This document shows, in pieces, positions 1 through 64,000 of a stretch of 64,000 bases of DNA. Below the pieces are notes generated by a model, which was given only the letters and a program-made list of their open reading frames with translations, was not told the DNA's origin and ran no database searches. The DNA is from Myxococcota bacterium. GTDB taxonomy: Bacteria > Myxococcota_A > UBA9042. Positions within the stretch are counted from its first letter, which is position 1, and every line of letters begins with the position of its first letter. The stretch spans positions 8,143-72,142 of the forward strand of contig CAXNCS010000006.1 of the NCBI GenBank assembly GCA_964201005.1. The letters run 5' to 3'. The position numbers and the translations under genes were made by a program.

Positions 1-2415
1 AGTGGCCCCCGGCGGCGTCTGCAGCTTGATCTGCGCGGTAAAGCTCAGGATTTTGGTCTCGCCCGCCGCGACGCTCAGGTTCGCCGCTTGCACGGTGTTG
101 CCCACCAGCACCAGCTCGGGCGACTGGCTGTTGATAAACGTCAACTCACTCGGCAGCGGATCGGTGATGGTCACCGTGCCGGCCACTTGACCGTTGTTGA
201 CAATCGTCAAGTCAAAACGCAGCTGATCCCCCGGCAGCAGCGGCGTGGCGGGCGACAGGTCCACCGCACTCTTGCTCGAGGTCACAAAGCTGGTCAGCGC
301 CGCCAAGGTCAGCTTGGTCGGGTCATTGGCCCCCGGCTGGGCCGGATCGTCGCTGGCCACAGCCTTGCCGTCGATGGTCAACTGTGCCTGGCTATTGACG
401 ATATGCCCGTTGATCGGGCTGATTCCCTTGGCCGTCAGCTCTGCACCGGACAGCACTTTGGCCTGCCAAGTACAGGTCACCGTCTTGCCCGCGCCGATCT
501 GCACGTTGCTCGCCGTGATCAGCCCGGTGCCGTTGGGCCCGCCGGTCGCATCGACCTTGAGCTGGGTGGTCGGCAGCAGCGCGTCCAGGGTGCAGTCGAG
601 CTTGTTGGCCAGCAGCACCTCTTTGGGCGCCTCCCAGGTCCAACCGGCAAAAGCCGCGCCGCTCGCCACGTTCTGCAGGGTCAGCGCGTAACTCACCGTA
701 TCGCCGGGCTTTGCTCCGCTGGGCGTGACCGTCAAGGTCGGCGTGGCCACCTTGGGGGCAATCACCTTGACGGTGGTGGTGTTGCCCACAAACTGGTCGT
801 TGTACACCACGGTCGAGCCCTTGGTGCCCACGTAGCTGTAGTCCAAGGTGGAATAGGCACTGACCTCATTGACCCCAGGGTTCACCTTGATCTTTAGCTT
901 AAACGAGACTTTGCGCGCGCTATTGCCCCCGGCCGGATTGGTGATGCTGCCCAGGTTGAGCCCCGCCTGCAGCGGCGACAGCGCGCCCACGTCGGGCACC
1001 GCCTTGCCGTCCAGCACCGTCGAGCCGGCCACGTACTCGGTCCCCGCCGGCGGCCAAGCAGACAGCTTGAGCAGGCTATTGTCCGCGTCCAGCTGGCCGT
1101 TGTTCAGCAAATCCACCGTGTAGGTCAGCACTTCGCCCGGCGCCGCCTCGGTGGCATTGACGGTGAGTTTACTGATAATGTTCTTGAAATTCGGAGCTTT
1201 GCGGTTGATCTGCAACAGTGTGTAGTTGTAGAAGAACAGCTCGCCCGCGCCCGCTTGAACCACTTGCGGATTGTTGTTGTCCGTCAGCAGGCCGTTGCCA
1301 GAAGAAACCAAGAACGTCGCGGTGGTGTCCCCGGTCTTGATGAGCGGCGAAATGTCAAAGGTGTCCAGATCCACGCCGGGCTCGGGCGTAGAATTCATGA
1401 TGTTATCCGCGTCGTTGTTGCCCGCGCCGCCCGTGAGCTTGGTGCCGTTGAACTGCACAAAGTCAAAGCAGGTCGCGCACGGCGGACTGTCGGCGGTGCC
1501 GGGGGGATCCTGGGCCGGGTTGCCCAAGTGCGGGTCGCCTTCCATCGCGTAGAAGCTCAGCTGGGCCTCCGGCGGATCAGCGACAAGGAAGTTCTTGATC
1601 GTAAAGAAAATCTGCCCCGTCGAGTTCTGCTTCTCGTCGAGCATCACAAAGCCGTCGTACAAGAACACGTCGCGCTGGGTGGTGTCGCTGAACTTGGTGT
1701 CGTAGACCATCACCAGCGACCACGAGGCGTGGCGGCCCTGGCAATAGACATCCGTCGCCTGGCAGCACACTTGGTCTTCTACGCCCGACCAATTCTGCGG
1801 GCAGGTTCCCGGCGGATCTGCCGGGCCTTTGACTTTGATCGCCGCGACTTTGGCGTCCACACCGCCCAGCGAATACGTGCCGTTCCACGTCTGCGAGCCG
1901 GGGTGGGCGGCGATGAGCGCGGTGACGTCCTTCTTGCACAAAAAGTGCGGCCCGGTGCCGCCGGGATCGGAGCGGGTGTCGCATACGTCTGCGGTGACCT
2001 GCGAAGAAAACCCATCGGCCGCGGTGAATTGCGCCGTGTCATCGGGGCCCGCGTTCTGCGCCGAGCCGCCCCAGTACAGGTACGCCGCCACCACCACCGC
2101 GTCTTCAGGCAGCTTCTGGGCGATCTTGACCGAGTCCGAGCTCTGCGGCAGCAGCTTGTCGTTAAAGCGATAGTCGGTGAAGTTGGTCACCAGCGATGCG
2201 CCCAGCTGCACAGATTTGCCGTATACTTTCCATGCTTTTGGTGTCGTCGGGTAGGTGCCAATCACGGTCGCCGCAGCCGGAGCCGCGCCAAACGGGCCGA
2301 ACCCCGGGGCCAGGGCCCACAACAGCGCCAGCGCCACCAGCACCGCTAGGCCGGGCGACGACCGCCGGGCGCGCTGCGCTGAATTCCTGATGCCAAAGCC
2401 CTGCGGGTGGTGCAC
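1..2415 (-). CDS. Secreted cell-surface protein with DUF11-type (conserved repeat domain) beta-sandwich repeats; partial, 3' end runs off the left window edge
   Basis: Absent from the ORF track because no stop lies in the window. Manual reverse translation from the GTG at 2415 gives an uninterrupted 805-codon frame down to nt 1. The N-terminus MHHPQGFGIRNSAQRARRSSPGLAVLVALALLWALAPG looks like a signal peptide. Later repeats (GEVLTYTVDLLNNGQLDADN, GDTVSYALTLQNVASGAAF, GDQLRFDLTIVNNGQVAGTVTITDPLPSELTFIN) match the DUF11 repeat pattern. The + strand ORFs listed here are Arg/Gly-rich antisense artefacts. Confidence 0.7.
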   Translation of the reverse strand, partial: MHHPQGFGIRNSAQRARRSSPGLAVLVALALLWALAPGFGPFGAAPAAATVIGTYPTTPKAWKVYGKSVQLGASLVTNFTDYRFNDKLLPQSSDSVKIAQKLPEDAVVVAAYLYWGGSAQNAGPDDTAQFTAADGFSSQVTADVCDTRSDPGGTGPHFLCKKDVTALIAAHPGSQTWNGTYSLGGVDAKVAAIKVKGPADPPGTCPQNWSGVEDQVCCQATDVYCQGRHASWSLVMVYDTKFSDTTQRDVFLYDGFVMLDEKQNSTGQIFFTIKNFLVADPPEAQLSFYAMEGDPHLGNPAQDPPGTADSPPCATCFDFVQFNGTKLTGGAGNNDADNIMNSTPEPGVDLDTFDISPLIKTGDTTATFLVSSGNGLLTDNNNPQVVQAGAGELFFYNYTLLQINRKAPNFKNIISKLTVNATEAAPGEVLTYTVDLLNNGQLDADNSLLKLSAWPPAGTEYVAGSTVLDGKAVPDVGALSPLQAGLNLGSITNPAGGNSARKVSFKLKIKVNPGVNEVSAYSTLDYSYVGTKGSTVVYNDQFVGNTTTVKVIAPKVATPTLTVTPSGAKPGDTVSYALTLQNVASGAAFAGWTWEAPKEVLLANKLDCTLDALLPTTQLKVDATGGPNGTGLITASNVQIGAGKTVTCTWQAKVLSGAELTAKGISPINGHIVNSQAQLTIDGKAVASDDPAQPGANDPTKLTLAALTSFVTSSKSAVDLSPATPLLPGDQLRFDLTIVNNGQVAGTVTITDPLPSELTFINSQSPELVLVGNTVQAANLSVAAGETKILSFTAQIKLQTPPGAT

Positions 2416-2564
2416 GTAAGCCCCCAAAATCGGCGCCCCATTCCGGGCTGCGACAAGCGAGCAAGTATGCCGTGAATCCGCTCCGGATGCGAGCCAATCG
2501 CGCGATCAAACCGACGGCGCTTCTGCCGAGAGGTTGTCGGGTGGTTCTGATGAAATTTAGGTAG

Positions 2565-4412
2565 TTAGAACGGCGACCAAGCGGACATGGCGTTCTGACC
2601 CACCAGCCCTTCCTGCCCGGTACCCACGCCGCCCGTCAGCAGCACGTGCCCGGTGTTCAGCGGCGTCAGCGTGCCCAGGGTGCGATTGCCGCCCGGCATG
2701 TCATTCTCCACCGGGGCGATCTCGATCGTCGGCACAGGCACGCCGGTGCTCTTGTCGACCTTGACGTAGATCAGCTCGGCGCTCGCCAGGTGAATGCTCT
2801 CCGTGGTGCTGCCGCCGGCGATGAGCACTTGGCCCTCATTGGGTCCGCCCTGGACCGCAGCCACCATCGGCGCGCCGCGGGGGAACTGCATCGGGTAGCC
2901 CTGCGTGCTCAGGTAAGCTCCTGAATTGACGTCAAACACTTGCACGTTGCCGATCGCCTTGGTGTGCTCTTTGTCGGAGAAGCCGCCCACGATGTAGACG
3001 TGCCGGTAGTCCAAGACGGGCGAGTTGCGCGGGACGGCCACGTAGGTCGCCGCAGCCATGGTGCGGGCCTGCGGCAGGGTCTGGGTCAGGGGCCGCCAGA
3101 AGAAGGAGCTGTTGCCGCAATCGCCAAAACCCTGGACATTGGGGTCGCATTCGGCGTCGGCGCGCGAGATCATTCCGCCGCCCAAGGTGGTGAACTGCAC
3201 GACCTCAAAGTCTTGGCGCACCCCCGCTTCGCTCTCACCGCCAATCAGCATGACGTAACCGCCTGCAACCCCTGGCAAACGCACGGCAGCTTGGTTCCAG
3301 CGCGGCGCGTTGAGCCGGCCTTGGGCCTTGTTGCCTTCGGTCGGGTGCCACAGTTCCCAGGTGTTGCCCGCGCAATTGAGCTGGCGATTGCAGACCTTGG
3401 CCACACAGGTGTCGCCATTGCCGCACTCCGAGTCCGCCTCGCAGGGGGTCTTGGCTTCGATCTGCTCAAAGCACGGCGTCTCGCCCTTACCACCTAAAAT
3501 CAGGAAGTAATTACTGTTGGCGAACAGCTGCACCACCGTCGCCCCGGCGCGGGCAAAGGCCAGCGGAGCGCCCTCTTTGATCTTGCCTTGGGCGTCGATG
3601 TATTCGACAGAGTTGGTCAATTTGACCGCGCCGCCCTCGCTCACGTAGCCGCCGACCACGGCCACTACGCCGTTGCCCACCGCCGAAGAGTGAAAGGCCC
3701 GCCCCTTGGTCAAGCGGTATTCCGGCCCCGCGTCGCTGATCATCTGCACGGAGCGGTTGGACGGGCTGTACAGCGCCACGCCATCGGAAAAGAACTCGTA
3801 GGACGCCGGGTCATAGGCATTCTTCTTGCCCGCCGTCGGCCGACCACCGCCAATAATCAGCACTTCTCCGGTGTTCTGCGGCAGTGCCACCGAGGTCGAT
3901 CCCGCCAGGCCCTCCACTTCCGCCACGGTGCTGTCCTCGCCGTACAGCGGAGAGAAGCGGTTGAGCCGCGTCACGTACGGGGTGAGGTTCTTGATCGAAC
4001 CGCCTTTTTGGTGGTCAAACGGCACGGTCTTGCCGCGCGCCAGCACTGGAGCCGCCGGCCTGCCCGTCGCCGGGTCCACCGACCACAGCTCGACGCGCAA
4101 TTGCAGCCCCAGCCCGTAGGGGATGCCGGTGCAACCCTCCTGGCCGCACTCCAGAGTCAGCGAGGTGCCGCCGGGCACATACGGCTTGACCACTTGGTAG
4201 CTGCCGTCGACTTTGCCCGGCACCTCTGCGGTCACGGCGACAAATTTGTCCCCCGCCAAGGCAAAGGGGTCGTCCGCGGGGCTCAAGGGCCGGCGCACCA
4301 GCAAATTCGCGCCTTGGGCCGGCGGGGGGGCCTCACTGCTGCACGCCGCTGTCGCGAGCAACAGGGCCACCAGCAAAAATCGGCTCGGCACCGTAGAACG
4401 TCTCACCATCAT
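2565..4412 (-). CDS. Lipoprotein with Kelch-like beta-propeller repeats
   Basis: 615-aa ORF. N-terminus MMVRRSTVPSRFLLVALLLATAAC carries a lipobox (LATAAC). GG-containing blade motifs recur: VLIIGGGRP, VVAVVGGYVSEGG, FLILGGKGE, VMLIGGESEAG, VYIVGGFSDKE, VLIAGGSTTES, VLLTGGVGTG. Confidence 0.75.
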   Translation of the reverse strand: MMVRRSTVPSRFLLVALLLATAACSSEAPPPAQGANLLVRRPLSPADDPFALAGDKFVAVTAEVPGKVDGSYQVVKPYVPGGTSLTLECGQEGCTGIPYGLGLQLRVELWSVDPATGRPAAPVLARGKTVPFDHQKGGSIKNLTPYVTRLNRFSPLYGEDSTVAEVEGLAGSTSVALPQNTGEVLIIGGGRPTAGKKNAYDPASYEFFSDGVALYSPSNRSVQMISDAGPEYRLTKGRAFHSSAVGNGVVAVVGGYVSEGGAVKLTNSVEYIDAQGKIKEGAPLAFARAGATVVQLFANSNYFLILGGKGETPCFEQIEAKTPCEADSECGNGDTCVAKVCNRQLNCAGNTWELWHPTEGNKAQGRLNAPRWNQAAVRLPGVAGGYVMLIGGESEAGVRQDFEVVQFTTLGGGMISRADAECDPNVQGFGDCGNSSFFWRPLTQTLPQARTMAAATYVAVPRNSPVLDYRHVYIVGGFSDKEHTKAIGNVQVFDVNSGAYLSTQGYPMQFPRGAPMVAAVQGGPNEGQVLIAGGSTTESIHLASAELIYVKVDKSTGVPVPTIEIAPVENDMPGGNRTLGTLTPLNTGHVLLTGGVGTGQEGLVGQNAMSAWSPF

Positions 4413-4512
4413 CGCAACCTACCTCTGTCTCACCCCGCGCCGCTTCAGCCGCAGTCGGCTGGATGGACGCGCGAAGCTGGACCGCATGGTCCAGGGCCCG
4501 TTTTCCCTGCGA

Positions 4513-6180
4513 CTACGGCAGGACCACCTTGGCGCCAAATCCCGTCGCTTCCGCCGCAGGGCGCGTGGCCGCATAGGCTCCTGCGCCTGCACCGCCCAGC
4601 ACCACCACGCCCATCGCCGTCCAGAACCACCACGTCTTGTAGACCGGCTTGGAATCCTTGTCTTTCTGCAGCAGGTTGGCGTAAGGGTCTTCAATGCCGC
4701 CCAGGTTGGGATCGGGCACGCGCTTGGGCTCAATCTTGGGCTCGACCTTGGGTTCCACTTTTGGCTCGACCTTGGGCTCCACCTTGGGCTCGATCCGCGG
4801 GTCTTCCTCGCGCGGTGTCGGCACGATCTCCGGCGCCTCAGGTTCCTCCGCCGCCTGGGCAGTCGTAAAGATCTCCGGCACTTTGGTGAGGTCGCCGCTG
4901 CAGCTCTGGGCCTCGCGGACCTTGCCTTCGGCCTCCAGGGTCTGCATCTGCAGGTTGCCCAGGTTGGCGGCGTAGTCGATGCGCGGCAGGGCGCAGGTGC
5001 GGCGCTCCTTGGCGTTGAACATAAACATGTACAGCTCAAGGGTGTTGGCGTTGCGCTTGTTCACCAGACCAAACAGCAAATAGTTGGCCCGCACCTGCTT
5101 GGCAAACAGCCCGGCGGAGTTGCGGAAAAGCTTGTCATTGAAGTTGCCCTTATTGGCAAAATCCTTCAGGTCTTCTGGGCCCACCCCGACAGAAATCTCG
5201 TGCTCGGGATCCACCTCGACCTGGAGCGCCGCGCGGATCGATGCAGCTTTGCCTTTGGCGACAAATACTTGGCCCCAGGGCGCGGCGTTGCCTTTCTTGA
5301 CTTGGACATAGTGGGTGCCCTGGAGCAGCTCCTTGGCCACGGCCGGCGGCGGCCCAATGCTCACGCCGTCCACAAACACCACCGCGTCGGCCTCGCGGCA
5401 CTCGACGGTCAGCTCGGTCGTCGGCTTGCCGGTTAGGCCCTCGCGGGTCTTATCGACCAAAGTCTTCAGCTCTTTGTTGCTCTTGCGCCCGTCGACCACA
5501 AAGCTCGGTTGGATCGCGATGGCCTTGCTCACCCAATCGCCGGCGGCCTTGGCGTCGCCCTGCGTCAGCGCGATCTGCGCCAGCGAGGCATAGCAGTCCA
5601 CAAGCTTGTTGAAATCGACGAGCTCAATAAAATTCTGCTCATAGCGGTCGGCCGCGGCGCGGAGCAGCTTGGCGGCGTCGTCCATAGCCTCGCCCTCGGC
5701 GAGAATGTCGCGGGCGGCCAGGAGGAGTTTGTCAGCCTTATCAAGAGCTTTGAGCGCCGGGCTGGCCGCAGTCGGCCGGGCTGCCGCAGGGGTCGCCGCT
5801 CCAGCTGACGCCGAGGCCTTGCCGGTCGCCATGGTCTTTTCAGGCAGCACCTTAAAGGAACCGCCCGCGTCCACCATCTGGCGCAAGTACTCTTCAATGC
5901 GCGCGACCGCCACGTTGCCCACGTCGCCGCGCTTCACAAAAGGCACAAGGCCCAAGGAGGCTTTGTCTTCCTCGCCAGCGTAAGCTTGCGCACCCATCGG
6001 CGATTGCGCCGGCAGGGTCGTCGCCAACCACAGCGTCGGCACCAACAGGGCGATCGCCACGGGGCGCAAACGCCGCCGCAGCGCCGCCAGAGGCGAAGAG
6101 GGCGCAGGCTGCAACTGCATCTGCAGGCGCTTTTCCGCCAGCGGAGTTTGGCCCACGGGGGCAGAGTTGATCGCGGTCAT
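4513..6180 (-). CDS. PEGA-domain protein with (KVEP)n linker and C-terminal transmembrane anchor
   Basis: 555-aa ORF. PEGA-like segment: ELTVECREADAVVFVDGVSIGPPPAVAKELLQGTHYVQVKK. Low-complexity stretch EPKVEPKVEPKVEPKVEPKIEPK. C-terminal hydrophobic helix WWFWTAMGVVVLGGAGAGAYAA. The start codon is uncertain; there is an internal Met at codon 21. Confidence 0.7.
   Translation of the reverse strand: MTAINSAPVGQTPLAEKRLQMQLQPAPSSPLAALRRRLRPVAIALLVPTLWLATTLPAQSPMGAQAYAGEEDKASLGLVPFVKRGDVGNVAVARIEEYLRQMVDAGGSFKVLPEKTMATGKASASAGAATPAAARPTAASPALKALDKADKLLLAARDILAEGEAMDDAAKLLRAAADRYEQNFIELVDFNKLVDCYASLAQIALTQGDAKAAGDWVSKAIAIQPSFVVDGRKSNKELKTLVDKTREGLTGKPTTELTVECREADAVVFVDGVSIGPPPAVAKELLQGTHYVQVKKGNAAPWGQVFVAKGKAASIRAALQVEVDPEHEISVGVGPEDLKDFANKGNFNDKLFRNSAGLFAKQVRANYLLFGLVNKRNANTLELYMFMFNAKERRTCALPRIDYAANLGNLQMQTLEAEGKVREAQSCSGDLTKVPEIFTTAQAAEEPEAPEIVPTPREEDPRIEPKVEPKVEPKVEPKVEPKIEPKRVPDPNLGGIEDPYANLLQKDKDSKPVYKTWWFWTAMGVVVLGGAGAGAYAATRPAAEATGFGAKVVLP
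4723..4794 (-). repeat. Six tandem 12-nt units encoding (K-V/I-E-P)6
   Basis: The + strand reads cttgggctcaat/cttgggctcgac/cttgggttccac/ttttggctcgac/cttgggctccac/cttgggctcgat. All units are in frame within the PEGA-protein CDS. Confidence 0.85.
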
Positions 6181-6348
6181 TGCCGTAACCTCGTGACTGT
6201 CATGGGGCTGATCCCCGGCGCGGCCGCCCCATCCCGGTTGGGATAGCGGACTTCGACCCCATAGTGTGCCTCAACCGCCGCAGAGATCCAAACCTTTGGC
6301 CCATGCCCTTGGCGAATTGCTGCTGCTGCGGTGCGCCGGCCACCCCGC

Positions 6349-7164
6349 TCAGGGCGGTCCAGCAGCTCCCACAGCTCCAGCCGTCGCCGCTGCGCGCCGC
6401 ACCACGGTCAGACCCACGGGGACACGAATCGCTGTCGTCACTTGGACTTGTACAGGCCCCGCCGCGACATCCAGCATCGCAGAGGAGCCGCCATCCAGGT
6501 TGAGCGCATCGGTCAGCGCCGCGCCACCTTGCTCTGGCGGTCGCCCCAAGGTCTGGGCCCACGCCGCCAGCGACAGCACCCCTTCAGACACCGCCAGCAC
6601 GACCCGCCCCTCGCCATCGCGGCCCAGGGCGACCCGCCGCGCCAGCTCAGAACTGCGAAATTGCTGGACCTTTCCCGCCACCAGCAGCCGCGGGCCGCAC
6701 TCCACCGCAAACTCCAGATCGGGCGGCGCCTGCCACGCCCTGGCGTGTTCCAGCAGGGCCTGGCCCGCCGCCACTGCAAAAACGCCGTGGTCGACGCGGC
6801 GCAGATGCGCCAACTCCCGCCCAGCGCTCACCAAGAGACCCAGGGGCTTGTACATCGGGTCAAAATAGCCGGCGTTGATCGCCGCCACACCGCCGGCGTG
6901 TCTGCGAAAATCCTCAGCGGTGGCAAGGGCTTGCCCCAGGTCCGCCGCGCGCGTGACCCGCAGCTCAAATTCCGTTAGGCGCATGCGCAGCAAGTGAAAG
7001 GCCGCCGGACGGTGATCCCCAGCGGCGTGCGATAGGCCGCGGGCGTAGTCCAGACCGGGCAGGGCGACCTGCCAGCGCAGCGGAGGCTCCGGTTCCGCAC
7101 GGCGGCAGCCAGCGATCCCCGCTGCGAGGGTCGCCGCGCCAATCAGCCAGGTGCGCCGCTGCAC
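6349..7164 (-). CDS. Phosphodiester glycosidase family protein (DUF2233/NAGPA-like), probable lipoprotein
   Basis: 271-aa ORF. N-terminus MQRRTWLIGAATLAAGIAGC (lipobox). Family-typical motifs AINAGYFDP, CGPRLLVAGKV and ALNLDGGSSAML. Confidence 0.75.
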   Translation of the reverse strand: MQRRTWLIGAATLAAGIAGCRRAEPEPPLRWQVALPGLDYARGLSHAAGDHRPAAFHLLRMRLTEFELRVTRAADLGQALATAEDFRRHAGGVAAINAGYFDPMYKPLGLLVSAGRELAHLRRVDHGVFAVAAGQALLEHARAWQAPPDLEFAVECGPRLLVAGKVQQFRSSELARRVALGRDGEGRVVLAVSEGVLSLAAWAQTLGRPPEQGGAALTDALNLDGGSSAMLDVAAGPVQVQVTTAIRVPVGLTVVRRAAATAGAVGAAGPP

Positions 7165-7167
7165 GGC

Positions 7168-9690
7168 CTACAGGAGCTTGGCGATGCCGTCGCGCAGCTT
7201 CTGCAGCTGCTCTTCGGGCTTAAAGCCGGTGTCGTAGTAGCGAATGACGCCCTGCCGGTCGATGATGAACGTAGCCGGCATAGAGTAGACGTTGAAGCGG
7301 CCCATGAGCTCGGATTCCTGGTCGGCGATGATACCCCAGGGCGCCTCGAAGCCCTTGGCAAACTCCAGTGAGCGATCAGCCTCGCGGTCCACGCCGATGC
7401 TGACCACCTGGAAGCCCTTGGCCTTGTGCTCTTTGTAGAGGTTCACGAGCTCCGGGAACTCCTTCTTGCACGGACCGCACCAGGAGGCAAAGAAGTTGAT
7501 GAGCGTGACCTTGCCCTGGAACTGCGCCGTGTCAATGGTCTGGCCGTTGGAGTCCTTGACGCTAAAGGCCGGCACCGGCTTGCCCACGAGATCGGCGTCG
7601 CCGCCCTTGAGGTCACTCGCCGCCACCTTGGCTTGGGCGACATCGCTGTCTGCGCAGCAGCGAAAGCCCGTGGTCAGATTGCGGTTGCCCGTGCCAAAGC
7701 TGGCCGAGCGCTGATTGCATGCCGCCCGCTCGCCGGAGTTGTTGTGGCCGCCCATCAGGCCCGCCGTCTCTTTGCTCACACCGGACCATTCGCCCATGTT
7801 GCCGGCGAGGTCAAAGATGCCTGAAGCGGTGCGGCAGCCGGCCTTGACACCGGTCTTGCCCGCCTTGCCCTTGTACTTGTCCTCTTGATCGACGCAGGTG
7901 CCCGCTTCGTAGAAGGTGCCGTATGGGTACATGTTGCCTTCGACGTCGTCGTCCGCAAACTGCGCGTTGTTGTTGTTGTCCACCGGGATGGCGTTGGAGC
8001 ACGCGGCCACCCACTCTTCTTCTGAGCACAGGCGTTTGCCGGACTTCTTGCACGCCTCATCGGCCTCCACCCAGCTGGCCATGGCCGGCTCGACGTCGGG
8101 CAGCGAAACCGCCTTGCCGTCGCGGGTCAGCGCCGCCTCGTACGGGTCGATAAAGAAGGCGCCTTTGCTCGACTTGGCGGCGATCATGTGGCTGCCGTCC
8201 GGCTTGGGGGCCAGGGGCGCAGCGGCCTGAGCGGCGGCGGAAGTCGGATTTTCCAAAGCCTTTTGGATGTAGTAGTCCAAGATCGCCGTCGAGGCCGATC
8301 CGGTCACCATGCGGCCGTTGATGTAGGTGCGCGGCGCGCCGTAGATACCCGCGGAGTAGGCCGCCTCGATGTCCTTGTTGAACTTGGCCTGGGCCGCTGG
8401 GCCAGTCAGGCAGGCGTCGTACTTGGCCAGGTCCAAGCCCAATTCCTCGGCGGCCTTGCGGTTGGCCTCGGGATCGAGCTTGGGCTGATTGGCGTAGAGT
8501 TTGTCGTGCATGTCCCAGAACTTGCCCTGCACGCCCGCACAGTAGGACGCCTTGTGGGCATTGCAGGCGTTGGGGTGCTTGTCATAGCCCGCCATGTACT
8601 TGTTGCACGCCGGATTCATCGGGAAATGCTTCATCACAAAGCGGACTTTGTCCTTGTACTTGGTCTTGAGCGGCTCCATGGTCAGGGCCAGGTAGCGGCA
8701 GTACGGGCACTCAAAGTCGGAGTACTTGACCACCGTGACCTTGGCGTCCTTGGGCCCATAGGCGTCGCGCAGATCCTCTTCATCCAGGCAGGGTTCGTAG
8801 ATGGTGTAGCCGTCTTCGGTCTTCTTGCCCATCGGCTTGCCGCACTCGCCCGTTGGCCGCGCCGCTGGGGCTGCCGGGGCATTGGCCGCTCCAGCACCTG
8901 CCGCAGCTTGGGCCCCACCTTCTGCCGCCGCCGCTGCCCCCGCGCCACCGCCGGCCGCTGCCGCGCCAAATTGCTCTTCGATCTTCTTCTTATAGGCATC
9001 TTCCAGCGACGTCTTGGTCGAGTCGTAGCCGATAAACGCCAGGCCGCCGCCGATCAACAGCACCAGCACCGAGGTCACCACCGGCTGCGCGCCGGTCCCC
9101 AGCAGCTTAAAGCAGCGCTGGATGGCCACGCCCACCGTCTTGGGGCCCGCGGCAATCGCCAGGGCTGCCACAAAGAAGTTCACAAAATACAGAGAGATGC
9201 AGTACAGGCAGTACGCCTCGACCACCGCAGAGCTGTAAAGCCCCAGAAACATCGAATACAAGCTCGCCAGAAGCGCAATGCCCGCGACGATGTCCATGCC
9301 GTTGGCTGCCAGCTGGCGCATATCCGCCGCGGCGTTCTTGGCCCTCAGCGCCATCGCCACCAAGTACAGCTGGACCAGATAGGTCGGGATGCCGTACAGG
9401 CTGATCGGCAGGCCAAAAATCTCTGAAGCCCCAGAAACATTGACTTTATCGCAGTTGATCGCCCCGCCGATGTTGCAGCTCGATACGTACGTCGGGTCGT
9501 TGGTGATGTGCAGCTTGTGGCGCACCAAATACATGGATACGCCCAGGCCAGCGAGCAAAAGCAGCAGCAGGCCATAGAGGTATTGGGGCTTGGGCTCAAA
9601 AGCCTCCGCCGGCAATGCTTCTGCTGGACGCGCGGCAGGCGTTTGTGGCGGCGGAGAACTGGCGGGGGATTGCTGCGTGTGCTTGGCCAT
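7168..9690 (-). CDS. Four-domain envelope redox fusion: VKOR (membrane) + DsbA-like thioredoxin + FGE/SUMF1-fold domain + TlpA/ResA-like thioredoxin
   Basis: VKOR loop cysteines CNIGGAINC and active site CLYC lie in a multi-TM N-terminal part. DsbA-like motif: KYSDFECPYCRYL. FGE-fold motifs: WVEADEACKKSGKRLCSEEEW, GIFDLAGNMGEWSG, GFRCC. TlpA-like motif: INFFASWCGPCKKEFPEL. The ORF opens at 9975, but the first 95 codons are Arg/Gly-rich junk. I place the start at the ATG at 9690 (MAKHTQQSP...), giving 840 aa. Confidence 0.85.
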   Translation of the reverse strand: MAKHTQQSPASSPPPQTPAARPAEALPAEAFEPKPQYLYGLLLLLLAGLGVSMYLVRHKLHITNDPTYVSSCNIGGAINCDKVNVSGASEIFGLPISLYGIPTYLVQLYLVAMALRAKNAAADMRQLAANGMDIVAGIALLASLYSMFLGLYSSAVVEAYCLYCISLYFVNFFVAALAIAAGPKTVGVAIQRCFKLLGTGAQPVVTSVLVLLIGGGLAFIGYDSTKTSLEDAYKKKIEEQFGAAAAGGGAGAAAAAEGGAQAAAGAGAANAPAAPAARPTGECGKPMGKKTEDGYTIYEPCLDEEDLRDAYGPKDAKVTVVKYSDFECPYCRYLALTMEPLKTKYKDKVRFVMKHFPMNPACNKYMAGYDKHPNACNAHKASYCAGVQGKFWDMHDKLYANQPKLDPEANRKAAEELGLDLAKYDACLTGPAAQAKFNKDIEAAYSAGIYGAPRTYINGRMVTGSASTAILDYYIQKALENPTSAAAQAAAPLAPKPDGSHMIAAKSSKGAFFIDPYEAALTRDGKAVSLPDVEPAMASWVEADEACKKSGKRLCSEEEWVAACSNAIPVDNNNNAQFADDDVEGNMYPYGTFYEAGTCVDQEDKYKGKAGKTGVKAGCRTASGIFDLAGNMGEWSGVSKETAGLMGGHNNSGERAACNQRSASFGTGNRNLTTGFRCCADSDVAQAKVAASDLKGGDADLVGKPVPAFSVKDSNGQTIDTAQFQGKVTLINFFASWCGPCKKEFPELVNLYKEHKAKGFQVVSIGVDREADRSLEFAKGFEAPWGIIADQESELMGRFNVYSMPATFIIDRQGVIRYYDTGFKPEEQLQKLRDGIAKLL

Positions 9691-9945
9691 GGTCAATCGC
9701 TCCGTAGGCAGGCTAGCGGCGGTCAGGCTCGACCCAGCCGCGCGGCCGGGAATATAGGATGGCCCCCCAGTAACGCAAGGGCCCACCCGCACAAATCCGG
9801 GGCCTCGCCGGGCTATTCCCCGCGGCAGGTCCAATTGGCGGTCCGCGATAGTGCCGCAACGCTGTCGAGCGCCCAAGACCGGCCTGAAGGTCAACCGCGC
9901 TTTCGGGACTTGTGCCGGCGATCGCCCTCGCCTACCCTTGCGGCC

Positions 9946-10677
9946 ATGAAGTTGCTCACCCTCGATTATCTCCACGTCTTTTCACCGCCCCTAGCCCAGG
10001 TCGACATGGACCCGCTGACCGCCGCCGTGCAGTCCCGCGGCATGGTCTTGCTGGTGCTCGTGACCCTGGTGCTCCTTTCCGTCGCGAGCTGGGTGGTCGT
10101 GGGCAGCCGCGCCTGGGCCCTGCGCAACCTGCGGAGAGAGACCGCGGTGTTTCGCACCCAGTTTAGCGAGCTGGTCAAGACCCAAGATCTGGGGATGGTG
10201 GCTGAGCAATTGGCCAAGCGTTATCTGAGCTTGCCGCACACTCGCCTGCTCGCCGCCGTGCTCAAAGAGCTCACCCAGCTAGAAGCGGCGGGCTCGCTGC
10301 GCGAAGAAGACCTGTCGAGCATTGAGCGGGCTCTCAAGCGCACCGCGGAGCCGTTGGTCGATGATCTGGAGTCGGGGCTGCAGCTTTTGGCGACCACCGC
10401 GACCGTCGCGCCGTTCATCGGACTCTTTGGCACGGTGTGGGGCATCATGGGGGCGTTTGGCGGTCTGGCCGACAGCGGCACGATCTTGCAGTCCGTAGCG
10501 CCGCACATCGCCCAGGCCTTGATCGCCACCGCGGTCGGTCTGCTCGCGGCCATTCCCGCCTCGGTGGCCTACAACAGCCTGGGCCGGGTGGTTCGGCGCT
10601 TGGTGACCGATCTCGACGGTTTTGGCGAAGAGCTGCTGATCCTGGTGCGGCGGAGGCACTTGCGCGCCAAGGACTAG
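9946..10677 (+). CDS. MotA/TolQ/ExbB-family proton channel
   Basis: Within ORF 9508..10677. Motifs: MVLLVLVTLVLLSVASWVVVGSRAW (TM1) and LATTATVAPFIGLFGTVWGIMGAFGGLA (the signature TolQ/ExbB helix pair). The start is ATG 9946 (MKLLTLDYL) or ATG 10006 (MDPLTAAV); the upstream part of the listed ORF is antisense junk. Confidence 0.85.
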   Translation: MKLLTLDYLHVFSPPLAQVDMDPLTAAVQSRGMVLLVLVTLVLLSVASWVVVGSRAWALRNLRRETAVFRTQFSELVKTQDLGMVAEQLAKRYLSLPHTRLLAAVLKELTQLEAAGSLREEDLSSIERALKRTAEPLVDDLESGLQLLATTATVAPFIGLFGTVWGIMGAFGGLADSGTILQSVAPHIAQALIATAVGLLAAIPASVAYNSLGRVVRRLVTDLDGFGEELLILVRRRHLRAKD

Positions 10678-10828
10678 CCGTTGGTGCTCAGCCGCCGGCC
10701 AGTTTTGGCCCTGGACGCGGCGAATTTGGCCCTTGCCCCAGGTCGCCATTGGGCGCCCACAGTGTGAATTGAACGGCACGATCTGCGGCCACCGCGGAAT
10801 TGAGCCATGAGCGAGTGAGGAGGCCGGC

Positions 10829-11374
10829 GTGGGCATGGGAGCTTCAGGCGGCGGGGGACGCGGGCGCATCGCCAAGGGCACGCTTTCGGACATCAACGTC
10901 ACGCCGCTGGTCGATGTGATGCTGGTGCTGTTGGTGATCTTCATGGTCGCCAGCGCCGTGGAGACCGCGCGAATCTCCAGAGAGGCCGAGACGCTGCGCC
11001 AGACCGTCACTGAAGAGGCCGCGGCGCGCCAGGCCACCGATGAGAACCAGGTGCCGGTCGACCTGCCCAAAGTCAAGGCAGACAAAGTCAATTTGCAGGC
11101 CAAGTCCGCCAAACCCGTGGTGACCTTTGACGGCGATCGCAAGATCTTTCTCGACAAGGACCTGCTGATCGACTGCCGGGGCAAGGCCGTCGAGTCTTGC
11201 CTGGACGGCTTTGAGGCGGCGCTGTCCAAGAATGCCCGCGGTCAAGGCCTGCGCGACGCCAACCTGCGCGCCGATCGCCGCCTGGACTACGGCTTGGTGC
11301 TGGCGCTCATGGCGCGCATGCGCCGTGCCGGGATTGAGCATTTTGGCCTTGTGACCGAAGAGCCGGGAGGTTAG
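10829..11374 (+). CDS. ExbD/TolR-family biopolymer transport protein
   Basis: 181-aa ORF with the hallmark INVTPLVDVMLVLLVIFMV. A strong RBS (GAGGAGG) sits 7 nt upstream of the GTG at 10829. Confidence 0.85.
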   Translation: MGMGASGGGGRGRIAKGTLSDINVTPLVDVMLVLLVIFMVASAVETARISREAETLRQTVTEEAAARQATDENQVPVDLPKVKADKVNLQAKSAKPVVTFDGDRKIFLDKDLLIDCRGKAVESCLDGFEAALSKNARGQGLRDANLRADRRLDYGLVLALMARMRRAGIEHFGLVTEEPGG

Positions 11375-11378
11375 CCCC

Positions 11379-12245
11379 TTGGCCAGCGCAGCCCATGTAG
11401 GCATGACCAGAGGAGATCTGCTGATCGGCGGCGTCGTTGCTGCGGCGGTCCACGTCGCCTTGGGCGCAGGGCTGTGGCTGGCACCGGCGCAAGAGGCCCC
11501 GCAGGCAGAGAGCAACGACCCCAACAGCGACGGCTGCGCGGCGGTGGTGAGCCCCGCGTGCGTCGGTTTGGGGGTGGGTCCCACGCCGTCAGAGAGCGTC
11601 GAGCGCCACCGCGCGGTGGAGGATCGCCGCTGTCCGGAGCCATTGCGCCGCGGCCTTCGCCGCGATCCCGAGTCGCCGCCAGCGGTTGCGGTCGATCTGC
11701 TGCAAGCTGAGCTGGTGGCCGCCCTGGGGGTAGAGACCGGCACGCGCAGTGAGCCCAAGGTGGTGCAAAAGCTCGAGGTGGCCAAGCCCAAGCTGGCAGA
11801 AGCCATCGGCGACGACACCAAGCTCGGCGACATGCTGAAGGAAGGCGCGGACTCCGACGCAAAGAAGAAGAAGCTCGGCGATATCCTCGGCCGGCCGGAC
11901 GGCAAAGTCGGCGGCGAGGGCAAGGTCAACATGCCCGGATCGGCCTACGTGCGCGAAGTCAAAACCGCCGTGACGGCTAACTTTTCTCTGCCCGCGTCCC
12001 TGCCTCCGTGGGAAGCCGCGGGGCTGATCGCCAAGGTTCGCGTCACCCGCATGACCGCGAGCGGCGGCGTGTTGGAGTGGCGTCTAGATAAGTCCAGTGG
12101 AAATGATGCGTTTGACGGGGCGGTCCGCGCTCTCATGAACGGTTACAAGTCTGGCAGCCGCTCCCTGCCTGAACCGCCGCCGCATATCCTAGAAGAGATC
12201 AACTCGCGCGGCTTCGTCATTGAACTGCGCGGAGGCAAAGGGTAA
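11379..12245 (+). CDS. TolA/TonB-like energy-transducer protein (N-terminal TM anchor, C-terminal TonB_C/TolA-like domain)
   Basis: N-terminal anchor LLIGGVVAAAVHVALGAGLWL. Charged linker. C-terminal motif LEWRLDKSSGNDAFDGAVRALMNGYKSGSRSLPEPPP resembles TolA/TonB C-terminal domains. A GGGAGG RBS precedes the TTG at 11379. An alternative ATG lies at 11403. Confidence 0.65.
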   Translation: MASAAHVGMTRGDLLIGGVVAAAVHVALGAGLWLAPAQEAPQAESNDPNSDGCAAVVSPACVGLGVGPTPSESVERHRAVEDRRCPEPLRRGLRRDPESPPAVAVDLLQAELVAALGVETGTRSEPKVVQKLEVAKPKLAEAIGDDTKLGDMLKEGADSDAKKKKLGDILGRPDGKVGGEGKVNMPGSAYVREVKTAVTANFSLPASLPPWEAAGLIAKVRVTRMTASGGVLEWRLDKSSGNDAFDGAVRALMNGYKSGSRSLPEPPPHILEEINSRGFVIELRGGKG

Positions 12246-12320
12246 CTCCCAGGTTGGCGCTTGCCCCGGCGGCTCGATCAGCTGGCGATTGCCCGCGGAG
12301 AGCTGCTGGTGCTAGGCCGC

Positions 12321-12824
12321 TTATCGGTTCAGCGCCCCGTGGAACAGCGGAACCGCCTGAGGGCGGAAAGGCGGGAGCCAGCGCGGAGCTTCGGCGGCAT
12401 CTGCCCCGTCCTGAATCTGCAGCAGCGACCCCTGCAGATGGCGGGTCAACCGCAGGCGCCGCGGGGCACTGCCACCCGCCAGCTCTAGCAGACCCGAGCG
12501 ATCGGCGTCGACATAAGTCCAGCTCTGCAAACTGAATCCGCCGCGCAAGCTGCGTTTGGCGCTGATGGCTCGGCGCAGCTCGGCGACCGACTTCTCAAAC
12601 GGCTGGTCGGAAATCAGCCACAGCTCCAGGCCGCCATCCGGGCTGCGAAGCACGTGGCGACCTGTGACCGGCGCCAGCAGCTCCTGTGCCGCGGCCTCCA
12701 GCTCCGTGCGCGGGGCGAGCGCCGCAGCCGGATCGGCCGAGGCGTTTTGCGGCGCGATCCCTGCCCCAACCGCCATCACAACCGCTGCTGAAGCCATCGC
12801 CCTGAACCGTTGCACTGCGCCCAT
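12321..12824 (-). CDS. Small secreted hypothetical protein
   Basis: 167-aa ORF. Its signal-peptide-like N-terminus MGAVQRFRAMASAAVVMAVGAGIAPQNASA has normal composition, unlike the overlapping 5' part of + ORF 12556. Confidence 0.45.
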   Translation of the reverse strand: MGAVQRFRAMASAAVVMAVGAGIAPQNASADPAAALAPRTELEAAAQELLAPVTGRHVLRSPDGGLELWLISDQPFEKSVAELRRAISAKRSLRGGFSLQSWTYVDADRSGLLELAGGSAPRRLRLTRHLQGSLLQIQDGADAAEAPRWLPPFRPQAVPLFHGALNR

Positions 12825-13041
12825 GCTCCCTCCATTTGCCGTCTTTGCAGTGTATCAGCACGGCGTTAGCGACGCCACCGATCGGCCAGCCGGCCAAGGC
12901 GCGAAAAGCACGCACATTTATCGCCTTGACGGGTTCTTGCCGCCCGACTATCATGCGGCGCTCGGCGGAGGACGTCCCCCCGCCACGCGCTTTGTTTTGA
13001 GTTCCCACGGCAGCTCTGGTTTGTCTGCCGGCAGGTTGACC

Positions 13042-14970
13042 ATGACCCTTCGCCTCTTTGCCTCCCGCACCGCCGCTCGCGTCACCGCCAAAGCCGCCCT
13101 TGCTGGCCTGCTCGTCGCCGCAGCGGCACCGCTGGCGGGTTGCGAAAAGGGTGAGAAATCATGCCGCTACTACAGCATGGTCATGGTGGCCAAGGGCGCC
13201 AACCTCAAGAAGAAGTCCCAGCAGCTGGAGATCATCAAGAGCCTGCCGATGAAAGAGCAGCTCAAGTGCGATGATCCGGCGGTGTTTGAGCGCTTTGCCC
13301 AGACCATGGAGACCAAGGAGCTGCGTCCTCAGGTCGTCGCTACCGTGGAAAACGTCGGCCGCGCGAGCAAGAGTCTGCGGGCCAAGTCAGAGAAATTGCT
13401 GGTCAAAGCCCTGGCGACGGAAGACACCGCCGGTCAGGCCGCTCAGACCATTCGCACCTGGCGCATTGAGACCGCGGAGTCCGGCCGCGATCCGTGGTTC
13501 CCGTCTGAAGAGACCACCAAGGCCTTGGCCGATTGGCTCAAGAAGTACAAGAAGGAGACCCGCGCGGCCCTGGTGGAAGCGCTGTTTGTCTCGCTGGCCG
13601 ACAACGCCGCCCGCACCAAGTACGAGGATCTTCTCATTGAGCTGGCGGCGACCGATCCCGGCGAGCAGGGCCTGGAAACCAACCTCAAGGCGCTGGCTTA
13701 CTTGACGGAGATGTACCGCGCCGAGCCCGGCAAGCCCAAGGTGATCAAGGACGAGGCGTTTGATGCCTTTGTGAAGTCGCTCTACACCCGCGATGCGGTG
13801 CGAGCAGAGACCTTCATGGCCGGCCGTCTCGCCCTGGCCAACATCGACCCGGCCAAAGCCGCCAAGAAGCTGCAGGCCATGTACACTCAGAAAGACCCCG
13901 AGTTTGAGAAGTGGGCCAAAGAGTACGGCTTGGCCGACTGGGAATGGAAAGAGGGCCCCAAGGCGATCCAGATCCTGTCGGACCTCCACGACCCGTCGAC
14001 CGCGGCGGATCTGGTGGCGGCGGTGAGCAAGGCTGTTGACGCCGAGACTGCGCCTGCGGATTACGCCATCAAGAACAAGCAGTTGCCCTGGCAGTCCTAC
14101 ATCATGAGCCGGGTGCAGATGACCATGTGGGCGCTGGCCAGCATGGGCGAGGGCCTAGCGCCGGTGGCGGACGCGATCGGCGAGGTGGCCAAGGCCCGCG
14201 GCCTGACCGTTGAGCAGCGCACGTTGCCGTTTATCGCGCTGTCGATCGCCGGCCCCAGCAACGGTTGGGCGTCGATGCTCAAGGCCTATGAGGGCATCGT
14301 CGACAACGAGAAGCCGGACTTCCTGACGCCGCTGTCGTACATGGTCGAGCCGGAGAATATGGACGAGTGGACCGCCAAGATCGCCGCGTCCAAGGCGGAA
14401 GGCGTGCAAAAAGGCCTGGCCGACGCGGTGCTCAAGGCGCGCCTCAACGTGACGATCGAGTGCAAGAAGGGCTACGACGCCGCCACCGACGACGCGGGCA
14501 AAACTGCAGCGCTGGTCGCGTGTTACAAGGGCTTCCTGAACACGGGCGACGACACGGCCAAAGAGAAAGCGGCGGTCGGCCTCTACCACCTCGGCGTGCG
14601 CAAGGGCGCGGAAGTGCTGCCGCTGCTGGCTGAAGCGCTCAATAAGGCTCCGGCGACATCGACGACTCTGCGGCAGATCATCGTCTCGGCCTTTAAGGGC
14701 CTGGCCAAGCCGCAGCACAGTCAGCTGGTGTACAACCTCAAGGAAGCTCAGGTCGCCGTGCCCAACGCTCAGAGCTGGATCTGGGACCTGGAAGTCCTGA
14801 CTTCGCAGCTGCTGCAGAAGGCCGGCGCTGTGGCAGTGGGCAATATTCCCGCGGTCGGATCGCAGGTTGCGCCAGACAAGGCTGCGGACAAAGCCGCCGC
14901 CCCTGCCGCTCCGGCTGCAGCCCCTGCCGCTCCGGCAGCGGCTCCGGCCGCCCCGGCCGCGGCCCCCTGA
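13042..14970 (+). CDS. Helical-repeat (HEAT/ARM-like) lipoprotein with Ala/Pro-rich tail
   Basis: In frame with ORF 12556..14970. The plausible start is ATG 13042: MTLRLFASRTAARVTAKAALAGLLVAAAAPLAGC (lipobox LAGC). The body is mostly helical, K/E/A/L-rich sequence. It ends in AAPAAPAAAPAAPAAAPAAPAAAP. Confidence 0.65.
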   Translation: MTLRLFASRTAARVTAKAALAGLLVAAAAPLAGCEKGEKSCRYYSMVMVAKGANLKKKSQQLEIIKSLPMKEQLKCDDPAVFERFAQTMETKELRPQVVATVENVGRASKSLRAKSEKLLVKALATEDTAGQAAQTIRTWRIETAESGRDPWFPSEETTKALADWLKKYKKETRAALVEALFVSLADNAARTKYEDLLIELAATDPGEQGLETNLKALAYLTEMYRAEPGKPKVIKDEAFDAFVKSLYTRDAVRAETFMAGRLALANIDPAKAAKKLQAMYTQKDPEFEKWAKEYGLADWEWKEGPKAIQILSDLHDPSTAADLVAAVSKAVDAETAPADYAIKNKQLPWQSYIMSRVQMTMWALASMGEGLAPVADAIGEVAKARGLTVEQRTLPFIALSIAGPSNGWASMLKAYEGIVDNEKPDFLTPLSYMVEPENMDEWTAKIAASKAEGVQKGLADAVLKARLNVTIECKKGYDAATDDAGKTAALVACYKGFLNTGDDTAKEKAAVGLYHLGVRKGAEVLPLLAEALNKAPATSTTLRQIIVSAFKGLAKPQHSQLVYNLKEAQVAVPNAQSWIWDLEVLTSQLLQKAGAVAVGNIPAVGSQVAPDKAADKAAAPAAPAAAPAAPAAAPAAPAAAP

Positions 14971-15116
14971 AAATAAGTTCGGCTTTTTTCATCGGCCGCC
15001 GCGGTTTTTTCCGGCAGCCGGCGATAACTCTCTTGGCCCCCATCTCGGGGTCCGCGGGGCGCAAGCCCGGGAGAGAAGCTGTGCAAAGCTACCCAAAAAT
15101 CGGACAATGCTTAGCG

Positions 15117-15797
15117 ATGATCGGGGTTTTGGCGCTGGTTGGCTGCGGCCTAGAGGCGCCGCCGCGGCGAACCCTCCACCCAGACAACGCGGTCCAGGCG
15201 ATCACAAGCGATCCTAAGGCGGCGGCGGCGATCAACGGCGGGGCCGGTGATCTGCCGCCGTGCCTGCCCGTGCTCAGCGGCGAGCTGGTGATCAATGAAC
15301 TGCTGGCGCGACCGGCGGGCCTGGACATCGACGGCGACGGCCAATCCAACCTGCGCGACGAGGCCATCGAGATCCGCTTGCTGGCCGCCGAGCCGCGGCA
15401 CCTGGACGGCGTGGCCCTGGCGGTCGGCGGCCAGCCGCGCGGGGCCATCGCCGACCCGCGCTGCCACGCGCCGGGCACGCTGTTCCTGCTGGTGGGGGCC
15501 ACAGCGGCCTCCCCTGCGCTCCAGAGCGGTGCGGAGGTGGTACACCTGAGCGGGCAGCTGTCCCTGCGCGATGACGGTGCCCAGCTGCGCCTGACGGGCA
15601 GGGCGGAGTCCGTGATCGACCAGCTCAGCTACCCCGCGGCCCCCGCCGGTCGCTCGCAAGTGCGGGCGCACGACAGTGACCCCTGGGCGCCCTTGGAGGC
15701 CCACCCCGACACCCCCGGCGGCGCGCCGCACTCGCTGGGGCAGTGTCCGGACGGCGCCGCAGCCCCCAGCTGCTGGCCCAGCGCAGAGCCGGGCTGA
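15117..15797 (+). CDS. Lamin-tail-domain (LTD) lipoprotein
   Basis: Start at MIGVLALVGCG (lipobox) within ORF 15033..15797. LTD-like motif: LVINELLARPAGLDIDGDGQSNLRDEAIEIRL. Confidence 0.6.
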   Translation: MIGVLALVGCGLEAPPRRTLHPDNAVQAITSDPKAAAAINGGAGDLPPCLPVLSGELVINELLARPAGLDIDGDGQSNLRDEAIEIRLLAAEPRHLDGVALAVGGQPRGAIADPRCHAPGTLFLLVGATAASPALQSGAEVVHLSGQLSLRDDGAQLRLTGRAESVIDQLSYPAAPAGRSQVRAHDSDPWAPLEAHPDTPGGAPHSLGQCPDGAAAPSCWPSAEPG

Positions 15798-15927
15798 CCC
15801 ACCGCTGCTAGGCCGGGGAAGGCTCGGCAGTGCGATGGACGGGGCAAAGCCCTTCCTGCCAGCGCCTGGCTGGCCGGACCTTGCGCTGCCGGCCTTCCTG
15901 CGGTACATCAGCCGCGGAGGTCCGCCA

Positions 15928-16521
15928 ATGACAAACGCGCAATCCGGGGCGATGGCTGAGCAGCTGCAGCAGGCAGAGCGACGCCTCCGCGAAACGACTC
16001 AAGCGATCACCCAGCTGCTCACCGCGGACCTGTTCGGCTATGCCGAGCGAGAACTGCGCCGGCGGTTTGTCGACAGTGAGAGCGCCGATCTGCTCAGCGA
16101 CAGCGATCTTCTGCAGTTGCGCGACGCTGCGCGGTCCGTGGGCAAGCAGATGGCCCAGAGGGTGGAGCGCGAACTCGCGTGGCCTGGGCCGTGGACTTTG
16201 TCCGTCGCGGACAGCGCAGGCGATCCCGGTGAGGCTCGCCGGACGCTGCGCGACCTGCCGCTGGTGTGGGCCGCGGTCGCCGCAGTGGACCCGCTGGTGG
16301 AGCAGTTGGCCGCCCAGTACCACCTGCCCGCAGATGAGCGGCAGCCCGCGGGATATGCCCCGCCCGCGCGGTTCATCGACCGGGCCCATCTTCCGGCCTT
16401 GACGGATCAGCTGTTTCGGCAGATGCGCGAACTGGAGCAGGTCCGCGGCAAGGTGGACGCCGAGTCGGCGGAGTCGCGGCGCCGTCGCCGGGCAGAGCGC
16501 TGGGCTGCGCCGCAAGAGTAG
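15928..16521 (+). CDS. Hypothetical protein (soluble, helical, acidic/basic)
   Basis: In frame with ORF 15676..16521. ATG 15928 (MTNAQSGAMAEQLQQAERRL) is preceded by GGAGG 8 nt upstream. I recognised no family motifs. Confidence 0.5.
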   Translation: MTNAQSGAMAEQLQQAERRLRETTQAITQLLTADLFGYAERELRRRFVDSESADLLSDSDLLQLRDAARSVGKQMAQRVERELAWPGPWTLSVADSAGDPGEARRTLRDLPLVWAAVAAVDPLVEQLAAQYHLPADERQPAGYAPPARFIDRAHLPALTDQLFRQMRELEQVRGKVDAESAESRRRRRAERWAAPQE

Positions 16522-16538
16522 CCGCAGCAAGGGACCCC

Positions 16539-17546
16539 ATGGCCAAAGCCCCTTCAACCTGGCAGGAATTCCAGGTGTTCTGGCTCGACGACGCCGCCAA
16601 GCGCCGCCAGTTGCTGCTTTTGTGGCTGGCGATCGCCGCAGCTCTGGCGGGTACCCAGTGGTTCCGTCTTGAAAAAGACCTTGCCTCTGCCGATCAGCGC
16701 GTGGCACCCGCCGCGGAGGTGGCCTATGTCGCCCCGGTAGCGGTGATGCGCATCGCGAGCCTGGGCAACCAGGGTTTCCTCGCCGACCTGATCTTCTTGC
16801 GCGCCGCCCACTATTTTGTCGACCACTTGATCAGCGACAGCCGCTTGCCGTGGCTCGATCTCTACCTAGAAGCGCTGTGGGGCCTGGACGCCCACAACCG
16901 CCAGAGCTATCGCTGGGGCAGCCAGGTCGTCAAGTTTGGCCAGCGCATTGACGACTCCGTAGCCCGCCGCGCCAACCACTTTGCCCGCTTGGGCGTCGAG
17001 TATTTTCCCTCGGACGCCTGGCTCTACCACGAAATCGCCTTTAACCTTCGCTACGACGTCGTTGGCAAGGACGCGGCCGAGCAAAAGCACCTGCGCGAAC
17101 TGGCCCTCAAGTACCTGGAGTTGGCCTACTCGTTCCCGGGGTTCACCTTTGATCCCGCGTATTTGGTGATGCAGTACAGCCGATCAGGTTTTGGCGATGA
17201 CAGCGTCCGCGCCGCGCTGGCGACCTACTCGCAGGCGACCCAGGAGCAGCGCCTGACCCTGCGCGCCCTGCTGGTGGAGCGCGACAAAGCCTCTCTGGCA
17301 GGGCAGTTGTCGTGGCTAGAACTGGTGCGCCAGCGCGACTGGCCGTACGCCGGTGCGACTTTGCCGCTGTGGCTCGGGCCGCGCACCCTGGCGGCTCCGC
17401 CCCTGCAGGCCCACCGCCCAGAGGGCTATCTGCGCCCCATGCCCACGCCCGCAGAGCTCGCCAATCAGTACGACACCGCGACCATTCAGCCCCTGGGCGA
17501 CGACGGTTGGCGCGCCGATGAGCTGGCCGGCCGCGATCTGCCGTAA
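16539..17546 (+). CDS. Hypothetical membrane-anchored protein
   Basis: 335-aa ORF of normal composition with one N-terminal TM helix (LLLLWLAIAAALAGTQWF). I recognised no family motifs. Confidence 0.55.
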   Translation: MAKAPSTWQEFQVFWLDDAAKRRQLLLLWLAIAAALAGTQWFRLEKDLASADQRVAPAAEVAYVAPVAVMRIASLGNQGFLADLIFLRAAHYFVDHLISDSRLPWLDLYLEALWGLDAHNRQSYRWGSQVVKFGQRIDDSVARRANHFARLGVEYFPSDAWLYHEIAFNLRYDVVGKDAAEQKHLRELALKYLELAYSFPGFTFDPAYLVMQYSRSGFGDDSVRAALATYSQATQEQRLTLRALLVERDKASLAGQLSWLELVRQRDWPYAGATLPLWLGPRTLAAPPLQAHRPEGYLRPMPTPAELANQYDTATIQPLGDDGWRADELAGRDLP

Positions 17547-17629
17547 GCCCCTGTGCGGCCGCCCGACGGCCCGGCTTTGATCCGCCAGCTTCGCAATTGC
17601 AGCCGGCCGCGCCTGGGGTAGCCGCCATA

Positions 17630-17683
17630 GACAAGCGCTATTGGCGTCAGCACCGCGGGGCGCTGATGTCAATAGCGCTTGTC
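17630..17683. other. Long imperfect inverted repeat (22-nt arms, about 10-nt loop) between gene 16539..17546 and tRNA-Pro
   Basis: Left arm gacaagcgctattggcgtcagc (17630-17651); right arm gctgatgtcaatagcgcttgtc (17662-17683). The two mismatches become G-U pairs in a + strand RNA. There is no flanking U-tract. Confidence 0.6.
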
Positions 17684-17699
17684 AATTAGGTGATTCGGG

Positions 17700-17773
17700 T
17701 CGGGGAGACAGGATTTGAACCTGCGACATTCTGCTCCCAAAGCAGATGCGCTACCAGACTGCGCTACTCCCCG
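17700..17773 (-). tRNA. tRNA-Pro (anticodon UGG)
   Basis: The reverse complement reads CGGGGAG TA GCGC AGTCTGGTA GCGC A TCTGC TTTGGGA GCAGA ATGTC GCAGG TTCAAAT CCTGT CTCCCCG A. This is a complete cloverleaf with anticodon loop TT-TGG-GA. CCA is not encoded; CCC follows instead. Confidence 0.9.
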
Positions 17774-17983
17774 AAACGGTCTGCCGCCGAAGATGGGCGG
17801 ACCTTCGGCGGCGACCGGGGCGTAGATTGGCGGTTTTGCGCCCGCCAGTCAAGACCCCGAAGAGCTCAAGGGTTGCGGCGCTGCAGGTCCAGAGGCGGAT
17901 CCTTGACCTGAATCCTCACGCCGAACCCAAGCGCCCCTTCCGCCATCCCGATCGTCCTGGGAGCGGCGGAAGGAGCGGGCAAG

Positions 17984-36667
<18,684 letters not shown>

Positions 36668-37266
36668 CCTCTCAACGACGGGCCCTGGGGGCGATCTCTT
36701 GGCCGAACCGGTAGACGGTGCCGGAAAAGGCGCTGGGGTCAGCGCTGCTTCTGGCAGCCGGGTGGCGTTCGGTTGGGCAAGGGTCGGTCCCAGGGGAGCT
36801 CCTTCGTATCGGCCTTGTTGCCTCGGGCCTCAGCCAGACTCCGCCTAGATCCCCGCTCGACGCGCGCGGTGGCCAAGCCACGCGATCGGAGGGAGGCGGT
36901 TGCTGGGTCCGAGGCCTGCGGGAGAATTCAGGCCTCGGGATACAGGGTGCGTCGCAGGGGGTCGCGACCGACGCTTGGACGGCAGTTGGGGCGGGAATCG
37001 CGGCCGACCTGGGGAAGGACAGCTGGATTGGCGGCCTTGGGGGAGGCTCGCAACCCGTTGATTCCCGTCGATCCTGCCCATTGCGGAGCAGAATCACCAA
37101 CACGACCGGTGGATCAGACCGGCCAAAAAGGCCGCCCCGTCCGCTTGGAACGAGTCGGGCCCTCCATACTGCACCCTAACAAAGCAAGGTTGGGAAGGCA
37201 AGAATCGCTTGAGCGACCGACGCGAAACTGCGCAGCGCTGGGCGACGGCGCATGCGGTGGCGGCGC

Positions 37267-37923
37267 TCAGGGCGTCTGGCGGGTCAGGAGCTGCAGGAAC
37301 AGCTGAGCGGCAAATTCGCTGAGCTGTGGCGGGCGCTCGCAGTCCGGGGGGCAAACGCTGGCGGTGTGGGCGTCGCGGTGGCCGCAGAGGGTCAAGCCGC
37401 TGCTGAGGCGCGTGTCGATCGCCGCATTCAGGGCGAGGCCGTGGCCGGCCACCCCGTGCTGGTGAGACAGGCCGATCGAGGCGAGCTTAGCTCCCTGGCT
37501 CCAAACGCCCACGTCGTCGCTGCAGTCGATCTGGCAGATGCAGCCGCGGTCGCGAGCCGTAGCCGCCGCAGCCTCAAGCAATTCCGCGACCAAAGGCCTC
37601 AGCGATGTCGCCGCCAGCCGCACGGCCAGCAGGATCACCAGTTGGCCGGGCAGGTGCAGGGTCGCCAGGCCGCCGCGCTCGACGTCCAGCGTCGGCCAGC
37701 CGCGCAGCGCCGCCAAGGCCAAGGTGGGCGCCAGCTCTTCGCGGCCCGCTGGCGTGCGCGCGCGCTTGCCCAGGGTCACGGCGGGGGCCAGCGGCTCAAA
37801 GGCCAAGGCGCGCGACGGAGCTCCGGCCTGCACGGCGGAGATGTCTATAAGATTCTGGGCAATTGCCTGGTCCATCGCCATGCGCCCTTGCCAGCGCCAG
37901 TGGACCTCAGACCACGCTACCAC
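37267..37923 (-). CDS. lipB: Octanoyltransferase LipB
   Basis: Motifs: EPLAPAVTLGKRA, VERGGLATLHLPGQLVILL (the GG..T.HGPGQLV signature) and KLASIGLSHQHGVAGHGLALNAAID. The putative GTG start at 37923 overlaps the cdsA stop (GTGGTAG). An alternative ATG lies at 37881. The listed ORF 37267..38151 extends into cdsA. Confidence 0.8.
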   Translation of the reverse strand: MVAWSEVHWRWQGRMAMDQAIAQNLIDISAVQAGAPSRALAFEPLAPAVTLGKRARTPAGREELAPTLALAALRGWPTLDVERGGLATLHLPGQLVILLAVRLAATSLRPLVAELLEAAAATARDRGCICQIDCSDDVGVWSQGAKLASIGLSHQHGVAGHGLALNAAIDTRLSSGLTLCGHRDAHTASVCPPDCERPPQLSEFAAQLFLQLLTRQTP

Positions 37924-38744
37924 GAGCCGTTGCCGCTCCAAACGAGGTATGCGAGCAGGATGGGGCCGGCAAAAAGCACGCCATCGACGCGATCGAGCAG
38001 GCCTCCATGGCCGGGGAGCAGGTTGCCGCTGTCCTTGGTGCCGGTGGCGCGCTTGAAGAGACTTTCTGCAAAATCGCCGACTTGGCCAAAAACGCCGCAG
38101 GCGGCGCCCAAGATGAGGCCGTGGACCAGGGGTACGCTGGGGAGCAACCAAGTCGAGAGGATCGCGCCGCCGCCGATCGACGCCAGCAGGCCGCCGACGC
38201 CGCCTTCGACAGTTTTCTTAGGGCTGACAAGCGCATAGAGCTTGTGGCGGCCCAGAGCGCGGCCGGCAAAGTAGGCGCCGGTGTCGCCCATGAAGACCAT
38301 GACAAAGAGGCCGAGCAGACCGCCGCGGCCGCTGTCAAACGGCGCCCCCGGTGCTTGGGCTGGCAGCTGGAACAGCGCGACGAGCATGGCAATTAGCAGC
38401 GCTACGTAGGCCAGAGCCAAGGCGCCAAGCGCGCCGCGTTGCGCGGCCTTTTCTACGCTGCCGGGATCGACCAAGCAGGCGAGCAGCCAGGTGCACATCG
38501 CCACGGCCAAGGTCAGCGCCAAGGCCGCGGGGCCGATCAGGGGCGCTGCGGCAATCGCCGCCGCCAGGAGCGCGACCAAGCCGCGATCGCGCGGGCGGAT
38601 ATCGGGAAACATCCGCACGAGTTCATCGGCGGCGATGGCTGCGGCGGCGACCAACACCGCCAGCATCGCCGGCTTGGGGCCCCAGAGCACCAGCGCCACG
38701 AGCAACGGCGCAAGTACCAGTCCGGTCAGGATGCGCTGTAGCAC
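37917..38744 (-). CDS. cdsA: Phosphatidate cytidylyltransferase CdsA
   Basis: C-terminal signature SLFKRATGTKDSGNLLPGHGGLLDRVDGVLFAGPILL; multi-TM body. The listed ORF starts at 38924. I prefer the GTG at 38744 (VLQRILTGLVLAPLL) with an AAGGGAG RBS, giving about 275 aa. Confidence 0.8.
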   Translation of the reverse strand: MLQRILTGLVLAPLLVALVLWGPKPAMLAVLVAAAAIAADELVRMFPDIRPRDRGLVALLAAAIAAAPLIGPAALALTLAVAMCTWLLACLVDPGSVEKAAQRGALGALALAYVALLIAMLVALFQLPAQAPGAPFDSGRGGLLGLFVMVFMGDTGAYFAGRALGRHKLYALVSPKKTVEGGVGGLLASIGGGAILSTWLLPSVPLVHGLILGAACGVFGQVGDFAESLFKRATGTKDSGNLLPGHGGLLDRVDGVLFAGPILLAYLVWSGNGSW

Positions 38745-38927
38745 GGTCTCTCCCTTCGGCGCGGTCAAGGTGCCCGAGATGGTCGCGGGCGAGTTTGACA
38801 AGGCGAGGCAGGGCTGGCAAGCGCCACAGGGCAGGATGGGCGCAGTTCCAACTGCGGGATCGGGAGAAAGGCGGCTGCAAAGCCCAGGCCAAGTCCTGGA
38901 GGCAAGCTGCGCTTGGTGGGCCAATCG

Positions 38928-39725
38928 CTACGGCGCGGCGGACGCGGCGACCCCGCCAAAACGCCGATCGCGCTTGGCGTAGTCCAGAAGGCACGCGGTC
39001 AACTCGGCCTCGGCAAAATCGGGCCAGTCGCGGTCGCTGAAGATGAGTTCGGCGTAAGCTGCGTCCCACAAGAGGAAATTGCTGAGTCGCTGCTCGCCGG
39101 AGGTGCGGATGACCAGGTCCGGTGGCTGGCGCAGCGGAGCGGTCCACAGGGCGGCAGAAACGGCCGCTTCGTCAATGGCATCGGCGCGCAGCTTGCCCGC
39201 GGCGACTTGGGTGGCCAGGTGCTGTGCGGCCTGGATGAGGTCCTCGCGGCCGCCGTAAGAGAGGCAGAGCGCCAAGGTCATCCCGCGGTAATTGCGGGTG
39301 GCGTCTACAACTTTTTGCAGGGCCATGCGCACCGGCAGGGGCATGCGCGCCACGTTGCCCACCGCGACAAGGCGGATCTGCGAGCTGTGCAGCTCTGACA
39401 GCTCCGACGCCAGGTATTCCACCAGTAGCGTCAGCAGGGCCTGGACCTCGCTGGCGGGCCGGCTCCAGTTCTGCTCAGAAAACGCATACAGCGTAAGGGT
39501 TTCTATGCCCAGGCGCCGGGCCATGCGCGTCATCACCCGCACGGTCGCGGCCCCGGCGCGGTGACCTTCGCTGCGGGGCAGACCGCGGCGCTGGGCCCAG
39601 CGGCCATTGCCGTCCATGATCATCGCCAGGTGGCGCGGCAGCTTGCCTTGGCGGGCCAAAGTCCAGGCGGCCTCCGGGATCGGCTCGGCGGGATCGGCTT
39701 GGGGAGAGAGGGAGGCATCGGACAT
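38928..39725 (-). CDS. uppS: Isoprenyl transferase (undecaprenyl-diphosphate synthase)
   Basis: Motifs: HLAMIMDGNGRWAQRRGLPRSEGHRAG, LTLYAFSEQNW, RTSGEQRLSNFLLWDAAYAELIF. The start is taken at Met11 (MSDASL, 39725); an upstream ATG lies at 39755. Confidence 0.9.
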   Translation of the reverse strand: MSDASLSPQADPAEPIPEAAWTLARQGKLPRHLAMIMDGNGRWAQRRGLPRSEGHRAGAATVRVMTRMARRLGIETLTLYAFSEQNWSRPASEVQALLTLLVEYLASELSELHSSQIRLVAVGNVARMPLPVRMALQKVVDATRNYRGMTLALCLSYGGREDLIQAAQHLATQVAAGKLRADAIDEAAVSAALWTAPLRQPPDLVIRTSGEQRLSNFLLWDAAYAELIFSDRDWPDFAEAELTACLLDYAKRDRRFGGVAASAAP

Positions 39726-39791
39726 GGGCAACCTTTGGCGCGCTAGCCGCGGCAAGGCGGCGCGATAGGGCGGACGGGACGGCTGGCAACG

Positions 39792-40766
39792 CTACGCGGC
39801 GGGGCCTACAGGCGCTTTGGCCGTCAACGCGGGCCACGGTCGGCGGCGCGCCAGCACCCATCCGGCCCAGAGCAGCAACGGAAGGCTGATGAGCTGTGAG
39901 GTGGACAGCAGGCCGCCCAGCCACAGGCCGCGATCGTCGGCGCGCAAGTATTCCACGGCGAAGCGAAAGGCCGCGTAGAGGAACATAAAGTGAAAGAAGT
40001 TCTGGCCGTCATAGGCGAGCCCGCGGCGGTAGCGCTGCCAGGTCCACAGGCAGATGAGCCCGGCTGCGACCGCCTCGTAGAGTTGCGTGGCGTGCACGGG
40101 GAGCGAGGCGCCGGCCAGCTCGCTGATGCGGTGTTCGGCGAGGTGCTTGTCCCAAGCCGGGGAGTGGCGCGGAAAGCTGAGGCCTAGGGGCGATTCGGTC
40201 GGGGCGCCGTAGCAACAACCGGCCAGGAGGCAGCCGGCCCGGCCAAAGACCAGGCCCAGAGAAATGCCAAATGCCGCGAGATCCGCGACCTTCCACACTG
40301 ACATACGCCGGCGGTGGAGAAACCAGATGCCGGTGGGCACCGCCAGGAGAAAGCCGCCGTAATAGGCATAGCCGCCGTACCAGATCTTGAACACCCGCAG
40401 GCAGTCCTGGCTCTGCCGGCACAGGCCGCTGCTCAGCTCGCAGGTGTCGCCCAGGCCGGCTTGCAGGCATTGGGCATCGGCGGCGCACTTGAGCCCCCGG
40501 CCCAGGGACAGCGCAGGCACTTGAGCGGGATCGGTGCAAAGGTGGACGTAGTCCCAGAATTGGCCGTCGGCGACGATGTGCAGGGCCCGCGATCCCAGGA
40601 GGCCGCAGGCGAGCATCAATAGACCTAGATCCAGTAAAGTATTGCCATCCATGCCCCGGCGCTCGCCTTCTTTATGGACCCACAGGATCGCCAGCGTGAA
40701 CCCCACCATCAAGAAGGTGAAGTACGCGGGCAAGGTGGTCAGGCCCAGATCAAAGGAAGGATGCAT
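39792..40766 (-). CDS. lgt: Prolipoprotein diacylglyceryl transferase Lgt (with Cys-rich loop insertion)
   Basis: Motifs: LPAYFTFLMVGFTLAILW, WYGGYAYYGGFL, FGRAGCLLAGCCYGAPT, HATQLYEA. This matches the typical Lgt layout. Confidence 0.85.
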   Translation of the reverse strand: MHPSFDLGLTTLPAYFTFLMVGFTLAILWVHKEGERRGMDGNTLLDLGLLMLACGLLGSRALHIVADGQFWDYVHLCTDPAQVPALSLGRGLKCAADAQCLQAGLGDTCELSSGLCRQSQDCLRVFKIWYGGYAYYGGFLLAVPTGIWFLHRRRMSVWKVADLAAFGISLGLVFGRAGCLLAGCCYGAPTESPLGLSFPRHSPAWDKHLAEHRISELAGASLPVHATQLYEAVAAGLICLWTWQRYRRGLAYDGQNFFHFMFLYAAFRFAVEYLRADDRGLWLGGLLSTSQLISLPLLLWAGWVLARRRPWPALTAKAPVGPAA

Positions 40767-40805
40767 GGTGGGCTTCGGGCTCCTTGGCGGCGGGGGCAGG
40801 TGGAT

Positions 40806-41777
40806 TCAGGCCGCGGCGTCGGGGTTGGGGGCGCTGGCGGCGGTCTGCGAGCCCTTGGAGGGTTGGCCGCGCAGGGAATCCAGGGCGATCAGCACCACGC
40901 CGACCGAGATGCCGATGTCGGCCACATTGTAGACCGGCCAGCCGTGGGTCTTGCCGTCGATGACCACGTACATGTAGATGAAATCGATGACGACAGAATA
41001 GTGGAGGCGATCGACCAAGTTGCCCAGCGCGCCGCCTAGAATCGCCGCGACCGCCCAGGCCATCAGCGCCGAAGTCGACAGACCGCGCCAGAGCCAGAAG
41101 ATCATCGCCAAGGAGGCCAGGCTCGAGATGGTGGCGAACAGGGCGACGCGCACCGCTGTGGGAGCACTCTCTAGAAAACTCCAGGCCGCTCCTTTGTTTT
41201 CGGCATAGACAAAGCGCAGATTGTCCTGGATGAGCGGGATGTCGCGGTCGAGCAGGGCGACCCCGGCGTCTTCCGCCTGCCAGGGCTCGCTGGGGTCAAA
41301 GGGCCGAAAGCTCGCTTGCCAGCCTGCCGTGCTGAGCAGTTGCGCGACCTGGGCCCGGTCGGTGCGCCACCAGCTGTCGCTCACCACCTGCGCCAACGGC
41401 TTGCCCAGATGGTCGCGGCTCAGGCGCAACCGGCGCGGCGCGGGCATGCCGATACCGCTCGTCAGCACGATGTCTTGGCCCACATGCTCTGGGGCGATGA
41501 TCTGGTCTGGCAGAAGGGTCAGCTTGCGCAGGCGCGCCAGCGCGCCGTGGTTCTCGGCGCCGGCCAAGGCTGCATCGTCCACGCCCGCTGCGCGCAGGGC
41601 TGCTGCCGGGGTGGTGTGCTGATCGCGCAGCGCTACGATCGGATGCGTCGGGCTGGCCAGATTCTTCTCTGCCCAGGCCTTGGACCACAGATCGCCGATC
41701 AGGACGAGCGCAGCCAGGCCCAAGACCAGCCAGCGCGAAGGTCCTTTAGAGGCAGGGGAATTCACGTCTGCGGTCAT
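40806..41777 (-). CDS. lspA: Lipoprotein signal peptidase II LspA (with a large insertion after TM1)
   Basis: Motifs: LIGDLWSKAWAEKNL (D..TK-like), YAENKGAAWSF (N.GAAF box), ILGGALGNLVDRL and WPVYNVADIGISVG (F/W..FN.AD box). Confidence 0.8.
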   Translation of the reverse strand: MTADVNSPASKGPSRWLVLGLAALVLIGDLWSKAWAEKNLASPTHPIVALRDQHTTPAAALRAAGVDDAALAGAENHGALARLRKLTLLPDQIIAPEHVGQDIVLTSGIGMPAPRRLRLSRDHLGKPLAQVVSDSWWRTDRAQVAQLLSTAGWQASFRPFDPSEPWQAEDAGVALLDRDIPLIQDNLRFVYAENKGAAWSFLESAPTAVRVALFATISSLASLAMIFWLWRGLSTSALMAWAVAAILGGALGNLVDRLHYSVVIDFIYMYVVIDGKTHGWPVYNVADIGISVGVVLIALDSLRGQPSKGSQTAASAPNPDAAA

Positions 41778-42091
41778 GGTTCATTCCTGGGCCCCGGCAA
41801 ACTGGGGGCGCTTGGAGCGCGGCAGCATAGCGGTCAAGGGCGCTTGCGGCAACGCGGCTGCCGCTTAGATCAACCTCGACGACGCGGCGGATCCGCGAGG
41901 GCCGTGTTGAATGTCCACACGCCGGGCGGTTATTCGGCCTGGGCCAAAGAATCGGCTTTGAGTCTGCAAAGATTGTTTGGACTTGAGAGGGCAGCTGTTG
42001 AAAAGACGAGTTTTGTCGACCATCGATGGTCGTGATCCGCCGTTCCTTACATCCTCTCTGCACTTGAGGAGGGAGCGCCAGATTCTGCGGC

Positions 42092-42150
42092 TCAAAAAGC
42101 ACTCAGCCGGGCCTGCTGCAGATCGCTGATCCGCAGCAGGCCCGGCTGAG
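42092..42150 (-). terminator. Intrinsic terminator downstream of the YceI-like gene
   Basis: Perfect 18-bp stem ctcagccgggcctgctgc / gcagcaggcccggctgag (42102-42150) with a 13-nt loop. On the minus strand it is followed by TGCTTTTTG (the A-run at 42094-42098 on the plus strand). Confidence 0.75.
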
Positions 42151-42258
42151 ACGGAGCGCCTAGCCAGAGTCGGTGCTCTCTGGCCGCGCCGCTTCGCTTG
42201 CCGGAGGACCGATTGAGCCTGGGCTCTCCGCTCCCCTGGTCAAAGCAGGGTCACAGGC

Positions 42259-43023
42259 TTACGGCAGGGTCGCCTTGACGTCGATCTTGATGGCGACGTC
42301 GTCGCGGATCAGATCGTCGGCTTTGCCGGCGTAGACGATGCCGAAATCCTTGCGGTTGATCTTGAACTCGCTCTTGGCGGTGACATCCTTGCCGGCGACC
42401 GCGATCGTGGCGGCAAAGGTCACTTCCTTGGTCGCGCCGCGCAGGGTCAGGTTGCCCTTGATGGTGTGGGTCGAGCCGGCCACCGCAGCGTCGCCGCCGG
42501 CCTTGATCTCGCTGGCCACAAAGGTCGCAGTGGCGAACTTGGCGACATCAAAGAAATCCTCGCTCTTCATATGGCCTTCGAACTTGTCGACCCACTCCGA
42601 GCGCTTCTCCACCACTTCTTCCAGCGAGCCGACCTGGATCTCAAACTCGAGCTTGCCGCCTTCCGGCTTGCCGTCCTTGAGTTCGACCGCACCCTTCCAC
42701 TCTTTGAAGTTCAGGGTGTGGGCGCCGGTGACCTTGGAGCCGACCGCCTGGATGCTGCCGGTGAGGGCCACACCCGGGAAAGTCAGGGCCGCAGCGGCGG
42801 GCTTGGCGGCCTCAGGGGCAGCCACCGGCGAAGCGGCGGCGGGGGCGGCGACCGGCGAAGCGGCCTCGGGAGCCGCGACGGGCTCGGCCTTGGGCTCTTC
42901 TTTCTTGGGCTCTTCGACCTTGGCCGCGGGGACGTCCTTGGTGGGGTCCTTGGAGCAGCCGGCAGCGCCGACGGCAAGGGACAGGGCCAAGGTGATCAAG
43001 GTCGTGCGAGAGTACAGTTTCAT
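42259..43023 (-). CDS. YceI-family lipoprotein
   Basis: Start at MKLYSRTTLITLALSLAVGAAGC (lipobox) within ORF 42259..43140. YceI-like motifs: HMKSEDFFDVAKFATATFVASEIK, THTIKGNLTLRGATKEVTF, AKSEFKINRKDFGI. Confidence 0.8.
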   Translation of the reverse strand: MKLYSRTTLITLALSLAVGAAGCSKDPTKDVPAAKVEEPKKEEPKAEPVAAPEAASPVAAPAAASPVAAPEAAKPAAAALTFPGVALTGSIQAVGSKVTGAHTLNFKEWKGAVELKDGKPEGGKLEFEIQVGSLEEVVEKRSEWVDKFEGHMKSEDFFDVAKFATATFVASEIKAGGDAAVAGSTHTIKGNLTLRGATKEVTFAATIAVAGKDVTAKSEFKINRKDFGIVYAGKADDLIRDDVAIKIDVKATLP

Positions 43024-43396
43024 GGGTTCGAAATCCCTCCAGGTGCGTCTAAAATGGGCGAGGCGCTGGCGCCCGGGCGAGTTGCGCGCTGCGCGAATGG
43101 CAGCGGCGGGGATCGCTATCGTTACACAAACTCGTGACAATCGCCAACCGCCCGCCGCCGAACAACACTGTTTCTCTGGACATACTAATCTGCTGGGCCG
43201 ACGCGGAGCGGCCCGTGCGTCTCGGCGCGGCCAAGACGCTGGGCCCGCTGCGGTTCGCTTATGGCGATCAGCGGCAATAGCGGATTCACCTCCGCCGCTG
43301 CGGTGAGTCGGCCCCTAAGGCCGCGAACTCGCAATCCACCCAGCAAGCAAAGCGACAAGCGGAAATCTATTTCCGCTGATTGCCTATTGCGTTGGA

Positions 43397-45094
43397 CTAC
43401 TTGCCGAGCGCGGTCTCGACCGCCTGGACCGCCGCCTGAATCTCAGCGTCCGAGGTGATCTGCCACTCGATCTTTTGGCAGGCGTGGATGGCAGTGGAGT
43501 GATCGCGCCCGCCAAAAGCCCGGCCAATATCGGGGAAGGAAAGAGAAGTGTGCTTGCGGGTCAGGAACATAGCGATCATTCGCGGCACCACTACGGACCG
43601 GTGGCGCTTTTGGCCCTTCAGATCGGTGAGCTTGAGGCCAAAATGCTGCGCTGTGACGCGCTGGATCACTTCCGTCGTCAAATTGCGGCTGGGTAGCTCG
43701 ATCACGGGCCCCAGCACCGATCGGGCCAGCTGCAGGTCGATGCCGCGCTTGCCGATGCGGGCGTGGGCCGACAGCTTGGTGAGTGCCCCTTCTAGTTCGC
43801 GGACATTATTGCGTAAGTGATCTGCCAGGTACAGCGCGGTGTCGTGCGGCAGCGCCATGCCCATCTCTTGGGCCTTGCGGTGCAAAATCCCCAGGCGCAG
43901 CTCGCGGTCCGGCGGGGTCAGCTCGGCGACCAAGCCCCACTCAAAGCGCGATCGCAGGCGGTCGTGAAATTCCTGGAGCTCACTGGGAAAGCGATCGCAC
44001 GAGAGCACGATCTGCTTGCCGGCTTGATGAAGACCGTTGAAAAGGTGAAAGAACTCGTCTTGGATCTGCGGCTTGCCCTGAAGGAACTGCACGTCATCGA
44101 CCAACAGCAGATCGACGTTGTGGCGATACAGCGCCTTGACTTCCGCGCGGGCTGAACCGTCGCGCGAACGCCAAGCGCTCATCGTGTCGTCGATATACGT
44201 CTCAGCCGCGGCATAGCGCACCTTGAGCTGGCCGTTGCGCATGCGGGCGTGGTGGCCGATCGCGTGCAGCAGGTGGGTCTTGCCCAAGCCGACGCCGCCG
44301 TGAATAAACAGGGGGTTGTAGATGCGGCCCGGATTGTCCGCCACCGCCAACGCAGCTGAAGCCGCCAGCTCATTGGCTGTGCCGATGACGAACGAGTCAA
44401 AGGTCAGGCGCGGCGTCAGATCCTGCCAGGTGCGGTCATCTGCATCGGCGAATTCGTCAAAGGCCAAAGCAGCCTGGCCTTGGACAGACAGATAAGCACC
44501 TGAGATGCGCTGACTTTGCCGCAGCTGTGGCGGCTCATAAGTCAGCAGGTCCGTTTGCTGCGGCGCCGCCAGTTGCGGCCGGGCGGCGGAAGCATTGGGC
44601 AGGCCGGTGAGGTTGGTGTGGTTGTGGTGCGCGGTGTTGAGGCGGGTCGGCTCTACGCGCAGTTCGACCTGCACTTCTCGGCCCAGACTCTGGCGCAGGG
44701 CTTCGCCAATCGCCTGGCGATAGTGGCTGTTGACGAACTCGGCGAGTTGTTCGTCGGGTACGCCAAGCACGACGCAGTCAGGTTGAATTGCCGAGATGTA
44801 CACGGGATCAAGCCAGGCATCGACGACGGCGCGGCTGGTGCCCTGGCGCAAGGTGCGAAGCACTTGTTGCCACAGGTCCGCGCTCGGTGCCTCGCCAGCC
44901 TCAGGCGCCACGGGGGCCGTTGGGGCGCGACGATCCCCCAGATGCGGCCCGTCTGGGCGCGGCATTTCGGCGAAAAAATCCACAGTTTGCCCAGGGAGCT
45001 CGGCTTGCGGAAACGGCGCGATCGTGGGCAGGGCAGGCGTCATGGCATCCAGGCGGCGGTCAACCGCTTCGGCAAAGCTGGTCCAAGCCAGCAA
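43397..45094 (-). CDS. dnaA: Chromosomal replication initiator DnaA
   Basis: Motifs: NPLFIHGGVGLGKTHLLHAIGH (Walker A), LLVDDVQFLQGK (Walker B), VLSCDRFP, NVRELEGAL and the DNA-binding end IGRAFGGRDHSTAIHACQKIE. The start is uncertain: domain I (DLWQQVLRTL) begins about 70 codons after the first ATG. Confidence 0.95.
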   Translation of the reverse strand: MLAWTSFAEAVDRRLDAMTPALPTIAPFPQAELPGQTVDFFAEMPRPDGPHLGDRRAPTAPVAPEAGEAPSADLWQQVLRTLRQGTSRAVVDAWLDPVYISAIQPDCVVLGVPDEQLAEFVNSHYRQAIGEALRQSLGREVQVELRVEPTRLNTAHHNHTNLTGLPNASAARPQLAAPQQTDLLTYEPPQLRQSQRISGAYLSVQGQAALAFDEFADADDRTWQDLTPRLTFDSFVIGTANELAASAALAVADNPGRIYNPLFIHGGVGLGKTHLLHAIGHHARMRNGQLKVRYAAAETYIDDTMSAWRSRDGSARAEVKALYRHNVDLLLVDDVQFLQGKPQIQDEFFHLFNGLHQAGKQIVLSCDRFPSELQEFHDRLRSRFEWGLVAELTPPDRELRLGILHRKAQEMGMALPHDTALYLADHLRNNVRELEGALTKLSAHARIGKRGIDLQLARSVLGPVIELPSRNLTTEVIQRVTAQHFGLKLTDLKGQKRHRSVVVPRMIAMFLTRKHTSLSFPDIGRAFGGRDHSTAIHACQKIEWQITSDAEIQAAVQAVETALGK

Positions 45095-46021
45095 AAGAGT
45101 GGACCTGCGCTGCGGTCCGGAGGCGCTGCCTGGAGCGCTGCCGCTGCATGGAGGCCTGGAGAGGGGAGTTGGCGCCCGCGGAGGACCGCTTGAGCCGTTG
45201 CGAAGTCAGAGGTACAGCGGCGCCAAGCAGGGCACAAGGGGGGAAGGTGATTTGTTGGCTTCAACATGAGATTCCAGCTGGTTGCGCGAGTGTGTGCACA
45301 GGGCGGGACCTGGTCAAAAGTGAATTGGAGGCGCCAGGGCGACACAACACCACGCGTCTGCGTCGGAAACTGCGGAGGGCTGTGCGCCAACCTTCACCTG
45401 TCGCGGAGCGGACTCTGTCGGCCAGACTAGCAACCCCGCGAGTTTGGTAAGAGTATGCTTAACCATTTGTAAATAAGAATGAATAGTCGGTGTGGTCTGG
45501 GCCGCTGGGCTGCGGCGGTCATGCAGGTACCCAGGATTGGACAGTTTTTGTCCGCTCCTGTCGGCGAGCCCAGGGCGCAGCGGCCTGTCGATCGCACGGG
45601 CGCTGTTGTAGAAGTTGTTGAGATCCATGCGATTATTGTCAACTTGCCGATTGTCTTGCTCTTGGCTCGTCTGGAGATTGCGCCGCCGCTTGCTCTCCGC
45701 CGCGGCCGGCGCGGCTCCAATCCCGGGGTCGGGAGGCAATACCTGGCGGCCTGGACCGCGCTGCTGCGAAGGACGTGCTGGAGAATCAGCCGAGGCGAAT
45801 CCGCGAAGGGGTACACCGCAAGCGCACCGGCTCCGCGCGCTGTGGCCCTCTCAGCGCAGTCACTGGGCCAAGAACCTAGCCTCCACCGCCGCCGGAAGGG
45901 ATACCTGGGCTGTGGATTCTCGCCCTGGACCCGCTCTGCTGCTTGATCTTTAGCCGAAGTGTCTCTACACTCTTGGGCCCCGCGCTGGCCCCCTGCCCGC
46001 CCTATTTTTGAGGAACTCGCC
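45095..46021. other. dnaA-rpmH divergent spacer; candidate oriC and promoter region with an AT-rich island at 45443-45487
   Basis: 927 bp with no credible ORF. ttggtaagagtatgcttaaccatttgtaaataagaatgaatagt is about 27% GC in an otherwise GC-rich window. Gene orientation flips here: all genes from 17984 to 45094 are on the minus strand, and almost all from 46022 to 58067 are on the plus strand. Only weak DnaA-box-like TGTGG cores are present (45491, 45841, 45911). Confidence 0.45.
45943..45971 (+). promoter_or_regulatory. Possible sigma70-type promoter for rpmH
   Basis: TTGATC (45943-45948), a 17-nt spacer, then TACACT (45966-45971), about 50 nt upstream of the rpmH GTG. The match is by eye only. 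Confidence 0.3.
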
Positions 46022-46168
46022 GTGAAGAAAGGACTCAGCAACCACAGCACCGTCTCCCGCTTGCGCACCCACGGCTTTCGGGCCCGCATGGCCACCAAGA
46101 ACGGCCGCGCCGTCATCAACCGCCGCCGCGCCAAAGGCCGGGCGAAACTGAGCGTTTCCAGCCGCTAA
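46022..46168 (+). CDS. rpmH: 50S ribosomal protein L34
   Basis: The GTG at 46022 follows a GAGGAA RBS. The product [48 protein letters not shown] carries the L34 signature HGFR.RM.T..GR.V...RR.KGR..L. Confidence 0.9.
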
Positions 46169-46467
46169 GGCTGCCGGGCGGGCATTGGCTTTCGCCGAAC
46201 GCAACGGCCCAAGGGGTCGCCCAGCAGCGGCCTGCACGCCAACGCGGCGCAGCACGGGCCATGGCGGGTCAGTTGCGCGATTCTGCCGCTCGCATTCGAT
46301 GACCCAGGCCGCTGCTCCAGGACCACCCAGGGCTCGCCGCCGAGCGCTGGCCCTTTGCCAACCGGTGGTTCGCACTGGGCTACCATCGCGGCGCAGCTCG
46401 GGTCTCTCCCCAGCCCCAGGCATCGCTGGTCTCCGGAACCGCCACAGCGAAGGCCGGCATTCGCCCA

Positions 46468-46974
46468 TTGCGGCCCTTGTGGGAGTTCCGGAAAAAGGTT
46501 GCGCCGTTGTCTGAACTTTCGGCCAGTGCCGCTCGCCAGACTGCGCCCGCCGCGGCCCCGCCGGCTATCGGTCGGTTTGGCGGCGCTCATCGCTTGGTTG
46601 CCAAACGCGAATTCACTGCCGCATTGCGCGCGGGCAGGCGTTTGCGCGGCGACCACGTGCAGTTGATCGCCTCACCTCGCCGCGTTCCAGCAGGGCCGCA
46701 GTCGGGAGGGACGCCTGTTCTGCCGAGTCGCTTGGGGCTCTCCGTCAGCAAAGGGGTAGGCAATTCGCCTCAGCGGGCGAGGCTCCGCCGCTTGCTGCGC
46801 GAAGCTTTTCGCGGCTTGCGCGGTCGGCTCAAGGGCGGCTGCGATGTGGTCGTGATCGCCAAGTTGCCCTGGCCCGGCGCTGTGCTGGCCGACGTTTCTG
46901 GCGAAATGGCTGAGCTTTTGAGTCGGATGCGCTTGACGGCCCCCGTCGCAAGGACCGCAGGGGAGGCCCCATGA
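46468..46974 (+). CDS. rnpA: Ribonuclease P protein component
   Basis: Motifs: HRLVAKREFTAALRAGRRLRG, RLGLSVSKGVGNSPQRARLRRLLREAFR. The in-frame stop at 46300-46302 and the lack of ATG/GTG/TTG before 46468 fix the earliest start. The TTG at 46507 is also possible. Confidence 0.8.
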   Translation: MRPLWEFRKKVAPLSELSASAARQTAPAAAPPAIGRFGGAHRLVAKREFTAALRAGRRLRGDHVQLIASPRRVPAGPQSGGTPVLPSRLGLSVSKGVGNSPQRARLRRLLREAFRGLRGRLKGGCDVVVIAKLPWPGAVLADVSGEMAELLSRMRLTAPVARTAGEAP

Positions 46975-47378
46975 TCGAGTCGGCGCTTCCTTCGCCTGCG
47001 GCTCCCTTGGGCCCGAGCCAACGCCTCGCCCGCGCAAGAGGCTGTATCGAGGCCGAGCATGGCCTGCAGCGCCTTCCAGGGCCCCTGCAGAGGCCGATCG
47101 CTTGGCTGCTGCTGCTGCCCGTGCTGGCCTACCGCCGCTTTGTGTCGCGTTGGCTGCCGCCTGCGTGCCGCTTTCATCCGAGTTGCTCGCATTACGCGGT
47201 GTTGGCGCTGGCCCAGCACCGGCCGCCGGTGGCCCTGGCCCTGACGACCTGGCGCTTGCTGCGCTGCCAGCCGCTGAGCCGGGGAGGCCTGGATTGGCCG
47301 CGCCCCGGACCCCATGCCCGCCTTGAGCCCGCCGCAGAGGCGGTTGCGGCTGCGTCCCAGGAGATTGAGAAATCATGA
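46971..47378 (+). CDS. yidD: Membrane protein insertion efficiency factor YidD (extended)
   Basis: YRRFVSRWLPPACRFHPSCSHYAVLALAQH...LLRCQPLSRGGLDWP matches the YidD core Y...iSP....CRF.P.CS.Y......RCHP...GG.D. It overlaps the rnpA stop (ATGA) and the yidC start (ATGA). Confidence 0.8.
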   Translation: MIESALPSPAAPLGPSQRLARARGCIEAEHGLQRLPGPLQRPIAWLLLLPVLAYRRFVSRWLPPACRFHPSCSHYAVLALAQHRPPVALALTTWRLLRCQPLSRGGLDWPRPGPHARLEPAAEAVAAASQEIEKS

Positions 47379-49324
47379 TGGTAAATGCACATCTGGCCGT
47401 CAAGCAAGCGCTGTCGCGGGCCGTGCGATCGGCCAAGACTCCGCTGGCCGGGGGCCTCGCGCTGGCCCTGGCTGCCCCGGCGGCCGCCCTGGCGATCGAC
47501 GCGGCCCCGACGCCTGCTGGCGACGCCGCAGCCGCCACTCCGGTGGCCGCAGCACCGGCTGCTCCAGCCACCCCGGCTGTTGCTCCGGTGGCGCCAACGG
47601 ACGCTGCGGCAAAAGCGCCAGCACCCGCGGCGATCCCAGCGCGGTGCCGCCCCGGGACGGACAACGCCACCCTTGCTTCGGCCAAGGTCGAGTGGCACGT
47701 CTCGCCGTGCTTTGGCGGTATTGCCAAAATCCGATTGCTGGACAAGCAGTTCTCCATGCCGGCGGCCACCCCACCTGCGGGGATGCCGGATTGGGCAGCG
47801 GGCAAATTTGCCGCCGGGCCGCTGGATCTGGTGGGCACCTGGGACGCCCAGTGGGACCCCTTCCGCGAGTTTTTTGACCGCATCGACACCGGCGATCAGC
47901 CCGTCACCGAGCGGACCAGCGGTCAGATCGCGGCGGCCCGCCTGGGCGATCTGGCCAAGCGCGAGACCCGCTGGGGCGTGGTCGAAAAAAACCCCGCCGC
48001 CGTGGTGCTGGCCTGGCCAGATCCGCAGCGCTACGCCAGCCCGCTGTACCTCATCAAGCGCTACTCGCTGGGCCCGGCCGATCAGCCCTATCTCATCAAG
48101 CTCCAGGTGAGCGCGGTCAATGTCGGCAATGCCCCGGCGGTGGTCGGGCTCACTCATGATATCACCGCCTTTCAGCCGCCCGGGACCGAAAGCGGTGGCC
48201 TGCTGTCCATGTTCGCTGCCCCGCCGGACCTCAAGGGCGCGGCGATGCACACGGGCGAAGAGACCATCCGTTTTGACGCCAACGCTCTGGCCACGACCGA
48301 AAAAGCTGAGCGATCGCGCCTGGCTCTGCCGGAGTGGCTGGGGGTTGAGTCGCGCTACTTTCTCATGGCGTCCGCTCCCGTGGAGGGCTTTGCCAAGGAA
48401 AACGACGCCACCCTGATGTCCCTGCCCAACGGCGTGGTGATGGCGCGGCTGGCTTTGGCCCGCGAGACGCTGCCGATGGCCCCAGGCGGCTGCGTGCCGG
48501 CCGAGTTGGCCAGCGTTCTCCAACGCCCCGCGTGCTCAGAAAAGGACAAGCCCGCCCACATGCACACTTGGCTGTGGGAGCTCTACACCGGCCCCAAAGA
48601 TGTCGAGCAGCTCAAGCCCGCCGGCCGCGGCCTGGTAGAAAGTATTGATTTTGGCTGGTTTGGCTCGATTGCCTTGCCGATGCTGTGGGTGCTGCGCAAG
48701 GGCCACGACGTCTCCGGCAGCTGGCCCGTGGCGATCCTGTTGCTGACCCTGCTCGTCAAGGCCCTGCTGTGGCCGGTGACGATGAAGTCGATGCGCTCGA
48801 TGAAGAAGATGAGCCAGCTCAAGCCAGAGCTCGACAAACTCCGCGCAGACATGGAGGAAAAGGCCAAGAAGCTCGGCAAGGCCGTCGATCCGCAGGAGAT
48901 CAACAAGGCGACCTTTGACCTGTACCGCCAGCACAACGTCAATCCGGTGGGCGGTTGCCTGCCGCTGTTGTTGCAGATGCCGGTGTATATTGCGCTTTAT
49001 CGGGCGATCAACGCCTCCGTCTCGCTGTACAATCAGCCGCTCTTTGGCTGGATCGGCGACATGACCCAGAAAGACCCGTACTATGTCCTGCCGCTGGTGC
49101 TGGGCGTGGTGATGTTCCTGCAGCAGAAGCTCACGCCTCAGGCGGCGGGCGCCGATCCGGCCCAGCAAAAGATGATGCTCTACTTCATGCCGGTGCTGTT
49201 CACGCTGATGATGCTGGGCTTGCCTTCAGGCCTGACCCTCTACATCCTGGCCAACACGGCGCTGTCGGTGCTACAGACCGTGGTGATGCAGCGCTCGGAC
49301 GTGCCCGCGGGCAAGCCGGCTTAA
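47375..49324 (+). CDS. yidC: Membrane protein insertase YidC
   Basis: 649 aa: a large periplasmic domain followed by SWPVAILLLTLLVKALLWPVTMKSMRSMKKMSQLKPELDKL and GCLPLLLQMPVYIALYRAI. Confidence 0.9.
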   Translation: MMVNAHLAVKQALSRAVRSAKTPLAGGLALALAAPAAALAIDAAPTPAGDAAAATPVAAAPAAPATPAVAPVAPTDAAAKAPAPAAIPARCRPGTDNATLASAKVEWHVSPCFGGIAKIRLLDKQFSMPAATPPAGMPDWAAGKFAAGPLDLVGTWDAQWDPFREFFDRIDTGDQPVTERTSGQIAAARLGDLAKRETRWGVVEKNPAAVVLAWPDPQRYASPLYLIKRYSLGPADQPYLIKLQVSAVNVGNAPAVVGLTHDITAFQPPGTESGGLLSMFAAPPDLKGAAMHTGEETIRFDANALATTEKAERSRLALPEWLGVESRYFLMASAPVEGFAKENDATLMSLPNGVVMARLALARETLPMAPGGCVPAELASVLQRPACSEKDKPAHMHTWLWELYTGPKDVEQLKPAGRGLVESIDFGWFGSIALPMLWVLRKGHDVSGSWPVAILLLTLLVKALLWPVTMKSMRSMKKMSQLKPELDKLRADMEEKAKKLGKAVDPQEINKATFDLYRQHNVNPVGGCLPLLLQMPVYIALYRAINASVSLYNQPLFGWIGDMTQKDPYYVLPLVLGVVMFLQQKLTPQAAGADPAQQKMMLYFMPVLFTLMMLGLPSGLTLYILANTALSVLQTVVMQRSDVPAGKPA

Positions 49325-49363
49325 CGCCTGAATTTTATAGGCCCCTTCGGCCTCGCGCCGACC

Positions 49364-50023
49364 GTGACTTTGGAGTGCGCCATGACCGCTGAACCCCAGG
49401 CCCCAGAGATGGACACCGCCAGCGCCGCGGACGGCGATGATGAGGACGGAGGCGGACTTCGCCTGCACGTCTCGCTGGAAGAAAAAATCGACATCGCCCG
49501 CACCACCGCCCAGCAGATCTTTGAACTGCTCGGCGCCGGCGTGCCGCAGATCGAGGTCGGCGTAGAAGAGGACCAGATCGTCGTGCGCCTGCAGAATGTC
49601 AGCCCTCTGCTGCAGCCCGCTGGCGACACGCGGGTGCTGGAGTCGACGCAGTTCATCCTCAACAAGGCCGTCAACAAGCTCGCTCTCAAGCGCACCCGGC
49701 TTTCCCTGGACGCGGAGGGATTTCGCCGCCGTCGACCGGAAGGGCTCGACAAGGTCGCCGCCGAGCTGGTGCGCAAGGCCCTGCAGTTGGGCAAAGCCAT
49801 CAGCGTTGGTCCGATTGGCCAAGGGGATTTGCGCTTCCTGACCCACCAAATCGGCCGCAGCGCTGGCGTTGTGGCCCAGGCCGTGGGGCCGCAGGAGCGG
49901 CGCAAGCTGCTGATCGCCCCAGAGCAGCCGGTGGATGGCGCTGTTGAAGGCGAGGAAGGCGACGACACGGGCGATGCGGCTGGCAGCGCGGGCAATCGCC
50001 GCCGCCGCCGCCGCCGCCGCTAG
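49364..50023 (+). CDS. jag: Jag/KhpB-like RNA-binding protein (KH + R3H) with poly-Arg tail
   Basis: It holds the conserved position after yidC. Motifs: LSLDAEGFRRRRPEGLDKVAAELVRKALQLGKAISVGPIGQGDLRFLTHQI (R3H-like). It ends NRRRRRRRR. The start may be ATG 49382. Confidence 0.7.
   Translation: MTLECAMTAEPQAPEMDTASAADGDDEDGGGLRLHVSLEEKIDIARTTAQQIFELLGAGVPQIEVGVEEDQIVVRLQNVSPLLQPAGDTRVLESTQFILNKAVNKLALKRTRLSLDAEGFRRRRPEGLDKVAAELVRKALQLGKAISVGPIGQGDLRFLTHQIGRSAGVVAQAVGPQERRKLLIAPEQPVDGAVEGEEGDDTGDAAGSAGNRRRRRRRR
49997..50020 (+). repeat. (CGC)8 trinucleotide repeat encoding the C-terminal Arg8 of Jag
   Basis: aat cgc cgc cgc cgc cgc cgc cgc cgc tag, read directly. Confidence 0.9.
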
Positions 50024-50206
50024 GCGCTCAGCTCTGCACGTCCGTTGATCCCGATAGCCAATTGCAGCAGCTCAGACTGCTGTCGGTTTGCCGTGCCGTG
50101 ACCACCGCGGAAGTCATTGGCGCGCGAGCCGGCAGGGGCCTCGCCTGCGTGATCAGCACAGCCGGCAATTGGACCCGAGAAAAATCGACTCGGTTTGACA
50201 AGGCCC

Positions 50207-50746
50207 TTAGGAGCGCACCAATTTGTCCAGGTAGGCGTTGAGGTCGCTCACGACCTGGGTCATGCGGTCGCCAAACTCCTTGTCCTTTGCGCCCCATTCG
50301 AGGATGGCCCGCTCAAGCTCAGCGGCCAACTTCTTCTCGTCGTTGCCATTTTTCTTGGCCGCTTTGATGCGATCGACCAGCGCGTTGGTGGCCTTGGTGT
50401 AGTCGTCCATCGCCGTGCGCAGCTCGCCGTGGATCTCGCCCAGTTTGCCTTCGGGCGTCTTCTGAGCTTCGACATTGTCGTGCAGCCGCTGGACCACTGG
50501 CAGCAGGCCGGCTTGAAAGAGCCCCAGCATGGCATCGACGTCATCCGCCGCAACCAGTTGTTCGCGCACGCGGTTCATGGTGCGCAGCTCTGGTTCCGTG
50601 GTTTTGAGAAAGTCGCGATAGCCGCGAACCTGGTCGAACTCGGCGTTGCCGCAGCCGGCAAGGCTGCTCAGGACCAGCCACGCGCTGGCCAGCCACACCG
50701 CAAAAAGCTGCCCACGCCGGCGAAGTTGCGCGGGGGCAGCGGTCAT
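50207..50746 (-). CDS. Hypothetical helical lipoprotein
   Basis: Start at MTAAPAQLRRRGQLFAVWLASAWLVLSSLAGC (lipobox LAGC) within ORF 50207..50785. The body is helical and K/E/A-rich. Confidence 0.5.
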   Translation of the reverse strand: MTAAPAQLRRRGQLFAVWLASAWLVLSSLAGCGNAEFDQVRGYRDFLKTTEPELRTMNRVREQLVAADDVDAMLGLFQAGLLPVVQRLHDNVEAQKTPEGKLGEIHGELRTAMDDYTKATNALVDRIKAAKKNGNDEKKLAAELERAILEWGAKDKEFGDRMTQVVSDLNAYLDKLVRS

Positions 50747-50991
50747 GGGATCAACGCCAGGGACTTGGTTCATTGCGGCTTCCATGGGCGAGGGATTCCG
50801 TTGACCCCTTTGGGGGCTCGACGCGAACAGTGGCCAAGCCTAGCCTGACCCATGCGGCGACGCAACCGCCGCCCACTGACCGGGTTGCGCCCCCAGCGGC
50901 GAATTCGCCGGCGCGGCCGACTTGACCCCAAGCGCGGCCTCCGGGATAACCGCCCTCGCGCCCGTCCTGCGATCGGCGCTGTGGAGCAATT

Positions 50992-51414
50992 ATGGCCGTT
51001 CCGGCAATCGCCCCCTTTGGCATTCACCACCTGGCTATCCAATGCCGCGACCTGCCGACGATGGCGCGGTTCTATGAAAAAGTCCTGCGCTTGCGCGTGG
51101 AGCGCCGCTGGCCGGCCGAGGATGGGCGCACCGACCGATCGGTGTGGCTGCGCCTGGGAGCGAGCGTCTTGGCGCTGGAGACCTGTGGCGGCGAACCTGT
51201 GCCCGCCGAGTGGCGCTCGCCGCAGCCCGGCCTCCACCTTTTGGCGCTGGAAATCCCCTGGGCCAATCGGGCGGTGTGGTTGGCTCACTTGGCCCACCAC
51301 GGCGTTGACGTCGTGTATGAGAGTCCGTGGACGATCTATGTGCGCGATCCCGAAGGCAATCGCATCGGGCTTTCGCACTTTCCCTTTGATGTCAACGGAC
51401 AACGCACCGCTTGA
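50992..51414 (+). CDS. VOC-family (glyoxalase/bleomycin-resistance/dioxygenase fold) protein
   Basis: Motifs: GIHHLAIQCRDLPTMARFYEKVLRLRV, HLLALEIP, IYVRDPEGNRIGLSHFP. Confidence 0.8.
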   Translation: MAVPAIAPFGIHHLAIQCRDLPTMARFYEKVLRLRVERRWPAEDGRTDRSVWLRLGASVLALETCGGEPVPAEWRSPQPGLHLLALEIPWANRAVWLAHLAHHGVDVVYESPWTIYVRDPEGNRIGLSHFPFDVNGQRTA

Positions 51415-51656
51415 GCCGATCGCCGCACCCGAGCCTGCAGCTGTGAAAGTGTGTGTGCGGAGGGGCGCCAGCGCTGCCCTGGCGATGCTCGCTTGCTCGC
51501 CCCACCGGCAGCTCTCTTGACCGATGAGCCTGTTAATTCTCTGGTTTGCAGAGGCCAGCAGGAAATTGGCGCGACCGCCGCGGCCGGTCGGTGCGGGGGC
51601 GCTGCGGAACCTGCGGTCATTCGTCCCCGTCGTTTGAGCTTTTCCTCACGGCGTGC

Positions 51657-51686
51657 TTGCCCCGCTGAACGAACCCGGCCTATGAT
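51657..51686 (+). promoter_or_regulatory. Possible sigma70-type promoter for the pseudokinase gene
   Basis: TTGCCC (51657-51662), an 18-nt spacer, then TATGAT (51681-51686), 43 nt upstream of ATG 51729. The match is by eye only. Confidence 0.3.
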
Positions 51687-51728
51687 CAATGGTCGCGCGG
51701 GTACCCCGCCTGCCCAGGAAAACGATCG

Positions 51729-54413
51729 ATGAGCGGTCGCATCGCCGAACGGTTCACACAAATTGTCGCCCTCGAGACGGGCAAGCTCGGCACGTTGTCG
51801 CGCGCCGTCGACGAGCAGTTGGGGGCCCCCGCCCTGATCCTGCAGCTCGCCGACCACGCTGTACGCGACCCCGCCGCGCTCGACGCACTGATCGCGGATA
51901 ACCGCCGCCTCAGCGGCTGCGCTCACGCCTTGATCAGCTACGCCTGGGGCGAGTCCGACGGCCAAACCTGGATCGCCAGCGAAGCCAGCGACGGCGTGCT
52001 CGTCGAAGAGGTACTCAAGCGCCGCGACAAGCTCGAAATGCCGCAGTTGCTTCGCGTCGCCCGCGCACTGGCCGAGGCGGCGCAAGCGTCGGCGGCTGCC
52101 GGAGTCGAGCACCTGGACTTGGGGCCGCACCGGCTGATCGCGGACGGCGAAGGTCTGCAAGGGGCGATTCGCGCGTTTGGCTTTGGCTGGTGGCGGTTAT
52201 TGCCAGCTGTGGGGCCGACACCGGGAGAGCTGTTTTACGGCGCCCCGGAGTACCTGGCTGCAGAAATCTGCAAGGGCCACGCGGGTACGGCGGCCTCCGA
52301 CATCTATTCTGCGGCCACTGCGGTGTGGACCCTGGCGGCGGCCAAGCCGCCCTTCCAGTCGAGCCAGCCGCTGATGACCCTCAAGCGCCAAGCGGTGGAA
52401 AAGCCGTTGCGCCTGGACTTGGTCAAGCCGGGTCTCAAGGGTGTCAAGGAATTGCAGGGCTTGGTCGTCGAGGCGCTCGACAAGGACCCGGCCAAACGTC
52501 CCACGGCGACCGCTTGGCTGGCGGCGATTGACGCGCTTGCGGCGACCTGGAGTCCCGGCCTCGGCACCTGCGATCTGCCTGCGCAGCGCGCGGCGGCGTT
52601 GGCGGCCCCGGTGGCTCCTACTGCTCCTGCGGTGGCGGTCGCGCCAGAGCCCGTGCCTGCTCCCGCACCCGAGCCTGCCCCCGCATCCGAGCCTGCCCCC
52701 GCATCCGAGCCGACAGCGGCGCCTGCGGCTGCTGCGGCCCCAGAGGCCACACCGGCTCCAGAGCCCGCGCCGGCCCCAGAGCCTGCCGCTGCGCCTGAGC
52801 CCACCTCTGCCCCTGAGCCCACGCCGGCCGCCGCACCAGCTCCGGCCGCAGCGCCGGCTCCAGAGGCTCTGACGGCAGCTGAAGTCAGCGACGAAGAGGA
52901 CGACGAAGGCGAAGCCGAAGCGGCTCCGGGCACCGTTCAGGCGGGGCGCTCGGGCAAGAAGGGTAAGAAAGGTAAGAAAGACAAGCAGATGCCTGCGGCC
53001 GCTCAGACCTCCAAGGTCGAGGCTCGTCCGGCGGCGGTCCCTGCCAAGATCGAGATCGCCAAGACGGAGCCGGCCAAAGTCGAGCCGGCCAAAGTGGAAC
53101 CGGCCAAGACCGAATCGACAAAAGTCGAGCCCGCCAAGGCGGACCTAGCCAAAACCCAGCAGGCCAAGCCTGACCCCGCAAAGGTCGAGCCCCCCAAGTC
53201 GGCGCCGCCTCAGGCCTCGGCCAAAGTGGACACCTCCAAGGCGGCGAGTGGCGGACTGCGCGAGGTCAAGACCACCGATCGCGTGCGGGTCGAGGCGATG
53301 CACGAGTCGGCGTTCTTTGAGGCCGATCACGAGCCGCCCAAGGATCTGCACCTGCAAGGCCCGCCGGTGCCGCCGCCGACCAAGGTCAGCAAGCCGCTTC
53401 TGGCGCTGCTGGGGCTTTTTGCCTTGGCGATGGTGGTTACGGCTGGTGTCATGATGATGCAGGAGCCGCCTCAGGAAGCTGTGGCCGCCAAGGTGGAAGA
53501 ACCTGCGGAGCCCGCGGCGCCGATCGCCGAGCCCGCTCCGCCTCCGGCCCCAGTTGAGCCCACGCCGGCCGCGGCAGTCGCCCCAGTGGCGCCGCCCGCG
53601 CCGAGCGAAGCCGATGCGTCGGCCGAAGGGGCCGCTGCGGTGGCTCCGGACGTTGCCGCCGCGGTTGCGCCGCCCCCAGCCCCGGTAGAGGATCCGGCCG
53701 TCAAGGCCAAAGCCCTGGTGGACGAAGGAGAAGGGCTGCTGCGCGACAAGAACGCCGAGGCCGCGCTGGCCAAGGCCAAAGACGCCCTGACGGCCAATCC
53801 AGGCTTTGCTCCGGCGGCGGCGCTACAGGCGCGGGCTGAGGCGGCGGTTGCGGAAGCGGCCAAAGCTGCGGCTGCCCAGGACGAGCAGGCCAAGGCTGCC
53901 CAGGCCAAGCAAGCTGCGGTTGACGAAGCCAAGCGCAAGGCCGACGAAGCCGCCGCTCAGAAGGCCGAAGCCGAGCGGCAAAAGACCGCCGAAGCGGACG
54001 CAAAGAAAGCCGCGGCGCAAGAGGCAAAGAAGGCCATGGCCGAGGCAGCTGCGGCTAAGGCGGCTCAGGCCAAGGCGGCGGCTGAAGAAGCTGCAGCGGC
54101 ACGCAAAGCCGCGGAAGCCAAGAAAGCCGCAGAGTCCAAGCCGGTTCCCGCAGTCAAGAAGGATCCGCCGCCGGTCAAGAAGGATCCGCCCGTCGTTGCG
54201 GCCAAGGATCCGGCGCCCGCCAAGCCTGCCGCTGCGGAGCCGAGCGATGATCAAAAGGAAGCCGCCAAGTTCGCAGCGCTGGGCCAGAAGGCCCCGAGCC
54301 CCAAGCTCAAAGTGCTCTACCTGCGCAAGGCGACGGAGAAGGACCCGGGCAACGGCAAGTACAAGTCGATGCTCAAGCAGGCCGAAGACGAGTTGGCCAA
54401 GCAACAGCCGTAG
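51729..54413 (+). CDS. Membrane-anchored Ser/Thr-kinase-like pseudokinase with long Ala/Pro/Glu/Lys low-complexity regions
   Basis: Hanks-type fold with degenerate catalytic motifs: ALILQL replaces VAIK, HLDLGPHRL replaces HRDLKP.N and AFGFG replaces DFG. APEYLAAE, SDIYSAA and DPAKRPTA are retained. TM helix PLLALLGLFALAMVVTAGVMMM sits at 53393-53460. The tail is TolA-like and A/K/E-rich. Confidence 0.75.
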   Translation: MSGRIAERFTQIVALETGKLGTLSRAVDEQLGAPALILQLADHAVRDPAALDALIADNRRLSGCAHALISYAWGESDGQTWIASEASDGVLVEEVLKRRDKLEMPQLLRVARALAEAAQASAAAGVEHLDLGPHRLIADGEGLQGAIRAFGFGWWRLLPAVGPTPGELFYGAPEYLAAEICKGHAGTAASDIYSAATAVWTLAAAKPPFQSSQPLMTLKRQAVEKPLRLDLVKPGLKGVKELQGLVVEALDKDPAKRPTATAWLAAIDALAATWSPGLGTCDLPAQRAAALAAPVAPTAPAVAVAPEPVPAPAPEPAPASEPAPASEPTAAPAAAAAPEATPAPEPAPAPEPAAAPEPTSAPEPTPAAAPAPAAAPAPEALTAAEVSDEEDDEGEAEAAPGTVQAGRSGKKGKKGKKDKQMPAAAQTSKVEARPAAVPAKIEIAKTEPAKVEPAKVEPAKTESTKVEPAKADLAKTQQAKPDPAKVEPPKSAPPQASAKVDTSKAASGGLREVKTTDRVRVEAMHESAFFEADHEPPKDLHLQGPPVPPPTKVSKPLLALLGLFALAMVVTAGVMMMQEPPQEAVAAKVEEPAEPAAPIAEPAPPPAPVEPTPAAAVAPVAPPAPSEADASAEGAAAVAPDVAAAVAPPPAPVEDPAVKAKALVDEGEGLLRDKNAEAALAKAKDALTANPGFAPAAALQARAEAAVAEAAKAAAAQDEQAKAAQAKQAAVDEAKRKADEAAAQKAEAERQKTAEADAKKAAAQEAKKAMAEAAAAKAAQAKAAAEEAAAARKAAEAKKAAESKPVPAVKKDPPPVKKDPPVVAAKDPAPAKPAAAEPSDDQKEAAKFAALGQKAPSPKLKVLYLRKATEKDPGNGKYKSMLKQAEDELAKQQP

Positions 54414-54628
54414 CCGGCGGAGGGCGGTGCGCGGGAGATGGCTGACAGCCGTGTCATGCTGACGCGATTCCCGGGCCCCCTTGCTCATTGGCGCGAGCTG
54501 ACACAATGCATTGGCATGCCTTGAAAAAACTCGAAAGCGCCCTGGGCCCGCCGCAGGTTGGCACGCTTCTCGCTACACAAGCGGGGCAGCGACGGTTCCG
54601 GGGTTGGCGGCAGGTGCTGGCAGCCCGG

Positions 54629-55117
54629 ATGGGACGGTCGCTGGTCTACCTGGGGTGCCTGGGTTCGCTGCTGCTGGCGGGCTGCATCGTACCCGCCCCG
54701 GTGGACGACGGAGTCCAAGCCGTGCCGCCTATCGTCTTGATCAAGAAAGAGAAACTTGACCCCAAGCTGCTCGAGCCCGTGCTGATCTCGCGGGCGTCGG
54801 AGGATGGCCGGGGCTTCAGCGCGCGCTCTGCGGTGGTGACTGCGGGAGGCGTAGCGTCGCTGAATTACTACTGGTATTACGACTTTGACCCGACGGATGG
54901 CGGCAACCTCGACAAGTACTCGATCTGCGGCAACCAGGACCAGTGCACAGTGTTCCCGTGCCAGCTGGTCAGCTATAGCCAGGACCAGCACGAGCTGATG
55001 CTGGTGGTGTCCAACAAGCCCCGCAATGACAAGCCTACGAATCCACATGATTTTCCTGAAGGAACGGCCCTGGACATGGCAGTGTGGACCCTGCAGTTGG
55101 AGGACGCATGCAAGTGA
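54629..55117 (+). CDS. Small hypothetical lipoprotein
   Basis: Start at MGRSLVYLGCLGSLLLAGC (lipobox) within ORF 54488..55117. It overlaps the next gene's start by 10 nt. Confidence 0.5.
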   Translation: MGRSLVYLGCLGSLLLAGCIVPAPVDDGVQAVPPIVLIKKEKLDPKLLEPVLISRASEDGRGFSARSAVVTAGGVASLNYYWYYDFDPTDGGNLDKYSICGNQDQCTVFPCQLVSYSQDQHELMLVVSNKPRNDKPTNPHDFPEGTALDMAVWTLQLEDACK

Positions 55118-56844
55118 TCCGAAGATCACAGCTGTTCCTGACGGCTTGGGCCCTGGCGGTGATGTCAGGTAGTGGCGCGTGCGGGGTGCTCAGCGTGGAA
55201 GAGCCGACCGCCAGCGGCATGTGCGCCCAGGACAGCGATTGTGCAGAAGGTCTGAGGTGTTACGATCAGCGCCTCTGTGTGGTGCGCCAGAGCCCGGCTT
55301 TTGCGGTGCAGGCACGGCTGACTCCGCCGAGCGGTTCGGGCAAGATCGTCGAGCAGTTTGCCCTTCAGTTGGACGCGACACTGCGCGGCGACACCGCGGC
55401 CCTGATGCTGGGGGAGCCGGCGCTGGTGCGGGGCACGGTCAAGCGGGCCGGTTCGTCGACCCTGGCGGCCTCGATCCCCGGGACGCTTGTGGCGAGTGCC
55501 CAGAGCCAGGACGGCACGGCGCTGAACTTTCAGGTGGCGTCGTTTGCCACGCTGCAGTCTTTTGCCGGCTCGCCGACCAAGCAGGGCTTTGAGTTGCGCG
55601 TTCAGCCCGGCTACACCTACACCGTGGTATTCCGGCCGGAGGCTGCCGAGCTGATTCCGCCGCACACCTCCAACATCACCGTGGGCGGCTCGATAGACAA
55701 CTGGAAGATCGAATTGCCAAGTGAAGATAAGCTATTGCGCGTTCGCGGACGGCTGCTGGCGGGCGGAGTGCCGCTGGTGGGGCTGCGGGCCTTTCTGATC
55801 GATGACGAGGGCAAGCTCGATTCCACCCGGGCCCTGGTCGATGGCAAAGGCGAGTTTGCCCTGTGGGTTGACCCGGCGGCCAAGCCAGGGCGGCTGCGCT
55901 TTGAGCCGGTGGACCTGGGGTCAGCGCTGCCTCAGGGCGAAACTCTTGGAGAAATCGATATCCACAAGGCGGCGCTCAAGGGAGAGCCGCTGGACCTGGG
56001 CGACCTGGACCTGGGGGCGATTGGCCCAGCGAGCGCGGTGACGCTGACGGCCACGGTGGACGGCCAGCCCGAAAGCGGTGCGCTGGTGAGGGTGCAGCGC
56101 TTGCTCAAGCCGGAGACGCAGGGAATCAAAGCGTGGATCGAGGCGCACGGCCACACCGACGATGAAGGCCGCTGGAGCGCCGAGCTGCCGCCGGGGCCGA
56201 TGGTGGTGTCCGTGATTCCGGAAGTGTACTCGGCGGCGGCGCGCTGGTCGGCCAAGGTCAAGGCGGAGTCGGGGCAATTGGCCATTGAGCTGGGCAAAAG
56301 GCCGGTGGTGATGGGTCAGGTGTTGGACTATCGGCAGCGGCCGGTGGCCCAAGCTACACTGCGGATGCGCCGCGTGACGACCGGGACCGGCGAGATCATG
56401 GCGGGGAGCACCACCTTGGGCGAGGCGGAGATTCAGGGTACCACCGACGCCGAAGGGCGCTTTGCCATGCCCGCGGACCTGGGCGGCTGGTGGCTGTGGG
56501 TGGCGCCGCGGCCTCAGGACGGCCTGCCGCGGGTGTTGGCAGCCCAAGTGGATCTGACGGCTGGCTCTGTGCCGCCCGAGTTGGCCGTGGTGGTGCCGGC
56601 GCCGGTACTGTTGGTCGGGCGCACGCTGACGGCCAAGGGCGTGGGCCTCGCCGGTGTCGCGGTGGACATCTTGGCCCAGCAGGCCCTGCATCCGCTGATC
56701 GGCTCGGCGGGGGCCAAGCGCGCGGGCATGCCGCTGCCGGGCGCCGACATCGCCTCTTCGCAGAACCGCCTCATTGGCAGTGCGACCAGCGGCAACGGCG
56801 GCGTGTTTGAGGTGCTGTTGGCGCCGCCGCAACCTCAGCCGTAA
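55108..56844 (+). CDS. Lipoprotein with repeated carboxypeptidase-regulatory-like (CarboxypepD_reg) beta-sandwich domains
   Basis: Start at MQVIRRSQLFLTAWALAVMSGSGAC. Repeated v.G.v...g.P..ga.v motifs: VRGRLLAGGVPLVGLRAFLIDDEGK, VMGQVLDYRQRPVAQATLRMRRV, LVGRTLTAKGVGLAGVAVDIL. Confidence 0.6.
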   Translation: MQVIRRSQLFLTAWALAVMSGSGACGVLSVEEPTASGMCAQDSDCAEGLRCYDQRLCVVRQSPAFAVQARLTPPSGSGKIVEQFALQLDATLRGDTAALMLGEPALVRGTVKRAGSSTLAASIPGTLVASAQSQDGTALNFQVASFATLQSFAGSPTKQGFELRVQPGYTYTVVFRPEAAELIPPHTSNITVGGSIDNWKIELPSEDKLLRVRGRLLAGGVPLVGLRAFLIDDEGKLDSTRALVDGKGEFALWVDPAAKPGRLRFEPVDLGSALPQGETLGEIDIHKAALKGEPLDLGDLDLGAIGPASAVTLTATVDGQPESGALVRVQRLLKPETQGIKAWIEAHGHTDDEGRWSAELPPGPMVVSVIPEVYSAAARWSAKVKAESGQLAIELGKRPVVMGQVLDYRQRPVAQATLRMRRVTTGTGEIMAGSTTLGEAEIQGTTDAEGRFAMPADLGGWWLWVAPRPQDGLPRVLAAQVDLTAGSVPPELAVVVPAPVLLVGRTLTAKGVGLAGVAVDILAQQALHPLIGSAGAKRAGMPLPGADIASSQNRLIGSATSGNGGVFEVLLAPPQPQP

Positions 56845-57101
56845 GCGCCACTGGCCTGAATCCGTCCGCGCCGCGCGGGCTCCCATGGGCAGCCGTGGAC
56901 GTCGCCGGTGGGGAATGCCAAACTGCGCGCCCGTGCCGTGGGCTGCAGGTGCCGACGGCGACAGTTCGCTTTGCTGTCGCGGTGTAGCCGCAGATCGGCA
57001 TCGGTGACCAGCGCGACCCACCTGCGGACGAGGGAAGCCGGCGAGTCCTTCTCGCTGGTGACTTAGAACGGTGGCCCAACAGCTCCATCAGCGAGGAAAA
57101 C

Positions 57102-58067
57102 ATGCACAAAGTCGTCATTATCGGCTCCGGCCCGGCAGGTCAGACTGCCGCCATCTACACCGCCCGCGCGCGCCTGGATCCCATCCTGTTTGAGGGCGGC
57201 TTTCTGTCCTCCGGTGACCTGATGTCGAGCGGCGGACAGCTGATGATCACCACTGAAGTGGAGAATTTTCCGGGCTTTCCTGAAGGGGTGACCGGCCCTG
57301 AGCTGGTGGAGCGGGTGCGCGCCCAGGCCAAGAAGTTTGGCACCGAGCACCGCGAAGACGTGATTGACGAAGTGGATTTCTCTGGCTTTCCCCTCAAGCT
57401 CAAGACCGGCGCGGGCGAGTGGATCGAGACGGCCACGGTGATCATCGCTACGGGGGCCAACGCCCGCTGGCTCGGCATCCCCAGCGAGCAGACCTACATG
57501 AACCGCGGCGTGTCCGCCTGTGCGACCTGTGATGGGGCATTCTTTAAGGATGTTCATGTCTTGGTCGTCGGCGGCGGCGACACGGCCATGGAAGAGGCGC
57601 AGTTCCTGACGCGCTACGCCAGCCATGTCACCCTGGTTCACCGCCGCGATAGTTTTCGCGCCAGCAAGATCATGACCGATCGCGCCCTGAAAAACCCCAA
57701 GATCTCAGTTGAATGGAACGCGGTCATCGACGAAGTGCTGGGCGACGGCAAGCGCGTGACGGGGGCGCGGCTGCGTTCGACCGTCGACGGGACGACCAAA
57801 GACCTGACGTGCGAAGGGATCTTTATGGCCATCGGCCACAGCCCCAACACGGCGGTGTTCAAGGGCCACATCGACCTGCGCGACGACGGCTACATCCAGC
57901 TGAACGGCTTTACCAACACCTCTGCCAGGGGCGTGTTTGCCGCGGGCGACGTGGCGGATTCGCGCTACCGCCAAGCGATTTCGGCCGCGGGCATGGGCTG
58001 TATGGCGGCGATCGACGCGGAGAAGCTGGTGGAAGAGTACGAGGCGAACGGCCTGATCAAGCACTGA
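57102..58067 (+). CDS. trxB: Thioredoxin-disulfide reductase
   Basis: Motifs: VVIIGSGPAGQTAAIYTARA (FAD), the redox-active CATCDG, VLVVGGGDTAMEEAQFLT (NADPH) and GVFAAGDVAD. Confidence 0.95.
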   Translation: MHKVVIIGSGPAGQTAAIYTARARLDPILFEGGFLSSGDLMSSGGQLMITTEVENFPGFPEGVTGPELVERVRAQAKKFGTEHREDVIDEVDFSGFPLKLKTGAGEWIETATVIIATGANARWLGIPSEQTYMNRGVSACATCDGAFFKDVHVLVVGGGDTAMEEAQFLTRYASHVTLVHRRDSFRASKIMTDRALKNPKISVEWNAVIDEVLGDGKRVTGARLRSTVDGTTKDLTCEGIFMAIGHSPNTAVFKGHIDLRDDGYIQLNGFTNTSARGVFAAGDVADSRYRQAISAAGMGCMAAIDAEKLVEEYEANGLIKH

Positions 58068-58098
58068 TCGCCCGCGAGACGCCACAGCAAAACGCGAA

Positions 58099-58142
58099 CG
58101 GCCCCCTGCAGAAGGTGAACTCTGCAGGGGGCCGTTTTCTTT
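58099..58142 (+). terminator. Intrinsic terminator after trxB
   Basis: 14-bp stem cggccccctgcaga / tctgcagggggccg with loop aggtgaac, followed by ttttcttt. Confidence 0.8.
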
Positions 58143-58155
58143 GGTCTATGTGCGG

Positions 58156-60201
58156 CTAGTTAAACAGCCAGGTGATGCCGATGCCGCCGCGGATCTTCTG
58201 GTTCAGGCCGCCAGTAAAGGCGTTGTCATCGTAAATCTTGCGCGCGCCCGGGTTAAAGAAGTCCATCTCAAGCTTGCCCCAGGCGTTGAGCCGCGGCGTC
58301 ACCATGAACTCGCCCTGCAGGCCAATGGGCAGTTCCCAGCCGGTGTCGCGGTCCTTGGGCTTGCCCTTGACGTCCGGATCGCCGTTGTAGCGGTCGGACC
58401 AGAAGCGGAACTGCCCGTAGATCGAGAAGGACGAGGTGTCGCCCAGCAGCAAGGAGGCCACGGGCTTGACGTGCATCGTGAAGGAGTTGCGGTCGCTCGG
58501 CCCCAAGCCGCCGCCCAGACCGCCCTGGACGCCAAAGGCAAAGGCGTTGGTGCCGACCACGCGGTAGGCGCCGGTCAGGACAAACTCGTTGATCACCCCG
58601 GAGATCGACACGTCCATTCCCGCAGCGACGTCATCGACCACGCCGGCCGAGATGGCAATCTGTATCGGCGCCGGCATCCCCACGCCCACTTGGACGGTGC
58701 CCTTGCCGACATCGTTGACATGGGCCGACATCGGGTTGCTGCGGCGCACGATCCGCGGCGGCGGCGGAGGGATCATCTTGGCGGCGACCTTGGCGGTCTG
58801 ACCGGCGAGCACCGGCACGTCGTATTCTTCTACCGCTCCGCCGGGGCCATCCTCAATGATCTTAACCTTGTGCGCGCCTTCGGCGACGTCGAGCGTCAGC
58901 GGCGTGCTGCCCTTGACCGCGCCGTCCAGGTAGACTTGGCCCTTCTTGCCCAGCGGCGCGCTGACTTCGATCTTGCCCATGGCCTGGAGCTTGGCGCTGA
59001 CTTCGGTGGAGCGCTGGGCCTCGACCGTCACCGTGTCGGAGAAGTTGGCGTAGCCGTCCGCGCGAACGGTGACCAGGTACTTGCCCGGAGGCAAATCGTC
59101 AAACATCGCCGGGGTCTTCTTCCACTCGCCGTCGCCAATGCGCGCCTGGGCGGCGGGGATGCTGGCGACCACGCTGATGCTGCCGCGGCTGGCGGCGACG
59201 GCCTGGCGCGGGCTGAGCTGGGCGGTCTTGACCTCGCCGGCCTTGACCGTGACGACTTGGCTCGCCGGCGGGTAATTGGGCGCGCGGCACTCGACCACGT
59301 GGTCGCCGGCCTTGAGGCCGCTGATCCGCGCGGGCGGCGCGCCTTTGTCCTCGCCATCGACGAAGATGACCGCCTTGGGGGCATCGCACAGCACCGTCAG
59401 CTCGCCGGTGGGGCCGGTGGAGGCTTCGAGCACGCCGCTGACGGTCTCGCGCTGGCCCTCGCGGACTTGCACGGTCTGGCGGAACGACTTGTGGCCTTCG
59501 AGCGAGAGGTCGACCTCGTAGTTGCCGGCGTCGAGATTCTCAATCACCTGCGGAGCTTTGCCCTTGGGCGCGCCGTTGAGCCGCACCTCTGCTCCCGCGG
59601 GCGCCGACGAAACGAGCAGCGATCCCTTGGGCTTCTCCTGGGCTTTGAGCACCACTTCAAACGTCGCGGTCTGGTTCTCGGTCACCTCCGCCCACTTCTC
59701 CCAGTTCACAAAACCGGCCTTGCGCACCACGATCTGGTGGCGACCCGGCGTGACGCTGACTTTGATCGGCAGCTTGCCTTTGACTTCGCCGTCGACGGCC
59801 ACTTCAGCGCCCAGCGCCGCCGCGTCACCGCCCAGGTCCAAGGTAGCGGGCATGATCTTGCGCACGAGCTGGAAGTTGAAGGTGGTCAGCTTGGCCGCGA
59901 CAGTCACGGTTTCTACCTTGTCTTCATAACCAGCTAGCTTAATAGAGATCTTGACCGGTCCCTGGGGCACGGCCACTTTCTTGAGCGGCGTCAGGCCGAG
60001 CAACCGCGACGGCGCGGGTTCCAGCAGCGTGACCTCCGCGCCCGGCGGCTGCGTGTCCAAGTTGATGGGCGAAGTCTTGATTTTTGCAGCCCAAGCCGGC
60101 GCGGCCATGGCGATCAGGGCCAAGACGGTGCAGAAAAAAGCCAGGGCGCGCGGGAGGGCCAAAGGCAGGCGCCCGCGGCGAAAGCTGAGTCGGTCGGTCA
60201 T
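58156..60201 (-). CDS. Secreted multi-PEGA-domain protein with beta-barrel-like C-terminal region
   Basis: Start at MTDRLSFRRGRLPLALPRALAFFCTVLALIAMAAPAWA within ORF 58156..60342. At least six PEGA-type units are present: DTQPPGAEVTLL, GAEVAVDGEVKGKLP, SSAPAGAEVRLNGAPKGKAP, AVIFVDGEDKGAPP, AQARIGDGEWKKTP, GQVYLDGAVKGSTP. The last roughly 200 aa alternate in hydrophobicity and end GGIGITWLFN. Confidence 0.7.
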   Translation of the reverse strand: MTDRLSFRRGRLPLALPRALAFFCTVLALIAMAAPAWAAKIKTSPINLDTQPPGAEVTLLEPAPSRLLGLTPLKKVAVPQGPVKISIKLAGYEDKVETVTVAAKLTTFNFQLVRKIMPATLDLGGDAAALGAEVAVDGEVKGKLPIKVSVTPGRHQIVVRKAGFVNWEKWAEVTENQTATFEVVLKAQEKPKGSLLVSSAPAGAEVRLNGAPKGKAPQVIENLDAGNYEVDLSLEGHKSFRQTVQVREGQRETVSGVLEASTGPTGELTVLCDAPKAVIFVDGEDKGAPPARISGLKAGDHVVECRAPNYPPASQVVTVKAGEVKTAQLSPRQAVAASRGSISVVASIPAAQARIGDGEWKKTPAMFDDLPPGKYLVTVRADGYANFSDTVTVEAQRSTEVSAKLQAMGKIEVSAPLGKKGQVYLDGAVKGSTPLTLDVAEGAHKVKIIEDGPGGAVEEYDVPVLAGQTAKVAAKMIPPPPPRIVRRSNPMSAHVNDVGKGTVQVGVGMPAPIQIAISAGVVDDVAAGMDVSISGVINEFVLTGAYRVVGTNAFAFGVQGGLGGGLGPSDRNSFTMHVKPVASLLLGDTSSFSIYGQFRFWSDRYNGDPDVKGKPKDRDTGWELPIGLQGEFMVTPRLNAWGKLEMDFFNPGARKIYDDNAFTGGLNQKIRGGIGITWLFN

Positions 60202-60498
60202 CGCCGGTCCTCGAGGTGCAGGTGCGGCGAAGGGGGCACAGCGCGCGAGAGACGTCTCATTTGCCCGCTTTTTGCCGTTTGCCGCAGCAGTTGGCGCAGA
60301 TCGTAGCCTGGACCGGCGGAGGTGGCAAATCCGCGCGCCCAACGGCTCCTATTGCGACGCGACCTTGCGGACCTTGGCGGCGACAGGGCCCGGCTGTTGG
60401 CGGCTAAAGCGCAGCGGTGAGGCCACCCCTTGCCAGCGACCGCGCCAGCGCGCTACAAGCCCACGGCAATCGCGGCCAAAGCCGCACGAGCTACGCCC

Positions 60499-62103
60499 AT
60501 GGCAATCCAATTCTCCCCAGCGGCTGGCGACGAGATGGCTGAATTTGAAGCCTTGCTCGCCGAGTCCGGCCGCAGCTCCCGCGCTCACTACAAGCCCGGC
60601 GACAAAGTGCGCGGCAAGGTCACGTTTATCGGCGAAAAGACCGCGACGCTCGACCTGAACGACGGCCAAGAAGGCCTGCTGGACCTCTCTGGCATGCGCG
60701 GCAAAGACGGCGAATTGCTGTTCAAGCTGGGCGACTTTGTCGATGCCTACGTGCTGCGGATTCGCGATCGCGTGGTGGAAGTGGCGCGGCAGATCTCCAA
60801 GAGCTCGATCAACATGGACGTGTTGCACGAAGCGGCGGCGTCGCACGTGCCGGTCGATGGCATGGTCACCGCCACCAACAAAGGCGGCTACGTGGTGGAT
60901 CTGGGCGGCGGCGCTCAGGGTTTTTGCCCGCACGCGATGATCGATATCCGCCGGGTTGAAGACGGCAACGCCTTTGTGGGCCAGAAGCTGCGCTTTCGCG
61001 TCATGGAAGTGCGGAACAACAAAGACGTCTTGGTGTCGCGCCGCGCGTACCTGGAAGAAGAGCAGCAGCGCAAGGCGGAAGAGACCCGTCGGTTGCTCAA
61101 GCCGGGAGCTCGGCTCGAGGGGACCATCGTCAATGTCCGCGATTTTGGGGCGTTTGTCGATCTAGGCGGCGTGGAGGGCATGATCCCGGCCAGCGAGCTC
61201 GCTTACGGCAAGGTCAAAGTGCAGGAAGTGGTGCAGGTCGGCGAGAAGGTCTCGGTCGAGGTCATGCGCATTGAGGCGGGTGTCGACGGCAAGGGCCGGC
61301 CGCAGGAGCGCATTTCGCTTTCTATGCGCGCGCTTGCCCAGGATCCCTTTGAGCTGCTGGCCGCGCTGCTGCAGCCAGGGGTGGTGCTGGAAGGGCGGGT
61401 GCGCCGCGTCGAGCCCTTTGGCGCTTTTGTGGAAATCGTCCCCGGTGTGGAGGGCTTGATTCACGTCAGCGCCTTTGGCAAGCGGATCAACAAGCCCGGC
61501 GACGTGGTGCTGCCCGAGCAGAAGGCGCTGGTGCGGGTGCTCGCGGTCGATCCCGCGGCGCGGCGGCTGTCGCTGGCATATGTGGCGGCGGACCAGCTTG
61601 AGAAAATTCTGGACCCTGCGGCGGCGGTGCCCGAGGCTGCGGGTGGCGCCAAAGTGGTCGGCGTGGCCCTGCCGCAAGAGAACCGCGGTGCGGGCGAAGG
61701 CCTGGCGTCGGCGCCCAGCAATGCCCGGCCAGAGAGGGCGCGCGTGCCGTCGATCGGCGAGCTGCTGAGCGTGACCGTGGATAAGCACGAGACCTTTGGC
61801 ATTTACGTTACCTGGGGTGTCCCCGGTGCTTTGGGCCGCGGCCTGTTGCCGATCTCCGAAATGGCCCTGGCCAAGGGCGGCGATCCTCGCCGAAGCCTGC
61901 CCGTGGGTTCGACTTTGGACGCCGTGGTCATCGACGCGCGCCCAGACGGTCGGGTGCGGCTGTCGCAGATCGCCGCGGCGCAGGCCCGGGAGCAGGCCCA
62001 GGCGGCCAATTGGCTGTCTGAGCAGACGACGCGCTCTTCTTCTGCCGGCGTGGGCTCGTTTGGCGAGGCCTTGATGGCCAGCCTGGGCAAAGGCAAGCGC
62101 TGA
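60499..62103 (+). CDS. Multi-S1-domain RNA-binding protein (RpsA-like)
   Basis: Repeated S1 motifs: PGDKVRGKVTFIGEKTATLDL, GMVTATNKGGYVVDLGG, GARLEGTIVNVRDFGAFVDLGGVEGMIPASEL, GVVLEGRVRRVEPFGAFVEIVPGVEGLIHVS, LLSVTVDKHETFGIYVTW. The start is taken at ATG 60499; the ORF opens at 60430. Confidence 0.8.
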   Translation: MAIQFSPAAGDEMAEFEALLAESGRSSRAHYKPGDKVRGKVTFIGEKTATLDLNDGQEGLLDLSGMRGKDGELLFKLGDFVDAYVLRIRDRVVEVARQISKSSINMDVLHEAAASHVPVDGMVTATNKGGYVVDLGGGAQGFCPHAMIDIRRVEDGNAFVGQKLRFRVMEVRNNKDVLVSRRAYLEEEQQRKAEETRRLLKPGARLEGTIVNVRDFGAFVDLGGVEGMIPASELAYGKVKVQEVVQVGEKVSVEVMRIEAGVDGKGRPQERISLSMRALAQDPFELLAALLQPGVVLEGRVRRVEPFGAFVEIVPGVEGLIHVSAFGKRINKPGDVVLPEQKALVRVLAVDPAARRLSLAYVAADQLEKILDPAAAVPEAAGGAKVVGVALPQENRGAGEGLASAPSNARPERARVPSIGELLSVTVDKHETFGIYVTWGVPGALGRGLLPISEMALAKGGDPRRSLPVGSTLDAVVIDARPDGRVRLSQIAAAQAREQAQAANWLSEQTTRSSSAGVGSFGEALMASLGKGKR

Positions 62104-62133
62104 TCGCAGCGGCAATTGGGCAAGGGTGGCGGC

Positions 62134-64000
62134 GTGAGCGGAGTGCTGGGCACGCTGACGGAGGAGCAACAGCAGGTCTGCCGGCTGCTGCCGTACCCGC
62201 TCGCGTCGGCTTGGCTCGAGGTGCTGTCTGCCGCCACCCCAGCGCAGCTGCAAGCCCGCCTGCACATTGAGATTGAGGTGATCGCCCGGCTCTTGGCGGT
62301 GGTGGCGCTCTGCGATTACCTGCGCGGCCCGGTGGTGGACGCTGTGGAGGCGCAGATCCGCAGGCTGGACCGACCTGAGCCCGAGGACTGGCTGGCGCTG
62401 CTTCAAGCGGCCCTGGACGCCCTAGCGGCGCGGCGCGACCCACCGGTGCTGATGGCCGAATTGCTCGGTTGGCGCGATCGCTTCACGCCTGCGGGCCCCC
62501 AGGGTCTCGCTCTTCTGGGCGAGTTGGTGCAGCGGCGCCGCGAGGCGATCACCAATGTCAGCGTCGATGCCCCGCACGCGCCCCAGGCCGAGGCGCTGCT
62601 GGTGGCTACTGCGGCGCTGCTGACCTCGTTGCGCTGGTTGGGGGCATGGCGGCTGCTGCGGGTCGTCGATCTGACCACGCTGCGCCACCGCGGCTTTGCC
62701 GGGCACCTGCAGCTCTTTCAAGGGGCGGACGACTCGCCCGAGCCGCTCGCAGCCGCTTGGACGGCGCACCTGGTGACAGACGCCCTCTACCTGACGGATC
62801 CTGCGGGCAGTCAGTTCCTTGAAGTCTCGCCATTCCTCAGGATTTTGCCGCACCCGCGCACCCGCCGGCCGCTGTGTTTTCTGTTTGACAGCTCGCCGCT
62901 TCACCATCAGCTGGTGCTGGCCCATCACGCAAGTGGCGTGCGCGTGGAGACCAGCATCGCCGGCCCCGACGGCCCCATGGCCCTGGGCGACTGGCTGGGG
63001 CGGCGCAACGAGCACGCCTCGTGGATGGGCAACAGCGATTTGGACCAGACGCTGGGCGTCGATCCCACCGGCGCGGCCTTTGCCAGCCCGGCGAGAATCC
63101 CAGCGCCCAGGCCGATTTCGGACCTGTCTTCGGCGGCGTTTCGCCCCGAGGAGGTGGCGGTGGGCGGCCTGCGCTCTCGCGCCGGTTTGGCCCTCCAGCT
63201 CGCGGTGGTTGCGGTGCTTGCCGTGATCACGGTGATGACTGTCGCACCGCGATTCCGCAAAGTCAGCGCGGACATTTCCGACGAAGCGGCGCGTCCGCGG
63301 CGTCAAGCTCGGCTCGCCGAGATGGCCGACGCCCGGCCTCTGCCGCGCTCGGCCGCGGCCCCCGCGCCGGCTCCCGCGCCGGCTCCTGCGCCGGCTCCTG
63401 CGCCGGCCCCCGCGCGGGCTCTGGCCGCGGCCTCTGCGCCGCAGAAGGCGGCCGCTGCCGCGGTCGCTGCCGCTCCTCCAGCAAGGCCTCTGCTCGCGGC
63501 CCAAGCGGGCGGCAAGGCCGACCTCGGGCGGTTTGCCGCCCACGCATCGCTGCGCCCCACCTACGCCGTGCTGAGCCTGCTGGCGGCCAAGCACGCGGGA
63601 CACCCCCAGGCGGACGCGGCCCTGGCACAGGTCTACGCCAAGCTAGGTCAGCACGACAAATGCCGGCACCATCTGCTCCTCGCCCTGCGGCGCACCCCTG
63701 CGGACCCTGCGCTGTTGGCGCTGGCCCAGCCCTGCAAGGCCGATCCGGCAGCGGCTGCCCGCGAGCCCGACCCGCGCATGCAGCCGCCAGAGCTGGCCCA
63801 GAAGCTGTATGCCGAGGCCTATGCGCTGATTTACGGCGGTACGCTGTCGCCGTCGCAGCGCCGCGAGTTTGCCAAGCACTTGTACGGTGAGGCCGCTGCG
63901 CTGGGGCTGGCGCGGGCTCACACCGGGCTGGCGGCGATCTACCTGTACGGAGAGTCCAACCGCGCCCGCTGCCGTGAACATGCCCAGGCGGCGGTCGATG
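62134..64000 (+). CDS. Hypothetical membrane protein with C-terminal Sel1/TPR-like repeats; partial, runs off the right edge
   Basis: Absent from the ORF track because there is no stop in the window. Manual translation from the GTG at 62134 is stop-free to 64000: VSGVLGTLTEEQQQVCRLLPYPLASAWLEVL... TM helix: GLALQLAVVAVLAVITVMTV. An (AP)n linker follows, then GLARAHTGLAAIYLYGE-type repeats. The overlapping listed ORFs are Arg-rich artefacts. Confidence 0.55.
   Translation, partial: MSGVLGTLTEEQQQVCRLLPYPLASAWLEVLSAATPAQLQARLHIEIEVIARLLAVVALCDYLRGPVVDAVEAQIRRLDRPEPEDWLALLQAALDALAARRDPPVLMAELLGWRDRFTPAGPQGLALLGELVQRRREAITNVSVDAPHAPQAEALLVATAALLTSLRWLGAWRLLRVVDLTTLRHRGFAGHLQLFQGADDSPEPLAAAWTAHLVTDALYLTDPAGSQFLEVSPFLRILPHPRTRRPLCFLFDSSPLHHQLVLAHHASGVRVETSIAGPDGPMALGDWLGRRNEHASWMGNSDLDQTLGVDPTGAAFASPARIPAPRPISDLSSAAFRPEEVAVGGLRSRAGLALQLAVVAVLAVITVMTVAPRFRKVSADISDEAARPRRQARLAEMADARPLPRSAAAPAPAPAPAPAPAPAPAPARALAAASAPQKAAAAAVAAAPPARPLLAAQAGGKADLGRFAAHASLRPTYAVLSLLAAKHAGHPQADAALAQVYAKLGQHDKCRHHLLLALRRTPADPALLALAQPCKADPAAAAREPDPRMQPPELAQKLYAEAYALIYGGTLSPSQRREFAKHLYGEAAALGLARAHTGLAAIYLYGESNRARCREHAQAAVD

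Follow-up and report, generated by a model that had tools for sequence, protein, structure and literature searches.

Judged from its sequence, a single membrane-anchored protein of the Myxococcota genome investigated here joins a VKOR and DsbA unit, a non-catalytic FGE-fold domain and a ResA-type thioredoxin domain. It is a conserved, uncharacterised variant of the VKOR-Trx fusions, i.e. a variant of known oxidative-folding machinery that dozens of genomes of uncultured Myxococcota have in common, and its mechanism is one that we infer. The gene is located in a stretch of 64,000 nucleotides of contig CAXNCS010000006.1 (the window); its domains and its neighbours are listed in Table 1.

Table 1. 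Position of the fusion gene, its domains and its downstream neighbours in the window.
Feature	Position	Strand	Evidence
Four-domain CDS, complete	7168..9690	-	Intact ORF, GGAG 9 nt before ATG, identical to P0001
VKOR core, TM1-TM4 (residues 36-181)	9148..9585	-	Pfam VKOR, 6wv9 alignment, AF2 and hydropathy
Fifth TM helix (residues 204-225)	9016..9081	-	Hydropathy, AF2 helix
Ala/Gly/Pro-rich flexible tether (residues 226-284)	8839..9015	-	Low pLDDT, low identity
DsbA-like domain (residues 285-482)	8245..8838	-	Pfam DSBA and Thioredoxin_4, PDB relatives
Compact 8-Cys FGE-fold domain (residues 497-690)	7621..8202	-	Partial Pfam FGE-sulfatase, pFGE match
ResA/TlpA/DsbE-like thioredoxin domain (residues 701-840)	7171..7590	-	Redoxin match, Foldseek, phmmer
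Lipoprotein with NAGPA (phosphodiester glycosidase) domain	6349..7164	-	Pfam NAGPA, 64 bits
PEGA-domain protein	4513..6180	-	Weak PEGA match; same strand, downstream of the fusion gene in 33 loci
Kelch-type beta-propeller protein	2565..4412	-	Weak Kelch matches; same strand, downstream of the fusion gene in 32 loci
Giant DUF11-repeat protein, N-terminal part, runs off the window start	1..2427	-	ORF calling, clustering; 30 loci

The reading frame of 840 amino acids (7171-9690, minus strand, stop codon 7168-7170) starts with an ATG at 9690, is free of interruptions and lies within an intact open frame from 7168 to 9975 on the same strand. Its product is 100% identical to the database protein P0001. 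A first-pass annotation made from the DNA letters alone had described four domains on this single polypeptide and had proposed HMMER searches as a check. Both the description and the check held, with VKOR, DSBA/Thioredoxin_4, FGE-sulfatase and Redoxin/AhpC-TSA each exceeding the Pfam threshold on the one chain. The nucleotide ranges given there translate into residues 36-220, 305-478, 505-682 and 700-840, in agreement with the Pfam matches, and the motifs CNIGGAINC, CLYC, CPYC, WCGPC, GNMGEWSG and GFRCC are all present.

The Pfam profile VKOR (PF07884) matched residues 41-178 with 81.4 bits (cut-off 27.5). The loop cysteines C72 and C80 are found in CNIGGAINC (nt 9451-9477), C161 and C164 in CLYC (nt 9199-9210). 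All four are invariant in 25 full-length homologues, 23 of which conserve Ser86, too, and an alignment with the vertebrate VKOR-like structure 6wv9 places cysteines and serine in register. Five hydrophobic helices were predicted by hydropathy and AF2 (AF2 helices 35-64, 96-119, 122-157, 162-181 and 204-246), the fifth with a hydropathy peak of 2.17 at residues 204-225. In the predicted topology, the K/R-rich loops 114-126 and 183-203, the latter with three K/R and no D/E preceding TM5, are inside and the Cys pairs at the outer face. Because of the fifth helix the chain would re-enter the periplasm. The predicted helices and the positive-inside rule thus support a periplasmic location of all three soluble domains, a point which the earlier annotation had wanted confirmed; the AF2 model of the full protein reached a pTM of only 0.54. 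Proteobacterial VKORs with a fifth TMH and a C-terminal Trx-like domain have been described (PMC4555120).

The tether behind TM5 shows a pLDDT below 50 at residues 244-279 (AF2) and a mean pairwise identity of 0.18. It leads to the DsbA-like domain, which matched Pfam DSBA (PF01323, residues 319-476, 79.5 bits) as well as Thioredoxin_4 (PF13462, residues 310-476, 73.6 bits). In the 25 homologues both cysteines of its CPYC motif (C328/C331, nt 8698-8709) are invariant, as are cis-Pro453 and four more cysteines (362, 376, 384 and 427); AF2 helices across residues 375-446 represent the helical insertion of the domain. The nearest relatives by sequence in the PDB are 3gyk, ScsC (4gxz) and BdbD (3eu3). 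The oxidase role of this domain is a putative one, since an active site reading CPYC or CGYC among the homologues and relatives that include ScsC, a reductase/isomerase, would allow either redox direction.

The FGE-like domain measures about 175-195 amino acids compared to about 255-280 for a full-length FGE catalytic domain. Its Pfam match (FGE-sulfatase, PF03781, residues 530-638, 31.1 bits, cut-off 23.3) is partial, covering only profile positions 87-191 of 255, and the best solved relative in a profile search of the PDB was pFGE/SUMF2 (1y4j, 2.9e-10). C336 and C341 of human FGE align to G648 and G653 in a weak segment (i-Evalue about 3e+02) anchored by C-x-x-R-S and GFRC; among the 25 homologues position 648 is always G, and position 653 G, A or T. 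This agrees with the first-pass annotation, in which the catalytic Cys pair context could not be seen. Since both copper-binding cysteines are replaced and the best solved relative is the inactive pFGE/SUMF2, the domain is, as far as its sequence tells, not a formylglycine generator. Its eight cysteines are invariant in the 25 homologues, and 71 of the 72 MAG proteins contain eight of them, one contains nine. Cysteines of this domain are lost in pairs (547-678, 564-658, 555-679 and 599-619), which argues for four structural disulfides. The 8-Cys pattern also occurs in stand-alone lipoproteins and tandem arrays without redox domains, and three-domain VKOR-DsbA-FGE-like proteins stop 1-4 residues past GFRCC. 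An inserted acidic loop (D-N-N-N-N...DD-x-V-E-G) probably binds Ca. With a mean pairwise identity of 0.64 the domain is the most conserved one of the protein, a degree of conservation that exceeds the needs of a passive spacer. AF2 gave a poor model of the isolated domain (pLDDT 62). The best 16 Foldseek matches of this model were FGE/EgtB-type or related variable-protein folds, including OvsA, FGE, pFGE, TaqVP, EgtB, Mtd and CalU17, and the following ranks were mostly C-type lectins; none fell below E = 0.001. With the catalytic Cys pair absent, the binding module suggested earlier is plausible and the most likely role of the domain.

For the C-terminal domain, Pfam Redoxin matched residues 702-827 (99.9 bits) and AhpC-TSA reached 96.3 bits. 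C738 and C741 of the WCGPC motif (nt 7468-7482) and cis-Pro805 are invariant in the 25 homologues; Glu744, the equivalent of ResA Glu80, is kept in 23 of them. The best PDB match was B. subtilis ResA (3.3e-23, phmmer), aligning WCEPCKKEFP to WCGPCKKEFP, and Foldseek gave TM scores of 0.89-0.94 to DsbE and ResA and about 0.9 also for CcmG. The equivalog level of NCBIfam was reached neither for ResA (97.3, cut-off 170) nor for DsbE (81, cut-off 123) or TlpA (66, cut-off 230), and the CxxC dipeptide varies among homologues (GP, GS, GN, TP, SP). The similarities to ResA and DsbE support a domain of the reducing ResA/TlpA type, as assigned in the first-pass annotation.

The same four-domain chain was found in at least 72 species-level MAGs with 34-98% identity, labelled nearly always as Myxococcota, Myxococcales or Deltaproteobacteria. 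The architecture, earlier called unusual, is so with respect to the literature, where our search found no published description of it, but it is not rare in nature. The cluster representatives comprise 23 four-domain and 12 three-domain proteins. Clustering at 90% identity gave 52 clusters. All redox motifs are invariant in the 25 full-length homologues. When the 72 four-domain proteins of the GTDB species genomes (34-98% identity) were scanned by regex, each showed the CC pair and the CxxC of both DsbA and TlpA; the VKOR motifs C-x7-C and CxxC were missed in no more than one or two proteins, the exceptions L068 and L078 having divergent or poorly matched N-termini. Mean pairwise identity is 0.46-0.64 in the domains compared to 0.15-0.34 in the linkers, the positions of which are conserved. 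No close two-domain relative was found. Two candidates were rejected: P0053 represents the four-domain protein in truncated form, and P0061 has an abnormal end at the cis-Pro loop that suggests a truncation or a frameshift.

In the window, the NAGPA gene begins 3 nt past the fusion gene's stop codon; among 70 informative loci, 35 have it as the immediate downstream neighbour on the same strand. The series NAGPA, PEGA, Kelch and giant DUF11 protein, a set of partners absent from the first-pass annotation, is kept in order and strand downstream of the gene in 30 loci of the window's own clade (L003 and L018 among them are the same contig), and the fusion proteins of these loci have diverged to about 48% identity. 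The DUF11 giant is not cysteine-rich (0.5-0.9% Cys in long homologues), and the other three proteins contain few cysteines. A different environment is seen in 12 of about 70 loci, all in other clades: a gene for DsbD or a secreted DsbDα-like protein directly adjoins the fusion gene in seven of them, the DsbD proteins being only 35-49% identical to one another, and a divergently oriented ccmABCEF cluster in five, belonging to a clade of 34-36% identity. We found no dsbD or ccdA in the window. Genes of the ccm and res types are absent there as well, and also from the 30 loci of the window's clade. The DsbD/DsbDα and ccm neighbours point to a reducing arm fed from outside, so that the self-contained machine postulated before is not supported. 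Two other genes of the window had been mentioned along with the fusion gene. The giant ORF at 17984-36667 (6227 amino acids) indeed contains 378 cysteines, a link that is only suggestive, as this placement is kept only in the closest relative. The trxB gene (57102-58067) passes TIGR01292 (377 bits, cut-off 343), but it is a cytoplasmic housekeeping gene in the dnaA/yidC region, 47 kb away, and its link to the fusion is not meaningful.

With about an even chance of being right, we consider the protein to be an inner-membrane-anchored, periplasm-facing, multi-headed thiol-disulfide oxidoreductase working in three steps. As homology strongly suggests, the VKOR core would make disulfides de novo and pass the electrons of CLYC to the membrane quinone, while the loop pair C72/C80 would re-oxidise the DsbA-like domain tethered by about 60 flexible residues after TM5. 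The N-terminal half would thereby be a self-sufficient equivalent of DsbB plus DsbA; as a precedent, a fused VKOR-DsbA from Clostridium was able to complement the E. coli mutant ΔdsbAΔdsbB (PMC12453122). The FGE-fold domain, presumably non-enzymatic after the loss of both Cu(I)-binding cysteines and held by its four presumed disulfides, may bind a ligand or client in the manner of pFGE/SUMF2 and non-catalytic proteins of the FGE/C-type-lectin fold and keep substrates beside the catalytic heads. In the least certain step, the ResA-like domain could be a reducing or isomerising arm which is kept reduced by a membrane reductase of the DsbD/CcdA type and which, on clients just treated by the oxidase head, either opens incorrect disulfides or holds certain cysteines in the reduced state. 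Against the scheme it can be said that the oxidase might simply drain the electrons of a reducing WCGPC domain on the same chain, a futile cycle that only a kinetic barrier would prevent. The lack of dsbD and ccdA in the window, the confinement of the DsbD and ccm neighbours to 12 loci of other clades, ScsC among the relatives of the DsbA-like domain, and the strong conservation and poor AF2 model of the FGE-like domain also count against it.

The order of catalytic Trx domain, binding domain and catalytic Trx domain together with a disulfide generator resembles PDI plus Ero1/VKOR by analogy. A tentative and rather doubtful extension of the scheme regards the protein as a bacterial equivalent of PDI plus Ero1 that is driven by quinone. 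VKOR, an oxidising DsbA-like head and a DsbD-fed, reducing or proofreading ResA-like head would be grouped on the single chain around the non-catalytic client-binding domain of FGE fold, and oxidation and correction would take place on the same bound client. Bacterial oxidative and reductive periplasmic pathways must, according to textbooks, stay on separate, kinetically isolated proteins. If true, a PDI-like single chain would contradict this separation, and client binding within a folding catalyst would be a new role of the FGE fold.

Several other readings have to be weighed against this oxidoreductase scheme, and two of them turn on the ResA-like head. It may handle the thiols of one client class instead of serving general folding, reducing the CxxCH of apocytochrome c or the cysteines of a cuproprotein that the FGE-like domain recognises, and would then be merely co-localised with a VKOR-DsbA oxidase that would oxidise those clients. 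ResA as closest solved sequence with its CxxCKKEFP/Glu80 signature, the five ccmABCEF loci and the adjoining DsbD, the usual donor of CcmG, fit such a function. Against it, at least two ccm-linked loci (L072 and L081) keep a separate CcmG-like ORF after ccmF, so that the fused domain is no replacement there, ccm and res genes are missing around the gene in the window's clade, and the NCBIfam ResA score stays at 97 of 170 bits; we regard this function as unlikely. Alternatively, both thioredoxin-fold heads might be oxidases with different client ranges, or electrons might pass from the client via the ResA-like and the DsbA-like domain to VKOR and quinone, in either case without any reducing function. 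Synechococcus-type VKOR fusions use a plain Trx-like domain for oxidation (PMC4555120; PMC12453122), the C-terminal CxxC, being tethered, is likely to be oxidised by VKOR/DsbA, and the variable dipeptide would agree with this. On established thioredoxin chemistry, however, a WCGPC disulfide is a poor oxidant, the Glu80 equivalent that tunes the reductase function is retained in nearly all homologues, and the adjoining DsbD/DsbDα and ccm genes of some loci speak for a reducing partner, making a purely oxidising protein quite improbable.

The conserved gene order downstream could point instead to a dedicated maturation factor for a co-encoded NAGPA/PEGA/Kelch/DUF11 surface system, with the FGE-like domain docking onto one of its members. 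This agrees with the spacing of 3 nt and with a gene order that has outlasted the divergence of the fusion proteins; the restriction of the cluster to one clade, the quite different neighbours elsewhere and the low cysteine content of all four proteins, poor clients for a disulfide machine, render it rather unlikely. Formylglycine generation, or another cysteine-modifying oxidase activity with a relocated active site, has also been considered for the FGE-like domain, the ResA-like domain then serving as reductant. FGE requires a thiol reductant in vitro, the domain is the best conserved part of the protein, and a PF00884 'sulfatase' gene adjoins the fusion gene, albeit in only four loci. These 'sulfatases' carry T-x-P-x-H instead of C/S-x-P-x-R and lie beside PhoU/PstS genes; because of this motif and Pho-gene setting they should need no formylglycine, and no association with a Cys-type (CxPxR) sulfatase was found at the loci. 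Together with the replaced copper ligands, the size of about 180 compared to at least 255 amino acids, the partial profile match, the disulfide-like cysteines shared with non-redox proteins and the inactive nearest relative, this largely refutes a catalytic role, which we consider very improbable. An assembly chimera or a frameshift, the objection raised in the first-pass annotation, has practically no probability: nothing was found in its favour, and it is refuted by the continuous frame, the conserved linker positions and the occurrence of the architecture in 72 independently assembled MAG proteins, with 52 clusters at 90% identity.

With the VKOR-Trx/DsbA fusions of Synechococcus, Clostridium, proteobacteria and spirochaetes, the Myxococcota protein shares the four-TM core, the loop Cys pair, the CxxC and the conserved Ser, followed by a fifth TM helix and, directly after it, a periplasmic CxxC domain of thioredoxin fold; spirochaete VKORs possess the fifth TMH and the Trx-like domain, too (PMC4555120). 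It differs from them in that its first soluble domain shows the full DsbA/Thioredoxin_4 fold with four extra invariant cysteines, and in that the 8-Cys FGE-fold and ResA-like domains are added. The C-terminal domain has the fold of B. subtilis ResA, CcmG/DsbE and Bradyrhizobium TlpA (TM about 0.9), and shares WC-x-PCKKEFP, the Glu80 equivalent and the cis-Pro with ResA. DsbD and ccm neighbours of some relatives recall these systems, and the DsbA-like domain is related to BdbD of the B. subtilis system (BdbD/BdbC, CcdA). In B. subtilis, ResA is a membrane-anchored protein of a single domain, and the oxidase that it counteracts is another polypeptide; in the Myxococcota protein one chain would carry both. 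Furthermore, the active site is CGPC instead of CEPC, and the ResA score lies below the NCBIfam cut-off.

Like pFGE/SUMF2 (1y4j), the middle domain has a predicted FGE fold without the catalytic Cys pair, and its C547-C678 pair is equivalent to the FGE disulfide C218-C365, the only one that pFGE keeps. Three more are predicted here compared to pFGE, and only two more, including the vicinal CC, compared to FGE, where C235-C346 corresponds to C564-C658. In contrast to pFGE, the domain is about 100 residues shorter, contains the acidic loop and is fused into a redox enzyme. The roles of E. coli DsbA/DsbB and DsbC/DsbD, i.e. a quinone-linked oxidase, a Trx-fold oxidant and a DsbD-fed reductant or isomerase, would be the same, but E. 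coli keeps its two pathways kinetically apart on separate proteins, whereas the Myxococcota protein would combine them on one polypeptide, with VKOR replacing DsbB and without a DsbC-type dimerisation domain. The likeness to eukaryotic PDI (a-b-b'-a') with Ero1/VKOR is a functional analogy only: two catalytic Trx-fold domains flank a putative binding domain and would be coupled to a generator of de novo disulfides. In the Myxococcota protein, however, the middle domain has a predicted FGE fold without homology to the Trx-like b', the catalytic domains come from different subfamilies, and the generator is covalently fused and would operate in the bacterial periplasm.

The gene on the minus strand at 7168-9690 lies in an open reading frame that runs without interruption from 7168 to 9975. 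The ATG at 9690 is the likely start codon, because it has a GGAG 9 nt upstream, homologues start at the same point, and a protein of a public collection (cluster representative P0001) is identical to the predicted product over 840 aa. The first-pass annotation had described a single chain of four domains. This is confirmed by the continuous reading frame and by matches to VKOR, DSBA/Thioredoxin_4, FGE-sulfatase and Redoxin/AhpC-TSA, all above the Pfam thresholds. The nucleotide ranges proposed there correspond to residues 36-220, 305-478, 505-682 and 700-840, and every motif quoted was found in the protein.

Domains of the fusion protein (residue numbers) and further features (window positions)
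Feature	Position	Strand	Remarks
VKOR	residues 41-178		Pfam 81 bits, above threshold
DSBA/Thioredoxin_4	residues 310-476		Pfam 79.5 and 73.6 bits, above threshold
FGE-sulfatase	residues 530-638		Pfam 31.1 bits (cut-off 23.3), profile positions 87-191 of 255 only
Redoxin/AhpC-TSA	residues 702-827		Pfam 99.9 and 96.3 bits, above threshold
Giant DUF11-repeat protein	1-2427	-	N-terminal 809 residues, runs off the window start; last member of the downstream cluster
dnaA	43397-45094	-	within the housekeeping block
trxB	within 57102-62103		TIGR01292, 377 bits

A misassembly or frameshift as origin of the fusion is ruled out by the continuous reading frame together with independent four-domain relatives. 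Among the clusters at 90% identity retrieved by a word-indexed search, 52 have all four Pfam domains; their identity is 42-100% and their length 800-914 aa, every one derives from metagenomes or MAGs, and their names are generic, e.g. "redoxin family protein". Scanning GTDB with one genome per species gave 136 related stretches, of which the best 80 were examined. These 80 all belong to MAGs, from lakes, groundwater and sea water, and almost all are labelled Myxococcales, Myxococcota or Deltaproteobacteria; a few are labelled Binatia or UBP10, and some are plainly mislabelled. A Myxococcota MAG from Lake Mendota (L008) carries a fusion with 98% identity. Own HMMs of the four parts, run against the ORFs of these loci, detected the complete order VKOR-DsbA-FGE-like-TlpA in 72 proteins, and the shorter ones were all located at contig ends. 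VKOR-less forms, suggested by a tblastn coverage of residues 288-840, were rejected since the HMM scan shows a divergent VKOR domain to be present. No close two-domain relative was found among the database relatives: the VKOR-DsbA protein P0053 is a truncated copy of the four-domain protein, and P0061 breaks off at the cis-Pro loop, an abnormal end that suggests truncation or a frameshift.

In a regex scan of the 72 proteins the DsbA CxxC (CPYC, CSYC, CAYC, CGYC, CGFC or CQYC), the CC pair of the FGE-like domain and the TlpA CxxC (CGPC, CGSC, CGNC, CTPC or CSPC) were kept without exception. The VKOR C-x7-C loop pair and the VKOR CxxC were present in all but one or two, the exceptions (L068, L078) having divergent or poorly matched N-termini. 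The FGE-like domain contains eight cysteines in 71 proteins and nine in L030. Among 25 aligned full-length members the mean pairwise identity was 0.64 for the FGE-like, 0.59 for the DsbA, 0.57 for the TlpA and 0.46 for the VKOR part, and 0.15-0.34 for the three variable linkers and the N-terminal tail. The four-domain architecture is conserved, and it is neither an artefact nor rare.

Several MAGs harbour two or three diverged paralogues of the gene with 35-55% identity to the query (L051/L060/L076, L048/L061, L047/L059, L040/L079, L039/L082 and others). Within one MAG each paralogue has a different neighbourhood, and one paralogue clade is located near YceI-like and tandem stand-alone DsbA genes. 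In P0178 (566 aa), a VKOR-less variant, an N-terminal signal anchor is followed by a DsbA-like domain that has lost its CxxC, by the FGE-like domain with eight cysteines, and by a TlpA-like domain in degenerate form, whose motif is CAAC.

Hydropathy and the AF2 model of the full protein (pLDDT 80.8, pTM 0.54) predict helices at about 36-57, 96-119, 127-157, 160-181 and 204-225. The loops 114-126 and 183-203 would lie inside because they contain many K/R and few acidic residues; the loop pair C72/C80 and the CLYC motif are predicted on the outer face. The same arrangement has been described for those proteobacterial VKORs that possess a fifth TM helix followed by a Trx-like domain at the C-terminus (PMC4555120). 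From the loop charges and this five-helix arrangement the predicted topology therefore places all of the protein after residue 225 in the periplasm, in agreement with the side expected for all soluble domains in the first-pass annotation. Such a location is consistent with the eight-cysteine FGE-like domain and with extra cysteines in the DsbA domain.

The VKOR part aligns to the vertebrate VKOR-like structure 6wv9 with its four cysteines and the conserved Ser86 in register. In the DsbA-like domain, the CxxC and cis-Pro453 are invariant, and the nearest solved structures are 3gyk, ScsC, BdbD and classical DsbAs. A Clostridium VKOR-DsbA fusion complements an E. coli ΔdsbAΔdsbB mutant (PMC12453122). 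Homology makes a quinone-linked disulfide oxidase, sufficient in itself, the most likely role of the VKOR-DsbA half; the CPYC/CGYC motifs and the kinship to ScsC would be compatible with another redox direction.

A profile of the FGE-like domain matched the inactive paralogue pFGE/SUMF2 (1y4j) best in the PDB (2.9e-10), with true FGEs far behind (1e-4). In the alignment to human FGE, C547, C564, C658 and C678 correspond to C218, C235, C346 and C365, i.e. to both structural disulfides of FGE. The Cu-binding catalytic pair C336/C341 is opposite Gly648/Gly653, in a weak-scoring segment anchored by conserved motifs, which bears out the earlier remark that no catalytic Cys pair was visible; Gly648 is invariant, and position 653 is G, A or T, never Cys. 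An exhaustive profile search revealed a large family of such compact domains (73 representatives at E < 1e-30). Among its best 150 representatives, 23 are four-domain proteins and 12 are VKOR-DsbA-FGE-like proteins, the remainder being stand-alone lipoproteins (e.g. P0200), tandem arrays and giant proteins. Six of these 12 (P0141, P0142, P0144, P0145, P0150, P0156) stop 1-4 residues past GFRCC and several others slightly further; most of the 12 look like genuine three-domain forms because their chains end so shortly after this motif. Stand-alone lipoproteins of about 200 aa contain the compact 8-Cys domain, as do tandem arrays with 2-3 copies and giants with 3-10 matched stretches (examples among the relatives are P0200, P0153, P0180, P0195 and P0211).

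Of 28 stand-alone copies, 25 show the eight-Cys pattern, and so do many of the tandem ones. Where it is broken (pattern CPA..LCA) the cysteines are lost pairwise, which implies the disulfides 547-678, 564-658, 555-679 and 599-619; the extra cysteines are therefore structural and do not constitute an active site that has moved. An acidic insertion is conserved (D571-N-N-N-N575...D580-D581-x-V-E584-G; DxDGNG..DD in relatives) and looks, from its motif, like a Ca-binding loop. For the domain alone the AF2 model was of low quality (pLDDT 62), and no Foldseek match fell below E = 0.001. The 16 best, weak matches were FGE/EgtB-type or related variable-protein folds, then mostly C-type lectins, and included FGE, pFGE, OvsA/EgtB, CalU17 and the ligand-binding variable proteins TaqVP and Mtd. 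Judged by its sequence, the domain is an FGE-superfamily member without being an FGE, and a binding module is its most likely role.

For the C-terminal domain, Foldseek on the full model found DsbE, ResA and CcmG at TM 0.89-0.94, and B. subtilis ResA was the first phmmer match in the PDB (3.3e-23). Its WCGPCKKEFP is opposite WCEPCKKEFP of ResA, the equivalent of ResA Glu80 is Glu744 (present in 23 of 25 homologues), and cis-Pro805 is equivalent, too. Since none of the NCBIfam equivalog cut-offs for ResA, DsbE and TlpA was reached, the sequence argues for a relative of ResA and not an orthologue.

GC3-filtered ORFs were called in 83 loci and clustered. In the window's clade (fusion identity at least 48%) four genes on the strand of the fusion gene come next, which encode a NAGPA lipoprotein, a PEGA protein, a Kelch propeller and a DUF11-repeat giant; in the window the NAGPA gene begins 3 nt past the fusion stop codon. 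Of 70 informative loci, tblastn places NAGPA immediately downstream in 35 and detects all four genes in 30 (L003 and L018 are the same contig). The DUF11 giant, whose homologue in L003 exceeds 4,800 aa, was rejected as a cysteine-rich client, because its Cys content is low (0.5-0.9%) and it shows no relationship to the 378-Cys protein described below. In a second clade (7 loci) a convergent gene for a full DsbD (DsbD_N + DsbD_TM + Thioredoxin_7) or a secreted DsbDα-like protein directly follows the fusion gene; this adjacency is old, because the DsbD proteins are mutually only 35-49% identical. Four of these seven loci also encode a PF00884 "sulfatase" with T-x-P-x-H in place of C/S-x-P-x-R, adjoining PhoU/PstS/PstC genes. 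It needs no formylglycine because of this Thr-type motif and its Pho-regulon context, and a sulfatase link of the FGE-like domain was rejected. In a third clade (5 loci, 34-36% identity) ccmA-B-C-E-F lie divergently upstream. Neither dsbD nor ccdA was found within the 64-kb window, and a promoter and terminator scan was uninformative.

The fusion gene is part of a dnaA-yidC-lgt-lspA-uppS-trxB-rpsA chromosome segment; the corresponding housekeeping genes occupy 38928-49324 and 57102-62103, and trxB, claimed at 57102-58067, is substantiated by its TIGR01292 match. At around 8-10 kb, in the intergenic region from which the fusion gene and tolQ diverge, the cumulative GC skew reaches its lowest value; dnaA is about 34 kb away. 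TolQ/ExbB-like, ExbD/TolR-like and TonB_2-domain genes (9508-12245, plus strand) are oriented divergently to the fusion gene. This neighbourhood is not conserved, relatives carrying GidA-like and XseA genes upstream instead. The Tol-like genes are followed by four consecutive ORFs (12556-17546, plus strand; 804, 254, 281 and 335 aa) without Pfam match, the 804-aa ORF being also without match in an NCBIfam scan. The most complete relative, L001 (5.0-Mb JGI contig), has in place of the NAGPA cluster a 523-aa protein with two DsbA/Thioredoxin_4 domains directly after the four-domain gene (12668-14239, plus strand). In 19 loci Ser/Thr protein kinases (cluster 4) are encoded no more than 10 kb from the fusion gene, which may simply mirror their abundance in Myxococcota; the kinase of L069 (13127-15577, minus strand) has a full-length C-terminal FGE-sulfatase domain, the L001 member AAA_16 plus kinase instead. 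The cysteine-rich protein claimed at 17984-36667 (minus strand) proved to have 378 cysteines in 6227 aa (6.1%), a lipoprotein-type signal (…LLAALMVSAC) and Dicty_CTDC cysteine-rich repeats; a homologous Cys-rich ORF at the same relative position exists only in the nearest relative, L004. About 27 of 80 loci have Cys-rich ORFs (at least 4% Cys, at least 200 aa) no further than 10 kb from the fusion gene, a raw count without genome-wide background that gives a suggestion of enrichment.

Four points are direct results: how the chain is built, that it is conserved, which topology is predicted, and that the catalytic residues of FGE have been lost. Beyond these we propose a division of labour along the chain. 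Judging by homology, VKOR would re-oxidise the tethered DsbA-like head and pass the electrons to quinone, and the FGE-like domain, from its fold relatives and cysteine pattern, may bind a client or ligand. The C-terminal head would act as a reducing or isomerising arm supplied externally by DsbD/CcdA, as suggested by the ResA-type signatures and the DsbD and ccm neighbourhoods.

This mechanism has one main weakness: with the reducing head and the oxidase tethered together, a futile cycle may arise. Four rivals were ranked by weight, and a client-specific job of the ResA/CcmG/TlpA type carries the most. The ccm-linked clade has to be considered here; a replacement of CcmG by the fused domain was rejected, as a separate CcmG-like ORF was detected after ccmF in two of the five loci (L072, L081). 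Next comes a role as dedicated factor for the co-encoded NAGPA-PEGA-Kelch-DUF11 system, to be seen beside the gene order of the window's clade and the other neighbours in the second and third clades. Two oxidising heads, or an electron relay, rank third; the ResA-type signatures of the C-terminal head speak against them. A catalytic FGE-like domain is largely excluded, the domain being compact, lacking the catalytic Cys and having structural cysteines.

Returning to the proposed oxidase with a binding module and a reducing arm, the fusion unites an oxidase with a head of reductase type in a single conserved chain, and it gives context to the large unstudied family of FGE-like domains. It is likewise a marker of an uncultured Myxococcota lineage of fresh water, groundwater and the sea, in whose genomes many very cysteine-rich giant envelope proteins are encoded. 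If the mechanism is true, the protein would show, as a natural experiment, how oxidising and reducing thiol pathways can share one polypeptide; it could serve as a compact tool for bacterial production of multi-disulfide proteins, and it would supply the first function for the very large compact 8-Cys FGE-like family (2,502 cluster representatives at E < 1e-10).

As an alternative to DsbB/DsbA, VKOR-Trx/DsbA fusions are well established, and ResA/BdbD, CcmG/DsbD and pFGE have each been well studied, as separate proteins. Such VKOR fusions have also been validated experimentally (PMC12453122, PMC4555120). A full-text literature search combining VKOR with formylglycine, and FGE-sulfatase with DsbA or VKOR, returned nothing describing the four-domain chain, so that a natural VKOR-DsbA chain also bearing reducing ResA-type and FGE-fold domains appears to be undescribed. 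In its catalytic-binding-catalytic layout the fusion protein may be likened to PDI coupled to a disulfide generator, by analogy and not by homology.
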